Positions 1 through 64,000 of a stretch of DNA of 64,000 nt are shown one piece after another; positions within the stretch are counted from its first letter, which is position 1; each line of letters starts with the position of its first letter. Source of the DNA: Candidatus Freyarchaeum deiterrae (GTDB lineage Archaea > Asgardarchaeota > Jordiarchaeia > Jordiarchaeales > Jordiarchaeaceae); the NCBI GenBank assembly GCA_037305845.1, contig CP147778.1:3072001-3136000 (forward strand), given 5' to 3'. The position numbers and the translations under genes were made by a program. The notes under the pieces were generated by a model. That model was not told the DNA's origin and made no database searches. It was given only the letters and a program-made list of their open reading frames with translations.

Positions 1-1
1 C

Positions 2-3000
2 AATCTTCAAAATGAGAGCTGGACGTTGCTAAGCACCGGATCCACAAACGAATCTGGAATAGCGCAACTCACATTTTTTGTAGACATGAAAAACGGTGAT
101 TGCCAATATAAAATAAGCTACACAGGTAGCTCAAATTACTTACCTATAAAAAAGCAATCATACTTTACAGTAATCGGAGACCCCGACCCCAGTTATACAC
201 TTAATGTTGTGGAGGTCACAGACAAACGTATAAAGTTTGATTATACTTTTACGAGTAACATACCTACCGACAACTTCTTTGGCATTCCTCTTTATCATGG
301 AGGTCTTAACTATGTTGAAGTTCAAGTCTTTGCAGATAGTTCCAATGACGTCGGTTGGTTTAAGTATAGATATACCGAAGATCTAAATGATCTTTCATCT
401 TATTCAAACTCTTGTGAGCTTACTTATTTACAAGCTGTCGGTGTTCCAGGTTACAGCTATGAACAGCTGGTGAACGTTGGGGAGATTCTAGATAAGAATT
501 ACACCAAAGTTTCAATCATGGTTTTTGCGTCACAGGAATGGTATAATATTATTAATCTGAGAGTTGGTTGGTCATCTGGCGGCACCACCAAGTATGAAAC
601 GCTTAAAGATGATGATATTTATGCGCCATCAGGTTCGGTTAAACCTGATTCACCTATAACTTTTCAATTTCCATATGATTATAATTTTACCTTTAATAAT
701 ATTCAGGATGACTCGGGTTGGACCGCCTATATTCAATATTACTTTACTAACCAGTCATATAATAGCACTATTTATGGGCCATATCCGGTATGGAGTACCG
801 ATTCACCCGATGCCATAACTTTTACTTATCATATTAACAGGACTACCTGGAGCTTATATCTAAATACGACAATTGAATACAATTATAAATTGATTGATCA
901 TGACTTTGATTGGGGAAGAGAAAATGATAGAGCTTTCAAAGAGTCTGGTTGGTTGCCCGGTGGGAGAATTTGTACTGAAATTGGTGCTCAAATAGATAGA
1001 ATTGATACTTATGCTTGGTATGGAGGTGATTGGCATCCAATTACGATTTCGCCGCCTGATTACAGTGATTTGTATGTCAATGATAATAATTATATTTACA
1101 TAACTATCGCTAATCCCACAGATAACGATATTAAAATTAACAATGCAGTATTAGGATTTTCATGTAACAAGTTTAAAACTGGAATTAATATTAATACAAG
1201 TATTGCTTCTCCAGATGACACGGGAACTTGGATACCAATTAAAGCATATTTAACTAAAACGATAATGGTAACAAAAAACTTTGATAGTAGTTACTTTAGT
1301 AGTTTAGAAGATTTAGATAATGAAGAAATAAAGATGGAATTTTCATTTACCTACATTAATTCCTCCTCAGAGCCCTCAGAGCCTGGAGCAATTCCCTCAT
1401 CCAATATTCAAGTTGTAGAGATTACAAATAAACATATAGAGTTTACTTATAATTTTGAAAGTAACATACCTCCTGACATCATATTCGGTGTACCTCTTAA
1501 TCTTTATTGGGGTGGTCTTACAAATGTTCAGGTTTCTATCAAGGCATCTGGTCCTTCAGATGGTCTTCACGACGGGTGGTTTGAGTATATCTATCAACAA
1601 AATCTAGACAAATTTCCTTCTTGGGGAGGCACAGTTGATATTGATTCTTTACAAGCTATTAACGTTTCAGGTTACAACGATAATCAGCAGGTTCAACTTG
1701 GAGAGATCATAGATAAGGGTTATACCAACGTTAGTATCACGCTGTATGCGTTACAGGAATGGTATTTTACATGGTTTAAAGCAGGTGAGTCAAGTAGCAA
1801 CCGTAGCTACTACTTTAATGTTGTAGACAATAATAATGCCTCGCTTTACGAAATTTTAGTGGGGGGCACCTCTTCAACATCTTCCTCAAATATTACTTAT
1901 TGTTCAAAATCTTATAATATCACCAGGCCGCCCCCACCAACGGTCAGTTTTATTGGATATGAAGGACACGGCCTAGGTGAATTCACATATAAATATAATG
2001 GAAAGAGTTCAGAAATATTCGCGGTGTTTCAAGTTAATGACACGGCTCGTATTCCCATACAAATCTCTCAAAATTTGGCAATTACTGAAGAAAAATCGGG
2101 AGAATTGATCTCTTTTGCATCTGATACACCGAATATTGGTATTGAAACAAATAAAGAAAGTACTTTATATCCGAACAATGTAACTAAAATCTATTTCAAA
2201 ATAACCCCTTCAACAAAATTTTTCTGGGATGAGAATCTTCTATTGAAAGCCATAGGGAAATGGGTTAATGCTCCCCAACTTCCTAAGGCGATTAGCGACA
2301 TAATGACCTTTATACGTTATTCTTTTGATTTGGCGAATTTTGCAGTGGAATACATGAAGGCACCACCTATAGTTATCGATACGGCTCTGGGTATTATATC
2401 AGTCATTTGGGACGGAGTGGTTCTTTTTGTTGCACCATTAACTCTTGATCCTCAAAGGGAATGTACTTTTACTTCGGATATGACTTGGAAATATATTCAA
2501 AGTCCGGATGGGTCCCTTACCGATTATACTACTTTTAGCTATACTCCACTTGAAATAAATACAACAAAATTGCAATTAAGTGCCTCCTCTGACCAACAAA
2601 ATAATTTTAACAGTGGTTTAGCAGCAAAAGCACTTTCAATTCCGTTAGAGATTCTTTCGTTAGCTGCACCATTCCCGGCTGATGTGGGCTTTGCAGTAGG
2701 AGCTTTTCTAGCAAACTCCCTTTGCGGATCGTTATGGGATCAGGCGAATGATGATTTGCCTTCAGACCAAAATTATACTGCAATATACCAGCCTCAATAT
2801 CCTTCGTTTAATCTTACCGTTTACGAGCCGAAAAACGAATTTGAGGCATTGCTTTTGCAATACATAAATGCCAGTGCACAATACTTAGGCGATTACCAAG
2901 CCTTCAATATAACGAGCTCGAGAAGGGGGGCCGCTATGGCTGCGGGAGATTATGAGGCGGTTATAAACCAAGATTCCGCCCTAGTTAATTACACTAATAA

Positions 3001-4864
3001 CGTGATAGCGGATTCCGTAGCTTTAAAAAATGATATGGAACTCCTGAACTACCATATCTCGGAAAACGTTTCATACTACGTAAACGAATCCTACGCTCTT
3101 GAATCTAACATCTCACAGAACGGCTTATCCGAGCAAAGCATACTCGTATTAGAATCTTTCGGCTACAATCAAACAGAGATAAGCCAGTTGAACCAAACAA
3201 TCATCAGCCTGGCGGGAGAACACATAATTTCGCAGAACATCACAAGTACACTCTCCCTCTTAGACGAGTCCCTGAAAAATTCAACCGAACTACTAAATAC
3301 CCAAATAAAAAGCTATGAGGATTTCGTGACAGAACTAAACAACGAGACCATAAATACCAAAACGCAGTTCTTAAACGAGTCCATAACCACGGCGAGCAAC
3401 GAAACAATCCAGGAACTCGAACAACTCAAAAACGATACAATTACACTTTATAATAACGGGGAATGGAACGCAGTCATAGAGAAAGCCAACCAACTAATCG
3501 AACTAGCTCAGAACACCGCCCTGGAAACAAACAACAACACATACCTCGAATACATAAGTTCCGCACAGGACTATAAGAAAAACGCGGAACAATACCTGAA
3601 AATATACCTCTACCACCTAGAAGAGTTAGAGGTCACCGAAACCGACACCAAAAACGTAACAGTCATAGCACAAAGCGGCGGCGCCCCCACGGCGGACTAC
3701 TTCCTAGAAACGAACGTTTCCTGGGTCACCTCCACACAGCAAACCATCTCCATAACACAGTACCAAAGAACAACGGTAGAACTCACTATTTCTACTCAAG
3801 ACCAGTCACCCGGAACCTACCCTGTAAACCTCAAACTATACCTACCCCAAACCCACACCATCATTGACTCCATACTAACGGTAAAAGTCGTCGACAAAAG
3901 CCCCCCTACAACCACAATCAGTTTAAATGGCACCCCGGGGCTTAATGGCTGGTACACCTCAAACGTGACCGTCACCCTAACGGCCACGGATCCCACCTCA
4001 CCCACTGACGTGAACAAAACGGAATATAGCCTCGACGGAACCAACTGGTTCACCTACTCTGTGCCGTTCACCATAACAACCGAAGGAGTGGTAACCGTAT
4101 ACTTTAACTCAACCGACCAAGCAGGCAACGTGGAAACAACCAAGTCTCAAACAATATGGATCGACCAGACGCCTCCCGCAACCCAGTTAATTATCGGAAT
4201 CCACTACACCGACGGGAAGGGCAACATCTATGTTACCTCCAGCACATGGTTCACTCTAACAGCCACCGACTCTGCTCCTGGCTCAGGAGTCGCAAACACC
4301 TACTACCGCATAAACGGCGGCAACTGGACTGAGTATGTTGGAGCCTTCAACATTACTGGTCCCATAGGAACCTATACCATAGACTACTACAGCGTTGACG
4401 GCGCAGGGAACCAAGAAACGCCGAAAACAGCCACAGTCATCATGGAACAGGCTTACCATGGCTGGGGCAGCCTAGTAATCGGCAAGCAATGGTTCAGAGG
4501 GAACGCCACCCTGTTCCTCTCAGAGCACATGATCCGAATACAGGTAGACAACCAAACAGCCACCTGGAACATCACAAAACAATGCAGAATGGATCACACC
4601 GAATTCTACTACGGCAAGGGCGAACTCGGAAAAATCCTCCTAATGATTCACAGTGGAAAAACATCAACACACGCACTCGCTATAGGCGGCAGAGCTTTCT
4701 TCTGCAGCTGCCCAAAACACTGTGAGCATCATCCCGGCCGAGGCGAATGCGGCAAGCTTCTTACCGTTCCTCACCCCCACCTTGAGGCAGAGCATTCTCC
4801 TCAGCGGAGAACTCCTAACCTTTTTTTTTGGTGGCATGGGTCACCTGAATCATTATACGCCTAA
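2..4864 (+). CDS. Large secreted/cell-surface protein (5' truncated by window) with duplicated beta-rich domain and C-terminal Ig-like/OmpL47-type repeats
   Basis: Frame open from position 2; many N-x-S/T sequons; two C-terminal repeats (DKSPPTTTI...YSLDG..W..Y...STDQAGNVE; DQTPPAT...YRINGG.W..Y...SVDGAGNQE); last ~47 codons read through an antisense IS110 remnant. Confidence 0.75.
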   Translation, partial: NLQNESWTLLSTGSTNESGIAQLTFFVDMKNGDCQYKISYTGSSNYLPIKKQSYFTVIGDPDPSYTLNVVEVTDKRIKFDYTFTSNIPTDNFFGIPLYHGGLNYVEVQVFADSSNDVGWFKYRYTEDLNDLSSYSNSCELTYLQAVGVPGYSYEQLVNVGEILDKNYTKVSIMVFASQEWYNIINLRVGWSSGGTTKYETLKDDDIYAPSGSVKPDSPITFQFPYDYNFTFNNIQDDSGWTAYIQYYFTNQSYNSTIYGPYPVWSTDSPDAITFTYHINRTTWSLYLNTTIEYNYKLIDHDFDWGRENDRAFKESGWLPGGRICTEIGAQIDRIDTYAWYGGDWHPITISPPDYSDLYVNDNNYIYITIANPTDNDIKINNAVLGFSCNKFKTGININTSIASPDDTGTWIPIKAYLTKTIMVTKNFDSSYFSSLEDLDNEEIKMEFSFTYINSSSEPSEPGAIPSSNIQVVEITNKHIEFTYNFESNIPPDIIFGVPLNLYWGGLTNVQVSIKASGPSDGLHDGWFEYIYQQNLDKFPSWGGTVDIDSLQAINVSGYNDNQQVQLGEIIDKGYTNVSITLYALQEWYFTWFKAGESSSNRSYYFNVVDNNNASLYEILVGGTSSTSSSNITYCSKSYNITRPPPPTVSFIGYEGHGLGEFTYKYNGKSSEIFAVFQVNDTARIPIQISQNLAITEEKSGELISFASDTPNIGIETNKESTLYPNNVTKIYFKITPSTKFFWDENLLLKAIGKWVNAPQLPKAISDIMTFIRYSFDLANFAVEYMKAPPIVIDTALGIISVIWDGVVLFVAPLTLDPQRECTFTSDMTWKYIQSPDGSLTDYTTFSYTPLEINTTKLQLSASSDQQNNFNSGLAAKALSIPLEILSLAAPFPADVGFAVGAFLANSLCGSLWDQANDDLPSDQNYTAIYQPQYPSFNLTVYEPKNEFEALLLQYINASAQYLGDYQAFNITSSRRGAAMAAGDYEAVINQDSALVNYTNNVIADSVALKNDMELLNYHISENVSYYVNESYALESNISQNGLSEQSILVLESFGYNQTEISQLNQTIISLAGEHIISQNITSTLSLLDESLKNSTELLNTQIKSYEDFVTELNNETINTKTQFLNESITTASNETIQELEQLKNDTITLYNNGEWNAVIEKANQLIELAQNTALETNNNTYLEYISSAQDYKKNAEQYLKIYLYHLEELEVTETDTKNVTVIAQSGGAPTADYFLETNVSWVTSTQQTISITQYQRTTVELTISTQDQSPGTYPVNLKLYLPQTHTIIDSILTVKVVDKSPPTTTISLNGTPGLNGWYTSNVTVTLTATDPTSPTDVNKTEYSLDGTNWFTYSVPFTITTEGVVTVYFNSTDQAGNVETTKSQTIWIDQTPPATQLIIGIHYTDGKGNIYVTSSTWFTLTATDSAPGSGVANTYYRINGGNWTEYVGAFNITGPIGTYTIDYYSVDGAGNQETPKTATVIMEQAYHGWGSLVIGKQWFRGNATLFLSEHMIRIQVDNQTATWNITKQCRMDHTEFYYGKGELGKILLMIHSGKTSTHALAIGGRAFFCSCPKHCEHHPGRGECGKLLTVPHPHLEAEHSPQRRTPNLFFWWHGSPESLYA

Positions 4865-5046
4865 AGCCACTGGGAGCCCCCCATGTTCATACTCCTAGTG
4901 AGGCTCTTTCCTGCCGATTGGTATACTGAGGGAGCCAAAATCTCTTACTCAGGAAGCCAGATTCTCGTTGTTCTCAGCTGGAATTGCGGAAGCCGACATC
5001 TCACCCACGACCAGAATCGTAATTAACCGCTTCATATCATCCTTGT
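4721..5046 (-). pseudogene. IS110-family transposase remnant (C-terminal Transposase_20 region)
   Basis: Minus-strand translation across frameshifts and stops: RLITILVVGEMSASAIPAE...LAS*...LAPSVYQSAGKSLTRSMNMGGSQWL/RRIMIQVTHA/KVRSSPLRR...GKKLAAFASAGMMLT, matching the IS110 pattern TIPGVG...LA.WAGL.P...QS.G......GS..LR...Q.A.A...K.A..A.ARK. Confidence 0.8.
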
Positions 5047-5432
5047 TGGGGAGGAAGGAAAATAAGTTTTAAGCCCTTTTTGATGCGAATGTAAAGTTAA
5101 ACAGAGCCAATTAAATTATGAAACAAGACACATACTTGAAACACTCCACTAAAAAAATTTCAATTACAGAAAAAAGAGGAATTATTCCTTATTTTTTAAA
5201 AAGAAAATTAATGATCCTTTTTTTCTAGATATCGAATAAAAACAAATCTCTTCCCCTAAAACTACCAAAAACAAGCTGAAGCATCACAAAACTTGTAAAA
5301 AAAATTATTGCTAATTATTTTTAAATGGCTAGTGAAAATCTGAATAATTGGCGGCTTATTTGCCGAAAATATATAAATAATCCTAGGAATGTGTTTCTTA
5401 TTAATAAATGGAAAAAAGGGGATGTAAATTAC

Positions 5433-5978
5433 ATGGTTAGGGAAATGACTGAAACTAATCTTCGCAGTGCATATGCTGGTGAAAGCCAGGCCCATATGAG
5501 GTACATGATTTTTGCAGATAGAGCAAAGCAGAAGTTTCCGAATGTGGCACGTTTGTTCACTGCCATAGCTTTCGCTGAACAAGTTCATGCAACTAATCAT
5601 TTTAGAAATATAGCGAGTAAAGGAGGCTTTACCGTAGTCTCAGCTGCGCCCTTCGGGGCTAAGAATACCTCTGAAGACCTTCAGGCAGGCATTGATGGGG
5701 AGACCTTCGAAATTAACGAGATGTACCCCGCCTATCTGGAAGAAGCTAAATTTCAGGGAGAAAAGGGCGCTGAAACCAGTTTTAGATATGCATGGGAAGC
5801 CGAGAAAATCCACAAAACTATGTACGAAAAAGCAAAAAAAACAGTGGACACGGGTAAAGATATCAAATTAGGGCCAGTGCAGATATGCAGCGTGTGCGGT
5901 CATACTCTTGAAGGTGATGCTCCAGACAAGTGCCCCATATGCGGGTCTCCTAAAAGTTCATTCAAAGCTTTCCCGTAA
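5433..5978 (+). CDS. rbr: Rubrerythrin
   Basis: AYAGESQAHMRY, EQVHA, GETFEINEMYP, EKIH diiron motifs plus C-terminal CxxC...CPxC rubredoxin domain; start moved to ATG 5433. Confidence 0.95.
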   Translation: MVREMTETNLRSAYAGESQAHMRYMIFADRAKQKFPNVARLFTAIAFAEQVHATNHFRNIASKGGFTVVSAAPFGAKNTSEDLQAGIDGETFEINEMYPAYLEEAKFQGEKGAETSFRYAWEAEKIHKTMYEKAKKTVDTGKDIKLGPVQICSVCGHTLEGDAPDKCPICGSPKSSFKAFP

Positions 5979-6351
5979 ATTAACCTACATAAGCTTCGCT
6001 TCTTAGACAAAACATAAAAAAAGTTTTTCAAAGCAAATAGAAAGATACGACTGAAAAACGAAGTTAAATAAACAATTAGCTAAATCCAAAAATTATCTTC
6101 TCTTTTTCTTTTAGAATGATAAATCTCAAAAAATAGAAGTGACCATTAAGGAATAATTTTTATTTCTCCTGTTAGAGGGTTCTGATAACTTATTGTTGGA
6201 AAGTATCATTATTTGAAAAACAATTTTAAAGTTTAAAGCAAATTTGCAATTTTTTCTTTAATTATTATAGGGGGATTTTCCTTAAAGTAGGATGGAATCG
6301 CATGATCGATAAGTCGAATTTATAATCCCTCGCCCTATTATAAGATACAAT

Positions 6352-6921
6352 ATGAAAAAAATAGTTGTCTTTAATTATGTTTCCGTTGATGGATTCTTCG
6401 CTGGGCCAAACGGTGAGATAGATTGGTTCAAGGTAATCAAAAAAGATGATGAGTGGGATGCCTATACCCATAGGCAGGCGCAACCAGGCGGTACGTTGAT
6501 TTTCGGCCATACAACCTACGAAATGATGAAAAGTTATTGGCCCACGCCGGACGCGATCAAGAGCGACCCCGGTATGGCCAAAGCCGTGAATGAAAGCCCA
6601 AAGATCGTTTTTTCAAAGACGCTCAAGAGCGTAGAAGAGGGGCTTCATTGGAAAAATATTAGACTTTTTCATGAGATAAAGCCTGAAGACATACGCAAAC
6701 TGAAAGAGAAGCAAGACATGACGATATTAGGGAGCGGTACCCTCGTGCAGCAGTTTGCAAATCTTGGTCTCATCGACGAATACTGGCTGGTGGTAGTCCC
6801 CATCGTTTTGGGCGCTGGCAAGCCCCTATTCAAAGATGTGAAAACGATGAACCTGAAGCTCCTTGAGGCGAAGAGGTTTAAGAATGGAATTGTCTTGCTT
6901 CGCTATCAACCGGAAAAATAA
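6352..6921 (+). CDS. Dihydrofolate reductase-like / RibD C-terminal domain protein
   Basis: VSVDGFFAGPNGEIDWF, GHTTYE, GSGTLVQ, LIDEY..VVPIVLGAGKPLF. Confidence 0.9.
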   Translation: MKKIVVFNYVSVDGFFAGPNGEIDWFKVIKKDDEWDAYTHRQAQPGGTLIFGHTTYEMMKSYWPTPDAIKSDPGMAKAVNESPKIVFSKTLKSVEEGLHWKNIRLFHEIKPEDIRKLKEKQDMTILGSGTLVQQFANLGLIDEYWLVVVPIVLGAGKPLFKDVKTMNLKLLEAKRFKNGIVLLRYQPEK

Positions 6922-7051
6922 TCTGCACAATATTTAGAAGAAAAAACTTGTAAGAATGAAATCTGCTTTTTCAAGATTCTTCAAGAGTAGAGATACTCTT
7001 GCAAAGTAAAACCGAGTTTAACTTGGCTCTGAAAAATAGAGGAGCCTCTAT

Positions 7052-8002
7052 TCAAAGCTTCAATATCTTTTTTGCGTTTTTTCCCATTATTTTTTCCTTG
7101 TCTTCTATGCTTATGTCGAGGTTCAGTATGTTGTTTAGGTTTTCTACCATGCCCGTTTTTCTATCACAGTAGGCTAGAACTACTGGAAAGTCGCTTCCGT
7201 ACAATATTTTGTCAGCTCCTATCCTCTCTATCGCTCTTCTCGTCAGCTCCGGGTCAACAGCCGAGGTATCTGTGTAAACGTTATCATGCTCCGAAGCTAC
7301 TTTCATCATCTCCTCAAACCATATCCCCGGGTTCTCGGCGCTGTAACTTCCCAGATGAGCTCCCACTATTTTCAAACGCGGGAATTTCTCCGCAACTTCA
7401 CCCAAAAAGTTTGGTTGTGCATCCTTGCAAAAATCAGGATACTCCCATATTTCTGGATCACATCCAGTATGACACAATATCACTAATTCCTCTTTCTGAG
7501 CATACTCATATATCGGATCTAAACGTTCGTCTGTGGGGTTGACGAACTGGAAGGTGGGTATCAGTTTGATTCCCTTAAAACCAAACTTTTTTATTTTCCC
7601 CAGTTTTTCTTCAATCTCTTCCTCCGGCCTCTTCGGGTTAATGGAGCCAAATCCAATAATTCTTTTAGGGTCTTTTTTAACGTACTCGTATATGTCCTCT
7701 TCGGTTCTGTAAACATGATCGAACCAGGACATAATCCCGATAAGGATGCTTCCAAAATTTCCTCCCCCCAAGTTTCTTATGTATCTTACCGGTCTATAGA
7801 ATAAATCCTGATTCGCTGCAACATCGTTTTTTTCAACGTCGAAAGCGAGAAGAACCGCCTCATCAACACCTGCTTCATCCATTCTGCCAATAAGCTCTCC
7901 CTCCACAGAATCAAAACCAGGCGGAACAGGATCCATGAGTGTATCCGGAGGGTGTACATGAATATCTATAACTTCAATCTTTCTGCCCTCAATAGTTATC
8001 AT
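7052..8002 (-). CDS. Amidohydrolase family protein (Amidohydro_2)
   Basis: IDIHVH, KGIKL.P, HTG, AHLG, YTDTS, LYGSDFP; start moved to ATG 8002. Confidence 0.9.
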   Translation of the reverse strand: MITIEGRKIEVIDIHVHPPDTLMDPVPPGFDSVEGELIGRMDEAGVDEAVLLAFDVEKNDVAANQDLFYRPVRYIRNLGGGNFGSILIGIMSWFDHVYRTEEDIYEYVKKDPKRIIGFGSINPKRPEEEIEEKLGKIKKFGFKGIKLIPTFQFVNPTDERLDPIYEYAQKEELVILCHTGCDPEIWEYPDFCKDAQPNFLGEVAEKFPRLKIVGAHLGSYSAENPGIWFEEMMKVASEHDNVYTDTSAVDPELTRRAIERIGADKILYGSDFPVVLAYCDRKTGMVENLNNILNLDISIEDKEKIMGKNAKKILKL

Positions 8003-8225
8003 AGAACTCAACCCTACTAGATTTGCTATAAAGCACCCTGAGCAACTATAATACACTTATTACTAAGAGCCTATACGGTCTGGCACTTTTAAACTTTAAG
8101 TAGATTTTGATTTTTCCTAACAAAAAAAGGAAATTTAATAAATTATATTTCAAAACTTCTTTTCTCGATTAATAAGAACAAGTTACGTACGATTTAAATT
8201 TGCAATCTATCCAGATGCAATAACT

Positions 8226-8744
8226 TTAGCCACTGCTCTGAGACTCCTTAACTCGGACTCGACTCAATACTTTTGGTGCGTCCTTCTCACTGTTCCCTTC
8301 TTTTTGCTTTACCCAAACATCGTAGATTTGATATATCAACTTGAGGGCGTCTTCTCCAGGATGTATGACGATTTCGCCGTAACGTTTAGCTCGGGGGTGA
8401 TTTGGATCTAATTTCTTCGCAAGATCGTTTTCGTAACTTAATTTTCTGAAGCCATTCTTACTTAACGATTCAGGAGCTAATTCCACTTCTCCACTTACCC
8501 GGGGCTTAAATGAATTAATAGGACATCCACCATGTTCCTTTATTATGGCTGATAAAAACAGCCCACCCCTACAGGAGTAAATATAATTTAATTGGGCTCT
8601 GCCAAATTCATCCGTATCATGCTGTATAGATACTCCTATAAGATTCTCACAGCCTCTGCAGGGTCTTTCCGCTCCTTCTACCACTTTTTTCTCAAAGTTT
8701 TGTATAGATTCTGCTTCTTCCCTTTTCCTCACTGTTTCGTGCAT
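8226..8744 (-). CDS. Hypothetical protein, possible 4-Cys metal-binding
   Basis: ATG 8744 follows GGAGG; CRGC...C...C motif; no family recognised. Confidence 0.6.
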   Translation of the reverse strand: MHETVRKREEAESIQNFEKKVVEGAERPCRGCENLIGVSIQHDTDEFGRAQLNYIYSCRGGLFLSAIIKEHGGCPINSFKPRVSGEVELAPESLSKNGFRKLSYENDLAKKLDPNHPRAKRYGEIVIHPGEDALKLIYQIYDVWVKQKEGNSEKDAPKVLSRVRVKESQSSG

Positions 8745-9097
8745 CTGCCTTCCTCCAAGAATAAACGCCTTTGAATCTCTCCAATTATAGCCTTTGTAAT
8801 AGTTGTATATATAAAACTTATCATAAATATCTGCGACTTTCATAAAAGAATATGCAATGTATACGCTGGGGGTGCTGTGAGAAAAGCTCCAAGAAGATAA
8901 AGAGTAAGAAAAACCAAGGACTGAGAGTTCATAAATTTGAGGACTGAAAATTGAATGAAACGTTAAGGAATGGGGGCTTGAATAGTTTGTTGGTTTCGGT
9001 GTTGGTTTTTATATTTTATCGGGGTATACTAAAAACTTAAATAGGATGAATTGCATGATAAATATGAATAATATGAAAAATTATATTGGTGTGAATT

Positions 9098-9382
9098 ATG
9101 GCAAAAATTGGTAAAGGCAAATTCATCTTCGGAACCGTAAAAGTCGGTGAAAGAGGACAAATAGTGATACCAAAAGAGGCTCGAGAACTATTCAAAATCA
9201 ACCCCGGAGACACTCTACTAGTTGCAGGTGACCTAAACAAGGGACTCGCAATCGCCAAGGTTGAGGGAATTAAGGGATACATATTGAAAATTCTTTCGGC
9301 ACCTGAAGATAAGCCCTCAGACATCCAAGAAGTTCCTAAAGCATCGGAAGAAGATGAATCCGAAGAAGAATCAGATAAATGA
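9098..9382 (+). CDS. AbrB/MazE/SpoVT family DNA-binding protein
   Basis: GTVKVGERGQIVIPKEARELFKINPGD. Confidence 0.92.
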   Translation: MAKIGKGKFIFGTVKVGERGQIVIPKEARELFKINPGDTLLVAGDLNKGLAIAKVEGIKGYILKILSAPEDKPSDIQEVPKASEEDESEEESDK

Positions 9383-9453
9383 AAATTTGTAAATCGGAGG
9401 GTTTGAAGAAATATCGATAAATTAAGAAAGAATAATAGGAGCGTAATAAAAAA

Positions 9454-9981
9454 ATGGGTGAATCAACACCAAATCTTGGTTTTAAATTAATGGCTCTCAT
9501 GTTCAAGGTTCGCGATTCCATCGCGCCCCGCAAGAATATTCTAAAAGAGGTGGGAATTAAACCAGGTTTTCATTTGCTCGATTATGGTTGCGGTCCTGGG
9601 GGTTATATAACCACCGCAGCAGATTTAGTGGGAAAATCAGGGAAAATTTATGCTCTGGATATTAACCCGCTTGCAATTCGGAGTGTTCAGAATATTGCTT
9701 CGAAAAAGAAGCTGACGAATGTGGAAACTATTCTTTCAGATCGCAAAACTGGATTGCCCAATAACAGTCTGGATGTAATACTATTGTACGATGCTTTTCA
9801 CGGTTTGAGTGACCAGAATGGGGTATTAAAAGAGTTGCATCGCGTCTTGACACCAAGAGGAATTCTATCCTTCAGTGACCATCATATGAAAGAAAATGAA
9901 ATAGTGTCCAAGATAACCAAAAACGAATTGTTCAAACTATCAAAAAAAGGCGAAAAAACTTACAGTTTTCAAAAAAAGTAA
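9454..9981 (+). CDS. Class I SAM-dependent methyltransferase
   Basis: LLDYGCGPG motif I; YALDINP; ELHRVLTPRG. Confidence 0.9.
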   Translation: MGESTPNLGFKLMALMFKVRDSIAPRKNILKEVGIKPGFHLLDYGCGPGGYITTAADLVGKSGKIYALDINPLAIRSVQNIASKKKLTNVETILSDRKTGLPNNSLDVILLYDAFHGLSDQNGVLKELHRVLTPRGILSFSDHHMKENEIVSKITKNELFKLSKKGEKTYSFQKK

Positions 9982-10013
9982 AAGTCAGGAAAATTATTAG
10001 AAGATGAAATATT

Positions 10014-10859
10014 ATGAGTGGGAAAGCGGTTTTAAACCCTAAAAAAGGGACGGAACCTTCTAAGAAGGTAAAAGTAAAGAATGGTAAAAAGCCCAATTAC
10101 GGATACGTTGCTCTCAAACCTTTTCTAGGAATTACTATTGTAGGTATAATTGGGTTAATTGTGGCTTTGGCAGGTCTTGCAGGTCTTTTCATCAATTGGT
10201 CACTAAGCTGGGTTTTACTACTAGTTGGTATTCCAATAGCCTTTGTAGGATTGTATATCGGAGCTTCATATGTACCAATGCATTATTTGCTACTCAGACC
10301 TCGATACATTACCAATATGTGGAAACAGGTTGCGGAAAACGAGGATGTTAAGGGCAACGAATATCTTCTGGATGCAGGTTGCGGTACAGGATCATTAGCT
10401 ATTAATTGGGCTAAGATTTTGAATAAAGGAAAAGTAGTTGGCATTGACATTTACGGTGGTATGAGCGGTAATTCACCCGACCAGGCTTACAGGAACGCAG
10501 AACTAGAGGGTGTTATCAAAAGAGTAGAATTCAAAAATGGAAACATTTTAGAGATTCCTTACCCCGATAATACATTTGACATAGTTACTGCAGGTTCCGT
10601 GCTTCACGAGTTACACGAAGAAGAGGATAAAATCAAAGCCCTAAAAGAAATAAAGCGGGTTTTGAAGCCCGGAGGCAAATTCATGACCGTTGAACTTCTA
10701 AGAAATGCCAGAATGTCTCTCGCCATGCTATTCTTCGCACTTGTTTGGAAGCCTAAACAGTATTGGATTAACCTTCTGAAAAAAACAGGTTTTAGAAATT
10801 TGAAAATTGAAGAGGGTAAGCGGTATATAAATTACGCCATATACATTGTCCAGAAGTAG
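10014..10859 (+). CDS. Membrane-anchored class I SAM-dependent methyltransferase
   Basis: Two N-terminal hydrophobic helices; LLDAGCGTG; IPYPDNTFDIV; KRVLKPGG. Confidence 0.88.
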   Translation: MSGKAVLNPKKGTEPSKKVKVKNGKKPNYGYVALKPFLGITIVGIIGLIVALAGLAGLFINWSLSWVLLLVGIPIAFVGLYIGASYVPMHYLLLRPRYITNMWKQVAENEDVKGNEYLLDAGCGTGSLAINWAKILNKGKVVGIDIYGGMSGNSPDQAYRNAELEGVIKRVEFKNGNILEIPYPDNTFDIVTAGSVLHELHEEEDKIKALKEIKRVLKPGGKFMTVELLRNARMSLAMLFFALVWKPKQYWINLLKKTGFRNLKIEEGKRYINYAIYIVQK

Positions 10860-11192
10860 AAAGGAAGATACTAACACATTCTTCCTTAAAATCTGGTTTT
10901 TCTTTTTTCAAAGAATGCTATGGCCACTTCTATGTGGCATCGGATGAGTATAGTCGAGCTTAGTAGCGGATCTCCTGTTTTAGCATTTCACGGAAGAGTT
11001 CACCATATCCTTCATATATGTGTCTTTTCCAGCATTAGTTATTTTATCGTTCAACAAACAAAGTGTGTTTGCATTTTTCATATTTATTTTACTGTGCGGT
11101 TTTGGGGGGATAAATTTATTATCTTTTTTATGGAGATTTCAACGAAAGTTAAGTTAATTATTTAAAATTGATTCTATTGAGGAGGAAGAGTT

Positions 11193-11771
11193 GTGGTAAG
11201 ACTTTCTAAAGAAGCAGAAAAGCTGATAAAAAGGTTTCAGAAAACCGAGAAACAGAAAGAGTTTCAATACGATTTTTTTGTGGATCAATCCAAATACGAG
11301 AAATGGGAAGATGTGAAGATAGGAACTGAGGGATTCGGAGAAAGAGAGTTTAAGGTTAAGAGAGAGGACATTGACGCTTATATGGAGTGCACTCAAGACG
11401 AGAACCCAGTTTTTAATGATGAAGAATTCGCAAAGGAAACCGCTTGGGGTGGTTTGATTGCGCCTCCAATGTTTATTACCCCTGTAAACTTCTGGATTGC
11501 TGGTACCAGTTCTGGCAGCTGGATTAGAACCCCCGGCGCAATTAATCCGGGACAAAAAATAGAATTCTACGAACCTATCCGAGAAGGCGATGTACTAAAA
11601 ATCAAATCGCAAGCTTATGACAAATACATCAAGAGAGGAAAACGCTACCTCACATATTACTCGGAAATCATAAACCAGAAAGATGAACTTGTCGCTATAT
11701 GGTGGGGAACACTAATACTCCCGTTTTCAAAAGGCGAGGAGGAGCACAAGATAGAAGGAGCGAAAAAGTAA
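11193..11771 (+). CDS. MaoC-family dehydratase, N-terminal-type subunit (hotdog fold)
   Basis: DENPVFNDEEFAKETAWGGLIAPP; EFYEPIREGD. Confidence 0.85.
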   Translation: MVRLSKEAEKLIKRFQKTEKQKEFQYDFFVDQSKYEKWEDVKIGTEGFGEREFKVKREDIDAYMECTQDENPVFNDEEFAKETAWGGLIAPPMFITPVNFWIAGTSSGSWIRTPGAINPGQKIEFYEPIREGDVLKIKSQAYDKYIKRGKRYLTYYSEIINQKDELVAIWWGTLILPFSKGEEEHKIEGAKK

Positions 11772-11799
11772 TTGCATAAAAAGGAAAGTGGTGAAATAA

Positions 11800-12237
11800 T
11801 TGTCTCAAAAAGTGAAATTTGAAGATGTAGAATTGGATTACGAATTACCTCCCGTGGAAATGCTCGTCACTCAGGAATTAATTTCAAGATTCGCTTGCGG
11901 TTCACTTGATTTCAATCCGATCCACGTGGATCCAGTTTGGGCCAAAGAAGTGAACCTTTTTGGCATTGGAAGCACTATTGCTCATGGACAGTGGACCATC
12001 GCTTTGATGACTCAAGTAATCACAAACTGGTGCTATGCTGATGGGGGCAGGTTGAAATCCATAGATATAAAACTCATCAAACCGGTTATACCAGGAGATA
12101 CTGTCAAGTTTTACGGAAAAGTAGTTGCGAAACATCCAAGAACGAAGGAAATGAGCTTCGTAGACTTGGAGCTCTATGCAGACAACCAGAACGGCGACAA
12201 GGTGGCTGTAGGCAAAGCTCAGGCATATTTACCTTAA
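11800..12237 (+). CDS. MaoC-family (R)-hydratase catalytic subunit
   Basis: DFNPIHVD...IAHG hydratase-2 motif. Confidence 0.9.
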   Translation: MSQKVKFEDVELDYELPPVEMLVTQELISRFACGSLDFNPIHVDPVWAKEVNLFGIGSTIAHGQWTIALMTQVITNWCYADGGRLKSIDIKLIKPVIPGDTVKFYGKVVAKHPRTKEMSFVDLELYADNQNGDKVAVGKAQAYLP

Positions 12238-12256
12238 CCCAAAAACTATGAAAAAT

Positions 12257-13699
12257 TCATCCTAACTCTTCCCTCTTGGTTTTATCAAGGAATTCTCTAT
12301 ATTTAAACAGGGACAGTAGTGTTTTTGCTGCGTCTTGTTCGGTTGGGTGTATTGAAATTCCTGATTCGTAGAGTCTTTTTAGTATATTAGGCATTTCTTC
12401 TGCATCTATACCTTTGAAGCGTGCACTGAGTTCTTTGTCTTGTATTTGGTCGATGTTAGTTACAACCGCAGTGGTTTTTTTTATTTTTTCTTTGAATTGA
12501 ACTAATGCTTCTGCAAAGTTTTTATCCATCCTGAAGTTGTAAACTAATATCATGTCAACATTCTCATCCTGGCCAACTATTGTTGCACTACGCATGTAAA
12601 GTGTATTATCAGTAGCCACAGTGAATCCCAAGTCTATGGGGTTTGAGTTGCTTGTTCCAAGATTTGGGATTATTTCTGAAAGTTTGTTTTTGGTATCTTC
12701 TGACAGCTCAGCTAGTTTCAGCCCTTTTTGTTCACATACATCCGCGGCGGAAACCGCAGGGCCTCCGGGTGCAGATACAATTGCCACTCGATTGCTTTTT
12801 GGTAGTTGGGGATTAATTAAAGCGGTAATACTTCCGAACAATTCGTACACGTTTTCCACATTTATTAAGCCCGCCTGTTTGTACACCGCATCCCATATTT
12901 CTCTTTTTCCGCAAAGTGAGCCCGTATGTGAGCCTGCCGCCTTAGCACCACCCGTTGTCCTCCCAACCTTCCATAATATAACTGGTTTTTTCTTTGAGAT
13001 TTGTTTTGCTAATCCGAGAAACCTTCGTCCATCTTCCACACCCTCCAAATAACAGGCAATGATCCCGGTTTGGGGGTCATTTCCCAGATACTCCAAAAAA
13101 TCGTTAGCATCTAAATCACAAGCGTTTCCTAGACTAATAACCTTACTAAATGTTACCCCACGAATCTTCCCCGCCATGGCAATGTACATAGCTAAAGATC
13201 CTGACTGGGAGATAAAAGAAACAGGCCCACTTTCTTTAGATAGTCCTGGGATGAAAGACAGTTTTGTGGAGGGGCAGTAAAGACCCATACAGTTTGGTCC
13301 AATTATTCTTAGGTTGCCCTTTCTGGCAATACTGACTAGTTCCTGCTCTCTCTTCTTTCCCTCCACTCCTTGCTCTCGGTAACCCGAAGCAAAAATTACG
13401 GCTCCCTTAACATTTTTCTCGACGGCTTCTTCAATTACTTGAGGCACTTTATCCGGATGCAATGAAACCACTAGAAGGTCTACCGGATCTTCTATGTCTT
13501 TAAGGCTGGGATAGCTCTTCAATCCCATCACTTTTTCCTCCTCAGGATTAATGGGATAGAGTTTCCCTTCGAAGCCAATATCTATGAAGTTATAGAGAAG
13601 CATATTTCCAAGTCTAGCTCTCTTATCACTAGCACCGGTTATCGCGATGGATCTCGGCTTGAAAATTACATCTATTTGAGAAATCAAATCCTCTTTCAA
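12257..13699 (-). CDS. ADP-forming acyl-CoA synthetase alpha subunit
   Basis: IIGPNCMG, ISQSGSL, SLGNACDL, AAGSHTGSL (phospho-His), NPIDL. Confidence 0.92.
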   Translation of the reverse strand: MKEDLISQIDVIFKPRSIAITGASDKRARLGNMLLYNFIDIGFEGKLYPINPEEEKVMGLKSYPSLKDIEDPVDLLVVSLHPDKVPQVIEEAVEKNVKGAVIFASGYREQGVEGKKREQELVSIARKGNLRIIGPNCMGLYCPSTKLSFIPGLSKESGPVSFISQSGSLAMYIAMAGKIRGVTFSKVISLGNACDLDANDFLEYLGNDPQTGIIACYLEGVEDGRRFLGLAKQISKKKPVILWKVGRTTGGAKAAGSHTGSLCGKREIWDAVYKQAGLINVENVYELFGSITALINPQLPKSNRVAIVSAPGGPAVSAADVCEQKGLKLAELSEDTKNKLSEIIPNLGTSNSNPIDLGFTVATDNTLYMRSATIVGQDENVDMILVYNFRMDKNFAEALVQFKEKIKKTTAVVTNIDQIQDKELSARFKGIDAEEMPNILKRLYESGISIHPTEQDAAKTLLSLFKYREFLDKTKREELG

Positions 13700-13942
13700 G
13701 ATAAAACCTCAAAACTATTAAACACAAAAACTACAGTTTACCGCCAACGATATAAAACTAACGAAAAGAAGTTATGCGTAACCAATAGAAACAAGTTTGA
13801 AAAAGTATAAATATGTACACTCATTTTCTTTATACTTGAGGCATGCTGAGAGGCTATAACTTTTATAAATACCTTTACAGCTCAAAATAAGAAAGTGAAA
13901 TTAGTTATTAATTGTCCATGCAGAATTTTTTAGGAAAATATT

Positions 13943-14605
13943 TTGCCTGGGGTGAGACAGTTGTTTAAGGATCGGGTTGATGCAGGAGTTAAGCTGGCTG
14001 AGGAATTGTTGAAGTATAAAAAAGATAATCCAGTAGTCTTAGCTATTCCTAGGGGAGGAGTTGTGGTGGGTTATGAGGTAGCCAAAGAACTTGGTGCTCC
14101 ACTCGACATAGTTGTTCCGCGTAAAATTCCCGCGCCCTCTAACCCCGAACTGGGTATAGGGGCGGTAACACAGGATGGAACTGTGATAATTGACGAACAG
14201 ATAAGAGGTTACTTGTTTGTTTCAGATGATTACATTAAGGAAGAGACAGAGAGACAAATCAAGGAAATTAAAAGAAGAATGAAAGCTTACCTCGGCGATA
14301 AAAAACCTATCTCTCTCAATGACCGGGTCGTAATTCTTGTTGATGACGGAATAGCAACAGGGGCAACTATGATAGCAGCCATCCGCTCGATAAGAAAACA
14401 GCAGCCTCAAAAAATTGTGGCAGCCGTACCAGTGGGGCCTCCAAGCACAATCCATAGAGTTAAGGAGGAGGCTGATGAGGTTGTTTGTCTAAAAACGGAT
14501 GAACTATTCGAGGCAGTAGGACAATTCTACATTGATTTCAGACAAACAAGTGATGACGAAGTTATAGCTCTCCTTAAAAAAGCAAAAACAGATTTCAAAG
14601 ATTAG
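13943..14605 (+). CDS. Phosphoribosyltransferase family protein
   Basis: FKDRVDAG, LAIPRGG, VILVDDGIATGAT. Confidence 0.92.
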   Translation: MPGVRQLFKDRVDAGVKLAEELLKYKKDNPVVLAIPRGGVVVGYEVAKELGAPLDIVVPRKIPAPSNPELGIGAVTQDGTVIIDEQIRGYLFVSDDYIKEETERQIKEIKRRMKAYLGDKKPISLNDRVVILVDDGIATGATMIAAIRSIRKQQPQKIVAAVPVGPPSTIHRVKEEADEVVCLKTDELFEAVGQFYIDFRQTSDDEVIALLKKAKTDFKD

Positions 14606-15211
14606 CAACGCTTTCCCATTTTAAATGAATGATTGGTTTGTATTTTGCAGACTGAATTTTTTGAGTCTTATCCGCAATATTTTATCGAGAAGGTGGATTT
14701 CATTATTCGTATTGGGCTGATAATTTTTAATGACTGTTTTTCTATCACGCATTCATCATTTAGACTTCGGTTTCTAAATTCTTTTTTACAAAAACAAACA
14801 CTTTGATGCATAAAAATTAGGAGAAAGGGTAGGACACTTCTTAGAATACTAATCTGACCAATATTTATTAAAAAATTCACAAAATGAACACTTTATAATA
14901 CAACTTTTTTACATTTTTAATTGAATTTTTCGCAATACAGAGAATAAAATTTATTTAAGACGAAATCGAATAAGTCTGTTATACGTACTATATCGAATTA
15001 TTAGAGCTTCCTGATGCAGACCGAGTAATATAGATTATTAGCATAATAGAAACACACCAAATAATTCGATTTCAGTACTTTTTTGGAAATAGCCATTTCA
15101 AATTCAAAACTCGTAACGAATAAATTATACAGCAAGATGAGCGGGGAAAGAAAAACCGAGTTTAATACCTCTAATCGTGAATGTTGAAAACATCTAACCG
15201 GAGGATCATTA

Positions 15212-16708
15212 ATGGTATCCCATTTATTGAGCTCGAAAGACATTCTTGTGGAATTGAGGAATGTTGTGGGTGAAGGTTTTGTTTCCAACACACAGGAAGA
15301 CCTTATCCCATACCTGAGGGATTCGTTTTCATCCCTTGGTGAGAAGTTCTTTGGTAAACCCGCCATGCCCGGCGTTGTGGTTTTTCCTGCTAACGCTGAA
15401 GAAGTTCAAAAGGTGGTTAAGATTGCTAACAAGTATAAAATTGCCATAATGCCTGTTGCTTTTGGAACAAACATGGCGGGTATCACCGTGCCATCAGTGG
15501 AAGGCTCAATGATAATTGACCTGAAGAGGTTAAATAGAGTAATCGAAATCGATGATGATTCCATGACTGCTACTATCGAACCAGCTGTTTCGTATGGTAA
15601 ACTTGACTCGGAGGCTAGGAAACATGGGCTTAAAACAGTTAGTAAAATAGGAGGATACACTGGAGGGCTTGTAGGGAATTTCGTAAGTGCGAATATGCGT
15701 CCATATAATTCCCGGTACGGTTGGACAGATCCTGTCGTTTCACTTGAGGTGGTTCTACCAAACGGCGACCTGCTCAGAACAGGGTCACAAGCCGTCCCCG
15801 GTTTTGAGAAGATAAACCCCTATGCAAGGTACTGTTTTGGACCGGACTTTGTTGGTTTGTTTAGAGGGAGCCTAGGCTCGTATGGTATCGTAACCAAAAT
15901 GGTAGTTCGCCTATACCCTGTTGGTGAGAAGAATGAGTTTCTATGGTATGAGTTCAGTGGCTTGGAGGATTTGCTTAAAGCCGTCAGAGAAACCCAGAGA
16001 AATGATATTGGAAACTCCGTTATGGCATACAATGCTAGCGGCATACTCTCGATTATAACGGACTACGGGGACAAATCAAACCCTGAGACAAACAAACGAA
16101 TTAAATCTATGTTTCCAGAATCTAAATGGTACCTTTTCATTGAACTCGAAGGAGCCGCCGTGAAGGTTAAAGTTGAAAAAAAGATAACAGATGAGATCTG
16201 CATTAAAGAAAACAAGGGAAAAGTGGTTCAATTACCCACGGAGAAGATGACGAAATACTTACAGGACTACACAACTCACAGGGGGGAAGCGGTAATGCAT
16301 CAGTGCAATGGAGGCCTTTTCGCGTTCTGGTGCAGCATGCCTCTAAAAAGAATAAAACCCTTCATAGATGATGCTAACCCTCAATTCGAAAAATTGGGAC
16401 TGAAGGATTTTATTTGTCCAACTGAGCCAGCACCCATCAGATGGGTTGTCATTCCCTTTGACAGAGGAACAACAATGATCTGTGGAATCAGCATCGAGTA
16501 CGACCCTCTAGACAAAGAACAGGTGGAAAAGCTTAGCGAAATGATCCAACCTCTCGTAATTACAATGCTAAAACACGGGGGAACACTTCCACTGACAATG
16601 CAGCAACTAACAAATATGCTACTAATGCCAAGCTACGCAAATCTATTACGTACCATCAAAAAGCTCCTCGACCCAGAGAACATACTTGTCCCAGGCAAAT
16701 TGTGTTAA
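15212..16708 (+). CDS. FAD-binding oxidoreductase (GlcD/D-lactate dehydrogenase-like)
   Basis: VVFPANAEEVQKVV, IIDLKRLNRV, LEVVLPNG, GSLGSYGIVTK, C-terminal LDPENILVPGK. Confidence 0.88.
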   Translation: MVSHLLSSKDILVELRNVVGEGFVSNTQEDLIPYLRDSFSSLGEKFFGKPAMPGVVVFPANAEEVQKVVKIANKYKIAIMPVAFGTNMAGITVPSVEGSMIIDLKRLNRVIEIDDDSMTATIEPAVSYGKLDSEARKHGLKTVSKIGGYTGGLVGNFVSANMRPYNSRYGWTDPVVSLEVVLPNGDLLRTGSQAVPGFEKINPYARYCFGPDFVGLFRGSLGSYGIVTKMVVRLYPVGEKNEFLWYEFSGLEDLLKAVRETQRNDIGNSVMAYNASGILSIITDYGDKSNPETNKRIKSMFPESKWYLFIELEGAAVKVKVEKKITDEICIKENKGKVVQLPTEKMTKYLQDYTTHRGEAVMHQCNGGLFAFWCSMPLKRIKPFIDDANPQFEKLGLKDFICPTEPAPIRWVVIPFDRGTTMICGISIEYDPLDKEQVEKLSEMIQPLVITMLKHGGTLPLTMQQLTNMLLMPSYANLLRTIKKLLDPENILVPGKLC

Positions 16709-16810
16709 TGAGATAACTCACGTAAACTATTCTAAAAATACCTACTGTTTTAAAGAACCTCGAAAAGTCTCCTTTTCGCAGAAGAAGAATAGGATAAGTG
16801 AAATAATGGA

Positions 16811-18052
16811 GTGTATAAGCAAATGAATAATTTTCTAAAGATTAAGAATGATTGTGACTTGGTGAATTTTATTGAAAGATGTGCCAAGTGCTCTTACTGC
16901 TTAGAGGATAAGAATTCTCACCTGCCTATCTGTCCTTCAACCGAGTACTTCCACTTAGCCTCACACCGCCCCCCGGGGAGACTTGAGTTAGCAAGAGCAT
17001 TGATAGGCTTGTATGATAACATTGAGTTAGATTTGAACATGGATGAAATTGTGAAGAAATTCTACTCCTGCATGTTATGCGGCGCATGCGATTATAAATG
17101 CAGAGAGTTAACCGGTAAAAGTCCCCTTAGCGTCTTTATGGAAGTACGAAAAGAACTTTTCAATAACAATATTGGTCCACCTGCTGCCCATAGAATTCTA
17201 TTTGAAAACGTGTTAAAACACGGTAACCCACAGGGTATGCCAAGGGAGAAGAGGCCTGAACGTATACTACCTCTCATCAGTAACTCTCACTACATAAACA
17301 GAAATGCCCCTTTATTGTATTTTGTGGGTTGCGTTTCATCCTATTCCGACAACCTGCCATCACACGCCGCTAACATGGTAAGAGTCCTGATGAAAGCCGA
17401 AACTGAATTTAGGATTCTCCCAGATGAACCCTGCTGCTCACACGTGTTAATTAAGACCGGACAGGAAAACCTAATCCTTGACTACATGAAAGAAGCATTT
17501 GATAAAGTCAACTCCACTGGAGTGAAACAAGTACTCTTCTCATGTCCCGCTTGCTATAGAGCATTCAAATATGAGTATCCAAAGCTGCTCGGCGTGGAAC
17601 CGAACTTTGAATGCATCACATCATCAGAATTCATATACAACCTATTAAATGAAGGAAAATTACAGCCGAATGGAAAAGGGAACTCGGAAGAGGAAGTCGT
17701 AGTGACTTATCACGACCCCTGCCATCTTGGACGACAGAGCGGCATCTACGATCCCCCTCGAAAAATCTTGGAATCCATTAAAGGATTGAAGCTTGTTGAG
17801 ATGCCAAGGAATAGAGAGAACTCTTGGTGCTGCGGCGTAGGTGGAGGCGTAAAAACAGCGTTCCCGGAATTCTCCCAAAAAACATCGGAAGAAAGAATAA
17901 ACGAAGCTAAATCAGTAGGTGCAACCATCCTAGTAACAGCATGCCCTGCATGTGAGAGCGGATTCAAAGACGCCTTAAAAGCACATAAGGATGATAACAA
18001 TCTGAAAGTACTAAATGTCGTTGATATTATTGCTAATCACCTAGGAATCTAA
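16811..18052 (+). CDS. Fe-S oxidoreductase with CCG domains (GlcF/HdrD/GlpC-like)
   Basis: CxxCxxC ferredoxin motifs; YFVGC, EPCCS, SCPAC, YHDPCHLGR, CCGVGGG, TACPAC. Confidence 0.92.
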   Translation: MYKQMNNFLKIKNDCDLVNFIERCAKCSYCLEDKNSHLPICPSTEYFHLASHRPPGRLELARALIGLYDNIELDLNMDEIVKKFYSCMLCGACDYKCRELTGKSPLSVFMEVRKELFNNNIGPPAAHRILFENVLKHGNPQGMPREKRPERILPLISNSHYINRNAPLLYFVGCVSSYSDNLPSHAANMVRVLMKAETEFRILPDEPCCSHVLIKTGQENLILDYMKEAFDKVNSTGVKQVLFSCPACYRAFKYEYPKLLGVEPNFECITSSEFIYNLLNEGKLQPNGKGNSEEEVVVTYHDPCHLGRQSGIYDPPRKILESIKGLKLVEMPRNRENSWCCGVGGGVKTAFPEFSQKTSEERINEAKSVGATILVTACPACESGFKDALKAHKDDNNLKVLNVVDIIANHLGI

Positions 18053-18278
18053 CTACAAAGATCCTTAATACCCCTTGAATAATTTCTTACATTCATTCTT
18101 TAAGATTCATCCATTAAAATAAAATCTCTCTAAATTATTCATTAGTCGAAGAAGATGTGTCTAAGAAGTATGTTGAGATTTTCGCAATATAAAAAAGGAA
18201 ACTTTTATTTGAGAAAAAAATACATTATAATATAGTTATAATTATACCTTATTTTTAGACGATGCAGGTGATAAATGA

Positions 18279-18980
18279 ATGGAGAGCATTAAAGCACCAT
18301 ATGATAAAATTGATTTCGATACTCTCATGGAGACAAGTATTTCATTTGCGACACTTGTAGATACTAAACTATACGGTCCAGTTTTCACCCGCCTATCAAG
18401 AATATATGCGCTTCGGTTTTTTGCAAATAGAATAGATGAAAAACCTCCCGAGGGCTCAGACGAATGGAATTGGACTCGAGTAAAAGAGTACTTCGCGAAA
18501 AATAAGGACTCTTATCCCTATGGTTTTAATGCTCTAATGTACGGCATGGCCAAAACAGAGGCTCTTTTACAGGGTTCAACTGGAGTTGCCAATCGCCTCT
18601 CAATAAACATGATGGCTAAAAATATGGCTAAACAACAGGGCGATAAACAAATTGAATTCTCGGACCTCGTAAGTGCTTTTAAACAAACAGCAGACATGTT
18701 TGTGGCATTGAGAATAATGCCCCCAAAAGCAAGTTACATGGTGGAGAACGGAAAAGTTAGGTTTACGGTCGACAATTGTAGCTACAAAGACACCTGTGAA
18801 GCGTTCCGTAAAGAAAAAATCATAAAATATGATTTGACAGCCGTCTGCTGTATATCACGAATACTGTGCACTTACATTGAACTAAAACTAAGTCCAGATT
18901 ACGATTACTCAGTAAAAGAATTCGCAAACCCCCACTGTAAAATAGACTTTTTAAAAAAGGAACCGAAACCCTTTAAATAA
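18279..18980 (+). CDS. Stand-alone V4R-like protein
   Basis: C-terminal C.Y...C...CC...C pattern; shares GPVFT and QG.TG segments with 56400 and 59446. Confidence 0.6.
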   Translation: MESIKAPYDKIDFDTLMETSISFATLVDTKLYGPVFTRLSRIYALRFFANRIDEKPPEGSDEWNWTRVKEYFAKNKDSYPYGFNALMYGMAKTEALLQGSTGVANRLSINMMAKNMAKQQGDKQIEFSDLVSAFKQTADMFVALRIMPPKASYMVENGKVRFTVDNCSYKDTCEAFRKEKIIKYDLTAVCCISRILCTYIELKLSPDYDYSVKEFANPHCKIDFLKKEPKPFK

Positions 18981-19036
18981 GAGACCTTTTTTTCTCCAAA
19001 CGGTCTTTAAGAACAAGTCTCCTTTCACATAACGAC

Positions 19037-19540
19037 TTATTTTTGTAGCCCTTGAGCCATCTCTTTGAGAAGAGGAGTAATTCCACCCTTCTCCAAAACC
19101 TCGAGCATGTCTGGAGACAGGGGTTTCCCTTCTAATGTGCTGTTTCTGTCCAAGTTTTCAACCCTAGCTTTCCGTAGGTCCAATTCTAGGGTGTCTCCTT
19201 GTTCAAATGCTTCAGAGACTTTAGGGCACTCTAGTATAGGTAGACCGACGGCTATGGAGTTTCTGAAGAATATTCTCGCAAAGGACTCTGCAATAACGGC
19301 TGCTACCCCCAGCCTCTTTATCAGTTCGGGGGCTGTTTCTCTACTTGAGCCGCAGCCAAAGTTTCTTCCCCCAACTATGATATCTCCCAACTTCACTTCA
19401 TTGGGAAATTTTGGATTAATATTCTCTAAGACATGTTTTACTTGTTCCTCTATTGGAGTTTCTATATATTTGGAGGGAGATATTACATCGGTGTCCACGT
19501 TGTCTCCAAACTTCCAAACCTTCCCTTTTATTACATTCAT
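19037..19540 (-). CDS. leuD: Isopropylmalate/homoaconitate dehydratase small subunit
   Basis: GDNVDTDVI, NFGCGSSRE, AESFARIFFRN. Confidence 0.92.
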   Translation of the reverse strand: MNVIKGKVWKFGDNVDTDVISPSKYIETPIEEQVKHVLENINPKFPNEVKLGDIIVGGRNFGCGSSRETAPELIKRLGVAAVIAESFARIFFRNSIAVGLPILECPKVSEAFEQGDTLELDLRKARVENLDRNSTLEGKPLSPDMLEVLEKGGITPLLKEMAQGLQK

Positions 19541-19553
19541 TTTTTCAACTTCT

Positions 19554-20807
19554 TTAATATTTTCTCGGATCCGCTATCTTTCCCTCAATGGCTGATGCGG
19601 CAACTGTTGCAGGCGATGCCAAGTATACTTTTGACTCGCTGTCACCCATCCTTCCTTTGAAGTTCCTGTTTATGGAGGCGATGCAAACTTCACCCGCGGC
19701 AAGCAATCCCATATGAGTTCCGAAGCAGGCTCCACAGCCGGGGTTGCATATTATTCCGTCAGCATCGATAATTGTTTCAAGAATCCCCTCTTTCAGGGCT
19801 TCTCTATAAACATCTGTGGATGCGGGTATTACAATCAATCGAGTATCTGGATGAACCTTTTTGCCATCAAGAATTTCTGCAGCGACCCGCAGATCCTCCA
19901 CTCTACCGTTTGTACAAGATCCAAGAAGGGCTTGATTGACGAGTATACCCTCAACCTCAGTGACTGGTTTTACATTATCCACCGTGTACGGTTCTGCTAC
20001 CTGTGGCTCAAGTTCATTTACATCTTCCTCGTAGATTTTCTCATATTCGGCGTCTTCATCCGCCTTCAGTTTTTGGATCGGTTCCCTCGTCCTGTTCCTG
20101 AGGTAGTCAACTGTTTTCTTATCTGTCTCAAAGAAACCGAACTTTGCACCCATCTCCAGCGCCATGTTGCTCATAGTCATTCTACTGGAGATGCTCAGCT
20201 CTTTGGAGAGGCTTCCGGTAAACTCGACGGACTTATACTGAGCCGCCTCTGCGGAGTATTTACCCAACAGTTTTAGGATTACGTCCTTGGACATAACATT
20301 ATAGGGTAATTTTCCGCTGATTTCGAATTTTATGGTTTCAGGAACACGGAACCAGAGTTTCCCTGTAGCCAATACATAAGCCATCTCCGAGAAACCAATC
20401 CCGGTGCCGGCAGCGGTTAACGCACCATAGGTAGTAGTGTGAGAATCCGTTCCCACAATCAGCATGCCTGGAAGAACATGCCCTCTTTCCGAGAGAACCT
20501 GGTGACAGACCCCAGCCTTCTCATCGTAAAAATTCTTTATCCCCAGATTTCTTACCGCCTCTCGAATCATCTTATGCACACCCGCGTACCTCACATTAGG
20601 AGCAGGTGTTGCATGATCCAAGAGAACCACAATTTTGTCCGGATTCCATACCCTTTCGATTCCGGCACCAAGCAATACCAAGTAAGCTGCACCGAAGTCC
20701 TCATGAGCCATAGCTAAATCGATATCCGCGGTAACATACTCCCCGGGCTTCACGTACTCTTTTCCCGAAGCCCTCGCCAGAATCTTATCCGCTAACGTCA
20801 TACCCAT
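19554..20807 (-). CDS. leuC: Isopropylmalate/homoaconitate dehydratase large subunit
   Basis: DH, DSHT, GSCTNGR, CGACFG, NRNFKGRMG, LASPA. Confidence 0.93.
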   Translation of the reverse strand: MGMTLADKILARASGKEYVKPGEYVTADIDLAMAHEDFGAAYLVLLGAGIERVWNPDKIVVLLDHATPAPNVRYAGVHKMIREAVRNLGIKNFYDEKAGVCHQVLSERGHVLPGMLIVGTDSHTTTYGALTAAGTGIGFSEMAYVLATGKLWFRVPETIKFEISGKLPYNVMSKDVILKLLGKYSAEAAQYKSVEFTGSLSKELSISSRMTMSNMALEMGAKFGFFETDKKTVDYLRNRTREPIQKLKADEDAEYEKIYEEDVNELEPQVAEPYTVDNVKPVTEVEGILVNQALLGSCTNGRVEDLRVAAEILDGKKVHPDTRLIVIPASTDVYREALKEGILETIIDADGIICNPGCGACFGTHMGLLAAGEVCIASINRNFKGRMGDSESKVYLASPATVAASAIEGKIADPRKY

Positions 20808-20835
20808 TCAAGCACCACTCACAGAATTTAATCAA

Positions 20836-21906
20836 TTATCCCAATTTCTGAATTATAGTCTGAGTCACTTCCCTAGTTTTTGACTTACCACCCATATCCG
20901 GGGTCAACACTTTTCTCTCTCGGTAAAGCTCCCCCACAGCGTTTTCCAGCTCCTGAGCTTCATCACTCATACCGAGATACTCAAGCATCATAACTGAGGA
21001 TAGAATAGTTGCGGTGGGGTTAGCGATACCCTTTCCCGCTATGTCCGGTGCGGATCCGTGTACTGGCTCGAAGTAAGCGTATCTATCGCCTATGCATCCA
21101 CTGGGAGACATACCCAATCCGCCCATGAGTTCAGAGGCGAGATCGGACAGTATATCCCCAAACATGTTAGAAGTCACAATAACGTCCTGGTCTTTTGGGA
21201 ACCTGATGATCCTTCTCGCCATATCGTCAACATAGAAATGTTCGTATTTGAGTTCAGGGTAGCCCTTAATCACTTCCTCGCAGGTTTTCTGAAAAAGTCC
21301 GCAACTCTGTATCAAAACATTTGATTTAGTGACGCAGGTCACTTTTCCTGGAAATCCTCTCTTTTTCCTCTCTATCGCTTTTTCGCAAGCAACCTTGGAA
21401 ATCCTTTTACACCCTTTTTCAGTGATAATCCTTATCGCGAACTTTCCTTTTCCGAAATCGGCAAAGGTTTTTCCCGTTAGGTCTTTATAGTCGGGCAGTC
21501 TCTCCGCCAGTAGAGAGATGTCTCCCTCTCTTCCGGGGTACAAGCCTTCCGAGTTCTCCCTAACTATGAGAAAGTCTATTTCTTCAGGATCCTTTATTGG
21601 TGTTGAAACGCCCTCATAATACTTAATCGGTCTTAGATTGGCGTAGGTGTCAAGTGTCCATCTCAGATAAGTTAGAATGATAACACTAGCTCGCTCGGTT
21701 GCGCCGAAGAGTATAGCGTCGGACTGATTCGTTAAATCTATAGCTTCCTTGGGAAAAGGGGTTCCAAACTTTTTAATCGCAGCTTCTCCAACCAATGGTT
21801 TAGTTATCTCTAAATCTAAACCCATACTTTCCAAAACTTGTATTGCGGCGTCAACCACTTCTGGTCCGATTCCGTCTCCGCCGAGTGCTACAATCTTCTT
21901 AGTCAA
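20836..21906 (-). CDS. Isocitrate/isopropylmalate dehydrogenase family protein
   Basis: [45 protein letters not shown]. Confidence 0.93.
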
Positions 21907-22133
21907 ATCTCACACCTTCAATTCTAGTGATTCTTGTGCGAATTAATAATTTTCTGTATAACCGAGTTATATTTATATTCTCTAAACGGGTTTCTTTAAA
22001 CTATAAAAACCAACAATGACCAAATAAGGTAATAACTTATTACAACTGGAAAAAAAAGGGTTAAGTTCAATGAGTGAAGCTAAAAAAGATTACTGTTTCA
22101 GTTTGCAAATTATACATATTCGGGTATACTGAA

Positions 22134-24584
22134 CTAAGTCTTGGGTAGTTGCACTTTAAACTTCTTTTCCGCGTCTCTTAGGGCTTTTATGAAAGCCTCA
22201 ATCATGTCCAGCATCATTGGTGCTATTTTGAGGGCGTCCTCTGTTGAAGGCTCTATTTTGGATATGTCCTCCCGTAAAACTTTCGGGTAATCATGATTTC
22301 TGTCTGTGAGGGCTCGGTAGCGGTTCTCAAAGTCTTTGTAAGTTATAATGGTTTTTCCAGTATCTTTATCTGATTCAAAATCGAATTTCAAAGTGCCGTC
22401 TTGGTCGAAAGAATAGTTTAATCTCTCTAAGGGCATACTCGGAGCTTTCTCCGTGAAGCTCGTTCCAACAAGACCCGCTTCTGTGAATCTTTGCCTAATG
22501 GGTTTAAGATGTTCTGACCAGCGCTCAAGGATAAATCGATATACTAGGGGTGGAATATCACCCGCTTTTGAGATTTTCTTTCCCATCAATCGTAAATCCA
22601 TTATTATGGTCCCGTTCTCTGTAGGCGTGTTTTTAGCTTCCATGTTGCTATTATTGATTGACGTCACGGGTATACTCTGCTTGTTTGCGGTTTCAACTAT
22701 TGTTTCGACCTCTTTTTCAGTTATAGGTAGAACGAGTATTCCAGTCGAAGCCACAGATTCTAGGAATGTTTCGGCATCTGGTGTGTAGAAATATTTACTA
22801 TATGGTTTGAGATCCACGGGATCCGTTGAAAGGCGTTCTTCCCTTATAACATCTGCAAGCTCAGTGTAAACCATGTCAAGCTTATCTAAAACTGCATCAG
22901 AATCCCTTTCTTCAGCAGCTCCCTTTACAACAACTCTATCGATTACTACCTTTTCAACTCTCTCTTCTAAAACTCCCTTATCTGATAAGGAAAGTGCCAG
23001 TGTCTTGATTTCTGCGCTATGTGTTTTTCCGATTTTGGTTAAAGGCATTTTATCAACGAATTTTATAATGCGAGGTTTCTTGTAAGAAGCGATATTATCT
23101 CTACAGAATTCTTTTACTTCTTCTGCGGTCATTTCTTCTCCGGGTTTGAGTTCAATAAATGCGGTTACTATTTCTCCCCAGACTTTATCAGGTACTCCGG
23201 TTACCGCTACTTCCTCTATTTTTGGGTGTGATTTTAAATAGTCTTCAACCTCGATTGGATAAATTTTTTCACCGCCGGAAGTGATCATTTCATTAATTCT
23301 GCCTACGTAGTAGATATTTTCATCTTTATCCATCCAACAAAGGTCACCCGAATGCAGCCAACCGTTCTCATCAATAGCCTTCTTGGTTTTCAATGAGTCT
23401 TTGTAGTATCCTTTCATTACATTTTTACCTTTGAATATCATTTCTCCGACTTCACCAATTGGTACATCTTTCATGTTCTTATCAACAACCCGCATTTCCA
23501 TACCGGTTACAAGTTGGCCTATGTAGCCTTGTTTGATTTTTGGTAAATCTTCGTAGGTCATGAACGCGATTGTTGATGTACCTACCGTTTCTGTTTGGCC
23601 ATAGCCATCCACTAGAGCGATTTTTGGAAATCTTTCTAAAATTTCAATTTTCATTTCACGGGGCATTTTTGCTCCGCCAGAACCCATCAATGTCAATGAA
23701 CTAAGGTCAAATTCGTCCAAATCTGGATAATCTAGCCATAATCGATACATCGTTGGTACCATGAATATGGTAGTAATTTTATCATCTTGAATTATTTGAC
23801 AGATCTCTTCGGGATTAAAACTTGAACTAACCGGGAAAACGATTAAAGTTCCCAACCCAATCTGTGTTATAATTGACAGTATCCCAGATATGTGAAAAAT
23901 CGGAGTAGGAATTAAAAATTTCATTCTCATTCCAGAAGGTGGTATTAATGTGGTTTCGGGAATTCTTTTTTCGGCAATTAATTTCGCGCCATGTCCTGGA
24001 GTCAAGTAAGTGGCGCTGTATAAATTAGAATGGGTGTATATTACACCTTTAGGAGAGCCTGTTGTGCCACCCGTGTAAAGTATAAACGCAGCCTCGTCGT
24101 CATTTACTTGGACTTCGGGATCGGTTACTTCTTTATTCTTGATAAAATTCTCATAATTAATCATATCACTATACTCTTGATAAGGAAATGTATCTACGAC
24201 GAATATGTGACTGATGTTGTTGATTTTTTTGGTTTTCAAAAAATCGCGGGTTTTTTTAACAAATTTTTTTTCAATAAATAGTCCAGTAATGTCTGAATTT
24301 TCGTGTATATACTCTAATTCAGTAAACCCATATCTAATGTTAATCGGAACTGGTACAGCGCCGATTTTTTGAAGCCCGAACATTATTTCCAAAAATTCAG
24401 GTGAGTTGTAGAGCAATGTTCCGAATTTTTCACCTTTCTTAACACCGGCGTCTAGTAAAGCCCGCGCTACTTGGTTCGCTCGATTATTCAATTTATTATA
24501 GGTGTATATCTTATCATCTTGTTTGACAGCTTCAACATTACCCAGATTTTTAGCCAAGTTTTTTAACAAGTCTGCGTAGCCCAC
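22134..24584 (-). CDS. AMP-forming acyl-CoA synthetase with C-terminal degenerate FAD-oxidase-derived domain
   Basis: YTGGTTGSPKG, GYGQTE, SGD, SGGEKIYPIEVE; ~250-aa extension similar to parts of ORF 15212. Confidence 0.85.
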   Translation of the reverse strand: MGYADLLKNLAKNLGNVEAVKQDDKIYTYNKLNNRANQVARALLDAGVKKGEKFGTLLYNSPEFLEIMFGLQKIGAVPVPINIRYGFTELEYIHENSDITGLFIEKKFVKKTRDFLKTKKINNISHIFVVDTFPYQEYSDMINYENFIKNKEVTDPEVQVNDDEAAFILYTGGTTGSPKGVIYTHSNLYSATYLTPGHGAKLIAEKRIPETTLIPPSGMRMKFLIPTPIFHISGILSIITQIGLGTLIVFPVSSSFNPEEICQIIQDDKITTIFMVPTMYRLWLDYPDLDEFDLSSLTLMGSGGAKMPREMKIEILERFPKIALVDGYGQTETVGTSTIAFMTYEDLPKIKQGYIGQLVTGMEMRVVDKNMKDVPIGEVGEMIFKGKNVMKGYYKDSLKTKKAIDENGWLHSGDLCWMDKDENIYYVGRINEMITSGGEKIYPIEVEDYLKSHPKIEEVAVTGVPDKVWGEIVTAFIELKPGEEMTAEEVKEFCRDNIASYKKPRIIKFVDKMPLTKIGKTHSAEIKTLALSLSDKGVLEERVEKVVIDRVVVKGAAEERDSDAVLDKLDMVYTELADVIREERLSTDPVDLKPYSKYFYTPDAETFLESVASTGILVLPITEKEVETIVETANKQSIPVTSINNSNMEAKNTPTENGTIIMDLRLMGKKISKAGDIPPLVYRFILERWSEHLKPIRQRFTEAGLVGTSFTEKAPSMPLERLNYSFDQDGTLKFDFESDKDTGKTIITYKDFENRYRALTDRNHDYPKVLREDISKIEPSTEDALKIAPMMLDMIEAFIKALRDAEKKFKVQLPKT

Positions 24585-24595
24585 TCTATCTCTTC

Positions 24596-25366
24596 CTATT
24601 TCCCTTTGTATTTAGGCTCTCTTTTTTCCATAAAACTCAGGAGGGATTCTTTGAAATCCTCGGAGCCGAATGTTTTGATTAGATTTTCTTCCTCGTTATC
24701 GAGGGCATTAATAATTTTGTCCATTAATAAACTATGTATAGCTTTTTTAGCCAGCCCGATTGCAAGGGTCGGACCCTTTGATAATCGCTCGGCTAGCTTT
24801 TTAACTTTCGAAATGAAAATATCGTCAGGAAAAACGTCATTTATTAAGCCAATATTTTTGGCTTCTTGAGCACTAATTTTGTCTCCGAAAAATATGAGTT
24901 CCTTTGCCTTTTGCATTCCCACGATTCGGGGCAATAAGTATGTTGATGCCATTTCGGGTGTAATAGCCCTCCTGATGAAGAATGTGCTGAACTCTGCTTT
25001 GTCGGAGGCGTAAATTAAATCACAATTTAATGCTAAATTCATTCCTGCACCCAGTGCCATTCCATTCACAGCTGCAATGAATGGTTTATTTACGTTTATC
25101 AGTTTTAATACTAGTTCTTTTTGTGATAAATCAATTTTTTTACCTGCTTGACTACTGTCAAATGCGAAATCCCCGCCTGATGAAAAGGCTTTTCCTGCGC
25201 CAGTTATGATAACAGCTCTTATTTCATCGTCGGCATTAATTCTATCTAAAGCATCTTTTATCTCTTCGAACATTTTACCGTTCATCGCATTCAAGCGTTC
25301 AGGCCTATTTAGAGTTATTATACAAACGTTATCCTCCTTCTCAAAAATGATTGTTTCAGGGTTCAA
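24596..25366 (-). CDS. Enoyl-CoA hydratase/isomerase
   Basis: ITLNRPERLNA, AFSSGGD, AAVNGMALGAG, EKREPKYKGK; TTG start at 25366 after GGAGG. Confidence 0.92.
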   Translation of the reverse strand: MNPETIIFEKEDNVCIITLNRPERLNAMNGKMFEEIKDALDRINADDEIRAVIITGAGKAFSSGGDFAFDSSQAGKKIDLSQKELVLKLINVNKPFIAAVNGMALGAGMNLALNCDLIYASDKAEFSTFFIRRAITPEMASTYLLPRIVGMQKAKELIFFGDKISAQEAKNIGLINDVFPDDIFISKVKKLAERLSKGPTLAIGLAKKAIHSLLMDKIINALDNEEENLIKTFGSEDFKESLLSFMEKREPKYKGK

Positions 25367-25452
25367 TTTGTCCCTCCTTAAATTATTAACTAACAAATTA
25401 TTGATTTTTTGAACCGCTAGTACGAAGAGGAAAATGGAGCGATAGAAATTTA

Positions 25453-25788
25453 TTATTTCATTAACATTTGAATTTTCAGTAGGTCCTTCATATCGCCCTT
25501 TGCTTTTAACTTGCCACTCATGAAGGCTTTAGTTGGACTAACTTCACCATTACATATTCCAAGAATGACATCGCTATTAGTCTCTATGAGCAGATCAGGT
25601 TTCGCGACCGAGCCCTCTTTGACTGTACATGTCTCATCCTTGAACTCCATCAAGAGAGAAAAGCCCGTATCCTTGAAGTTAAATTGCAACACCTTGTTAA
25701 AACCCTGAAAGCGCTCCTTGTAACTGGGGTCATCTAATTTACTAGCCCATGCTCCTAGTGCTTCTAGTAATTCCTCTTTATAACCCAT
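25453..25788 (-). CDS. SCP2 sterol/lipid-binding domain protein
   Basis: AFMSGKLKAKGD. Confidence 0.9.
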   Translation of the reverse strand: MGYKEELLEALGAWASKLDDPSYKERFQGFNKVLQFNFKDTGFSLLMEFKDETCTVKEGSVAKPDLLIETNSDVILGICNGEVSPTKAFMSGKLKAKGDMKDLLKIQMLMK

Positions 25789-26085
25789 TTTTTATCACTA
25801 TTTTTAAAACTTTTAGATTTATGTTTATATTTATTTCGCTTTATTGTCTACTTATTTATATTTACTTAATTATTTTATTTTTATTGTGCCTCTCTCTAAC
25901 TCTTAGTCAATAATAGAAGAAGCAAAGTAAAATCCGTTTTTAAAAAGTCTTAATAATTAACTCAATTATAAATCCGAGAATCCGTTCCCCATTTGGGATA
26001 TAATACGGATTCCATAAAAAATATACTTGTATTCAAAAAATTGAAGAATTGAAAAAAAGATGGGCTCTAATGAATTTCTCTAATC

Positions 26086-26550
26086 TTATTTTTTATCGAT
26101 TTTTAGTTTGAGGATGCAGACGTTATCGTTGTTCTCTGCCTCAAATCTATTAACTTCGCCCAAGCCTAGGGCATATATAGCACCCATAATAGTTACCGCT
26201 ATTCCGCACAAAGGACAGGCTTTGCATCCAAGGGTTTTCGCATATTTAGCCATTTCTCGCCATATGCAGTTGGTTATTTTCTCCTTGTGCATGTTTTCGT
26301 TGGGATCCTCTTCAACTTCTATTTGGTATAAGCCGGTATCCTTCCCCACTTTTACTATGGTTTTTATGAACTCTTCAATATTTTTTGGCGAAGTGTTACC
26401 TGCAATCTGTTTGAAAAGAGGGTCTAACACAGGAGCTAACACTTTGGATGCTTGGCGTCCGAGTAAAATGGGAGTTACACCCATCTTATCTGCCGCAAGG
26501 AATACATTACAATAAACTATGGCATTAAAAAAATCCTTCATCTCAGACAT
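26086..26550 (-). CDS. Small V4R-like protein
   Basis: LLGRQ, NCIW...ACPLC...C pattern. Confidence 0.55.
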   Translation of the reverse strand: MSEMKDFFNAIVYCNVFLAADKMGVTPILLGRQASKVLAPVLDPLFKQIAGNTSPKNIEEFIKTIVKVGKDTGLYQIEVEEDPNENMHKEKITNCIWREMAKYAKTLGCKACPLCGIAVTIMGAIYALGLGEVNRFEAENNDNVCILKLKIDKK

Positions 26551-27047
26551 TTTCTCTCACTCTTACTATACTCTTTTAGATTTCAAACTCCTATAAGAGG
26601 CTATAAGAAGCCATTGGAATGGCTTTATTTAATTCAAGTACAATTTGTTTTTTTTCCCTTAAAAACTCACTCGCTGATATGTATAATAGTTAATTTGAAT
26701 TGACTAATATACTTTTTGTGTATCCTTGGTACTCTAAGCGACCTAAGTCGGTAGATTTTCGGAGGGACTGAAACCATTGACGGATTTGTTATAACCATTT
26801 ATAGCTCGACCAAATTGGTTCTGGGAATATCGGATTCGTTATGTTTGCTACTGTTAGCATCAGCATTTATTGCTTTAAGCCGTTCAACCCTTTTATAATC
26901 CCTAATGCTAAGCCCCAAAATGTCGGAAACCCTTTTCTTCCAAGGAAAAAGATATAGAAGGCGTAGAAAGAGATAAGATTCGCCTTCATCAGAAGGGTAC
27001 AATCAGAAAATACTCCTAATTGTGCACAATAAGCCAATTTGTTTCAC

Positions 27048-27830
27048 TTATTTTCCTTTCCATTTTGGTTCCCGATTACCCTCTAGGAAAGCAGTGAAAC
27101 CCTCAACAACATCTTCACTACGGAAGAGATCATAGAACGGCTCCCAGAGTAACCCGATACACTTGTGGGGATTTAAATGCCTGCTCTCAGCGAACCACTT
27201 TCTTGTCCATTTATGACTTATGGGTGCAACTTTTTTCATTTCATTGGCTAAATCCATAACCTCATCGTGTAATTTCTCGTGAGGGACAACTTTGTTTACG
27301 AGTCCCATTCGGTAGGCTTCCTGTGCATCAATAATTTTACCGGTTAGCAGTAATTCTTTTGCGTGTCTCATTCCTACTATATCAGCCAACATGAGAAAAG
27401 CTGTGCCGCTAACCAAACCTCGACGATTTTCCCAGAATCCCATTTCAGCACGTTCGCTAGCAATAGCACAATCACAGAATAGTGTCAATTCCAGCCCACC
27501 TGCATAGGCGAGTCCATTAATTGCAGCAATCAACGGCTTTGGATACCTAATCAGGAGTTCATGGGGGTCAAGCAAGTCCGCCAGGAATTCACCTAATCCT
27601 TTAAACCCAACTGTGGCGAGTTCTTTTATGTCCAGACCTGATGAGAAAGCGGGATCCTTTCCTGTTATTACAAGTACCCGTACGTCAGTGCCTTCCTCAG
27701 TTTTCGCTAACACATCCATTATTTCATGCCAGACTTGTTTCCTTAGTGGATTTTTCTTTCTGGGGTTATTGATGGTTATCCAGCCAACCTGATCCTCAAC
27801 TTCGTACAATATGCTCTCGTATTCCGACAT
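27048..27830 (-). CDS. Enoyl-CoA hydratase/isomerase
   Basis: AFSSGLD, AAINGLAYAGGLEL, ELLLTG, REPKWKGK. Confidence 0.92.
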   Translation of the reverse strand: MSEYESILYEVEDQVGWITINNPRKKNPLRKQVWHEIMDVLAKTEEGTDVRVLVITGKDPAFSSGLDIKELATVGFKGLGEFLADLLDPHELLIRYPKPLIAAINGLAYAGGLELTLFCDCAIASERAEMGFWENRRGLVSGTAFLMLADIVGMRHAKELLLTGKIIDAQEAYRMGLVNKVVPHEKLHDEVMDLANEMKKVAPISHKWTRKWFAESRHLNPHKCIGLLWEPFYDLFRSEDVVEGFTAFLEGNREPKWKGK

Positions 27831-27996
27831 CTTTTAATTCCTCCTTTTTTACTCTGTTTGCTCCTTCATAGATAATAATTTTGTGTATAGTGGTCCATTT
27901 GCTAGTGCTATCTTCCAGGCAGAGAAGCTCTTTTCAGCTCAGCAGTAGTAATTTGAAAAGTTAAAAAAAGTATAAGAAAATCAGCAATAATAATTT

Positions 27997-29256
27997 TTAA
28001 GAGTCATTTAGATTTTCAATCTCCTCTTTGGTCACACCTCTCAATGCTCGTGGTAATAGCCTTTCATCAATATCTTTAATGAACTCATTCCGTCCAATAA
28101 ATATCTTTAAAACATCATTAGATCCTCCCGCAATCTGCATTAACATCGCGTTTTCCAAGATACTGTAAATTCCGAATTCGTGTGTATATCCATCGCCTGC
28201 ACAAATATACGCTGCGTGCTGAGCGATTTCATTAAGAGATTGAGTGCAATAAATTTTTGCAGCAGCAGATTTTACGCCGAATTCAAACATATCCGCCTCT
28301 CCCTTATCTAATAGATTAGCGAGGTAGTATATGGTGGCACGAGCAGTCTCAAGACGCATTGTTATTTCCGCCATCCGTAATTGTATATTTTGATAACGTG
28401 AAATTGGCATTCCAAATTGAACCCTTCTCTTGGCGTATGCACGCGCTATTTCCTTAAGAATTCTGCCCTGACCAATTACACCCGCTAGGCCAAGTCTCTC
28501 AATATTCAGAGCACTCGTCATCACCATCCAACCATCACCCGGTTCTAGTATCATGCAATTTTTTGGCACTCTGACGTCTCTGAATCGTATAACCGAATTC
28601 GCCATCTCCACCTCGCCCTTCAAGCGGTTAACCTTCTCTATAGTGATGCCTTCACTACGCCTAGGCACAATAAAGGCCGTAAGATGCCTATGCATCTGTT
28701 CCATTGAGGGATCCGAATTAGCGTAGAGCATAAGGTAATCCGATAATGGGGCGAGAGTGATGAATCGTTTCCAACCATTCAGAATCCACTCGTCACCCTC
28801 CGCTTCGGCGTGTAACTGTATACCTGCGACATCGTTACCCGCGTCCGGCTCGGTTACTGTTACTGATGCCCACTTTTCACCCTTGACCATGGGAACTAGA
28901 AACTCCTCTTTCTGGGCATCAGTTCCAAACAAAAGGACCGGTCCAGCACCAAACACGCTGGTAAGAAGTGGATTAATATTCAACAAACATCTTCCAGTTT
29001 CCTCATTTAGAACAGTATAACCCGTGTAGCCTTGCCCACTCCCTCCATACTTCTCTTCGGTTAGAACCATTAGGGGATGAAATCCGTGTTCGATACATTT
29101 CTTGCTGGCTTGCCATTGGATAGCCATTGGATCCTTGTTTTCTTCTTCTTGTTTCATAGCTATTGGAACTAGCTCAGAATCTACAAATGCCTCCATTTCA
29201 TCGGCAAATTTTCTGTTCCTATCACTCCACCATGGCATATAATCCATTTCTTTCAC
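27997..29256 (-). CDS. Acyl-CoA dehydrogenase
   Basis: VTEPDAGND, LNGWKRFIT, LNIERL (helix-G Glu), RVQFG, IAGGSNDV. Confidence 0.93.
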   Translation of the reverse strand: MKEMDYMPWWSDRNRKFADEMEAFVDSELVPIAMKQEEENKDPMAIQWQASKKCIEHGFHPLMVLTEEKYGGSGQGYTGYTVLNEETGRCLLNINPLLTSVFGAGPVLLFGTDAQKEEFLVPMVKGEKWASVTVTEPDAGNDVAGIQLHAEAEGDEWILNGWKRFITLAPLSDYLMLYANSDPSMEQMHRHLTAFIVPRRSEGITIEKVNRLKGEVEMANSVIRFRDVRVPKNCMILEPGDGWMVMTSALNIERLGLAGVIGQGRILKEIARAYAKRRVQFGMPISRYQNIQLRMAEITMRLETARATIYYLANLLDKGEADMFEFGVKSAAAKIYCTQSLNEIAQHAAYICAGDGYTHEFGIYSILENAMLMQIAGGSNDVLKIFIGRNEFIKDIDERLLPRALRGVTKEEIENLNDS

Positions 29257-29570
29257 AACTCCATTTTATAATTTTTATAATAGTCTTTACCTAGACCGTA
29301 TTTCAATGAGACTTCGCCAATCTCGTTAAGCCCTCTCCAGGTTATCTTTGCAAGCTTTATTTTATCCTTCTCTTTGTACAAGTTTACGAGTTTTTGATTC
29401 TCCAGCGATTCCAATATTGCACTCAACTCTTTTTTTAGCCCCAATAATTTTTGCAATTTTGTAACTTCAACGTGTAATCCTTGGGTATATTCAAATTCCT
29501 TAGCTAGAATTTGTAAGACTTTGAATTCCAAATCATCTAACAAAAAGAAGCCTCCAATTCTCCTTTTCAA
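29253..29570 (-). CDS. Small winged-helix protein overlapping the acyl-CoA dehydrogenase start
   Basis: wHTH-like pattern (L..LE...LV...AKIT.RG); 4-nt GTGA overlap; true start may be TTG near 29540. Confidence 0.6.
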   Translation of the reverse strand: MKRRIGGFFLLDDLEFKVLQILAKEFEYTQGLHVEVTKLQKLLGLKKELSAILESLENQKLVNLYKEKDKIKLAKITWRGLNEIGEVSLKYGLGKDYYKNYKMEL

Positions 29571-29956
29571 TCTTTAAACGAATGTTTTACTTACTTGTAT
29601 GCAATTAGCTCTTGCTTTTTATTTCTGTTTTATGGAAGAACAAATCCAAATTGCAATACACTAAAATAAAGATTTTATCCATAAAATTTGCCGCCGAAAA
29701 CCCCGCCCCCTTCCCCTTAGACTCCAACCCCCACCCCTATATAGTGTTGGTGCTGCGTGTGCTTTTGTTAAGCTACTGAAAGGAGTCTTTTCACTAGTTG
29801 GCCTGTTCTGCTTGACTATTTTTTCGCTTTGAATAGTGTTTTGGTTTATTATTCTCTTAATGGTGTCTCTAGTGTTTGGACTGATGTGGGGGATTAAAAC
29901 TAGATTTTCTAACTTGAGTGTATTATTGGTGAAACTTTTTGCTGTGGCAGGCTTCT

Positions 29957-30970
29957 CTAGACTATGAGACTGCTAATTCCTTTTAGCACTTTTTCCGCTT
30001 CACTAGTTATTCTCTCAATGATTTCTTTTACGGTGGGTATATCTTTTACGCCGCCACAGGACTCACCGCATAGAACTGGTCCCTTTATGACATCTCCTTG
30101 ATATACAAGCTCGTATTTCTTCTGGTCCTCTATTAATTTCTGAAAGTCAATAGATTGCTCCAAGGATATTTTTTCATCTTTAGTCATGATTGTGTTATGC
30201 TCTTCGGTGTACTCGTTTTTCAAAAGCCTGATGGGACCTAACATGCCTTGGGTGACAACGGTATCGGCATCCTTTGAACGCACAACAAAGTTCTTATAGT
30301 TCTCGTGGAAATCGCACTCTTTCGTCGCAATGAAACGTGTGCCCATCTGAATGCCCGCTGCTCCCATAGCTAGCGCACCAGCTAATCCCCGACCGTTGAA
30401 GAATCCTCCACAAGCGATGACAGGCTTCTTACAGAGGTTGGTCGCCTCTGGAATCAAAACAGAAGAATTGACCCCTTCGTAACTTTGATGTCCGCCTCCT
30501 TCGAAGCCTGTGCATATTATGCCATCGCATAGTTCGTCTACTTTCATGGCGTGGTATAATGTGGGGGCCACGTGGAAGTGTATTAGGGTTGGATCTTCTT
30601 TTTTGAATTGAGTGGCGGGGGGTTTAGGGTTGCCGGCTGATGTGATTACGACTTTTAAGCGTTCTTTAAGTTCTGGGTCTTCCTTTCTTAATCTTATAAT
30701 AAGCTTTTGTAATTCAGGGGCGTCTATTTGAAGTCTTGCGACTCTTATGTTTACTCCGAATGGGCCTTTAGAGTTTTGTTTTACCCACTTGATGTTCTCT
30801 TCCATTTCCTTTACTGAGTCTTTGTTGAATAGGTTGGTGTGAGAGATTATTCCTAACCCTCCGGCGTTGGTTACCGCTGCGGCTAGTTTTGTAGTGTAGA
30901 ATGGCCCCATGGGAGCCTGTATTATGGGGTATTTTATTCCTAGCATTTCTGTGAGTTTTGTTTTTATTAT
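29957..30970 (-). CDS. Nitronate monooxygenase / FabK-like flavoprotein
   Basis: YPIIQAPMG, AGGLG, GFEGGGH, IACGG, QMGTRF; family N-terminus IKTKLTEML extends to ATA 30970 (first ATG 30946). Confidence 0.9.
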   Translation of the reverse strand: MIKTKLTEMLGIKYPIIQAPMGPFYTTKLAAAVTNAGGLGIISHTNLFNKDSVKEMEENIKWVKQNSKGPFGVNIRVARLQIDAPELQKLIIRLRKEDPELKERLKVVITSAGNPKPPATQFKKEDPTLIHFHVAPTLYHAMKVDELCDGIICTGFEGGGHQSYEGVNSSVLIPEATNLCKKPVIACGGFFNGRGLAGALAMGAAGIQMGTRFIATKECDFHENYKNFVVRSKDADTVVTQGMLGPIRLLKNEYTEEHNTIMTKDEKISLEQSIDFQKLIEDQKKYELVYQGDVIKGPVLCGESCGGVKDIPTVKEIIERITSEAEKVLKGISSLIV

Positions 30971-31083
30971 TTTAATCCCTCCATTTTACGAGTATTGGAG
31001 TTTTTTATTATGAAAAGATTTTTTGGTAAAATCTTAAAACCGTTTTGGATCAGGTTTTGATTTAACAGTTTTTATTGTGAAAG

Positions 31084-32169
31084 TTAAGCTAATTCCCAGT
31101 GTTCTTGATTTTTAAAAATTTTCACTCTTTTCAGTCTTTTCAGTTCCTTTAAATAGTTCCGGTTCGTCATCAGTTCAGAGGCTTCTGCAACCAGCACCGA
31201 ATCTTTGGTGTTATCATCAATTAAATCAATAAAATTACTCAAAAACTCCTTTAAGGTTTCCGAGGTGATTTCGTCGAGAGTCATTTTTTCTTTTTGAGCA
31301 AGTACTGCTAGGATTTTTTCTTGTTTAATCTCAAATCCATCACAAAAACTTTTGAGACTAGCTTCTAAATCAGAAAATACTGGATTCCAGTGCCCGGGAA
31401 AGAGGTATTTGATTTTATGGTTGCGAACAATTCTAATTAATTTGTTAATGGATTTCTTGTAATCATTAATATTTGCGTAATTACCAGACACAACTGGAGT
31501 CCGCCTATTAAAATCAACATCTGCACTAAAAATTATTGAATGATTCGGATAAAACAACGCACAGTGACCTGGCGTATGCCCTGGTATATGAATTACCTTG
31601 AGGTCGCCGGGTAAGGAATCGTTATCGTTAAATTCGTGGTCAGATTTTATGCTGTAAATGTTCCAATTGTCAAAAACACTCTTGATAGTCGGGTTTAAAT
31701 CCAAATCTCGGGAGTCCTCGTTTTTCTCCCGATTTGAAAAATATTCAAGGATCCGATAAAAATCCTTGAACTTTATGCGTGATTTAAAGAATGACATATC
31801 AAACAAGGAATTAATGTTTTTACTCACGTCCTCCAAGAATTCACTATCTGAATGGTGAATATAAACTTCGGATTGTGCCTTTTCTTTCAAATAATTGACC
31901 AATACATAGTGATCGGAATGTGAATGCGTCAGGATAATACTTTTGATGTCTTTAATTTCAACCCTTATCTCTTTTAGAGTTTGTATTAAATTATCTCGGG
32001 AGCAGCCTGGATCAATTATGACTGCTTTATTATTATTTTTAATTAGATAACAGTTGCAAGAGTTAAAATTTACAGAAGTCTTATCTTGAAATACCATATA
32101 CGCGTTATAACCTATTTTATAGAAAGGCTTGTTCTTCTTAATCTCCCGGAATTCGTTTTCCAGTTGCAT
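31084..32169 (-). CDS. MBL-fold metallo-hydrolase with C-terminal winged helix
   Basis: IIDPG, THSHSDH, PGHTPGH, FSAD, FPGH. Confidence 0.9.
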   Translation of the reverse strand: MQLENEFREIKKNKPFYKIGYNAYMVFQDKTSVNFNSCNCYLIKNNNKAVIIDPGCSRDNLIQTLKEIRVEIKDIKSIILTHSHSDHYVLVNYLKEKAQSEVYIHHSDSEFLEDVSKNINSLFDMSFFKSRIKFKDFYRILEYFSNREKNEDSRDLDLNPTIKSVFDNWNIYSIKSDHEFNDNDSLPGDLKVIHIPGHTPGHCALFYPNHSIIFSADVDFNRRTPVVSGNYANINDYKKSINKLIRIVRNHKIKYLFPGHWNPVFSDLEASLKSFCDGFEIKQEKILAVLAQKEKMTLDEITSETLKEFLSNFIDLIDDNTKDSVLVAEASELMTNRNYLKELKRLKRVKIFKNQEHWELA

Positions 32170-32415
32170 ATACTATCCTTCTTTTTTCCACATCTTCCTT
32201 CATATATGAACTCGGTTTAAATTCTCTAGGAAGGCGTCTACTATATTCTTCAGTTTTATTGAACCAGTTAATATAAAAACTATTTAAGAGTTTATGCTGA
32301 AAAAAGTTAAGATATATATAATAATTTAATTTGTTGTAAAGTTGCCTACCAATAATCCAAAATTCTTTAATAACAAACAACCCTAACAAAATTTATCGAT
32401 TCCGGAGGAAAACTT

Positions 32416-34302
32416 GTGAAAGAATTCGCTATAAGGTTCGAACCAGACGGCAAAAAAATCGCAGCTGATAATGGGCTAAACATACTAGATTTAGCTAAAG
32501 AAGGAGGTGTGGGAATCCGCTCTGAATGTGGCGGGAAAGGGAAATGTGGGAAATGCCGAATCAAAGTCGAGAATCAGCGTAACCTAAATGAAGTAACCGA
32601 TACAGAGAGAGAACACCTGACACTAGAAGAAATTAATCAAGGGTATCGGTTAGCCTGCATGGCCTCGATCCGTGGGAATTTGGTGGTGTTTATTCCGAGT
32701 GAGAGTCGATTGAGTGTGAGAAGAATACAGGTACATGGTATGGAACAACCTGTTAAACTAGAACCGAACGTTAAGAAAATTAATCTATTTTTGGAAAAGC
32801 CCACAATTCAAAATCCCATAGCAGATGATCTAAACATTTTTACTAATCCGGAGAAGTTATCTAATCTCCAAGATTTGGAATTTGAATATGAGCTGCTGAG
32901 AATAATTCCGGATGTTGTAAGGAAGGGGGATTGGAATGTTACAATTACCATTCTGGGTGATAGAAAAATTATTGATTTAGAGCCTTTCAATACGACTGCA
33001 CGAATTTTTGGATTCGCAATTGATATAGGCACTTCCAAGCTCGTTGGATATCAGGTAGATTTGAACAGTGGCGAAGTTGTTGGAGTTGGATCCATAGAAA
33101 ATCCCCAGATTGCTTATGGAGAAGACGTGCTTTCTCGAATATCCTATGCCGAAGAGGGATACGAGAACAAGCAGAGATTACAGAATCTGACAGCAGAGGG
33201 AATTAACAAAATAATTCAGATGGCTTGCGAAGAATCGGGAGTAGATCCAAAAGAAATTTACGAGTTGACCGTCGTGGGCAACACCGCCATGTTCAGCCTA
33301 TTTCTAGGCATCCAAACCAAGTATCTACACTTGGCACCCTATGTTCCGGGAGTGAAGTTCCCAGTCACCGTTGGAGCGAAAACACTAAACATAAATGTTA
33401 ACCCTAGAGCAAGTGTTTACGTTCTGCCTAATATTGCGGGCTACGTGGGCGCAGACGCGGTTGGCGACGTATTAGCGACCGGTATTTATGATCTGGATGA
33501 AATATGCTTGCTTGTGGATGTTGGAACCAATGGTGAAGTCTTCGTCGGCAATAAGGAGGACATTGTCAGTTGTTCCTGCGCCGCGGGACCCGCTTTCGAG
33601 GGAGTCCACATTCAGTACGGCATGAAAGCTGTAACCGGGGCAATTGAGAGAGTGCAAATAAAACCCAAAACCTTTGATGTTAAGTGCGAAACAATTGGAG
33701 GTTCAAAGCCAGTCGGTATATGCGGCTCAGGAATAATTGACATTGTAGCAGAAATGTTCAGGTGTGGAATTATTACCGAAAGAGGAAAATTCAACGACCT
33801 AGATACACCAAGAATAATTAGAGCCGAAGGAAGACCAGAATTTGTGGTAGCTTGGAAAGAAGAAACCGCCATTGGGAAAAACATTACAGTCTCTATGAAA
33901 GACGTGGAAGAAATCCAATTAGCAAAAGCCGCAATACACGCGGGCTGCGTTGTCCTAATGAAGAAGAAAGAATTGACCGACAACGAGATAGACAAGGTTT
34001 TCATAGCCGGGGCTTTTGGCAACTACATTAACCCCGAGAGCGCAAAATTCTTGGGACTCATTCCAGACATACCCACCGAAAAAATCACGTTTGCAGGAAA
34101 CACCGCCCTCGCGGGAGCCAAAATGGCCCTCGTTTCAAGGGAGGTTCGAAACATCGCACGAAGGTTGTCCAAGTGGATAAGATACGTGGAGCTAATGGCT
34201 GAGCCGGGCTTCAAAAGCGAATTCGTGAAATCAAACCTGATCCCCTACAAAAATCTGGAAGGGTATCCCTCAATAAAGAAATATTTGGAAGAAAACAGGT
34301 AA
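32416..34302 (+). CDS. Reductive activator of corrinoid proteins (RACo; [2Fe-2S] + ASKHA ATPase)
   Basis: CGGKGKCGKC...RLAC; AIDIGTS, YVGAD, DVGTNGE, AAGPAFEG, GICGSG, QLAKAA, AGAFG. Confidence 0.95.
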   Translation: MKEFAIRFEPDGKKIAADNGLNILDLAKEGGVGIRSECGGKGKCGKCRIKVENQRNLNEVTDTEREHLTLEEINQGYRLACMASIRGNLVVFIPSESRLSVRRIQVHGMEQPVKLEPNVKKINLFLEKPTIQNPIADDLNIFTNPEKLSNLQDLEFEYELLRIIPDVVRKGDWNVTITILGDRKIIDLEPFNTTARIFGFAIDIGTSKLVGYQVDLNSGEVVGVGSIENPQIAYGEDVLSRISYAEEGYENKQRLQNLTAEGINKIIQMACEESGVDPKEIYELTVVGNTAMFSLFLGIQTKYLHLAPYVPGVKFPVTVGAKTLNINVNPRASVYVLPNIAGYVGADAVGDVLATGIYDLDEICLLVDVGTNGEVFVGNKEDIVSCSCAAGPAFEGVHIQYGMKAVTGAIERVQIKPKTFDVKCETIGGSKPVGICGSGIIDIVAEMFRCGIITERGKFNDLDTPRIIRAEGRPEFVVAWKEETAIGKNITVSMKDVEEIQLAKAAIHAGCVVLMKKKELTDNEIDKVFIAGAFGNYINPESAKFLGLIPDIPTEKITFAGNTALAGAKMALVSREVRNIARRLSKWIRYVELMAEPGFKSEFVKSNLIPYKNLEGYPSIKKYLEENR

Positions 34303-34338
34303 AGAAGAAAAATTCCATTTTTTGTTTAATTCTTTCTC

Positions 34339-36048
34339 TTAAAGTTTTAAATCATAGACCTTTTTCAGAGCCTCTAACTGCTCTTTCCCGGTTTCTTTTT
34401 CGGGTTTGGGTTCACCTTCTTCTTTCTTGTGGCTCTTGGCTGGTAGTATTTCGTCTATTCGTAGCACGATTCTTGCAACATCTGTAGCTGAATTTAACGC
34501 ATGAACCTTTACCCTGAGCGTATCATAGATTCCTATTTTTTGCATATCATCGATCTGACCATCGATTGCGTTTACCCCCGCCCAGATCATTCCCTCACTG
34601 TGTTTTGCCTTTAGTTCGGTTAGAATTTGTAATGGGTCTAGTCCCGCGTTATCCGCTAGGGTTTGCGGTACTATCATGATTGCCTCTGCGTAAGCTAAAA
34701 TCGCCAACTGTTCTTTTCCCTCGAATGTCTGTGCGTATTGCCCTAAACACCTAGAGAGTTCTATTTCTGACGCTCCGCCGCCGGGTATAATTCGAGGGTC
34801 TTCTATGATGTTCCTAATGGTGTAGAGCGCGTCGTAAAGGCTTCTTTCCGCTTCTTCCAGAGCGTATTCGTTTCCTCCTCTTATAATGACGCTTGAAGCT
34901 CCCTGAGCTGGGCATCCTCTAACCATAATATAATTTTCTTTTTCGGAGGGTTTCCATTCTTCAATCACTTCTGCTTTTCCCAATTTGTCACTTGTTAAAT
35001 CTTCATTAAAAATGTCGGACACTACTGATGCCTCAGTCAACTTGGCAATCCTGTTAGTATCGGGTAGAAGAACACGCTTAACGGCCAGTATCTCCGCTCG
35101 TGCGAGATAATGTTCAACTATCTCATCTATTCCCTTATTCACAAGAGCAACATTTGCTCCAGACGAGATTAGTTTATTCACTATTTCTTTAACTATCTCT
35201 ACTCTCTTTTCTATGAAGGCTTCGTGCTCTTGAGGTGCTCTGACCTGTATCTTCATATTTTTTCCAGCAGCTTCCCACCAGCTCCCCGAAATTTCCTTCA
35301 ACTCCATACTTCTTATCAGGGCGACCTTGGCGTTTTCAACTCGCCTAGGCATATCAGGATGCACGATTTCTCTATCCTCAATAACATAACCGTCCACAAC
35401 GTAGGAGTCGCTGAGAGTACCCCCTCTCCTTTTAATCACTTTGATGTCTTCAATGTTCGTTCTCGGTTTTCCAGTAACTTCACTTACAACTCGTTCGGCT
35501 AATTCGAGAGCAATTTCGCTGAACTCATTCACAGTTTCAGGTGCACTTGTGATCTTCGTGTTTATGGCGGTCGAAGCCGACTTCCTTAAGATGTCCTTAT
35601 CACTGGGTTTTACAGGAACAGCGATTTCCTCTAATCTTTTAATTGCTCTTTTTAACGCTAAATCGTATCCTTTTAGAATGGTTGAAGGGTGAAGCCCTTG
35701 GTCCATTAGGGTTTCCGCCTTTCTGAGAAGCTCACCAGCTAAAATTACCGCGGTGGCTACTCCGTCGCCCACTATGGCATCCTGCGCCTTCGCCATCCCA
35801 ATCAAAATTCTAGCTACGGGGTGCTCTGCCTTAAGATTCTTAAGTATGGTGAATGAATCACCGGTTATCAGCACTTCTCCATCCTTTTTGAGGATTGCCT
35901 TATTCACACTATATGGTCCAATGGTTTTTCTTACAATCTGGCAAATGATACCGGCTACCATAATGTTACTCTTAAGAGACGCTAAATCTAACCCGTGTTC
36001 CAGTTTGTACACTGGCTTAAACCTTAGAGAGGTATCTTTTCCCAGCAA
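34339..36048 (-). CDS. Divergent group II chaperonin (thermosome-like) subunit
   Basis: EHPVA, VGDGVAT, KGIDE, IIRGG, ERSLYDA, PGGGASE, LADNAG, LRIDE. Confidence 0.92.
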   Translation of the reverse strand: MLGKDTSLRFKPVYKLEHGLDLASLKSNIMVAGIICQIVRKTIGPYSVNKAILKKDGEVLITGDSFTILKNLKAEHPVARILIGMAKAQDAIVGDGVATAVILAGELLRKAETLMDQGLHPSTILKGYDLALKRAIKRLEEIAVPVKPSDKDILRKSASTAINTKITSAPETVNEFSEIALELAERVVSEVTGKPRTNIEDIKVIKRRGGTLSDSYVVDGYVIEDREIVHPDMPRRVENAKVALIRSMELKEISGSWWEAAGKNMKIQVRAPQEHEAFIEKRVEIVKEIVNKLISSGANVALVNKGIDEIVEHYLARAEILAVKRVLLPDTNRIAKLTEASVVSDIFNEDLTSDKLGKAEVIEEWKPSEKENYIMVRGCPAQGASSVIIRGGNEYALEEAERSLYDALYTIRNIIEDPRIIPGGGASEIELSRCLGQYAQTFEGKEQLAILAYAEAIMIVPQTLADNAGLDPLQILTELKAKHSEGMIWAGVNAIDGQIDDMQKIGIYDTLRVKVHALNSATDVARIVLRIDEILPAKSHKKEEGEPKPEKETGKEQLEALKKVYDLKL

Positions 36049-36166
36049 AGGCTCTCACTTTCCTAATTTCTAACTAAATATAAGATATAGAGGACACTAA
36101 ACTTATGCTATTCTCTCGCCTGCTTCAGTGCCCACTGATTGATTGTAGACCTTGTTAAATGTTAGT

Positions 36167-36505
36167 TCATGTCCAACTCACAACTTTCTGGTATTTTTCC
36201 ATTGTGAGGTCGACCCATCCTCCGTAATCTACCAGCTGCACGCCCTTTATCATTCTTTCCTCAGGAATTCCTCTAGCTTCAGCGTCCGGTTTCAAGACGT
36301 ATACATTAACGCCTACGTCGAGTGCGTTTTTCAAAAGTTCCGCTACTAGTCCCTTCTCTTCCCTGATTGCACTAAGTACTGCATCCTGGATCAACATCAA
36401 ACCCACTTCTTCGTCCATTTTCCTCAAATTTAAGGACGCTTCAAACGCGTACGTGTCATCCTTTGTGAAATAAGGCGACTTGGATACTAGTATCAATGTT
36501 GCCAT
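36167..36505 (-). CDS. dsrH: DsrH/TusB family sulfur-relay protein
   Basis: SKSPY, LIQDAV, YVLKPDAEARG, VDY..WVDL......VSW. Confidence 0.85.
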   Translation of the reverse strand: MATLILVSKSPYFTKDDTYAFEASLNLRKMDEEVGLMLIQDAVLSAIREEKGLVAELLKNALDVGVNVYVLKPDAEARGIPEERMIKGVQLVDYGGWVDLTMEKYQKVVSWT

Positions 36506-36521
36506 CTTTAATCATCTCCTT

Positions 36522-36881
36522 CTAGAAAGCCATTGCTATATCATTTTCAGCAATGATTTTAGCTACATCCCCCTGAACTATGCTTTCAATGGAAAGACCT
36601 GGGATTAAATCGTTCATGGTGAGACCTCTCTCATAAAGCGATTCTTCAACCACATAGAGTTTGGACTCAAAATTCTGTAACATTTTAAGAAACCGGTCAA
36701 TGGCTGAGTATCCAATAGCTTTTGGAAACTGATTCTTCATCGGACAGTAAACACCATCATCAATGAAAAGAAGAGTTACCGGAATTGTGAGAGCCCCAGC
36801 CGCGGCCGCTAATCGCACAGCTTCCACAACATGTATCCAGCCGAACGGAGGCTTCCTAATTATAAGCAGCAACTTCATCAC
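36522..36881 (-). CDS. dsrF: DsrF/TusC family sulfur-relay protein
   Basis: RKPPFG, EAVR, LFIDDGVY, YVVEESLYERG. Confidence 0.82.
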   Translation of the reverse strand: MMKLLLIIRKPPFGWIHVVEAVRLAAAAGALTIPVTLLFIDDGVYCPMKNQFPKAIGYSAIDRFLKMLQNFESKLYVVEESLYERGLTMNDLIPGLSIESIVQGDVAKIIAENDIAMAF

Positions 36882-36898
36882 ATCATCTCCCTATCTAC

Positions 36899-37255
36899 CT
36901 ATATTGTAATAGCGAAAAATCGGTCCGCGTCCCTTATGATTTCTAGAACTGTGGTTGTGCTCTCCATGGTAGCGCCAGGGATGAAGTCTGTCTCGGGTTT
37001 TAAGCCACGAGCGGTGCAACAAGGGAAGCAGTTAACGAACTTCACTCCCTTCTCGCTCAGTTCCTTAAACCTGCCCACGGGGGAAGGCATATCCTCCACG
37101 ATCAAAAATTTTGCAGCATTATAAACGCCGTCTCCCATACCAATAACTGTTACCTCATGTCTCTTCTCAAGAGCCGCGTTTATGAACTCAATCGCGGTGT
37201 CCGAATTCTCAAACTGTAGAGGAGTAGTAAACAGTAAAATCGCTACTTTACCCAT
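36899..37255 (-). CDS. dsrE: DsrE/TusD family sulfur-relay protein
   Basis: TTP, GDGVYNA, NCFPCCTARG (persulfide Cys position retained); start at MGKVA. Confidence 0.82.
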   Translation of the reverse strand: MGKVAILLFTTPLQFENSDTAIEFINAALEKRHEVTVIGMGDGVYNAAKFLIVEDMPSPVGRFKELSEKGVKFVNCFPCCTARGLKPETDFIPGATMESTTTVLEIIRDADRFFAITI

Positions 37256-37304
37256 AAAATCACTACGCAAACTTCTTAGACTAACATGGTCTGCTTATCT
37301 ATAC

Positions 37305-38246
37305 CTAGAATATTTTGTTTAAAGGATGTGAGGGCTCCTGCCTTACCCGATATTTTCTTCTGTTATAATATCCTACAAGACCGTTGACCATAGCACAGGC
37401 AGGGAAAACCGATTCCGCCTCCTCAATGGGACCGTATAAGGCGAAGTCAGCACCCATCATTGCCGTTACCAGCACTGAGCCGGATATGCACGACTTGTAC
37501 GAAACGGGTGGAAACTCTTTCTTAATCTTTTTCCAAGCGGTAATGGCGTTCGCGGGGCCGCATCCTGAAGGAAGCCCGAACTCATTTTTCACAGAGTATA
37601 TGGTCTGCGCTGCGAAGGATATACTAACCACATCGAGCACCGCGGTGTCCACGAGCATGTTTTGGATTCCCGCTTCCTGCGCCTTTTGGATTAATCCCTT
37701 CTCACCACCAGTACCCTTTAACAATTCTATTCTGCCTTCCGGCATCAAAGCCTTGGGACTGAACACGAGTAGCATGCTGGATTTTACACCGAGTTCTCGA
37801 AGAGTGTTAAGTTCACTCTCTTTGGAGTGCACATCTATCGAATTGTAGATAGCCCGCTCAGCTAATCCCGCTTCAACAGCGTACTTAATAGCCGCCAATC
37901 GAGCCTCTGGGAGAGTGCTGTCCACGAGAAAGGGAGCCTTTGTTAATTGAGCCACAAAATCAATTTGTTTTTCGAGAGCCTCAGCAGTATCTCCCACAAT
38001 ATCCAATATGCCGGGGTTCCCAGTTTTATCGGACATCTCATCCTGCTTGTTGATTAGCTCCTCCGCCTTTTTCTTATCGAATATTCCCTTTTGACGGTCA
38101 GAAACAATCTTGTGTTTATCATAAAAAATGCTTCCAATCAGTACTGTGGGATAAGCACCCGGTTGGCCACCGATTTTTACACCATTAATGTCCCAAACCT
38201 TTTGTTCCTTTTCAAAAGCAAACACATCGCATACCTCACTTTTCAA
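37305..38246 (-). CDS. mtrH: MtrH-like methylcorrinoid:tetrahydro(methano)pterin methyltransferase (MT2; MtoA/MtgA type)
   Basis: FEKEQKV..I.GVKIGGQPG.YPTVLIGSIFYDKH, IYNSI, FGLPSGCG, YGPIE; no other mtr genes nearby. Confidence 0.9.
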   Translation of the reverse strand: MKSEVCDVFAFEKEQKVWDINGVKIGGQPGAYPTVLIGSIFYDKHKIVSDRQKGIFDKKKAEELINKQDEMSDKTGNPGILDIVGDTAEALEKQIDFVAQLTKAPFLVDSTLPEARLAAIKYAVEAGLAERAIYNSIDVHSKESELNTLRELGVKSSMLLVFSPKALMPEGRIELLKGTGGEKGLIQKAQEAGIQNMLVDTAVLDVVSISFAAQTIYSVKNEFGLPSGCGPANAITAWKKIKKEFPPVSYKSCISGSVLVTAMMGADFALYGPIEEAESVFPACAMVNGLVGYYNRRKYRVRQEPSHPLNKIF

Positions 38247-38520
38247 AATTCACAGTCGTGCACCAGTTTATCAGAGTAAGTTAATTGTTCTTCCATCCGA
38301 CCTCTAATCTCGTTTGTTAATCCACGTTTTTTGTGTTTGTGTGATTCTAAATCGTATAGAGTAGTATACCATGAACTTGTTGTTATTTTAGCTTATTAAT
38401 TTTTATTACGCTACTGCGAAAATCTCAACTACTGAATATGAGAACAGTGCAAAACTTCTAGGCAATCCATAAAATATAATGAAAGGGTCGACAAAAAATT
38501 AATCTGTATGGAAACTTAGT

Positions 38521-41500
38521 ATGCCTCAACTGAAAATCTACAAATTTTTCACAAGCAGTAAGAAGAATTTTTATTTAAAGGGACTCGAATTGTCTGGAGA
38601 CAACTATTCCTATAATTCTTCAGGGGACTTGTCTTCTCTTCGGGAGACTATCGCCGCAGTCAAAACCTTAGCGGATTTCATAAAGAGTTCCTTTGGTCCC
38701 ACTGGCATGAATAAACTTATTGTTGATGAAAAAGGAGACGTTACGATAACAAGGGACGGTTTTACTATTTTAGATAAAGTGGGAGGAGGTCATCCTGCGG
38801 TCAGGGTCCTTAAGGACGCCGCCGAGACACAAGACTTGGAGGTTGGGGATGGAACAAAGACAACGGTGATACTAGCCAGCGAGCTTTTGAGCAGGGCTGA
38901 ACAACTGCTCGATAAAGGAATTCATCCCACGACCCTAATACGAGGATACTCAAGAGCCTTTAAAGAAGTATTGAAAATTCTTGAAGAGATTGCCATTCCT
39001 ACTGATTCAACCAACAGGGAGATACTGAAAAAAGTAGCAGTCAATGCTATGACGGGTAAGCTTAACTTAGAGGAGTGCGAATTTCTTTCGCAAATGGTTG
39101 TGGATGCCGTCTTACACGTCTCAAAAAATATTGGTGAAAAGCGTTTCGTTGATGTTCAAAAAATCGTAATTGAAAAGAAACTGGGGGGCGTAGTTGCAGA
39201 CAGCGAGTTGGTTAAGGGCGTGTTATTAAGCAAAGAAGCCTCCCATAATGAAATGCCGAAAAGTGTTGAAAACGCAAGAATAGCTCTCCTTAAATGTCCT
39301 CTGGAAATTGAAAAAACCGAATTCGATACCAAAATTCTAATAGAGAATCCAGAGAGAATAAAAGATTTTTTGGAAGAAGAAGAATCAGTAATAAAACAAA
39401 TGGTTGGAAAACTATCAGAACTGGGTGTGAACGTTGTCTTCTCCGAAAAAGGAATCGACGACCTAGCCCAATATCTTTTGGCTAGTAGGGGAATTCTCGG
39501 TGCTGAGTGGGTGGGAAATGCTAACATCAAAAACGTGGCTTCAGCAACAGGCGGCAAACTCGTAGCGGATATTAACGACCTTAAATCCGACGATCTGGGA
39601 TACGCGGGTTTTGTCCGAGAAAAAGAATTCGGAGAAGAAAGAATAATACTCGTTGAACAGTGTGAAAACCCATTCACCGTGACCATTCTTCTGAGGGGAG
39701 GAGCCCAAAGCATTCTGGACGAGTTGGAAAGAGCAGTTCATGACGCAGTTTGTGCAGCAAAAGACGTGGTCGAGAACCCCCTGATACTAGTGGGAGGGGG
39801 AGCCTCAGAAACCGAAATCTCAAAAAGGATCAGAGCCGCTGCCCAAGGAAATGGAAAAGAGCAATTGGCGTACACGGCCTTCGCAGAAGCTCTGGAAGCG
39901 TTAACCTTTTTGCTCGCCAAAAATTTGGGTCTTGACGCGTTGAACAAGGTTGCTGAGCTGACAAGGAGACATAGTTCGGGAGAAATCTACGCCGGAATAG
40001 ATGCGATTGATGGGGAAATCAAAGATCTAATGAATCTTGGAATCTACGAACCTTTCCTCGTAAAAACCCAAGCCATGAAATCCGCTTACGAGGCAGCAAC
40101 AATGATTCTCAGAATAGACGATATATTTACAGCCGAAGAACTTGAAAAAGAATCGGAAACACTGGACTATATGCGTCCTCTAAAGGGGGTCAAAACGCGG
40201 GAAAAAGTTTTCGAAACCACCCTCAACAATATATCAGCTTTTAGTGTCATCGCCGACGCAGTAAAACCCTGCTTTGGTCCCCGAGGAAGAAGCAAACTGC
40301 TCATAGACAATATAGGAGGCCTAAAATATACCGGTGACGGGGCAACTATTCTGGGATTCATGTACATTAAGCACCCCGCAGCAAAAATGTTAGTCGACCT
40401 CACAGAAGCCCAGAGCAAATACATCGGTGATGGGACAAAAGCCAGCGTCATCCTAGCAGGCGAGTTGCTGAAGAATGCTGAGGAACTATTAAGCCAGAAA
40501 GTACACCCCACTGTGATTATAAACGGTTACAAAAAAGCTACACAAAAGGCTCTGGAACTTTTGAAGAATATGGCACTACCAATAAATCACGAGGATTCTG
40601 GAACTCTAAAAAAAGTCGCCCTAACAACTATAAGCGGGAAAATCACTGATGGAAAAGAGCTATTCGCTGAAATGGCTGTTAAAGCTATAAACAGTGTAGT
40701 AGAAGCAAAGAAAGTTCCCAATATTGATATTAGAAAAATCAAGATTTTGAAGGAACAGGGGAAAAGTCTTGGTGAAAGTGAACTCTTCGCGGGAGTTATT
40801 CTGGAAAGAGAGGTCATCAGTCCCAAGATGCCCAAAAGAGTTGATCAAGCCAGAATCGCATTACTTGATTGTTGGTTGAGGGTCTCCCAACAGAATTTTA
40901 GAAGAGATCTGGAGATTCGTATCCAAAGCTCCGATGAGTATAAAGTTCATTTAGACACTCTAAAAGAATTAGCAAGGGACATGGTAAAGAAAATAGAGAG
41001 TACGGGAGCCAATGTTGTCTTGTGTACAAAAGCGGTAGATGACTTAACAGCACATTTTCTCGCAGAATCTGGGATTTTAACTGTTGCTCAGCTGACAAGT
41101 ATAGATCTCAAAATAATATCTGAGGCAGCCGGTGGGAAAATCGTAACCGACCTAAATGATTTGAGAAGAGAGTATCTTGGAATGGCGGAAACTGTAGAGG
41201 AAAGAAAAATCGGTGGGAAGGAGCTTGTTTTCGTTAACTGTTCTGGATTAAGATGCGCCAGTGTTGTTATCAGGGGGGGCGCCGAGGACATATTGGGCGA
41301 AGCGGAGAGAGTATTCCGTAACGTGTTAAAAGTTTTAAAAGTTGTAATTATGGAAGGTAAAGTGGTCGCGGGGGGCGGCTCAGTGGAAGTAGAACTCGCC
41401 AAAGAGGTAAAAAGACACGCAAAGAACTTTTCTAAAAGAGAGCAACTAGCCGTGGAGAAATACGCAAAGGCCCTTGAATCTATACCCAAAACCTTGGCTG

Positions 41501-41766
41501 AAAACTCTGGATTGAATGCATTAAAAACTTTGGCCGAGCTCAAGGCTCTGCACGAAAACCCCCAAAATGTGTGGATAGGGATCAGCGAAAAGGGAAAACT
41601 AGAGAACATGAGGACTCTAAACGTTTTAGAACCTTTAAGTCTCAAAACACATCTAATCAAGTCTGCAAATGAGATAGCAGAAACCATTCTGAGGATAGAC
41701 GAGGTAATATTAGAAAAAGAAAAAGTGACGGCAGATAAATCTGAAAAGGCGTTAAACGGAAATTGA
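38521..41766 (+). CDS. Tandem-fused double group II chaperonin (two complete thermosome-like subunits)
   Basis: Two full motif sets: FGPTG/DGFTIL/GDGTKT/ERAVHDA/GGGASE/ILRIDD, then FGPRG/DGATIL/GDGTKA/ERVFRNV/GGGSVE/ILRIDE; start may be TTG 38590. Confidence 0.92.
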   Translation: MPQLKIYKFFTSSKKNFYLKGLELSGDNYSYNSSGDLSSLRETIAAVKTLADFIKSSFGPTGMNKLIVDEKGDVTITRDGFTILDKVGGGHPAVRVLKDAAETQDLEVGDGTKTTVILASELLSRAEQLLDKGIHPTTLIRGYSRAFKEVLKILEEIAIPTDSTNREILKKVAVNAMTGKLNLEECEFLSQMVVDAVLHVSKNIGEKRFVDVQKIVIEKKLGGVVADSELVKGVLLSKEASHNEMPKSVENARIALLKCPLEIEKTEFDTKILIENPERIKDFLEEEESVIKQMVGKLSELGVNVVFSEKGIDDLAQYLLASRGILGAEWVGNANIKNVASATGGKLVADINDLKSDDLGYAGFVREKEFGEERIILVEQCENPFTVTILLRGGAQSILDELERAVHDAVCAAKDVVENPLILVGGGASETEISKRIRAAAQGNGKEQLAYTAFAEALEALTFLLAKNLGLDALNKVAELTRRHSSGEIYAGIDAIDGEIKDLMNLGIYEPFLVKTQAMKSAYEAATMILRIDDIFTAEELEKESETLDYMRPLKGVKTREKVFETTLNNISAFSVIADAVKPCFGPRGRSKLLIDNIGGLKYTGDGATILGFMYIKHPAAKMLVDLTEAQSKYIGDGTKASVILAGELLKNAEELLSQKVHPTVIINGYKKATQKALELLKNMALPINHEDSGTLKKVALTTISGKITDGKELFAEMAVKAINSVVEAKKVPNIDIRKIKILKEQGKSLGESELFAGVILEREVISPKMPKRVDQARIALLDCWLRVSQQNFRRDLEIRIQSSDEYKVHLDTLKELARDMVKKIESTGANVVLCTKAVDDLTAHFLAESGILTVAQLTSIDLKIISEAAGGKIVTDLNDLRREYLGMAETVEERKIGGKELVFVNCSGLRCASVVIRGGAEDILGEAERVFRNVLKVLKVVIMEGKVVAGGGSVEVELAKEVKRHAKNFSKREQLAVEKYAKALESIPKTLAENSGLNALKTLAELKALHENPQNVWIGISEKGKLENMRTLNVLEPLSLKTHLIKSANEIAETILRIDEVILEKEKVTADKSEKALNGN

Positions 41767-41786
41767 GATTTTCCCAATTCCTCTAC

Positions 41787-41800
41787 AAAAACTTATATAA
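41787..41800 (+). promoter_or_regulatory. Candidate archaeal BRE/TATA promoter for the corrinoid protein operon
   Basis: AAAAACTTATATAA about 65 nt upstream of ATG 41865. Confidence 0.35.
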
Positions 41801-41864
41801 CAGTTTACTAAGATATAATGAAATAAGTATTTCTTTTTAAAAAATTTTTTGAGCGAGTGATAAC

Positions 41865-42512
41865 ATGTCGGAAAGCGAAATTTTAGAAAAGTTATCTCAA
41901 GCATTAACAAACGGTGACGACTTACTCGCTGCAGACCTTGCAAAGCAAGCACTTAAAAAAGGAATTTCCGCCATCGATATACTGAACAAGGGATGCACAC
42001 CGGGAATGCTCAAAGCCGGAGAAATGTACGCGTCCGGGCTCGGAGGGGCCTCACTCACCGACCTTCTAATGAGCGGCGAATCCATGCAGGCGGTACTCGC
42101 AGTGATCAGGCCCTACCTGAAAGCAGAAAAAGCTGAAGCAGCTGGCAGACTAGTTATCGGAATGATAGAGGGAGACCTGCACACCATAGGAAAATCCGTT
42201 GTTGTTTCAATGTTTGAATCTGCTGGCTGGGCAGTCACAGATTTAGGCGAAGATGTACCCGCAGAAAAATTCATCGAAGCCGCCAAAAGAGAAAAGGCAA
42301 ACATAATTGGCGCAGCATCCGCAATTTCCGGCTGTCTAGACAAGCTAAAAACATTGAAGGAAATGATTGATAAGGAGAATCTTTCCGTCAAATACCTGGT
42401 AGGCGGATGGGCAACAGGCCCCGAATTCGCCAAATCTATTGGTGCCTACTTTGCGAGAGACGCTTTAGCAGCAGTACAATTAGCCTCAGAACTAATAGAA
42501 GAGGCTGAATAA
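41865..42512 (+). CDS. Corrinoid (cobalamin-binding) methyl-carrier protein
   Basis: N-terminal cap helices plus EGDLHTIGK (DxHxxG), DLGEDVP, GAS, VGG. Confidence 0.93.
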   Translation: MSESEILEKLSQALTNGDDLLAADLAKQALKKGISAIDILNKGCTPGMLKAGEMYASGLGGASLTDLLMSGESMQAVLAVIRPYLKAEKAEAAGRLVIGMIEGDLHTIGKSVVVSMFESAGWAVTDLGEDVPAEKFIEAAKREKANIIGAASAISGCLDKLKTLKEMIDKENLSVKYLVGGWATGPEFAKSIGAYFARDALAAVQLASELIEEAE

Positions 42513-42533
42513 AAAGAGTAGAGGTATAGAAAA

Positions 42534-43910
42534 ATGCCCGAAGGTGAAGAATACTTATCTTGGTATAAGAAGCCCGAGCCATACACCACCGTCTCTGATA
42601 AGCCGACCGAAGCCGGTGGAAAGAAGGCGGCTCCTTGGTGCGACTACACCTACAGCGAATGGGAAATATACGAGAAACAGAAGATACCCGACTGGTATTG
42701 GAACTTCAAACCCCCAGAATGGTCTGAGGAAGAGCAGGTCATAATGGAGCGAATAATGCTCAAGCTACAGGAAAATATCGCCAAAGAAAAAATGACCCCA
42801 TTGGACAGATATTGGGCTACTGCCTATGGTGTAGAAAGAGACCGTTGCCCTGTGATGGGAGGCAACTACGCACTTGCAACCAACTCCCCGAGACTATTAG
42901 ACTCCTATGGTGTAATTTTGAAGGGAGTGGACTTTCACAGGTATCCTAAACTACACATACTGGGAACCACTATGGCTGTGGCGAGGTTCGCTACAGACAT
43001 CATATTCACCCACAAAATCACTTACTCTGAAGCCGAGTGGGGTGGACATGTTTACTTGAAGGAAACCTCTGCTCCTGTGTGTAGAAGCTCCGGAGCAATG
43101 GAAACAGGCTTCAAGGTTCCATTTCTACCGTACCGAACTGCGCCTTTCCTCTCACACAAAATACCAGAAGCAGACTACGGAGCTTACGCCCACCAGTTAT
43201 GGGAAATCAGAACCATCAAGGAGTATCTCAGAAAAGCAGGACTCTGGGGAGTACTGCCCCTCATGACAAACACCTGCGTAGGTCCCATAGGTACAGCTGG
43301 AGCAGCCATCGGTCCCACTCTGGGTATTCGAGAGAGAGCCATAATGTATAAGCGAAATCCTGAATGGTACCACATGTGTATGAGAGAGGCTCTCAGATTC
43401 TGCATAAGACACCACAGAGCAGTAAGGGACGCTGGCACGGACATAATGTTCTTCTGTGACGGTCTTAACACCATGGGAACGGATATGACCGCAGACCTAA
43501 TACCATACCACGTGGATTTGTGCAAGGAAGTCCACTGGCCCCCAGGAGGAACATGTATAACCGGTGGAGACTTCCGTCGCCATGTGGACATCATACTTCA
43601 GGCACACGGAAAATACGCATACTTGGTGGGCAGCGACCACGTGTGGCCGATACAGGATGCCCTTAAAACAGCTCTCCAATATGACAAGATGTGGTTCGAC
43701 TTCCCGGACTGGGATAAGATTAAGGCGGCTAAACTTGAGGATATCGCTGCCTATGAGAAAGAGAGATTCAAGATTGCCTGTGAGGATCCGAAGAGCAAGT
43801 ACTGGAACCCCGGACCGGCTGACTACTGGATACCCATGGAAAATTATCAAGCTTGGGCGGATGCATCTAAAAAGTACGGCTCCTACCCTAATGGCTGGGA
43901 ACAACCGTAA
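42534..43910 (+). CDS. Highly divergent URO-D/MtaA-fold methyltransferase (putative substrate:corrinoid MT1)
   Basis: MTPLDRY.AT.YG.E.DRCPV opening, GPI..A, Y.RNPE.YH..M, AGTDI, IPMEN..AW..A..KYG ending; directly after corrinoid gene. Confidence 0.7.
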   Translation: MPEGEEYLSWYKKPEPYTTVSDKPTEAGGKKAAPWCDYTYSEWEIYEKQKIPDWYWNFKPPEWSEEEQVIMERIMLKLQENIAKEKMTPLDRYWATAYGVERDRCPVMGGNYALATNSPRLLDSYGVILKGVDFHRYPKLHILGTTMAVARFATDIIFTHKITYSEAEWGGHVYLKETSAPVCRSSGAMETGFKVPFLPYRTAPFLSHKIPEADYGAYAHQLWEIRTIKEYLRKAGLWGVLPLMTNTCVGPIGTAGAAIGPTLGIRERAIMYKRNPEWYHMCMREALRFCIRHHRAVRDAGTDIMFFCDGLNTMGTDMTADLIPYHVDLCKEVHWPPGGTCITGGDFRRHVDIILQAHGKYAYLVGSDHVWPIQDALKTALQYDKMWFDFPDWDKIKAAKLEDIAAYEKERFKIACEDPKSKYWNPGPADYWIPMENYQAWADASKKYGSYPNGWEQP

Positions 43911-43943
43911 AAATTAGTATGACTACTATAAGCGAGGTGAAAT

Positions 43944-44339
43944 ATGGTGGCTACTGCAGAAATGACTGATGCGTGTTTTCAACACAGTGCTAAAAGAATC
44001 AAAGCCATGGCCGAGGAAGGATATGGTGAAGGATGGGAACCCTTCAAAATGTGTTTCTGGATGAGAGACCTGAACAGGGGATACCTGTTTACATTTAAAA
44101 AGGACGGCGTACTTGAAAACACGGAAATAGTGACCAAGGAACCAACAGGCATAAATGCTGTGGTCATAATGTCCAGCGATGATTGGGTCGGCCAGCACAC
44201 GAAAGAAGTGGATTTATCTGAGAAATACTTTTCTGGAGAAATGCAAGTCAAGGGCGATGTCGCTGTTCTACAACAGTACAAAACCTTTGAGTCCTTCGAA
44301 CCATATTACCCGCCTGGTCACCCCAAATACAAAAAATAA
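43944..44339 (+). CDS. SCP2-like lipid-binding domain protein
   Basis: YFSGEMQVKGD; GAGGTGA RBS. Confidence 0.75.
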   Translation: MVATAEMTDACFQHSAKRIKAMAEEGYGEGWEPFKMCFWMRDLNRGYLFTFKKDGVLENTEIVTKEPTGINAVVIMSSDDWVGQHTKEVDLSEKYFSGEMQVKGDVAVLQQYKTFESFEPYYPPGHPKYKK

Positions 44340-44493
44340 TCAAGCAAACATCTACCAGAGAATTCCACCAAACTCCTTTCAACATTTTTTTCTTCTAAAA
44401 ATAAGATAAATAGTGATAATGAAAATTATGCGAAAGCCAAATTTATTTTATGGATTAGAATCTTTAAAAATTTAAATAGAGGTGTGATTCTGC

Positions 44494-44673
44494 ATGGCTA
44501 AAGTAGCAAAATGTGCAAAATGTAAATCTGATAAAATCCAGAAAAAAGAAGTTTCGGTTCCCTCAATACTTGAGGTGGGAAGAAATTTTCCGGCTGATGC
44601 ATATGTCTGTTTAAATTGTGGATATGCGGAATTTTATTTTAGGGAACTCGATTACACAACCCGAACACACTAA
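44494..44673 (+). CDS. Small Zn-ribbon protein, 59 aa (not in ORF track)
   Basis: MAKVAKCAKCKS...AYVCLNCGYAEFY; GAGGTG RBS upstream. Confidence 0.8.
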   Translation: MAKVAKCAKCKSDKIQKKEVSVPSILEVGRNFPADAYVCLNCGYAEFYFRELDYTTRTH

Positions 44674-44742
44674 AAGAGTAGAGACAGCGGAAAATAATAC
44701 ATAAAAGGTTTACAAAATAAAATAAACAGTTCAGGGATTAGA

Positions 44743-45267
44743 ATGGCCAAAGTCGCAAAAATAGGAGAAATGTTCTTTCCACTAGAACTTTACTATTCAC
44801 ACAATAAGAGAGGTCATACCTGGATAAAAAAAATGGATGATGGAAATCTACAGATAGGCTTGGACTACTACGGCGCTATACCCATGATGATTACAACAAT
44901 ATCTCATCCCCTGCCTTACGTTATTGAACTTCCTCCAGCAGGAACTCAACTCAAACAGGATCAGCCCTACGGTCTTCTAGAAACCGTAAAGTATATTGGA
45001 CCATTCTATGCACCACTAACCGGAACCATTGTTAAAATTAATCCGGATAGAGTATCCTCACCACCCCATAATATTAGAAATTCATACGTAGACGGTTGGT
45101 TCCTTATTCTCAAACCCGCAAATTACGAAAAGGAAATAAAAAATCTTCTAACCGGCGAAGAGGCAGTAAAGTGGATTATTAAAGATATAATCGAGTACTC
45201 GGAAGCGGAAGACGAAGAACTCACAAAACAAGCAAAGCAAGGCTACACCATTGAGGAAATGAAGTAA
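44743..45267 (+). CDS. Glycine cleavage H-like lipoyl-carrier protein
   Basis: HTWI...QIGLD.Y, ELPPAG, LETVK (lipoyl-Lys position), APLTGTIVKIN, YVDGW. Confidence 0.85.
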   Translation: MAKVAKIGEMFFPLELYYSHNKRGHTWIKKMDDGNLQIGLDYYGAIPMMITTISHPLPYVIELPPAGTQLKQDQPYGLLETVKYIGPFYAPLTGTIVKINPDRVSSPPHNIRNSYVDGWFLILKPANYEKEIKNLLTGEEAVKWIIKDIIEYSEAEDEELTKQAKQGYTIEEMK

Positions 45268-45312
45268 CCTTAATTTACCAAAACATTCTCTTTTTCGTAT
45301 ATTTCTAAAACG

Positions 45313-45783
45313 TTAATCAGCTGACTCCCTTTTTATTACAAGTATCGTAATATTTTCTGATTTACTCTCAATGGTTCTTTTAAACTCTTCTGGATTTTTT
45401 ATAACCTCGTCACTATCGTAGACTAGAAAAAGGACATTTCTATACATGCTACTGAAAGCTGGAATGTGTGAAATTATTGCCGGCACTGCTACCTGTAAAT
45501 CCTCCTCATTTCTGACCAGTTTTACCTCCATAGCCAGCAATCCACCCAAAAGAATGAAATCCACGTTATGGGCACCCATATAACCCTGTATAATCTGGTC
45601 ACGCAGAAGAGTAGGATCAAAGGATAAGCAAATGTCCCTGACACTATCCTTCAAATCCTCCTCATCCCCGAAGTCTTTCATCCCTTTACTCAACTCTACT
45701 TTCAACATATAAACTATTTTTTGAACCTGATCCTCACCCTTCGACTTCTCAGAAAAATATTTAGAAAAATCTTTGAAAGACAT
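45313..45783 (-). CDS. PD-(D/E)xK nuclease-like domain protein
   Basis: E.DL..., VDF.......MEVK, LFLVYD pattern. Confidence 0.55.
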   Translation of the reverse strand: MSFKDFSKYFSEKSKGEDQVQKIVYMLKVELSKGMKDFGDEEDLKDSVRDICLSFDPTLLRDQIIQGYMGAHNVDFILLGGLLAMEVKLVRNEEDLQVAVPAIISHIPAFSSMYRNVLFLVYDSDEVIKNPEEFKRTIESKSENITILVIKRESAD

Positions 45784-45839
45784 TCTGCAACCCACTAAAT
45801 CTTACCTTAATTTCGTTATATAAAGTTAGTCGATACGGA

Positions 45840-47462
45840 TTATAAATTGACTTGGGGTGCAGCCCTTTTCTCCGCACACCACTCTTCTTGCGTCTTGCCA
45901 AATTTATCCTCTATCTGCTGTCTATAAATGTTGTTGTAGGTACAAAATGGAATTATTCTGCCATCGGGAGTAGGATAGTTAATGTCGCAATACTGGATTC
46001 GCTCCAAGTCAAGATTGTAAGGATCCATAAAATGCATCAAACCCAACATAATCACGTTGTGCATGAAGTTTCTCAGAGAGCTGTAACTACCCCTTTTTAG
46101 AAACATTGATGTGAGATCCTTAATCAACCCCTTCTTCTTGATGTGCCTAAGGGAACCCGCTAGTTTAAGTTTAGCACGTACACTTGCAAACTGCTTTCCT
46201 TCAGCGTAGAGATTACATATGTCCCCCAGAACATTCAAGATTTTATCTATATCAATAACCTCAGTAATCGGATAATAGGAACCATCATTTCTGAGAAACA
46301 AGAAGCTCGCCATACCGCACGCAAAATGCGCGCTCAGCTCAAGCTCCGGACTTCCCTTGATAAGCCCCAACGCCCTTCCTAGCAGAACCATTGAAGGAAT
46401 AGTATACCAATCGGCTACCTTGATCTTCCCGGCGGTCTGCTCTTCAATGAGATGTATTACTTCTGGTATAGTGATACGCATCTTTCGGAGTTCTTCGTGG
46501 TCGATTCGGCCAGTAATGCTTACGGGCTGAAAGTTGACGCATCGAACAATGTCTCGGTTCTCCAATGCAAACTGAATAATCTGTCCCACTTGGTTGTCGT
46601 TGACACCCTTCATAATTGTTGGTACTAATATGACACCATCCAGACCCGCTTCCTCACAGTTATTCAATACCTTCTGCTTAATAGGCCTCAGATCCACGTT
46701 TCTCGCAGCTAAGTATGGTTCAGCTGTTACGCCGTCAAACTGAAGATATATAGTGTTTAGACCAGCTTCCACAAGCTCACGTACATAATCGATGCTCTTG
46801 GCCATTCTGATTCCGTTGGTAGCAATCATAATATGATTGAAGCCGAGTCCTTTAGCCCACTTAACATATTGCGGCAGATTCTCGCTTAGTGTAGGCTCAC
46901 CACCAGCGAACTGAATTCCCGGACAAGGTACAGGCAAGTTATGCCGGAGATTCTTCATCATCTTAAGCACTTCTTCTGGAGTCGGCTCATAAACGGTTCC
47001 AGAATCACCAGCATTGGCGAAGCAGATTGGACAACTCAAATTACATCTATTGGTTACATCGATTATAGCCAGAGCGGTGTGCGACCTGTGATTAGGACAC
47101 TGACCGCAGTCCTTCGGACAGCCCTCAATAGACTCGGTTCTTGGGTTGTCAATACCTATCGACTTATACCAGTATGGCATAACACGTTTGAACATCTCTG
47201 CATCCGACCAATACACATCCACAAACTCACCATGTTTGTCGCAGGCCTTCTTCATCATAACCTTGCCATCTTCTTCATAGACCGTAGCATCTATAACCGT
47301 CACTACTTCATCTTCGAGTTTACACAAGGGGCAAATTGACTTGGTCTGATAGGGCAGTACCCGAACAGGATGCTTCTCAACGCGATATCGGGAGAGATCC
47401 TTATCCTTGTGTGTGGGTAAAACTTCAGGCACAGGTTTAATCCCCGTTGTTCCCATAAACAA
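45840..47462 (-). CDS. tes: Tetraether lipid synthase (radical SAM, Tes/GDGT-MAS family)
   Basis: TKSICPLC...KKACDKHG, GCPKDCGQC, CNLSCPIC, QFAGGEPT, YLQFDG, NFQPVS, H.ACG, MHFMD.YN, RIIPFCTYN. Confidence 0.85.
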   Translation of the reverse strand: MFMGTTGIKPVPEVLPTHKDKDLSRYRVEKHPVRVLPYQTKSICPLCKLEDEVVTVIDATVYEEDGKVMMKKACDKHGEFVDVYWSDAEMFKRVMPYWYKSIGIDNPRTESIEGCPKDCGQCPNHRSHTALAIIDVTNRCNLSCPICFANAGDSGTVYEPTPEEVLKMMKNLRHNLPVPCPGIQFAGGEPTLSENLPQYVKWAKGLGFNHIMIATNGIRMAKSIDYVRELVEAGLNTIYLQFDGVTAEPYLAARNVDLRPIKQKVLNNCEEAGLDGVILVPTIMKGVNDNQVGQIIQFALENRDIVRCVNFQPVSITGRIDHEELRKMRITIPEVIHLIEEQTAGKIKVADWYTIPSMVLLGRALGLIKGSPELELSAHFACGMASFLFLRNDGSYYPITEVIDIDKILNVLGDICNLYAEGKQFASVRAKLKLAGSLRHIKKKGLIKDLTSMFLKRGSYSSLRNFMHNVIMLGLMHFMDPYNLDLERIQYCDINYPTPDGRIIPFCTYNNIYRQQIEDKFGKTQEEWCAEKRAAPQVNL

Positions 47463-47615
47463 AAACCCTCCATAGATAATGATATGGATAATAACGGCGT
47501 TTTATATTTTAAAAGATTATGTTCGTTAATGAGCGTTTCAATGACTTATTTCATTTTATAATACTAGCCATAGTGAATCCTAAACTGGATACTCCTATCA
47601 TTAGTCCCCCTAACC

Positions 47616-48022
47616 TCATCTTAGCTTATCGCCCAGCTTACCTGATACAAATTTTTTGATTTTTATACACAACTCCACTGCTTCTTTAGCTTTGTCTATT
47701 GTTATTTCCTCATCAAGTACACCAGGATATCTTATTTCAACCGCGTAGGGTGTAAGTTTTTCTCCCATTTCCGAGATTTTTTTAAAACTCTTATCTATTT
47801 ATGCGGCTAATAGTATAAGGTCACCTAAATTATGAGTTTTTCAAATTCTATTCCGTGATATATGAGGAACGCTTTCAAATATTTTTCAGCACATTGCTGA
47901 GCATGGAAACAAATAATATCCAATGGTGGCTCGGGCAGTATATTCAATAAATTTTCAGCTGTAATTAAATCATTCTCTGCCTTCTTTATCCAAAATTTCA
48001 CAAGATCAATCTTTTCTTTCAT
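47616..48022 (-). pseudogene. HEPN domain gene, disrupted
   Basis: W..KAENDL, CFHAQQCAEKYLKA; frameshift in A-run (EK/THNL); continues LILLAA*IDKSF...LTPYAVEIRYP...KAKEAVE with an in-frame stop. Confidence 0.85.
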
Positions 48023-48359
48023 AGACTACTCGCCCTTTCCTCACAATCGTCGTTATGAACGCCTGAGAAACATTCTCCCATTCCTTTACCATCCTTGGAG
48101 TTACAACCACAATGTTCTTTGGAATAAGAATCCCCGTAAGGGCACTATAAGCCTTAACCGTCATATCGTATTTGGGGATGCTGTCGTCATCAATAACGAT
48201 AAGGATGTCGAGATCACTTCCTCTGTGAGGTTTACCATATGCCCAAGAACCAAAAAGAATTATCTTCAACGGATTCAAAACACTTAGAATCCTCTTCACA
48301 ACCTCTTTTACCAGTTTCTCATCCACTTTTTCAACTTTTACCAATTCAACCTTATCCAC
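48006..48359 (-). CDS. Minimal nucleotidyltransferase (MNT) of MNT-HEPN pair
   Basis: LFGSWAYG....SDLDILIV; overlaps HEPN start. Confidence 0.9.
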   Translation of the reverse strand: MDKVELVKVEKVDEKLVKEVVKRILSVLNPLKIILFGSWAYGKPHRGSDLDILIVIDDDSIPKYDMTVKAYSALTGILIPKNIVVVTPRMVKEWENVSQAFITTIVRKGRVVYERKD

Positions 48360-48643
48360 TTTTCACGCACTCCATCACTCTAACTTCAAAACCTCTACTT
48401 TTATTAACAGTCGGCACAACCTCCAGATACAGCCAAGTTCCAATTAGATTCTTAACACATGGAACATAACATCAGGACGCACCTGCGACGCTTGTCATCC
48501 AAACCCACACGTGAATCAATATCAATGAACTTCGCACAAACACCACTAACATTTAATTTTTCGGTCACACAAAGAACTAATTAAACTAAGTGAACAATAA
48601 CATATTTAAATAAATAGCTCTTCCTGTAAGAACCGCCATACGG

Positions 48644-48797
48644 CGGAGAGATAAGATGGAAGAAAAACTTGAAGAAGGATTTTGATGTTACCCACGCCCT
48701 CAAAGCTTCTAAGAACATGGAAAGACTAGGGGCTAAAACAACTGGTGAATGGTCAGGTGTAAAGGAGACAAGGAAATGGAGAGAATTCAGAAGTTGA
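48644..48797 (+). pseudogene. Possible orphan VapB-like antitoxin C-terminal fragment
   Basis: ASKNMERLGAKTTGEWSGVKETRKWREFRS resembles archaeal antitoxin tails; no convincing start and no PIN gene downstream. Confidence 0.35.
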
Positions 48798-48983
48798 ATT
48801 TGAAAAATCTCCACAGTTTCTTCAATTTCTAAAATACTACATAAACAAATTGATAACTCAAGGTGTAAATTTTTAAAGTGAAAATGCGTTTCTTACACTT
48901 ATTAGGCAAATTTGCTTTTCATCTATTCAACTTAAATTCTAGAAAACTCTTGGAAGAACGGAAAGAAAGGAGGCTGTTAAGCC

Positions 48984-49190
48984 ATGAATGAAGTCAAGAA
49001 GTGCCCCGAGTGTGGTGGAGAACTTGAAAAGGGTTTCGTACATGTTCCACGAGGACTTTTTTGGGACACGAAGGAACATAAATATGGTATTGGCTCTTCA
49101 GAAAGATTACTGTCTTCGTGGTCTTGGACTATGCCGAGAGCTAGCGGTTTGATATGTAAGAACTGCAGACTTGTTCTATTTCATTATTGA
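48984..49190 (+). CDS. Small Zn-ribbon protein, copy 1
   Basis: CPECGGELEKG...W...CKNCRLVLF; GGAGG RBS. Confidence 0.85.
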   Translation: MNEVKKCPECGGELEKGFVHVPRGLFWDTKEHKYGIGSSERLLSSWSWTMPRASGLICKNCRLVLFHY

Positions 49191-49216
49191 AAAAAGTGCA
49201 AAGCTATTATGCCAAC

Positions 49217-49322
49217 CTATATGACCTGTGGTTTGAATTCTCCAAATACCTCCCTTTACACTTCGCACATTTCTCCAAGTGTTGCGTAGGCTTTAACCGT
49301 CTCTATTAGGGTTAGCATTAGA
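49217..49322 (-). pseudogene. Duplicated 3' stub of methylmalonyl-CoA mutase gene
   Basis: Translates [33 protein letters not shown], matching 49845-49950. Confidence 0.9.
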
Positions 49323-49466
49323 AAGGTTTCTGAAGAAGTTGTGGTTTTTTTCGAAGGAGGATTCTCATAGATATTCTCCAATTCAGAAAGGCTTATGAAA
49401 GGTTAAACTCAATTGAAAACTTATACTGGGAAACTCTTGGAATAACAAAAAAGAAGGTGGTAATCT

Positions 49467-49673
49467 ATTAGTGAAATTAGAAAATGTCCTAAATGCGGTG
49501 GAGAACTTGAAGAAGGGTTCATAATTTGTTCGCATGGTATTTATTGGGATATCAAGAAACACCAACTTGCAGCACGCGCTTCGGATGTAATAGTACCTTT
49601 GGGATGGTGGACTGCGCGGAACACTCTAAGCTTGAGATGCAGGAAATGCAGACTTATTCTATTTAACTATTGA
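49467..49673 (+). CDS. Small Zn-ribbon protein, copy 2 (ATT start or start-less pseudogene; not in ORF track)
   Basis: (I)SEIRKCPKCGGELEEG...CRKCRLILFNY*; same 207-nt length as copy 1; in-frame TAA two codons upstream. Confidence 0.7.
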   Translation: MSEIRKCPKCGGELEEGFIICSHGIYWDIKKHQLAARASDVIVPLGWWTARNTLSLRCRKCRLILFNY

Positions 49674-49844
49674 AGTGGATGTTAATCCCTGAATAAGAAC
49701 TAAATTAGAAAATTTACTAGTGTAACGTAGAAGTTGAACTAAAGTCGATTACAGCCTTATTATGTGGTATCCTTCAAAAAGAAATACGAAATCTAATTGA
49801 GCAAGGGTTATATCATTTTTTTCTCTTCCATTGTAAGATTGCGG

Positions 49845-51920
49845 TCATATAACTTGTGGTTTGAATTCTCCAAATACTTCCCTTAACACTTCGCATATTT
49901 CTCCAAGTGTGGAATAGGCTTTAACTGTCTCTATTAGAGTTGGCATAAGATTATGTTTTTCATCTTCGGCTTCTTTTCGCAGTTTTTCAAGAAGGCTTTT
50001 AACAAGCTTGTTATCTCGTTTAGCTTTGATTTTTTGTAGGTTTGAAATCGCCTCTTTCTCAATCTGGGGGTCAATTTTTTGTAGGGTGAGCTTTGGTTCT
50101 TCTTCGGTTTGAAACTTGTTCAGACCTACGATGATTTTCTCGTTTCTTTCCACTTCCTTCTGGAACTTGTAGGCCATTGCAGCTATTTCCTTCTGGACGT
50201 ATCCCTTCTCTATGGCTTTCACCATTCCTCCCATCTCATCGATATCTTTGATGTACTGGGTAGCTGCGTCTTCCAGTTTGTCTGTTAGGGTTTCTGCGAA
50301 GTACGATCCGCCAAGAGGGTCTATGGTGTTGGTAACCCCGTTCTCGTAGGCTAGTACCTGTTGGGTTCTTAGCGCTATTGTTACCGATTCTTCGGTTGGG
50401 AGGGCTAGGGCTTCGTCTCTGCTGTTGGTGTGCAATGATTGGGTTCCTCCCAGTACCGCCGCCAATGCTTGGATCGCTACCCTTATGATGTTGTTCTCGG
50501 GTTGCTGGGCGGTTAGGGTTGATCCGGCGGTTTGAGTGTGGAATCTCAGTTGCATGGAGTTTTCGTCCTTGGCCTTGAATCGATTCCTCATTATCTTGGC
50601 CCAGAGTCTCCTCGCAGCTCTGAATTTTGCGACCTCTTCAAAGAAGTCGTTGTGAGAACTGAAAAAGAAGGACAGTCTTCCCGCGAACTGGTCTACATCT
50701 AATCCTCTCTTCAGAACCGCGTTCACGTAAGATATGCCGTTAGCTAGAGTGAATGCTACCTCCTGTATGGCGTTTGAACCAGCTTCTCTTATGTGGTATC
50801 CTGAGATGGATATGGGATTCCATCGGGGCATATTTTTTGAGCAATACTCTATCACATCAGAAACTAGCCGCATGGAGGGCTCTGGGGGGAAAATGTATGT
50901 TCCTCGGGCGACGTACTCTTTCAGAATATCGTTCTGCACGGTGCCTGAGAGTTTTGAGACATCCACTCCCTGCTTCTGGGCAACCGCAATATACATGGCT
51001 AGTATGATTGCAGTGGGAGAGTTAATAGTCATAGATGTGCTGACCTTATCTAACGGTATTCCCTCAAACAGAGTTTCCATATCCTTCAGAGTGTCTATGA
51101 TTACACCCACTCTACCAACTTCTCCCCGGGCCAAAGAGTGGTCGGAATCATAGCCCATCTGTGTGGGGAGGTCGAAAGCTACGCTGAGACCAGTCTGTCC
51201 CTGCTCAATGAGATATTTGAATCTACGGTTGGTTTCCTTCGCGGAGGCGAATCCAGCATACTGCCGCATGGTCCATAAGCGTCCCCTATACATGGTGGGG
51301 TAAACGCCTCTGGTGAAAGGATATTCTCCGGGTAATCCCAGCACTTCAGAATAGCTTTTTCTAACTTGGTCAAGTGGAGTGTAGATTCTCTTCTCTTCTA
51401 TTTCCGACGCTGAGGAGTACTTTTTTTCACGTTCCGGATTCTTTTCTAAAAACTTTTTGAGCTTTCCTTCCTCCCATTTCTTAAGCTCTTGCTCCAAGCT
51501 TTCCTTATTATCTTCATTTTCTTTTTCGTCCAATTTACTAGCACTCTCGCTATCCAATTTAAAAATGATGCCAAAAGACGGCTTTCCCTCGGAGTCCACC
51601 GATACCTGACCGTAAGTCGGTTTAACTCTCATTCCTATCTCTACTTTTTCCTTTTCGGATATCTGCCCAAAGGCTCTAATCCCGTTATCAAATTCTACTA
51701 TTCCAAAAACATATGGAGGTTCACCTTTTAGGGTTTCAGGGAGAGCGTAAAGCTTTGTAAAGGTTATGACCGTGCCTCTGTCTAAGGGTTCAGGGTAAAT
51801 ATTCTCAAATTCTGAGGACCTACATTTAATACATCTCACCCTTCCTGGGAACTGAATTTTTCCGCATCTTTTACATTTGATCCGCAGTAATTCTGCCATT
51901 ATTTTCTCCTTTTCCTCCAT
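49845..51920 (-). CDS. Methylmalonyl-CoA mutase substrate-binding subunit with N-terminal DUF35 (Zn-ribbon + OB-fold) fusion
   Basis: CKRCG..QFPGR..CIKC + OB fold; then [40 protein letters not shown]; no B12-binding domain. Confidence 0.92.
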
Positions 51921-52138
51921 TCGAGAATCACCCTTCAATTTTATGCGTGCACTAATCCACTTTTGGTGGACAATTCAAATATATAAATCATTTCAATGGT
52001 TTTAAATCAAGCCCAATTTTTAATTTTAATCTTTTTGGTGAGAAATATCTAGAAATGCACAAAGACTTGAAATAGTGTACTTTTTTCCTATTAGAACCCT
52101 TTAAAGATACTTCAAATAATAGTCTATTGGTCATAGGA

Positions 52139-52331
52139 ATGCAGTTCGTCGTAGTAGTTATAGAGCCTGACGTAGAGAGAGAGAAAGGGTTACGTGGCTT
52201 TCTATCTCACGCTTCCCAGATGCTTCTCTCAGGTAGATACAAGAGAGGAAGCTTTGGCGAACATCAAGGGAGCCAGAGAAGCTTATATCGAGAGCCTTAA
52301 GAAGGACGGATTGCCAACATTAAAAAAATAA
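52139..52331 (+). pseudogene. HicB-family antitoxin, frameshifted
   Basis: MQFVVVVIEPD / GYVAFYLTLPRCFSQVDTREEALANIKGAREAYIESLKKDGLP; shift near the AG repeat at 52174-52184. Confidence 0.8.
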
Positions 52332-52344
52332 AATCTAGGGAAAA

Positions 52345-53214
52345 GTGGCTCTGTTGAAAGTTTTAATAATTTATTTCTCTCAAACTGGCGGAACTGAAAA
52401 AATAGCTGAAATGGTCCAAAGAGGCATTCTGAAAAGTGGTAATAACTGCGAAATTGCCCGAATTAAAAATGTAAATATGAAAAGGTTAAAGGCTTTTGAT
52501 TTAATTGGCATCGGCACCCCAACCTTCTTTTACAGGGAACCAGTTAATGTTAAGAATTTTATCCAAAAAATCGATATTATGAACGGGAAACACTGCTTTA
52601 TTTTATCGACACATGGCAGTATAATAGGAAATACCCTATACTACATGAAAGAGGAATTAAGCGAAAGAGGCTTTTTGGTAATAGGTTCGTTTGATTCGTA
52701 TTCCAGCACTTCCCTTCAATTTTATCCAAAAATTATGCATACTGCTAATCATCCTGATGAAATTGAACTTGAAGAGGCAGAAAAATTCGGGGAAAAAATA
52801 TGCGATATTAGTTCAAGAATTAAGAAAGGGGAATCGGAATTGATCCCAGAGTTTGAATTAATTGACACCACTTGGTGGGCGAATGATTCAAAAAAGGCGA
52901 CACCAGAATCATTAAGAAATTTTTCTCCCAAATTAAAAATAAACCTCGATAAATGCACAAAGTGTTTAGCATGCCAAGAAAACTGCCCCGTAAACGCAAT
53001 TAATGTAGAAGCCAACCCTCCCGAAATTCAAAATGAGGGATGCATTTTTTGCTGGTTCTGTGAAAAGTTGTGCCCCGTTGGAGCAATTGAAGCGGACTGG
53101 TCTTTAATGAAAAAGATAGTGAAACCTAACTTGAAAAAATATATTGAGATTTTAAAACAAGCAGAAAGAGAAGGAAAATTCAGACCTTACGTTGATTACG
53201 AAAAAATATATTAA
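52345..53214 (+). CDS. Flavodoxin-ferredoxin fusion (EFR1-like)
   Basis: YFSQTGGTEKIA flavodoxin motif; two CxxCxxCxxxCP motifs. Confidence 0.9.
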   Translation: MALLKVLIIYFSQTGGTEKIAEMVQRGILKSGNNCEIARIKNVNMKRLKAFDLIGIGTPTFFYREPVNVKNFIQKIDIMNGKHCFILSTHGSIIGNTLYYMKEELSERGFLVIGSFDSYSSTSLQFYPKIMHTANHPDEIELEEAEKFGEKICDISSRIKKGESELIPEFELIDTTWWANDSKKATPESLRNFSPKLKINLDKCTKCLACQENCPVNAINVEANPPEIQNEGCIFCWFCEKLCPVGAIEADWSLMKKIVKPNLKKYIEILKQAEREGKFRPYVDYEKIY

Positions 53215-53320
53215 AATAAATCATTCTCCAGAGTCTACGTTATCCAGTGAGTGGAGTAAACGCTTCTCAATAAAAAAAGAAGAAAAAGGATTGGAGCGAT
53301 TTTACTTGGTACTCGCATCA

Positions 53321-53515
53321 TTATGTTTGTCCTTTTATTTGCTTTAGTTTCTCTTCTACGCCCGTAAGCTCTTTTTGTAACTGCTTCTTGTAGCTTTCTA
53401 GTATCTCTGCCTCTTCCTCAGAAGTCATGAATCGTCTCATTCCTAAACAACCACAACCACCATATTCAGACTTTACTAATTTGCGAGATTGTGCTCCTGT
53501 AAAACATTCACACAT
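53321..53515 (-). CDS. Small Cys-rich coiled-coil protein (DUF5320-like)
   Basis: GCGC...RRF.T.EEE.E.LE.YK..L.KEL.GVEE; GGAGG RBS. Confidence 0.7.
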   Translation of the reverse strand: MCECFTGAQSRKLVKSEYGGCGCLGMRRFMTSEEEAEILESYKKQLQKELTGVEEKLKQIKGQT

Positions 53516-53622
53516 TTTTTTATCGCCTCCTATACTTTATTCTTAATAGTAGATATAGATAGTAAAGTATTTAAACTATCAAGTTTATAGTAATATAGAA
53601 AGTTAAAAAAAGGTTACATACT

Positions 53623-54027
53623 ATGCAAAGAGAAAGTAAGAATCAGTGTACCAATCATTGTACCGATAGAAACGACGGAAAAAATGAAATTTGTTTTTGC
53701 CCAATTGAAGGTATCATAAACACTATCAGCAAAAAATGGGCACTACAAATCATTGCCACAATAGGCAATAATAAAAAATTAAGATTCAACAAAATTATGG
53801 AAATCTTAGGAAATATAAGCCCAAAAGCATTAACAGATAAATTAAAAGAATTAGAAAAAGCAGGATTAATAAGAAAGGAAATTTTTGCAGAAATACCACC
53901 CAGAGTAGAATACTCATTAACTCAGGATGGATTCGAACTTAGAGACTCAATTATGCCATTAATGGAATGGGCTTCCAAAAAAGAAAACATGAAGTGCAAC
54001 CATAAATGTGAAATACTCCCAGATTAA
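53623..54027 (+). CDS. HxlR-family winged-helix regulator
   Basis: CP......ISKKW, LRFN, ISPKAL..KLKELE, EIPPRVEYSLT. Confidence 0.93.
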   Translation: MQRESKNQCTNHCTDRNDGKNEICFCPIEGIINTISKKWALQIIATIGNNKKLRFNKIMEILGNISPKALTDKLKELEKAGLIRKEIFAEIPPRVEYSLTQDGFELRDSIMPLMEWASKKENMKCNHKCEILPD

Positions 54028-54522
54028 GCATGAAGTGTTCCTGTGGGGGAGAAGATTAGTATTTTTTAGAAACCACAAAAAATTATCTCTTCTTGTTTTC
54101 ACATTTTGGTAGGACTGCGTTCCACTGCTTCTCAAGACTTTCATTTGCGCCGTAAACACAGTTTTCTTCCAACCACTGCACGACAATTAAAGATTGAGTC
54201 TCCCGACGAAGTAGAAAAAGTATATAAATTTTTTAATTGCGTTTAATTACAGCGAGTTTGTTTCTAAAAGGGAAAGCGAAAAATAGTGTCGAGCTTTGGT
54301 AAAAGCACTCTTGGCTCATTCAACTACAAATGAAACAAAATAAGATGAACTGAGAAATCATCAAGCCCATTGTGTTCAATATTTCAATTTGTTTGAAAAC
54401 TAACAATTTTTAGGCACCTCATCAACCCCTAGTCCCTGAATTCTAGCTTCGCTCCAAATTTGTGTTTATTCTTGTACAGCTCGCAAAAATTAACCTTTTC
54501 TGTAAATTAGGAAGGTGAAAAA

Positions 54523-54834
54523 ATGAAAATTGGAGCTAATCTAAATACTCTAATTGTTTTTTTGTCCGTCGTAGGTGTCTTAAACCTAATTGATTTGGTG
54601 GAAACTAATTTTGCTTTATCAAATGGATTTGTAGAGTTGAACCCAATAATGGCGTGGATGTACGGTAATAATTTGATGACAGTCTTTAAAATATTGATGG
54701 TAACTATCCAACTTCTAGTTACCTATAAATTATTCAAAATGGGAAGCGAAAAACTATCAATAGGGATTACTGTAGGTAGCATAGCCTATTATGCATTTAT
54801 TGTTGTGTCAAATTTTGTCCATTTAATAGGCTAA
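54523..54834 (+). CDS. Small membrane protein (DUF5658-like)
   Basis: LN..D...T...L..G..ELNPIM; three hydrophobic helices; GGTGA RBS. Confidence 0.75.
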   Translation: MKIGANLNTLIVFLSVVGVLNLIDLVETNFALSNGFVELNPIMAWMYGNNLMTVFKILMVTIQLLVTYKLFKMGSEKLSIGITVGSIAYYAFIVVSNFVHLIG

Positions 54835-54987
54835 AAATCTACAATTACATACTCCCCACTAAAGGGTAGGAGATTCTACACTTCTACGATAGTTGTCTGA
54901 CTTGAAAACAAATCTTAATTAAGATTAAAAATATAATCGTTTAAAAAAATTATAATAAATGTAAAAAAGAGAGGGGAAGGGTTGTAC

Positions 54988-55941
54988 TTATTTCAGGACG
55001 TTCATTATTATTCCTGCTAATTCTTCACCTTTTGGAGCTTTTTTTACTAGCTCTTTTAGTTTAGGCCCTATTTCTTCAGGCTTCCAGTATCCTGGTGGAC
55101 TGCGTTTAACCGCCTCGCTGGACTTCCAGCTTTGCATTACCCACAGGTTTCCGCCAACCACCCTGATCACCTGGCCGGTTATGTCTTTGGCGTCATCCGA
55201 AGCCAGATAAACGACTAGGGGTGCCATAGCTTCCGGTCCTAGGGGGTCGTATCCGTATCTTTTTTCAAAGTCCTCCTTGGTTCCCATCAGGGGTGCCATG
55301 GATGGAGTGGCCTCGGTTGTTAAACGGGTTCTAGCTACTGGTACTATCACGTTCGCTGTTACTCCGTATTTTACCATTTCTTTGGCTGCGATGAGTGTGA
55401 AGGACGTTATCCCTGCTTTTGCGGCTCCGTAGTTGCTCTGACCGGGATTGTAGAGTAACCCTGCATCAGAGGTGGTGCTTATCAGTCTCCCTGCGACTGG
55501 TTTTCCCTCTTTTGATTCAGCTCTCCAATAGTTGCAGGCGTGTCTGGTGCAGTTGAAAGTTCCCTTTAAGTGAACCGCTATAACAGAGTCGAACTCCTCC
55601 TCTTCCATGTTGAAAATCATCTTGTCCCTGAGAATTCCCGCATTGTTAACCAGAATATCCAGCCTACCGAATGTGCTTATAGCTTGGTCTATTATATTCT
55701 TTGCACCCTGAAAGCTGGTAACGCTCTCATAGTTTGATGCAGCCTGACCTTTCATCTTCTTGATCTCTTTAACCACATCGTCCGCTGGTCCCTGGAACTC
55801 ACCCTTTCCATCGTGACTTCCACCCATATCGTTAACAATCACTTTTGCCCCGTGCTTTGCGAGTAGTAAGGCTTCTTCTCTGCCTAACCCTCTTCCAGCA
55901 CCGGTTACTATAGCTACCTTTCCTTTAAGTGATATCGACAT
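54988..55941 (-). CDS. SDR oxidoreductase (3-hydroxyacyl-CoA dehydrogenase-like)
   Basis: TGAGRGLG, VNNAGILRD, NYGAAK. Confidence 0.93.
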   Translation of the reverse strand: MSISLKGKVAIVTGAGRGLGREEALLLAKHGAKVIVNDMGGSHDGKGEFQGPADDVVKEIKKMKGQAASNYESVTSFQGAKNIIDQAISTFGRLDILVNNAGILRDKMIFNMEEEEFDSVIAVHLKGTFNCTRHACNYWRAESKEGKPVAGRLISTTSDAGLLYNPGQSNYGAAKAGITSFTLIAAKEMVKYGVTANVIVPVARTRLTTEATPSMAPLMGTKEDFEKRYGYDPLGPEAMAPLVVYLASDDAKDITGQVIRVVGGNLWVMQSWKSSEAVKRSPPGYWKPEEIGPKLKELVKKAPKGEELAGIIMNVLK

Positions 55942-56071
55942 TTTATATCACCCCAAAAAACTGACTACTAATGAATCGATTAAGATTTAGTAAACAAATT
56001 CATAAGCATTTCGTTTCCCATCAAGCACCATTAATCTGGCATATAATATTTTTCGAAGATAATGATTGTCT

Positions 56072-56230
56072 CTAAAAAATGCGTACCACAATGTTGTCGC
56101 CAAACCCGGCTGAAACTAACCTGCAACACTGTTTCAGAACCGACACTTGGAGTTTATATGCTCTCCACTCAACGGTCATTGTGGTCTCTACCGCCTTAAG
56201 CCACACCGGTCTGAGCACACCTAAAGGCGG
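56072..56230 (-). pseudogene. Degenerate 3' stub of the thiolase-like gene
   Basis: DNA aligns by eye to 57378-57520; AVETT...QVS...GFGDNIVVRIF vs AVEIT...QVS...GFGNNIVVHIF. Confidence 0.8.
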
Positions 56231-56399
56231 TTTGAGTGAAAGCCTTTCCGAAATGGAAAAGAAATAGTTATGTAGCCTCAATACATAATGATAATATTTT
56301 TATGCTAAAAATTACATATATACTTCTAACAACGCTATAAGACCGCTTAGAGCTATAACACAGTTGTAGCTAGAATAATGGCAAGTGAGGAACAGCAAA

Positions 56400-57104
56400 G
56401 TGTCAGAAATTAGAATTTCCGATTTTAAAATGTTAGGGAAAGCTTCACACGAAATACCCCCTCCTGGACCCCTAACAGCGATAATCATAAGCGGGCTAAC
56501 AGAAATAGAAAAAACGTTCGGCCCAGTATTCACAGCCAAATTCATAAAGTACGCTCTACAATTTGAAGCTCAAAAAATCGGAGAAAAAACAGACAAGGAT
56601 ATTAAAACCTTGAACCAGTTAGAAGAGTATTTAATTTCAAAATCTTATAAATACCCCTCTCCGTACTGCTCAATTCTTTACGCCCAGTACAAGACTGAAA
56701 ACGAGTTCCAGGGGCAAACTGGAGCATGGACTCGGGTTGGGCACCTAGGTGCCATTAGAGGCATGTCGGAAACTGTGAATTCTATAAATAGGAACGTTGA
56801 CGTGGACAGTATATTATCAAAGCTTAGCCAGGTCCTGAATGAATTGAAGCTAAGTCCCCGTGAGTGGGGATATAAACAAAAAGGAGACGGAAGTGTAGAC
56901 TTACTACTGCGAAAGTGCTACTTTTTGGACGCATGCAGACAAGCTTATGATGAGAAGGTGTTAAAGAGGCCTGACCGGAGATTGGCATGTAGTATCGCCT
57001 TTTCTGTGGCCGAAGATTTTAAAATAGCTACTGGCTATGAATGGGACTATACCCTATTAAAATTCAATAAGCCACATTGTATAGCGCATTGTTATGTGCT
57101 CTAA
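56400..57104 (+). CDS. Stand-alone V4R-like protein, paralog A
   Basis: CYF.DAC...C...YEWDY...HC; GTG start after GTGAGG; collinear with 59446. Confidence 0.7.
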   Translation: MSEIRISDFKMLGKASHEIPPPGPLTAIIISGLTEIEKTFGPVFTAKFIKYALQFEAQKIGEKTDKDIKTLNQLEEYLISKSYKYPSPYCSILYAQYKTENEFQGQTGAWTRVGHLGAIRGMSETVNSINRNVDVDSILSKLSQVLNELKLSPREWGYKQKGDGSVDLLLRKCYFLDACRQAYDEKVLKRPDRRLACSIAFSVAEDFKIATGYEWDYTLLKFNKPHCIAHCYVL

Positions 57105-57377
57105 TCACCGGACATATTCCTATAGAAGCTTCCCCATGAAAAACCAAAATATTTTTTATTTTTTCGACTCATTTTCCAAAAATTCTTAACAAATCTAAAA
57201 AAACCAGAATACCCCTGAAAGGAACTAGGAGTCTAGTTAAGACCTTTTATGACCCGCTCTCTGATACTTTTTTTTGAATGCTTCAGATTCTTGTTTTTTC
57301 AAGTAAAGCCTTTTGTTCCAGATTTTTTAGACTTGTAAGAGTGACTGAGCAATTTCGACCCATTGGTGATTATTGGT

Positions 57378-58535
57378 TCATCTTTGGAAAATGTGCACCA
57401 CAATATTGTTGCCAAAGCCCCCGAAATTAACGGACAATGCTGTTTCTGCACCGGACACTTGGCGTTTATCTGCTTCTCCCCTCAACTGCCATGTGATTTC
57501 TACTGCCTGAGCCACACCGGTAGCCCCTACAGGGTGCCCCCTTGCCTTTAACCCCCCACTGGGGTTTATGGGGAGTTCACCCTCAAGGCCGGTTTTGCCT
57601 TCCTCCACTGCTTTTGCCCCTTCTCCTTTTTTGAAGAATCCCACATCCTCGGATTGAATTATTTCTAATATGGTGAAGGCGTCGTGCAGCTCCGCGAAAT
57701 TGATATCTTTCGGTTTGATTTTTGCCATGGTGTAGGCTTTTTCTGAGGCTTTTCTCAAAGCTTCTAAAACAGTGGGGTCATCGCGTTCGGCAACTATTTG
57801 AACATCTGTAGCCTGTCCAACTCCTTTAATCAGTACCGGTGTGTCACTGTACTGCTTCGCCTTCTCAGCCGGGCAGAGCACTAGGGAAGCCGCGCCGTCG
57901 CTTACCGGACAAACATCATATAGGCGGAGCGGATCTGCAACAATCGGTGAAGCTAATGCCTTCTCGAGTGTTATTTCCCTCTGAAAGTGAGCGAAGGGAT
58001 TGAGAGCTCCATTTTTGTGATTTTTAACCGCTACTAGGGAAAGTGACTCGCGTTTGACGTTGTATTTTTTCAGATACAACCGGGCTAGAAGCCCACCTAA
58101 AGAGGGTAGTGTGACACCATACTTATATTCGGCACTTTGGTGTGTTAGGGTTGCCACGGCGGAGCTAACACGGGGATTCGGCAAAGAGGTCATTTTCTCA
58201 ACCCCGGTAACCAGCACGAGATCGGAAACTCCGGACGCAACTGCTTGAAAACCCTCCTTGATCGCCGAGCCCCCACTAGCGGGGCCGTTCTCAATCTTAT
58301 CCGCGGCTGCCGGCATCAAATTAATTCGATCCGCAAGGACGCTCGCGATTCCCGTTATTTTATTAAACTCACCAGAAAACATGTTACCCACATAAACCGC
58401 GTCGAAATCACTTTCAGAGGCGTTAGCGTCAGAAATAGCCTTCAGAGAAGACTCCACCATCAGGTCAGTGAGAGACTTGTCTTCCAACTGCCCAAACCGT
58501 GTCATACCACAACCAATAATAGCAACACCTTGCAT
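57378..58535 (-). CDS. Thiolase-superfamily protein (SCP-x/archaeal type) lacking the nucleophilic Cys
   Basis: GVEKM, VKNH, SDGAA, ELHDAF, NPSGGL, GHPVGATG; ENGPASGG in place of E..CASG. Confidence 0.9.
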   Translation of the reverse strand: MQGVAIIGCGMTRFGQLEDKSLTDLMVESSLKAISDANASESDFDAVYVGNMFSGEFNKITGIASVLADRINLMPAAADKIENGPASGGSAIKEGFQAVASGVSDLVLVTGVEKMTSLPNPRVSSAVATLTHQSAEYKYGVTLPSLGGLLARLYLKKYNVKRESLSLVAVKNHKNGALNPFAHFQREITLEKALASPIVADPLRLYDVCPVSDGAASLVLCPAEKAKQYSDTPVLIKGVGQATDVQIVAERDDPTVLEALRKASEKAYTMAKIKPKDINFAELHDAFTILEIIQSEDVGFFKKGEGAKAVEEGKTGLEGELPINPSGGLKARGHPVGATGVAQAVEITWQLRGEADKRQVSGAETALSVNFGGFGNNIVVHIFQR

Positions 58536-58730
58536 GTCCAAAACCCTCATAAATTAATAAACTCCGCCAACTCATACAAAACATTAATCATCGAGTATCT
58601 TATTTTTCTGTTATTCTGGTATAAAAGCCTTCTGAAAGTTTTTATGTCTTCAGATTCGCCTTTGAAGCAACTGTACAAGGTTTGCCCTAACCATAATTTT
58701 TTTATATGCAAGCGAATAAATTTTTGTCGC

Positions 58731-59129
58731 ATGTTTGGAGTTAACAAAAAAGGCTATCTAGCCTTTTTAGCAGTATCTTACAGCACCGCTTTTGTCTTTG
58801 AACTTTTAGCAAATACGATAGGTGACGGAAAACTCTTCGAAAACGCAGGATGGCCCTTCATCTTCCTAGGCTGGTACGGTCTAATCTATTCCGCAACATT
58901 CCTTGTCTTTCACAAAAGAGCTTGGTGGCAACCCGTTTTAGCATGGGCGATTCTAGGACCAGTTGTAGAGTACTTTGTCTTCCATAGGCTCAATATAATA
59001 ATAGATCCAATAATTTACGCCGTAATGTTCTTTGTTCCATTCTGGATATATCACAAATATATCACTAAACGATTCGAGAGCAAAGAGTCTTTTGAGCAAT
59101 CCAAACCGAAAAGATGGAATAGTGTTTAG
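58731..59129 (+). CDS. Small membrane protein (about 4 TM helices)
   Basis: Hydrophobic 132-aa 3' part of ORF 58245..59129, from ATG 58731. Confidence 0.7.
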   Translation: MFGVNKKGYLAFLAVSYSTAFVFELLANTIGDGKLFENAGWPFIFLGWYGLIYSATFLVFHKRAWWQPVLAWAILGPVVEYFVFHRLNIIIDPIIYAVMFFVPFWIYHKYITKRFESKESFEQSKPKRWNSV

Positions 59130-59445
59130 CGCCGAATAGTCTCAGTGATAAAAATATACGAAACACTACCCCAAGCCTTTATTCTACTCACTGCCAATTC
59201 ATGTCTTTCTAACAATCCTTACTAAAAAATTCAAAAGTGAAATAGAGCTGGCTACACATTAAGCATTAATCAGACTGCAGGTTATAGCAGACGAAGCTGC
59301 AATTCGAGAATCATATCCTAAAAAACGAAGAGATAATTATGTAATATAGCTACAAAATAGATAAATTTTTATACTTAGCATATAATATTATTATATAGTG
59401 CTATAAAGAGTTTAGTCAGAATAATAGCAAGTGAGGTTTTGGAAA

Positions 59446-60150
59446 GTGTCAGAATTAAAATTGTCCGATTTTAAAATGTTTGAAAAGCCCCCGTACGAAA
59501 TACCTCCTCCCAGACCCCTCACAGAGATTATTATAAGCGGGGTAAGAGAAATAGAAAAAACGTACGGCCCCGTATTCACCACCAGATTCATAAAGCACGC
59601 TCTAGAGTTCGAAGCCAAAAAAATCGGGGAGAACCCACCCGAAGACATCAAAACTCTAAACGATTTGTTAGAGTATCTAGTTTCAAAATCCGATAAGTAT
59701 CCTACTCCTTACTGCACAACCATATATGCGCAGTATAAGGCTGAAAACGAGTTCCAAGGAAAAGCTGGAGCAGGGACTCGGATTGGGCATTTAGGTGCTG
59801 CCAGAAGCATGTCTGAAGCCCTAAGTGTTAAAGACAGGAAAATTGATGTGGACGGCTCTCTATCAAAGTTAAGCCAGATCCTGATTTCGATGAATTTCAG
59901 TCCCCGCGAATGGGGATATAAGAAAAATGCAGATGGAAGTGTAGACTTACTCTGGCCAAAGTGTCACTACTTTGACGGGTGTCGATCGGCTTTCGATGAG
60001 GACTTGCTTAAACGACCAGACGGCAGATTGCAATGTGTTGCCGCCTTTGCAGTGAGTCACTATCTTAAACTGGCTACGGGTTATGAATGGGACTATGAAG
60101 TCCTGAAAAATTATGGACCACATTGTATAGCGAGGTCTTACATGTTCTGA
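59446..60150 (+). CDS. Stand-alone V4R-like protein, paralog B
   Basis: Collinear paralog of 56400..57104 including flanks. Confidence 0.7.
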   Translation: MSELKLSDFKMFEKPPYEIPPPRPLTEIIISGVREIEKTYGPVFTTRFIKHALEFEAKKIGENPPEDIKTLNDLLEYLVSKSDKYPTPYCTTIYAQYKAENEFQGKAGAGTRIGHLGAARSMSEALSVKDRKIDVDGSLSKLSQILISMNFSPREWGYKKNADGSVDLLWPKCHYFDGCRSAFDEDLLKRPDGRLQCVAAFAVSHYLKLATGYEWDYEVLKNYGPHCIARSYMF

Positions 60151-60410
60151 GCATCCATTCAAAGAAAGGCTTTCGAAGAAAGTTCAACACAAAAACCAAA
60201 ATATTTTTTTATTTTTTTGGATCATTTTCCCAAAGCTAATTTTCACCTAGGTTTACAGAGCTGCTACTATGTCGTTTAAATTTAAGATAGCTGGTCGTGC
60301 AGTTAAGGTTAAATAATTTTTAACTTAACTTTCTGAGACTTTTTTTGAGGTATTTTTTCTTTGTAAACAAAGTTGGGGTAAGCGTGGTTAAAAACCATTC
60401 TAGACTTTTT

Positions 60411-61037
60411 TTAATCGATTAGCACGAGGGCTGTGAGATTCATCGACTCTTTTGTTCCCCACTGTATTTTGAAGCCGGCGTTTTCCGCGGTTTTTGAAAC
60501 ATCTATTCCCACGGCTTCCATCGATGGTCTGGCTTCCCATGGGTGTTTACAGAGGTTTTTGGGGTCGCATTTTTCGCATAGTCTGCAGTGTCCCGATGTT
60601 AGTCCCAGTGCGAAGTGGTATCCTCTTTTGAAGGCTTCTCTCTCGAGTGCGGATATTATTTTGTTGGTTTCTGCTCCTTCTATCCATACGCCCTTTTTTA
60701 AAAGAAGTTCTACGAATTTTTCATCTTTGTACAGATCTGGGAGAGTTGTCTCCTCGTTTTTGATGTATTTTTGTACCTCTTTGTCTATGGTTTTATCTAC
60801 TTGGAAAATTATGGCGTACTTGTATTTTTCGAGGATTTCTCTGAATTCCTTAGCGGTTAGTGTATAGGGTGGGCACATCAGGCTTCTCCCGTAATTGATG
60901 CAGGGTGGGTATCTGCATTTTAACTGTACTCTCTCATCCACAACGATTGAGCCGATATCAATTATCTTGGCTCTTGACGCTCCTTCTTTTACTGCTAGTT
61001 CACGGATTTCTTCCATGTCGTTTTCGATTTTTAACAA
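60411..61037 (-). CDS. DUF2284-like Cys-rich metal-binding protein
   Basis: C..YG....CPP, C.LC..C....C......RPSMEAVGIDV. Confidence 0.85.
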   Translation of the reverse strand: MLKIENDMEEIRELAVKEGASRAKIIDIGSIVVDERVQLKCRYPPCINYGRSLMCPPYTLTAKEFREILEKYKYAIIFQVDKTIDKEVQKYIKNEETTLPDLYKDEKFVELLLKKGVWIEGAETNKIISALEREAFKRGYHFALGLTSGHCRLCEKCDPKNLCKHPWEARPSMEAVGIDVSKTAENAGFKIQWGTKESMNLTALVLID

Positions 61038-61137
61038 GTCGTGAAGGCTCCTTTCTTATTTGAAGTCTCTGCTGATTTCTGTCGCAATTTTTCGGGTTTA
61101 CTTTTTCTGATTAGACGAGAAATAATGAACTTATATA

Positions 61138-61563
61138 CTATTCGTAGAGTTCCTCCTCGCTGACCAGTTTGAATCCCTCATCTCTCAGTGCCTCCATAGC
61201 GGTTTCCATATCGTAAACCCTTAAAATCATGATTGCTTTCCCCTGCTTCATGGTGGTGTAAACATACTCTATATTTACGTTCTTTTCTCCCAAAACAGTC
61301 GCTATCTCATACAAGCCTCCAGGTTTATCCGCAGCCTCCACCGCTATAACATCAGTTTCCGAAACCAGAAACTCACTGGTCTTCAAAATTTTTAGGGTTT
61401 TATCCGGGTTGTCCACTATAATCCTAACAATTCCATAATCCGCGGTATCAGCAACTGTAAGAGCCCTCATATTTATTTCATTATCCAGCAGTATTTTAGT
61501 TAACTCCGCCAAGGTGCCCGGTCTATTCTGAAGAAAGACCGAAATCTGTTTGACCATCTTCAT
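61138..61563 (-). CDS. Tandem ACT domain protein
   Basis: QISVFLQNRPG, DTADYG, DKPGGL, NIEYVY; usual paaK neighbour. Confidence 0.92.
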   Translation of the reverse strand: MKMVKQISVFLQNRPGTLAELTKILLDNEINMRALTVADTADYGIVRIIVDNPDKTLKILKTSEFLVSETDVIAVEAADKPGGLYEIATVLGEKNVNIEYVYTTMKQGKAIMILRVYDMETAMEALRDEGFKLVSEEELYE

Positions 61564-61581
61564 CTATTCCTCCTTTATCAC

Positions 61582-62895
61582 CTAAACATTTTCTTTCCTC
61601 AAGTCTATAACCCTTTTCGCCTTACCCATAGATCTGGGAATCTTGCCAGGGGCAACCAGTTCAATATTAGCCTTCACTCTGAGCGTCTCGAACAACTCAT
61701 TTTCAACTTTTCTCTGGAAGTTCTCCAAGTCTTTGACTTCATCAGAAAATACTTCCGGAGTAACCTCAATCCTAACTGTTAAAATGTCTAGGATGTCTCG
61801 GTCAACCAATATCTGATAATTCTCACTGACACCCGGAATCCCCATCAGAATATGCTCTACCTGCGACGGATACACGTTTACTCCTCTAATAATCAGCATG
61901 TCGTCCGCTCTACCAGTAACTTTGCTCATTCTAGCCATTTCTCGTCCGCAGTTACACTTCTCATAGTCCAAAGATGTTATATCATTAGAAATGTACCTGA
62001 GTAAGGGAATTCCCTCCTTAGTTAGAGTAGTGAACGTAAGAACACCTTTCTCTCCGGGTGAAACCGGTTCCTTCGTATCGTTGTCAATAATCTCTGGAAT
62101 AACCAAATCCTCCCATATGTGTAATCCATTCTTCTCGGGGCATTCTACGGATACTCCTGGTCCGTAAATCTCGGAGAGTCCGTATATGTCGAAAGCATCG
62201 ATGTTTAAAGCTTCCTCGATTTTGTCTCTAAGAGTCTCTGAAGAGGGTTCCGCTCCAAAAATCCCTATACGTAGCTTGATATCTTTTGAAAAGTCAACCT
62301 TTTCCTGCTTAGCATACTCCGCTATGTAAAGGGAGTACGAGGGAGTGCAGGTAAGAATTGTTGAGCCGAAATCCTTCATCAACTTTATCTGAAGGGCTGT
62401 GTTTCCGCCAGAAATCGGAATAACCGCTGCACCAATCCTCTCACCGCCGTAATGGAATCCCAGACCACCCGTAAATAATCCGTAACCGTAAGCGTTCTGT
62501 AGAACGTCACCCTTGTGACCCCCAGCGCAAGTTATAGTGCGAGCCATCATCTCGGTCCAAGTCTCAATATCGTTACGAGTGTAACCTACAACGGTAGGCG
62601 ACCCACTGGTCCCTGAACTGGCATGCAGCCTAACAATCTCTTCCAAAGGCTTAGCAAACATTTTAAACGGATAGTTATCCCGGAGATCAGTTTTCAGAGT
62701 GAGGGGAATCTTTGCAATGTCCCCAACAGATTTAATATCTCCTGGCTTTATTCCTGCCTTCTTAAATTTCTGATTATAGAAAGGAACATTATCGTAACAG
62801 TATTTGACCATGTTCCTCAATCTCTTAGACTGGACCTCCTTAATTTCCTCTCTCGAAGACAATTCTACATCCTTATTCCAGTACAAGTAATCCAA
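61582..62895 (-). CDS. paaK: Phenylacetate-CoA ligase
   Basis: HASSGTSG, YGLFTGGLG, CTPSY, DIYGLSE, GRADDMLIIRGVNVYP, GKAKRV; TTG start 62895. Confidence 0.93.
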   Translation of the reverse strand: MDYLYWNKDVELSSREEIKEVQSKRLRNMVKYCYDNVPFYNQKFKKAGIKPGDIKSVGDIAKIPLTLKTDLRDNYPFKMFAKPLEEIVRLHASSGTSGSPTVVGYTRNDIETWTEMMARTITCAGGHKGDVLQNAYGYGLFTGGLGFHYGGERIGAAVIPISGGNTALQIKLMKDFGSTILTCTPSYSLYIAEYAKQEKVDFSKDIKLRIGIFGAEPSSETLRDKIEEALNIDAFDIYGLSEIYGPGVSVECPEKNGLHIWEDLVIPEIIDNDTKEPVSPGEKGVLTFTTLTKEGIPLLRYISNDITSLDYEKCNCGREMARMSKVTGRADDMLIIRGVNVYPSQVEHILMGIPGVSENYQILVDRDILDILTVRIEVTPEVFSDEVKDLENFQRKVENELFETLRVKANIELVAPGKIPRSMGKAKRVIDLRKENV

Positions 62896-63136
62896 GTGAA
62901 CACACCTTCCTAGCCAACTCCAAACTCGATAATAAATTATCACAGCCAAGATTTAAACTAGGAAAACCACATATAAATTCTCAAACTTATTTTTATTCCT
63001 TTTTACGCTCTCCACAAAGCATTTCTAAACATTAAGGAGCTCAAAAATAAAGAAATTCGACGCTTAATATTCATTGCACATATCAAAACCATAATTAAAA
63101 AGTTATGAATATTCTAAATTTAGGGAGGGTTTAAAA

Positions 63137-63568
63137 ATGTCAAACACGAGTCCAAATAGTAGAAGAAGAGAGCCGAAAAGAGATGAGAACTTGAGCTGGT
63201 TTGATAGAATCATCGAGGAAGGGATGAAAAAGGAAGAGGAGAATCAAAGAAGTGCGGATACATCCCGCTGGGAGTCTAGAGAGAGAGTCGAGAAAACGGT
63301 TGAGAACAAGGTTACTATTAAAGATAAAAACCCATACTGTGTATATTGCGGCACACAGATTCATGAGGGTGACAGATTCTGTCGAGTATGTGGTAACGTG
63401 ATTATGTATTGTACCCTCTGTAAAAGGTACCTCTTTTCGTGGGAAAATGTCTTAGAGTGCCCTAACTGCGGTGCGACGTGCCACAGAGATCATCTATTAG
63501 AATGGATTAAGGTGAAGGGGTGCTGCCCAAATTGCGAGAAAAGGTTGAACCAGTCAGAAGTCATCTAA
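63137..63568 (+). CDS. Zn-ribbon + RING-H2-like finger protein
   Basis: CxxC..CxxC then CxxC-x12-CPxC-x4-HxxH-LLEW-x6-CPxC. Confidence 0.8.
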   Translation: MSNTSPNSRRREPKRDENLSWFDRIIEEGMKKEEENQRSADTSRWESRERVEKTVENKVTIKDKNPYCVYCGTQIHEGDRFCRVCGNVIMYCTLCKRYLFSWENVLECPNCGATCHRDHLLEWIKVKGCCPNCEKRLNQSEVI

Positions 63569-63812
63569 ATTTTCTCTCTTTGAACAAGCAGTTATCCCTT
63601 TCAAAGATTTTTTGTTGAGGTAAAAATCCCTAGAAAACGAGGCGCAAGAGAATAAATTCAGACGGATTACTCTTTTTGAAAGCGTCAATAGGTAAAAAAA
63701 GGCTTCCAGAATGTAAACTCACCTCTTGTAAAACTTTAGCTGGTCACATGTCTTTCAATACGATAGAGACAATGTTTAAATCTTTTAACTTCGATTTTTA
63801 ACCAGACAAACA

Positions 63813-64000
63813 ATGCAGGAAGCTTGGAAAGTGAACAAATACGCAAAAATTGGTATAGCGTTAGCTATCATCGGCAGCGTTCTTGCAGTAATTGGCTTAA
63901 TTTCAGCAGTTTCTACATCAGCAAACACTTTTGCTTTTCTTACGTCTAACTCTCTTCCAATATTATTGCTTGGAATTATAGGATTATCACTCCTTATTAT
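63813..64000 (+). CDS. Membrane protein, 3' truncated by window
   Basis: Open hydrophobic frame NKYAKIGIALAIIGSVLAVIGLI...ILLLGIIGLSLLI; start 63813 or 63831. Confidence 0.6.
   Translation, partial: MQEAWKVNKYAKIGIALAIIGSVLAVIGLISAVSTSANTFAFLTSNSLPILLLGIIGLSLLI

Follow-up and report, generated by a model that had tools for sequence, protein, structure and literature searches.

A gene cluster that combines a corrinoid methyltransferase system with a set of helper genes occupies part of the 64,000-nucleotide window, the whole stretch of Candidatus Freyarchaeum deiterrae DNA that we analysed, from an uncultured Asgard archaeon placed here in Candidatus Jordarchaeum. It looks like an undescribed variant of a known corrinoid methyltransferase system, because its rare methyltransferase MT1 has most of these helper genes as neighbours in distantly related organisms too. 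On balance, we lean towards reading the cluster as one functional module, an accessory-rich and undescribed variant of the four-component corrinoid methyltransferase system. From sequence comparison, the reductive activator (RACo) is predicted to keep the cobalt of the corrinoid protein in the Co(I) state, and a URO-D/MtaA-fold MT1 and an MtrH-type MT2 to be the two methyltransferases acting on that protein. The same comparisons indicate that, across long evolutionary distances, MT1 is found together with a lipoyl carrier resembling H protein, private thermosome paralogs, an SCP2-like protein and a Zn ribbon of 59 aa. In the genus Jordarchaeum an extra DsrEFH set has been added to the mtrH operon, two of the three chaperonin genes are fused, and the ATPase sites of all three chaperonin modules are degenerate. 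No published description of such a cluster was found in the literature searched, in agreement with the sequence-only reading, which had taken the helper-laden system to be undescribed.

Profile searches (Pfam and NCBIfam) confirmed all 12 genes in place around one divergent intergenic region (Table 1), where that reading had placed them. The leftward unit runs mtrH-dsrEFH-ths1, with mtrH first and ths1 last, and ths1 meets the convergent RACo gene. Gaps within both divergent transcription units measure 16–154 bp; the spacer between the units presumably contains both promoters, and its DNA-level conservation extends no further than the closest species. Misassembly, a concern raised at the outset, is excluded because at least six other assemblies of the genus show the same gene order: the whole order is kept in five other Jordarchaeum species (G001–G005) at 70–82% DNA identity, and the order of the module, with different flanks, in two further public assemblies (L028 and L029).

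Table 1. Features of the corrinoid methyltransferase cluster, in window coordinates.
Feature	Position	Strand	Evidence
RACo-type reductive activator of corrinoid enzymes, 628 aa	32416..34302	+	Pfam RACo_C_ter 2.4e-96, Raco_middle 1.7e-55, RACo_linker, Fer2
Ths1, divergent thermosome (group II chaperonin) paralog, 569 aa	34339..36048	-	Cpn60_TCP1 2.1e-145
DsrH/TusB-like subunit, 112 aa, no cysteine	36167..36505	-	Pfam DsrH 5.7e-17; NCBIfam TusB 68 bits, above cut-off
DsrF/TusC-like subunit, 119 aa	36522..36881	-	Pfam DsrE family 2.6e-15; NCBIfam TusC 59.9 bits, below cut-off
DsrE/TusD-like subunit, 123 aa, Cys-rich site NCFPCCTARG	36899..37270	-	Pfam DsrE 9.9e-16
MtrH-family methyl-corrinoid:pterin methyltransferase (MT2), 313 aa	37305..38246	-	Pfam MtrH 1.3e-101
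Divergent intergenic region, mtrH / double thermosome gene	38247..38520	.	ORF coordinates, if the ATG at 38521 is the start
Ths2x, head-to-tail fusion of two different thermosome paralogs, 1081 aa	38521..41766	+	Two complete Cpn60_TCP1 domains
Corrinoid (B12-binding) protein, 215 aa	41865..42512	+	B12-binding_2 cap domain and B12-binding domain
MT1, divergent URO-D/MtaA-fold methyltransferase, 458 aa	42534..43910	+	AlphaFold model, Foldseek, family profile vs PDB
SCP2-like small protein, 131 aa	43944..44339	+	Pfam SCP2 25.3 bits, over cut-off of 21.3
Four-Cys zinc-ribbon protein (CxxC...CxxC), 59 aa	44494..44673	+	ORF and sequence
GcvH/LbpA-like lipoyl-carrier protein, 174 aa	44743..45267	+	GCV_H 5e-19, 68.8 bits

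At the core are the four usual parts of a corrinoid methyltransferase system, namely RACo, corrinoid protein, MT1 and MtrH-type MT2, and this gene content bears out the known architecture to which the sequence-only reading had assigned it. RACo has all four expected domains (2Fe-2S ferredoxin, linker, middle and ASKHA ATPase), scores 531 bits against NCBIfam AcsV, under the cut-off of 800, and keeps its position in L028 and L029. MT2 scores 340 bits against the NCBIfam MtrH family (cut-off 287) and 326 bits against MtgA, under the cut-off of 550. By inspection, the corrinoid protein carries the DxHxxG motif as GDLHTIG; its gene adjoins MT1 in eight of ten MT1-family lineages, but not on the L016/L027 contigs.

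MT1 itself belongs to a very rare family: a search of 1.84 billion representative proteins gave only 37 matches at E≤1e-3. It has a Trp/Tyr-rich N-terminal extension of about 60 aa. Pfam URO-D matches it only at 1.4e-3, under the cut-off, and the fold was confirmed as URO-D/MtaA in the predicted structure: the AlphaFold model (pLDDT 83.4) aligned with URO-D/MtaA proteins in Foldseek at TM 0.81–0.83, and cobalamin-independent methionine synthases were returned weakly. Against the PDB, the family profile matched MtaA (4ay7) at 3.5e-11, URO-D at 5.5e-6 and CdmB at 3e-4, making the thiol methyltransferase MtaA the closest solved relative by sequence. The family almost always keeps C248 and C308, and in the model two family-conserved cysteines come directly after neighbouring barrel strands. 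The HxC zinc motif by which MtaA binds thiols is absent from MT1 and is not conserved in the MT1 family.

Genomic context was examined for ten MT1-family lineages, several with available flanks of only 3–8 kb. SCP2-like genes lie near MT1 in 6/10, GcvH/LbpA-like genes in 4/10 and thermosome paralogs in 4/10, counts in which shared ancestry inflates the number of 'independent' lineages. Together with the Zn ribbon, these genes recur near MT1 homologs down to 29–32% identity. A random 20-kb stretch of the 3.58-Mb genome would contain a thermosome gene (6 genes) or a GcvH-type gene (5 genes) about 3% of the time each, so chance adjacency of either to MT1 is unlikely. The helpers recur beside MT1 homologs across lineages and therefore belong to the system, and none of these four is a random neighbour.

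Thermosome paralogs travel with MT1, as the dedicated folding machine of the sequence-only reading would have it, but in this genus none of the three chaperonin modules retains the first catalytic aspartate. Their GDGTTT and TNDGATIL motifs are altered as well, and from their sequences they are unlikely to act as ordinary ATP-driven thermosomes. The Asp of GMDK is Asn in Ths1, where GDGTTT reads GDGVAT; at the same position the N half of Ths2x has Asn and its C half Ser, and the C half also has Asn for the Asp of HDA. Identities of Ths1 homologs fall stepwise from 100–66% to 51–49% and then to at most 43% for generic thermosomes. In the tree, Ths1 groups with L016_592 and L023_514 (support 100/99), and the three modules form one-to-one ortholog pairs with those of L016, which flank MT1 there; the order in L016, L017 and L027 is Ths-Ths / MT1 / Ths. 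A thermosome gene also lies inside the MT1 cluster of the P0005 contig, and one of the Ths1 clade 5.6 kb from the L023 MT1 (30% identity). In L016/L027 the orthologs of the two Ths2x halves are still independent genes, encoding 536 and 541 aa and lying side by side with 6 nt between them. The halves are fused in L029 (1054 aa) and L028 (1076 aa), with a continuous match in G003, G004 and G001; fusion of the two neighbouring genes into a double thermosome is specific to the genus. Its start may be somewhat downstream of 38521, orthologs being 1054–1076 aa long. A second module in this genome, with an MttB-type MT1, a corrinoid protein and RACo, has a thermosome paralog of its own, and the genome has seven chaperonin domains in total.

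The lipoyl carrier, with a loop insertion and an acidic C-terminal tail, represents a narrow family of eight proteins. E80 and K83 (ETVK) do not vary in alignment A4 and match the lipoyl lysine of solved H proteins; lipoylation is possible, since the genome encodes LplA, adjoining another GcvH paralog. The carrier gene accompanies MT1 in Jordarchaeum, on the P0005 contig, where lipoate ligase and radical SAM genes are also present, on the P0007 contig (32% MT1 identity) and in another Asgard family (G031, 29%), where the operon reads MT1-CoP-x-GcvH-MtrH-SCP2; the available flanks of the other six lineages, several of only 3–8 kb, contain none. A homolog of 58% identity in L030 adjoins a CCG/Fe-S protein, with no MT1 in the 10 kb upstream or the 2 kb to the contig end. 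The genome holds five GcvH-like genes and about 13 FAD/CCG pairs. SCP2, the most widely conserved accessory, adjoins MT1 homologs in L011, L022 (weak), L023, L027 and G031. The Zn ribbon, a weak match to Pfam Zn_ribbon_13, is 86–88% identical within the genus and 80% in L018, where MT1 is only 54% identical.

The DsrEFH set is more restricted. It is an extra paralog, present in addition to a TusA-linked housekeeping set, and its DsrE shares just 31% identity with the housekeeping DsrE at genome 26 kb. Orthologs of 84–87% occur in four of five congeners, and no match above 42% was found in other Asgard genomes among 400 searched. The proposed linkage to MT1 homologs is upheld for gcvH-like and chaperonin genes but was found for dsrEFH only in Jordarchaeum: within the genus the trio is operonic with mtrH, but none of 16 other Asgard DsrEFH loci adjoins a methyltransferase gene. 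The active-site Cys, before the RG motif, is retained in DsrE of three species, in alignment with the TusA-linked DsrE (ACRVCSELRG), and DsrH is conserved in L028 and L029. In one other Asgard genome (L044) DsrEFH is followed directly by a GcvH-like gene, which echoes the DsrE/LbpA pairing reportedly found in sHdr systems by Cao et al. in 2018.

We suggest, assuming catabolic flow, that MT1 would move the methyl group of an external donor to Co(I) and that MtrH would pass it to H4MPT or H4F and on to the Wood-Ljungdahl pathway. The chaperonin set may be a client-specific assembly or holding machine for MT1, and the lipoyl arm of the H-like protein a working thiol/disulfide co-substrate. Our favoured guess for the chemistry, tentative and unproven, is a methyl-thio donor (for example methanethiol, a methyl disulfide or a hydrophobic methyl thioether) that the lipoyl disulfide would capture as CH3-S-S-lipoyl; MT1 would then move the methyl to Co(I), leaving a lipoyl persulfide to be resolved or, in Jordarchaeum, handed to DsrEFH. 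Thiol chemistry is consistent with the kinship to MtaA and the two barrel cysteines. Against this explanation, HxC is absent, so thiol activation in the manner of MtaA stays only putative; the DsrEFH link is limited to one genus; six of the ten lineages show no GcvH-like gene in their available flanks; the L030 carrier has no MT1 nearby; and in L016/L027 MT1 sits between chaperonin genes with the corrinoid protein out of view.

The SCP2, SnoaL and HGD-D/BcrAD neighbours in relatives would suit a hydrophobic or aromatic methoxy compound as well as a methyl-thio one, if not better. It is possible, though we would not expect it, that the cluster is an O-demethylase-type system (MtoABCD/Odm-like) in which SCP2 delivers a greasy methoxy compound and the lipoyl carrier and DsrEFH serve a side function (redox buffering, Co(I) protection or product processing) without touching the methyl. 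SCP2 is the most widespread accessory, L023 has a Rieske gene and three SnoaL/NTF2-like genes, and HGD-D and BcrAD genes (aryl-CoA reductase or 2-hydroxyacyl-CoA dehydratase type) adjoin the module in L011, L016 and L027. The missing HxC motif points the same way, as does the profile match to CdmB, a chloromethane MT1 of URO-D fold with a non-thiol donor (PMC13222342), but the family profile is far closer to MtaA. Acyl-CoA and PaaK-like genes flank the module in the window, but this beta-oxidation flank is not conserved within Jordarchaeum (L028, L029). Such a system would also leave unexplained the carrier's recurrence in four lineages and its place between the corrinoid protein and MtrH genes in G031.

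Flow in the opposite direction, anabolic or dissipative, is rather improbable. Here methyl-H4MPT or methyl-H4F would feed MtrH, the corrinoid protein and MT1 in turn and methylate a thiol as MtaA does, the acceptor being the dihydrolipoyl arm, a DsrE persulfide (giving methanethiol) or homocysteine. MtaA runs that way, the weak Foldseek matches to methionine synthases agree, and the acceptor of MtrH-derived methyl groups was left open for a complete Freyarchaeia genome from wetland soil (PMC11291895); GTDB places Freyarchaeia as Jordarchaeia. However, a family as rare as MT1 could hardly supply a housekeeping methionine route, soluble transfer would waste the energy of methyl transfer, no enzyme that would act on an S-methyl-lipoyl product is evident, and SCP2 and the private chaperonins would go unexplained.

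That the chaperonins, DsrEFH and the H-like protein have unrelated cellular roles and are neighbours by history only, in a lineage-specific accident, fits the confinement of the DsrEFH linkage to one genus, the many paralogs in the genome and the L030 homolog located elsewhere, but is very unlikely overall and already disfavoured for thermosome, GcvH-like and SCP2 genes, each of which recurs by MT1 homologs of 29–67% identity in differing gene orders and flanks, against a chance adjacency of about 3% expected per locus, with the one-to-one chaperonin orthologs flanking MT1 in another lineage.

Judged by its gene content, the cluster is a conserved module built on four known components; it is a real variant, so far undescribed, of a system of known kind. 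Every gene that the sequence-only reading had named was recovered at its position by ORF listing and by Pfam and NCBIfam searches (see table), and the reductive activator (RACo), the corrinoid protein (CoP), and the MtrH-fold methyltransferase (MT2) all have the features of their families in these searches, which bears out the four-component core proposed in that reading. A RACo-type activator, a corrinoid protein with a helical cap, a Rossmann domain and DxHxxG, a substrate-specific methyltransferase (MT1) of the URO-D fold, and an MT2 of the MtrH/MeTr type, all encoded in clusters, are common to the bacterial O-demethylases (Odm/Vdm/Mtv), to the archaeal MtoABCD systems (Methermicoccus shengliensis, Archaeoglobus fulgidus), and to the chloromethane system CdmBCA (PMC13222342); the core of the cluster matches MtoABCD and the bacterial O-demethylase systems. 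Unlike these systems, the cluster adds a lipoyl carrier, an SCP2-like protein, a Zn ribbon, three chaperonin modules, and DsrEFH, all absent from the published descriptions of four-component systems that we found. A full-text literature search likewise found no link of thermosomes, chaperonins, or lipoate-binding proteins to corrinoid methyltransferase clusters, in agreement with the earlier view that such extras are not known from systems of this kind. New here are the integral lipoyl carrier, the three-way orthology and fusion history of the chaperonins, and the genus-specific DsrEFH.

Genes of the cluster and further features of the window discussed in the text
Feature	Window coordinates	Unit or strand	Remarks
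ORF, 1612 aa	26-4864	+	enters from the window start; no Pfam match at E<=0.001
Acyl-CoA synthetase, 816 aa	22134-24584	-	extra C-terminal region of ~290 aa
RACo	32416-34302	convergent with Ths1	all four RACo domains of Pfam, best E 2.4e-96
Ths1, thermosome paralog	34339-36048	leftward unit	
dsrE, dsrF, dsrH	36167-37270	leftward unit	each subunit assigned by Pfam and NCBIfam
mtrH (MT2)	37305-38246	leftward unit	MtrH profile 340 bits; NCBIfam MtrH-family above cut-off
Ths2x, fused double thermosome, 1081 aa	38521-41766	rightward unit	two complete chaperonin domains
Corrinoid protein	41865-42512	rightward unit	B12-binding_2 and B12-binding domains; GDLHTIG = DxHxxG
MT1, 458 aa	42534-43910	rightward unit	
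SCP2-like protein	43944-44339	rightward unit	Pfam SCP2 25.3 bits, gathering cut-off 21.3
Zn ribbon, 59 aa	44494-44673	rightward unit	four-Cys
GcvH-like protein	44743-45267	rightward unit	GCV_H 68.8 bits
DpnII/MboI restriction-endonuclease-like gene (160 aa) and radical SAM protein (540 aa)	45313-47462	-	directly downstream of the cluster; HMPTM N-terminal zinc ribbon on the radical SAM protein
Methylmalonyl-CoA mutase-family protein, 697 aa	49845-51938	-	N-terminal ChsH2-type OB-fold domain; unusual fusion

Intergenic gaps inside both units are 16–154 bp, those between the dsrEFH genes 16–17 bp. The host genome is closed (3.58 Mb), and the DNA sequencing runs that contain the locus are wetland and freshwater-sediment metagenomes. 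Contigs of the same genus bear the name Candidatus Jordarchaeum / Jordarchaeia, an Asgard lineage for which Freyarchaeia is a second name. Three other Jordarchaeum species show the full order RACo-Ths1-dsrHFE-mtrH-Ths2x-CoP in colinear form, each on one contig and at 70–78% DNA identity; a fourth has it distributed across adjoining contigs. The L028 and L029 assemblies also contain the cluster, with Ths2x likewise fused (1076 and 1054 aa) and with flanks unlike those of the window. This shared order disposes of contig misassembly, the artefact against which the sequence-only reading had cautioned.

Some details of the layout vary among relatives. A 138–141-aa gene with no Pfam match lies between dsrH and ths1 in two of them (L028:6213-6638 and L029:9530-9946) and is absent from the window cluster; a homolog of its product, 52–53% identical, adjoins mtrH at L018:3240-3662, and the sole homolog in the window genome is 27% identical and lies at 305 kb. 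In some Jordarchaeum species the CoP-MT1-SCP2 cassette is present as two paralogs (L021 = G005:C206; L003/L020, L005, L006, L010), which in G005 are tandem, MT1-SCP2-ZnR-GcvH followed by CoP-MT1 (ZnR, Zn ribbon); the window genome has a single MT1. That gene is richer in GC than its surroundings (GC 0.49 and GC3 0.54, genome GC 0.41), and GC is low in the genes for the Zn ribbon and the GcvH-like protein.

The MT1 is a new, rare branch of the URO-D/MtaA superfamily, outside the MtaA family proper. We place it there because its URO-D match is below cut-off, its relatives are few, its fold matches, and two other cysteines are conserved instead of the HxC motif of MtaA. Pfam URO-D scores it at 18.1 bits, below the gathering cut-off of 23.9, and NCBIfam gives no match; among the 36 aligned members of its family, 30 match URO-D at E<=0.01. 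A word-based search of 5.8 billion proteins returned six relatives, and an exhaustive HMMER search of 1.84 billion representatives returned 37 at E<=1e-3, of which no more than two reached E<=1e-30. A search for related loci with the alignment of close relatives (A3) retrieved three contigs only, all from the same genus. When 400 Asgard genomes were searched with a profile, all that matched outside Jordarchaeum and G031 (closed, from another Asgard family) were generic URO-D paralogs scoring <=122 bits. A single-sequence AlphaFold model was unusable (pLDDT 35), and the alignment-based model was used instead (pLDDT 83.4, pTM 0.85); it matches URO-D and MtaA structures with TM 0.81–0.83.

Among solved structures, the MtaA/MtbA/MtsA group provides the best relative (4ay7), both by the family profile (3.5e-11) and by fold (TM 0.82–0.83), and in both systems the partner is a corrinoid protein; the same profile reaches URO-D at 5.5e-6. 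Unlike the MT1s of the four-component systems, the protein sits on a separate and very rare branch, with chloromethane MT1 CdmB (9rui) matched only at 3e-4. Unlike MtaA/MtbA/MtsA, it does not conserve the HxC...C zinc site, since MtaA LHICGN aligns with a non-conserved segment (CITGGD in the window), and it has instead C248 and C308, which are nearly invariant in the family and each directly follow a barrel strand in the model. N-terminal additions of ~60–110 aa are a further difference, and in the close subfamily (>=54% identity) the N terminus carries an extension rich in Trp and Tyr. The setting differs too, in that the window genome has no MCR; a methanogen or ANME context was set aside, there being no McrA in the closed genome. 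The bathyarchaeial lignin MT1 'MtgB' (PMC10989822), also considered as a member of the same family, is a protein of ~300 aa and unrelated. Both the modelled fold and the gene position would fit a Co(I)-methylating MT1.

The surroundings of MT1 were inspected in ten lineages, many with short flanks.

Gene neighbourhoods of MT1 homologs in ten lineages
Lineage	MT1 identity	Genes around MT1
Jordarchaeum (window)		full cluster
L011	80%	CoP, MT1, SCP2, then BcrAD and HGD-D genes
L016/L017/L027	67%	two adjacent thermosome genes, MT1, third thermosome gene, two HGD-D, SCP2, CoA transferases; corrinoid protein not in view
P0005 contig	55%	radical SAM genes, GcvH, lipoate ligase, thermosome, second GcvH-like gene, CoP, MT1
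L018	54%	CoP, MT1, Zn ribbon (80% identical), MtrH, 140-aa gene
P0007 contig	32%	CoP, MT1, GcvH-like
P0008 contig	30%	MT1, CoP
L022	28%	MT1, CoP, weak SCP2-like, RACo, MtrH
L023	30%	RACo, CoP, MT1, three SnoaL-like genes, MtrH, SCP2, thermosome
G031, closed genome of another Asgard family	29%	one operon: MT1-CoP-x-GcvH-like-MtrH-SCP2

SCP2 recurs near MT1 in six of the ten lineages. The sequence-only reading had proposed a search for conserved synteny of MT1 with GcvH-like, thermosome, and DsrEFH genes; the first two do recur beside MT1 homologs, in four of the ten lineages each, but DsrEFH accompanies the module only in Jordarchaeum. A thermosome gene (six in the genome) or a GcvH-type gene (five) would fall within a random 20 kb of 3.58 Mb with a chance of ~3% each, a figure that is not a clean statistic because the ten lineages share ancestry. 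Linkage to MT1 survives changes of gene order, strand, and flanks. Recurrence on the one hand and a genus-only distribution on the other indicate that the lipoyl carrier is an old part of the system and DsrEFH a recent, genus-level addition.

The GcvH-like protein has ETVK at the aligned position where solved H proteins have ESVK, and the lipoyl lysine is invariant in this small family (alignment A4); the protein scores below the NCBIfam gcvH cut-offs. Judging from its genes, the organism can presumably lipoylate such a carrier, because LplA adjoins another GcvH paralog in the genome. No GcvT/P or sHdr partner was found among the window genes scanned with Pfam and NCBIfam. Complex prediction for MT1 with the GcvH-like protein gave a median score of 0.05 against a mark of 0.32, which counts neither for nor against an interaction. 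Pairs of FAD-oxidase and CCG (HdrD-like) genes, considered as the carrier's partner, occur near the module in L029, adjoining the GcvH-like gene in L030, and 14 kb off in the window; this candidate was rejected, as the copies are only 36–43% identical to each other, the genome has ~13 such pairs, and the link is weak.

The cluster DsrEFH is an extra copy, ~31–34% identical to a TusA-DsrE-DsrF-DsrH set at genome 26 kb; TusA is absent from the cluster and is found with that other copy. The DsrE cysteine preceding the RG motif aligns with its counterpart in the TusA-linked copy, and three species retain it, as expected of a persulfide cysteine. Among 400 Asgard genomes, orthologs of 84–87% identity occur in Jordarchaeum only, all others being <=42% identical. 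At 16 other Asgard DsrEFH loci TusA is adjacent in 11, and MtrH, CoP, MT1, and thermosome genes are found at none. At one of these loci, L044 (G145:C5:1366000-1384000), a GcvH-like gene comes immediately after dsrE-dsrF-dsrH; TusA lies at a distance of 6 kb, and there are no methyltransferase genes. It is possibly a sulfur-relay and lipoyl-carrier operon, and its gene order resembles the known DsrE/LbpA pairing.

In sHdr-LbpA sulfur oxidation, the subject of reports ascribed to Cao et al. 2018 and Tanabe et al. 2023, a GcvH-like lipoate-binding protein reportedly acts outside glycine cleavage, with a DsrE3/TusA relay. The cluster is similar in combining a GcvH-like protein with DsrE-family carriers, and in the P0005 contig lipoate ligase and radical SAM genes adjoin the module. 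It differs in that sHdr genes are lacking from the cluster, TusA lies elsewhere, and the partners are corrinoid methyltransferase components.

The genome encodes seven chaperonin domains: two canonical housekeeping copies, one in a second corrinoid module, three divergent ones in the cluster, and one orphan. Each of the three cluster modules covers positions 1–490 of the Cpn60_TCP1 profile, with equatorial, intermediate, and apical parts. In the tree, Ths1 clusters with the L016 gene downstream of MT1 and with the L023 gene (support 100/99), and the two halves of Ths2x pair, each with a different partner, with the neighbouring L016 genes (99/97 and 99/99), which are unfused and lie 6 nt apart. 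On account of this one-to-one pairing with L016 genes, the three-subunit set predates the split of these lineages and the fusion is specific to Jordarchaeum. The Ths1 clade is narrow, since identity falls stepwise from 66% to ~50% among its homologs and to <=43% for generic thermosomes.

These modules do not have an intact ATPase site. We take the aspartates of GMDK and HDA to be catalytic, from established work on GroEL (D52, D398) and group II chaperonins. The first is replaced by Asn, Asn, and Ser in the three Jordarchaeum modules, and the second is gone from the C half of Ths2x; GDGTTT reads GDGVAT, GDGTKT, and GDGTKA, and TNDGATIL is altered as well. Both aspartates persist in the housekeeping copies and in the L016 orthologs. 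The housekeeping copies and L016_592 also have an unaltered GDGTTT, which reads GDGTTA and GDGTKT in the remaining two L016 orthologs. Like thermosomes and eukaryotic CCT, the cluster chaperonins are full-length Cpn60_TCP1 proteins in several distinct paralogous subunits, and weakened ATP sites in some of the subunits are a trait shared with CCT. Unlike either, they are encoded within a metabolic gene cluster and not at a housekeeping locus, one 1081-aa chain joins two subunits, and the first catalytic aspartate is lost in all three modules.

Two other thermosome paralogs lie outside the window. The second corrinoid module, at genome 873.4–879.7 kb (L012:7429-13747), comprises a thermosome of 578 aa with intact catalytic aspartates and GDGTKT, a corrinoid protein, an MttB-superfamily MT1, and RACo. 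The orphan, at genome 1976.2–1977.6 kb, is 536 aa long, has both catalytic aspartates replaced (Ser, Asn) and GDGGKI, sits on a very long branch of the tree, and is near no corrinoid gene that we found.

In the scheme we suggest, a methyl group would pass from an external donor through MT1 to the corrinoid protein, and from there by MtrH to the pterin pool. The private chaperonin set would be needed by, or would hold, MT1, the most plausible client because the chaperonin genes of L016 and L027 flank MT1 and not the corrinoid protein. The lipoyl arm would be a working thiol/disulfide partner of MT1. The chemistry that we tentatively favour has a methyl-thio donor held on that arm as a methyl disulfide, whose demethylation would leave a persulfide, a good leaving group, to be resolved or handed to DsrEFH. 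The main alternative, an O-demethylase for hydrophobic or aromatic methoxy compounds, draws on the SCP2, SnoaL, and HGD-D/BcrAD neighbours; like the favoured chemistry it is somewhat unlikely when taken by itself, and it ranks only slightly behind it. A reversal of methyl flow, onto a thiol, we regard as improbable. A DmdBCD-like MMPA route through the upstream acyl-CoA ligase, crotonases, and acyl-CoA dehydrogenase was rejected, as these are generic families and the flank is not conserved in L028 or L029.

In the boldest reading, the cluster might represent a new class of corrinoid methyltransferase system, with a lipoylated H-like carrier as an obligatory co-substrate of MT1 that would keep the methyl donor or the sulfur product on its dithiol arm as methyl disulfide or persulfide. 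Assembling or holding MT1 would then be the task of its own hetero-oligomeric group II chaperonin, whose three specialised subunits, two of which are fused, would largely lack ATPase activity. In so complete a form we consider the proposal doubtful. If true, it would provide a prokaryotic, client-specific parallel to eukaryotic CCT, in an Asgard archaeon. Pathway-private chaperonins are unusual in archaea. Here, in the lineage closest to eukaryotes, three subunits have specialised, ATPase residues have been lost, and two subunits have fused naturally; the set would make a tractable model for the rise of CCT-like specialisation.

Corrinoid methyltransferase systems set which methylated compounds anaerobes feed into C1 metabolism, and a conserved lipoyl carrier with an SCP2 partner would hint at a substrate class or chemistry new to such systems, possibly the methyl groups of organosulfur compounds in wetland and sediment carbon and sulfur cycling. 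In the literature on Jordarchaeia/Freyarchaeia genomes we found only MtrH, MttB, and corrinoid proteins mentioned. The description of a complete Freyarchaeia/Jordarchaeia genome leaves open the role of the MtrH-type methyltransferases (PMC11291895), for which the cluster now offers concrete candidate partners.

Several genes of the flanks deserve mention. The long ORF at the window start and the mutase fusion are listed in the first table. Neither the DpnII/MboI-like gene nor the radical SAM gene that follows the cluster is kept beside it in relatives; the HMPTM zinc ribbon of the latter is presumably a mark of the methanopterin-methylase / tetraether-lipid-synthase group. The C-terminal region of the acyl-CoA synthetase is homologous to a free-standing protein adjoining RACo in L028 (58%) and also matches a 150-aa gene that lies between the GcvH-like and CCG genes in L030 (70%).

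Follow-up and report, generated by a model that had tools for sequence, protein, structure and literature searches.

Background

Thermosomes, such as those of Thermoplasma acidophilum (alpha/beta, PDB 1A6D) and Sulfolobus (alpha/beta/gamma), are the closest described relatives of the gene analyzed here, with which they have in common the family PF00118, a three-domain subunit, a built-in lid and two or three paralogous subunit types. Double rings with 8 or 9 subunits in each ring are the usual assembly of group II chaperonins. The termini of a thermosome subunit lie at the equator and point into the cavity (PMC4746591). Every thermosome chain that has been solved or described consists of one unit (about 500–600 aa), and the fused gene presented below breaks this rule by carrying two units on a single polypeptide. 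The route by which a homo-oligomeric chaperonin ring acquires an ordered hetero-oligomeric make-up, for which CCT is the example, is of evolutionary as well as mechanistic interest. Neither a natural two-unit group II chaperonin nor a linkage of thermosome, MtrH and DsrE genes was described in the full-text literature searched, with subscription journals lying outside its coverage.

The fused gene and its two units

The window, i.e., the whole stretch of DNA that was analyzed, comprises 64,000 nucleotides of Candidatus Freyarchaeum deiterrae (contig CP147778.1, positions 3,072,001 to 3,136,000), and all coordinates given below are positions within it. The source organism, an Asgard archaeon, comes from wetland sediment. 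The fused ORF was delimited from the ORF list, Pfam and the ortholog alignment; its stop-free frame (38521–41766, + strand) codes for 1081 aa when counted from ATG 38521, and a start at TTG 38590 (~1058 aa) is likelier since the closest relatives have their Met start at the aligned position. A preliminary description had read this frame as two complete, mutually diverged thermosome units, which was borne out by two matches to Pfam PF00118 (Cpn60_TCP1; 1018.8 bits in total) and by 38% identity between the units across 507 aligned residues. The first match (residues 50–538) covers profile positions 1–488 of 490 and is thus a full-length family match, and scored singly against Cpn60_TCP1 in a genome-wide count the units reached 547 and 484 bits.

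Unit A (38632–40128, +) spans residues ~38–536 and unit B (40168–41763, +) residues 550–1081, ending in a Lys/Glu-rich C tail; both keep the full three-domain length. The best PDB matches of the fusion were thermosome chains (E = 1e-119 to 1e-143), to which its units align contiguously through the lid segment, the helical protrusion of the apical domain that takes the place of a GroES partner. This segment has no deletions in A and a 2-residue insertion in B; in a third subunit encoded nearby (C, see below) it carries an 8-residue insertion. A whole-chain AF2 model built on a 17-sequence alignment was of low confidence (mean pLDDT 63.7, pTM 0.42, junction < 50), so that A–B orientation and linker path are unreadable and no geometry was taken from it. 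A bacterial-type scan for promoters and terminators returned nothing above chance, its bacterial consensus being inapplicable to an archaeal host. The runs listed for this locus include no RNA run.

Distribution and origin

Twelve other protein clusters of Jordarchaeia/Freyarchaeia hold an A-then-B chain (65–88% identity, 96–98% coverage), and the same order is kept in five clusters of a second lineage at ~35% identity. Double Cpn60_TCP1 proteins of ~1050–1100 aa had been put forward as something to look for in related genomes, and these orthologous clusters (12 + 5) measure 1040–1082 aa, with a stop ending unit A in none of the 17. P0119 has four further two-unit relatives, two of them named Njordarchaeota, and among 1.84 billion representatives two-unit chains occurred only in the clusters of P0002 and P0119. 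At the genome level, the fused gene is present in G001, G003 and G004 and split by contig ends in G002. A search of 400 Asgard genomes (E <= 1e-155) found no fusion beyond the Jordarchaeia genus, and the second lineage, sought in contigs of species-representative genomes, was not found there, so its taxonomy depends on the names under which NCBI lists P0272 and P0273. Frames longer than 1100 aa in three genomes (G012, G021 and G038) were considered as more fusions and rejected, as each consists of neighbouring genes that spacers of ~10–50 nt keep apart. Comparison of the orthologs shows that, as judged from their substitutions, purifying selection maintains the fusion both in a single genus of Jordarchaeia/Freyarchaeia and in the second lineage.

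A phylogeny of each half against housekeeping thermosomes and CCT, as had been proposed, grouped the A units of both lineages with each other (support of 100/96), and likewise the B units (100/98) and C (100/99). A sister relationship between the A and B units of Jordarchaeia was rejected by the AU test (p = 0.0026), and with it a lineage-specific duplication, which makes a single old fusion of anciently diverged paralogs the simplest reading; by these trees the fusion would have arisen once or travelled as a module. Canonical Asgard thermosomes share a clade (100/99) with the sampled CCT (alpha and delta subunits only), and A, B and C fall outside it on long branches that make their deep placement uncertain. 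In these trees the three show no specific kinship to CCT, and the relevance to CCT-type ordering that had been suggested for the fusion does not hold as kinship, only as analogy. The genome encodes seven Cpn60_TCP1 units in six genes, a paralog complement that is unusually rich for an archaeon; two of the units fall in the canonical clade with CCT and five are non-canonical. AB (with C) is an accessory system that exists alongside a canonical thermosome pair, and not the housekeeping thermosome.

Gene neighbourhood, ATP sites and proposed function

Four genes identified with Pfam run divergently from the fusion on the opposite strand, namely mtrH (37305–38246, −), dsrE (36899–37270, −), dsrE/F (36522–36881, −) and dsrH (36167–36505, −), and the same head-to-head layout recurs in four other loci (L084, L085, L086 and L087). 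They are followed by the single subunit that had been noticed at 34339, here confirmed as a third, divergent chaperonin subunit C of 569 aa (34339–36048, −; PF00118, E = 2e-145), which is flanked by a gene for RACo, the reductive activator of corrinoid proteins (32416–34302, +; Pfam, synteny). Orthologs of C adjoin the fusion in L084, L085, L087, G003 and G004, and C is not visible beside the cluster in the Njordarchaeum contig. Downstream of the fusion lies a GcvH-like gene (lipoyl-carrier fold; 44743–45267, +; Pfam), with a B12-binding corrinoid protein (41865–42512, +) and a weak URO-D/MtaA-like gene (42534–43910, +) in between. This insert belongs to the Jordarchaeia type only; on second-lineage contigs GCV_H comes after the fusion with only a 43–59 aa ORF between them. 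The fusion is thus always head-to-head with mtrH-dsrE-dsrE/F-dsrH and followed by a gcvH-like gene, with C usually near, and in one genome (G005) AB, C and the cognate mtrH are all missing together. Another paralog, of the s873 type, neighbours genes for B12-binding, MTTB and RACo proteins and, in family f2, follows mtrH at a distance of 15 nt, which provides an independent tie between chaperonin paralogs and corrinoid methyltransferases.

Across a comparison set of 60 canonical rows, the GDGTT, NDG, GMDK and HDA motifs of the nucleotide site are 97–100% conserved, the catalytic Asp of HDA being the equivalent of Mm-cpn D386 and GroEL D398. Unit A has the P-loop GDGTKT (38845–38862), RDG and MNK at other motifs, and keeps the catalytic Asp equivalent as D408 (39742–39744). 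In unit B the P-loop reads GDGTKA (40426–40443), with a Lys inside it as in A, and Asn934 (41320–41322) stands where the catalytic Asp is expected, a position at which every ortholog examined from either lineage has Asn, Ser or Lys. Subunit C combines a GDGVAT P-loop with a retained Asp. The GDG and GGG glycines of the nucleotide pocket are kept in both fused units. Second-lineage A and B have no catalytic Asp, nor has the single C ortholog examined from that lineage (L084), and a classical folding cycle driven by ATP may therefore be inoperative in this group. Judged by these motifs, A, B and C all lack the canonical nucleotide site and have remodelled ATP sites.

The explanation that we consider best overall, and give slightly better than even chances, is a single old A–B fusion that led to a specialised accessory ring for MtrH-type methyl transfer. 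A specialised ring of chaperonin type would be built from AB chains, with a B next to every A at a 1:1 ratio, C probably joining as a further subunit and (AB)4 or (AB+C)3 as candidate stoichiometries. Its subunits would turn over ATP unequally: A, and in Jordarchaeia C, may be active, and B would be binding-only or inactive. Such a complex would serve the adjoining MtrH-type corrinoid/pterin methyl-transfer module, in folding, assembly or holding, and not general proteostasis, a putative client specificity assigned from gene neighbourhood only. More tentatively, and with well below even chances, AB and C could form a hard-wired, ATPase-asymmetric cage of three paralogs dedicated to the MtrH-type methyltransferase/DsrEFH/lipoyl-carrier pathway, which if true would be a natural instance, in Asgard-related archaea, of CCT-like specialisation with an order fixed by covalent linkage.

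The same features can be read differently: A, B and C would have given up ATP-driven folding and, much like the chaperonin-like BBS6/10/12 proteins of eukaryotes, would be chaperonin-derived scaffolds or holdases that keep the MtrH/DsrEFH/GcvH enzymes organised or stable, perhaps with no closed double rings. We regard this as unlikely. It would account for the deviation of all units from the four canonical motifs, for the second-lineage A, B and single examined C without catalytic Asp, and for the tight linkage to a single metabolic cluster; however, the three-domain length, undeleted lid and GDG/GGG glycines of A and B, the Asp kept by Jordarchaeia A and C, and strong purifying selection along the whole length fit retained nucleotide binding and ring architecture.

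The junction and the integrity of the chain

Fusion necessarily fixes A–B adjacency and 1:1 stoichiometry, provided that the chain stays intact. According to the ortholog alignment the junction (40129–40167, +) has ~13 residues (Thr537–Asp549) and no stop, and, within the spanning peptide ESETLDYMRPLK, connects RIDDIF, the C-terminal strand of A, to YMRPLK, the N-terminal strand of B. The preliminary description had correctly called the linker stop-free, quoting a peptide located at residues 528–566, but its length of ~30 aa was an overestimate, the true connection being 12–13 residues. Residues 550–584 align with the strand and first helix with which a thermosome subunit normally begins, and the fusion has ~22 tail residues fewer than two separate subunits; as the alignment shows, the linker stands in for the flexible C tail of A plus the first few residues of B. 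Among 12 orthologs the junction varies in length by just 0–2 residues, and its conservation (0.73–0.78) compares with 0.81–0.83 in the cores and 0.35 in the free C tail. A dN/dS of 0.09–0.14 likewise indicates that the junction is under purifying selection.

The unusual conservation of the linker, with a motif LDY-x-[RHQ]P[LI]K among orthologs, could also mark a processing site, in which case AB would be translated as a polyprotein and cut there, the fusion merely enforcing 1:1 synthesis of separate subunits. This is improbable, as Tyr550 onward aligns with a normal N-terminal subunit strand, which explains the conservation without cleavage, and the loss of ~22 tail residues is what a permanent tether would predict; to our knowledge, no such processing occurs in thermosomes.

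Somewhat more improbable again is that unit B is also, or mainly, made from an internal start, leaving free B (and perhaps free A) in the cell besides AB. The in-frame ATG 40171 (Met551), which had been named as a possible sole start of the second half, is preceded ~50 nt upstream by an AT-rich, TATA-like stretch within the RIDDIF codons, and the Met is kept in 6 of 12 orthologs; the other six have Thr, Leu, Tyr or Phe at this position, the ATG is not preceded by a Shine-Dalgarno-like GGAGG or GGTG, unit A ends in a stop in no orthologous cluster, and the dN/dS of the junction points to coding-type constraint.

Metagenome contigs of four runs covered 40100–40250 with zero differences and with no stop or indel in the linker, a region over which read mapping had been recommended; most metagenome runs that contain the locus may be source samples and hence incompletely independent. 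In run X6 a single contig was short of one G in a seven-G run near 41273, read as a homopolymer error, and an apparent joint of 39471 to 41188 was rejected as a deletion, since it consisted of 26-nt matches from another paralog's contig. A sequencing or assembly error that erased a stop or frameshift between adjacent genes, which the ~10–50 nt spacers between separate thermosome genes of other Asgard families would allow a single error to mimic, has a negligible probability and is refuted by the matching junction contigs and the conserved fusion in relatives (17 clusters drawn from assemblies at NCBI, JGI, ENA and Logan, which cover different samples and two lineages), with the source genome being a closed 3.58-Mb contig and the separate adjacent pairs elsewhere falling in canonical clades, not with A or B. 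The gene is confirmed as a natural and genuine fusion that joins two distinct group II chaperonin subunits.

Comparison with known systems

Beyond the fusion itself, the neighbourhood linkage, the accessory status, the remodelled ATP sites and the lack of specific CCT kinship are new. The fusion offers a natural case, expressible in the laboratory, in which diverged subunits are forced to be adjacent, the catalytic Asp is gone from one of them, and genes for a third paralog and for a candidate client pathway lie close by. With it, ring size and order, the tolerance of a group II ring for ATPase-dead positions, and the existence of client-dedicated archaeal chaperonins become testable.

The set of chaperonins described here departs from thermosomes not only in chain architecture but also in its non-canonical ATP sites, its accessory role and its linkage to a metabolic cluster. 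With CCT/TRiC the fusion would share a hetero-oligomeric make-up, a fixed order and unequal ATP use, and its host belongs to the Asgard archaea. CCT reaches its order with eight separate paralogs and specific interfaces, whereas the order in the fusion would come from covalent linkage; CCT keeps canonical GDGTT and HDA, from which A, B and C depart, and its alpha and delta subunits group with canonical Asgard thermosomes and not with A, B or C. Tandem-linked group II chaperonins have reportedly been engineered as Thermococcus KS-1 concatamers, laboratory constructs of identical subunits. These have in common with the fusion the head-to-tail joining via cavity-facing termini, while the fusion differs from them in being natural, in linking paralogs of 38% identity and in its conservation over a deep divergence.

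Structure of the fused gene and its junction

The forward-strand gene at 38521-41766 stays open for 1081 codons in one frame and carries two Pfam Cpn60_TCP1 matches, each spanning nearly the whole profile; its first (A) and second (B) units share 38% identity over 507 aligned residues, in agreement with the preliminary description of this gene (AB) as two complete, mutually diverged thermosome units in one ORF. The quoted linker peptide (residues 528-566), the internal ATG at 40171 (Met551), and the neighboring single subunit gene (C, 34339-36048, reverse strand) were likewise recovered. As Leu24 (TTG at 38590) aligns with the first residue of the closest relatives, the AB product may be about 1058 aa long. 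Within unit B, a run of seven Gs (41273-41279) is one G short in a single metagenome contig (run X6), and the last ~165 codons would then be out of frame; a homopolymer error is the probable cause, a strain or phase variant a less probable one.

The normal C-terminal strand (RIDDIF) closes unit A, and the counterpart of the normal N-terminal strand (YMRPLK) opens unit B. The linker is indeed free of stops but shorter than the roughly 30 aa initially proposed, as only about 12-13 residues separate the two motifs. Between anchor motifs that were the same in both cases, AB has 46 residues vs. about 68 from a canonical subunit pair of this genome, and AB has therefore shed the Gly/Met-rich C tail of A as well as the initial residues of B. 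Across 12 orthologs, the junction length differs by 0-2 residues and its column conservation (0.73-0.78) can be set beside that of the two cores (0.81-0.83), the free N terminus (0.58), and the free C tail (0.35). For ortholog pairs with unsaturated synonymous sites, dN/dS was 0.16-0.20 in A, 0.17-0.19 in B, and 0.09-0.14 in the junction. Production of B solely from the internal ATG would have undercut the fusion, but Met551 is present in just 6 of the 12 orthologs (Thr, Leu, Tyr, or Phe in the rest), so an internal start is not a conserved feature. In thermosome subunits, both termini lie at the equatorial domain and point into the inner chamber (PMC4746591). A neighboring subunit could therefore be within reach of a tether of about 13 residues; the AF2 model of AB was too poor to judge linker reach.

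Distribution of the fusion

A search of 5.8 billion proteins retrieved 12 further fusion clusters (1053-1076 aa, 65-88% identical over 96-98% of the query), named by their submitters as Freyarchaeota, Jordarchaeum, Jordarchaeaceae, or Lokiarchaeia. The fused frame was present in three genomes of the same genus (G001, G003, G004) and broken by contig ends only in a fourth (G002), and at E <= 1e-155 the fusion was found in no genus beyond this one among 400 Asgard species genomes. Exhaustive HMMER searching across 1.84 billion representatives listed just two clusters of two-unit proteins, the present fusion (P0002) and P0119 (1047 aa, 35% identical to AB and colinear). The latter represents a second lineage and has four relatives of 1040-1082 aa, two of these relatives being named Candidatus Njordarchaeota/Njordarchaeum guaymaensis. 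Every group II chain in the PDB has one unit. Four wetland or freshwater-sediment metagenome runs gave Logan contigs that show no differences over 40100-40250, and as several of the four may be source samples, conservation across lineages is the stronger argument against an artefact. The AB fusion is real, old, and selected.

Phylogeny and origin

A maximum likelihood tree of 47 chaperonin units (IQ-TREE, LG+C20, careful search; ultrafast bootstrap/SH-aLRT) grouped the A units of Jordarchaeia with those of the second lineage (100/96), the B units of both likewise (100/98), and C with its orthologs, including one beside P0119 (100/99); a second tree with 99 rows agreed. Open frames above 1100 aa that resembled fusions in other Asgard families proved to be pairs of separate thermosome genes set only about 10-50 nt apart. 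Such adjacent canonical paralogs often lie on one strand (L020, L021, L022, L023, L061, L063), and because these pairs sit in two canonical clades, they are not direct precursors of A and B. The AU test rejected the sisterhood of Jordarchaeia A and B (p = 0.0026), and with it a lineage-specific A/B duplication; together with the A and B clades, this places the A/B split before the inheritance or acquisition of the gene by both lineages. As unit order and synteny are identical and A and B had already diverged, a single fusion event is the simplest reading; the module may then have been passed on by descent or by transfer. A weakly joins C and the s873 paralog of the same genome, and B the s1977 paralog (70-85% support), deep nodes with long branches that are not reliable.

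Gene neighborhood

The window order is RACo on the forward strand, followed by C, dsrH, dsrE/F, dsrE, and mtrH on the reverse strand, and by AB, a corrinoid protein gene, a weak URO-D/MtaA-like gene, SCP2, and a gcvH-like gene on the forward strand. It is repeated in a Jordarchaeaceae MAG (L087). In all three second-lineage contigs, mtrH-dsrE-dsrE-dsrH is divergent from AB, with C beyond dsrH in two of them. There, a 43-59 aa ORF without Pfam hits (L084:9224-9403, L085:8032-8163, L086:5908-6087) always follows AB and precedes gcvH; the gap after AB in the window (41767-41864) holds no counterpart of this ORF. A TnpB-like (Cas12f1-like_TNB) gene splits mtrH and AB in one contig (L084:4621-5844) and is absent from an otherwise identical neighbor (L085).

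The cognate mtrH (83-84% identity) shares a contig with AB in all four AB-bearing congeners, while G005, a 96% complete genome of the same genus, lacks AB, C, and the cognate mtrH together and keeps the other four chaperonin genes; this points to a dispensable module or to a locus missed in assembly. Just past the gcvH-like gene, a radical SAM protein with an HMPTM-type zinc ribbon (45840-47462, reverse strand) belongs to a family that we take to be the pterin C-methylase of methanopterin biosynthesis, a hint that this cluster and a methanopterin-type C1 carrier act together.

Outside the window, the s873-type paralog (GDGTK P-loop) adjoins genes for a corrinoid protein, an MttB-family methyltransferase, and RACo (L088, G000:C1:873428-879746), and in two genomes of the sister family its ortholog lies 15 nt downstream of mtrH (L090, L092). 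Chaperonin paralogs are thus linked to corrinoid methyltransferase genes a second time and independently. Because non-canonical paralogs repeatedly pair with MtrH/corrinoid methyl-transfer genes, we propose from gene neighborhood that these chaperonins have a dedicated client or partner relationship with this machinery.

ATP-site motifs

In 60 canonical rows, GMDK, NDGATIL, GDGTT, the sensing-loop Lys, and the HDA Asp are 97-100% conserved; going by the alignment offset, the last of these corresponds to Mm-cpn D386 and GroEL D398. Jordarchaeia A units have a GDG[TA]K P-loop and keep this catalytic Asp (D408); those of the second lineage have GDG[TS]K and have lost it (Gln, Ile, or Lys). B carries GDG[TA]K in both lineages and lacks the Asp in every ortholog examined (Asn934 in the window; Ser, Asn, or Lys elsewhere). 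C has GDGVAT with the Asp in Jordarchaeia, and GDGVKT with Leu in its place in the one second-lineage copy examined (L084). As the divergent units keep the lid segment and the glycines of GDG and GGG, A, B, and C would still bind nucleotide, with hydrolysis likely unequal or weak.

Comparison with known group II chaperonins

The closed 3.58-Mb genome encodes seven Cpn60_TCP1 units in six genes. Two (s2030 and s2009) are canonical and cluster with thermosomes of all other Asgard families and with CCT (100/99), which was represented in the trees by alpha and delta sequences only, and the other five (A, B, C, s873, s1977) fall outside this clade. Four of these five, s873 and s1977 among them, have a P-loop Lys (GDGxK), in contrast to the GDGTT of canonical thermosomes and CCT. 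A literature search found no earlier description of an AB-type fusion, and AB is a new architectural form of group II chaperonin rather than a novel type of machine. Its suggested relevance to the origin of CCT-type subunit ordering does not extend to descent, as A, B, and C lie outside the clade that holds CCT alpha and delta; the parallel with CCT is one of analogy.
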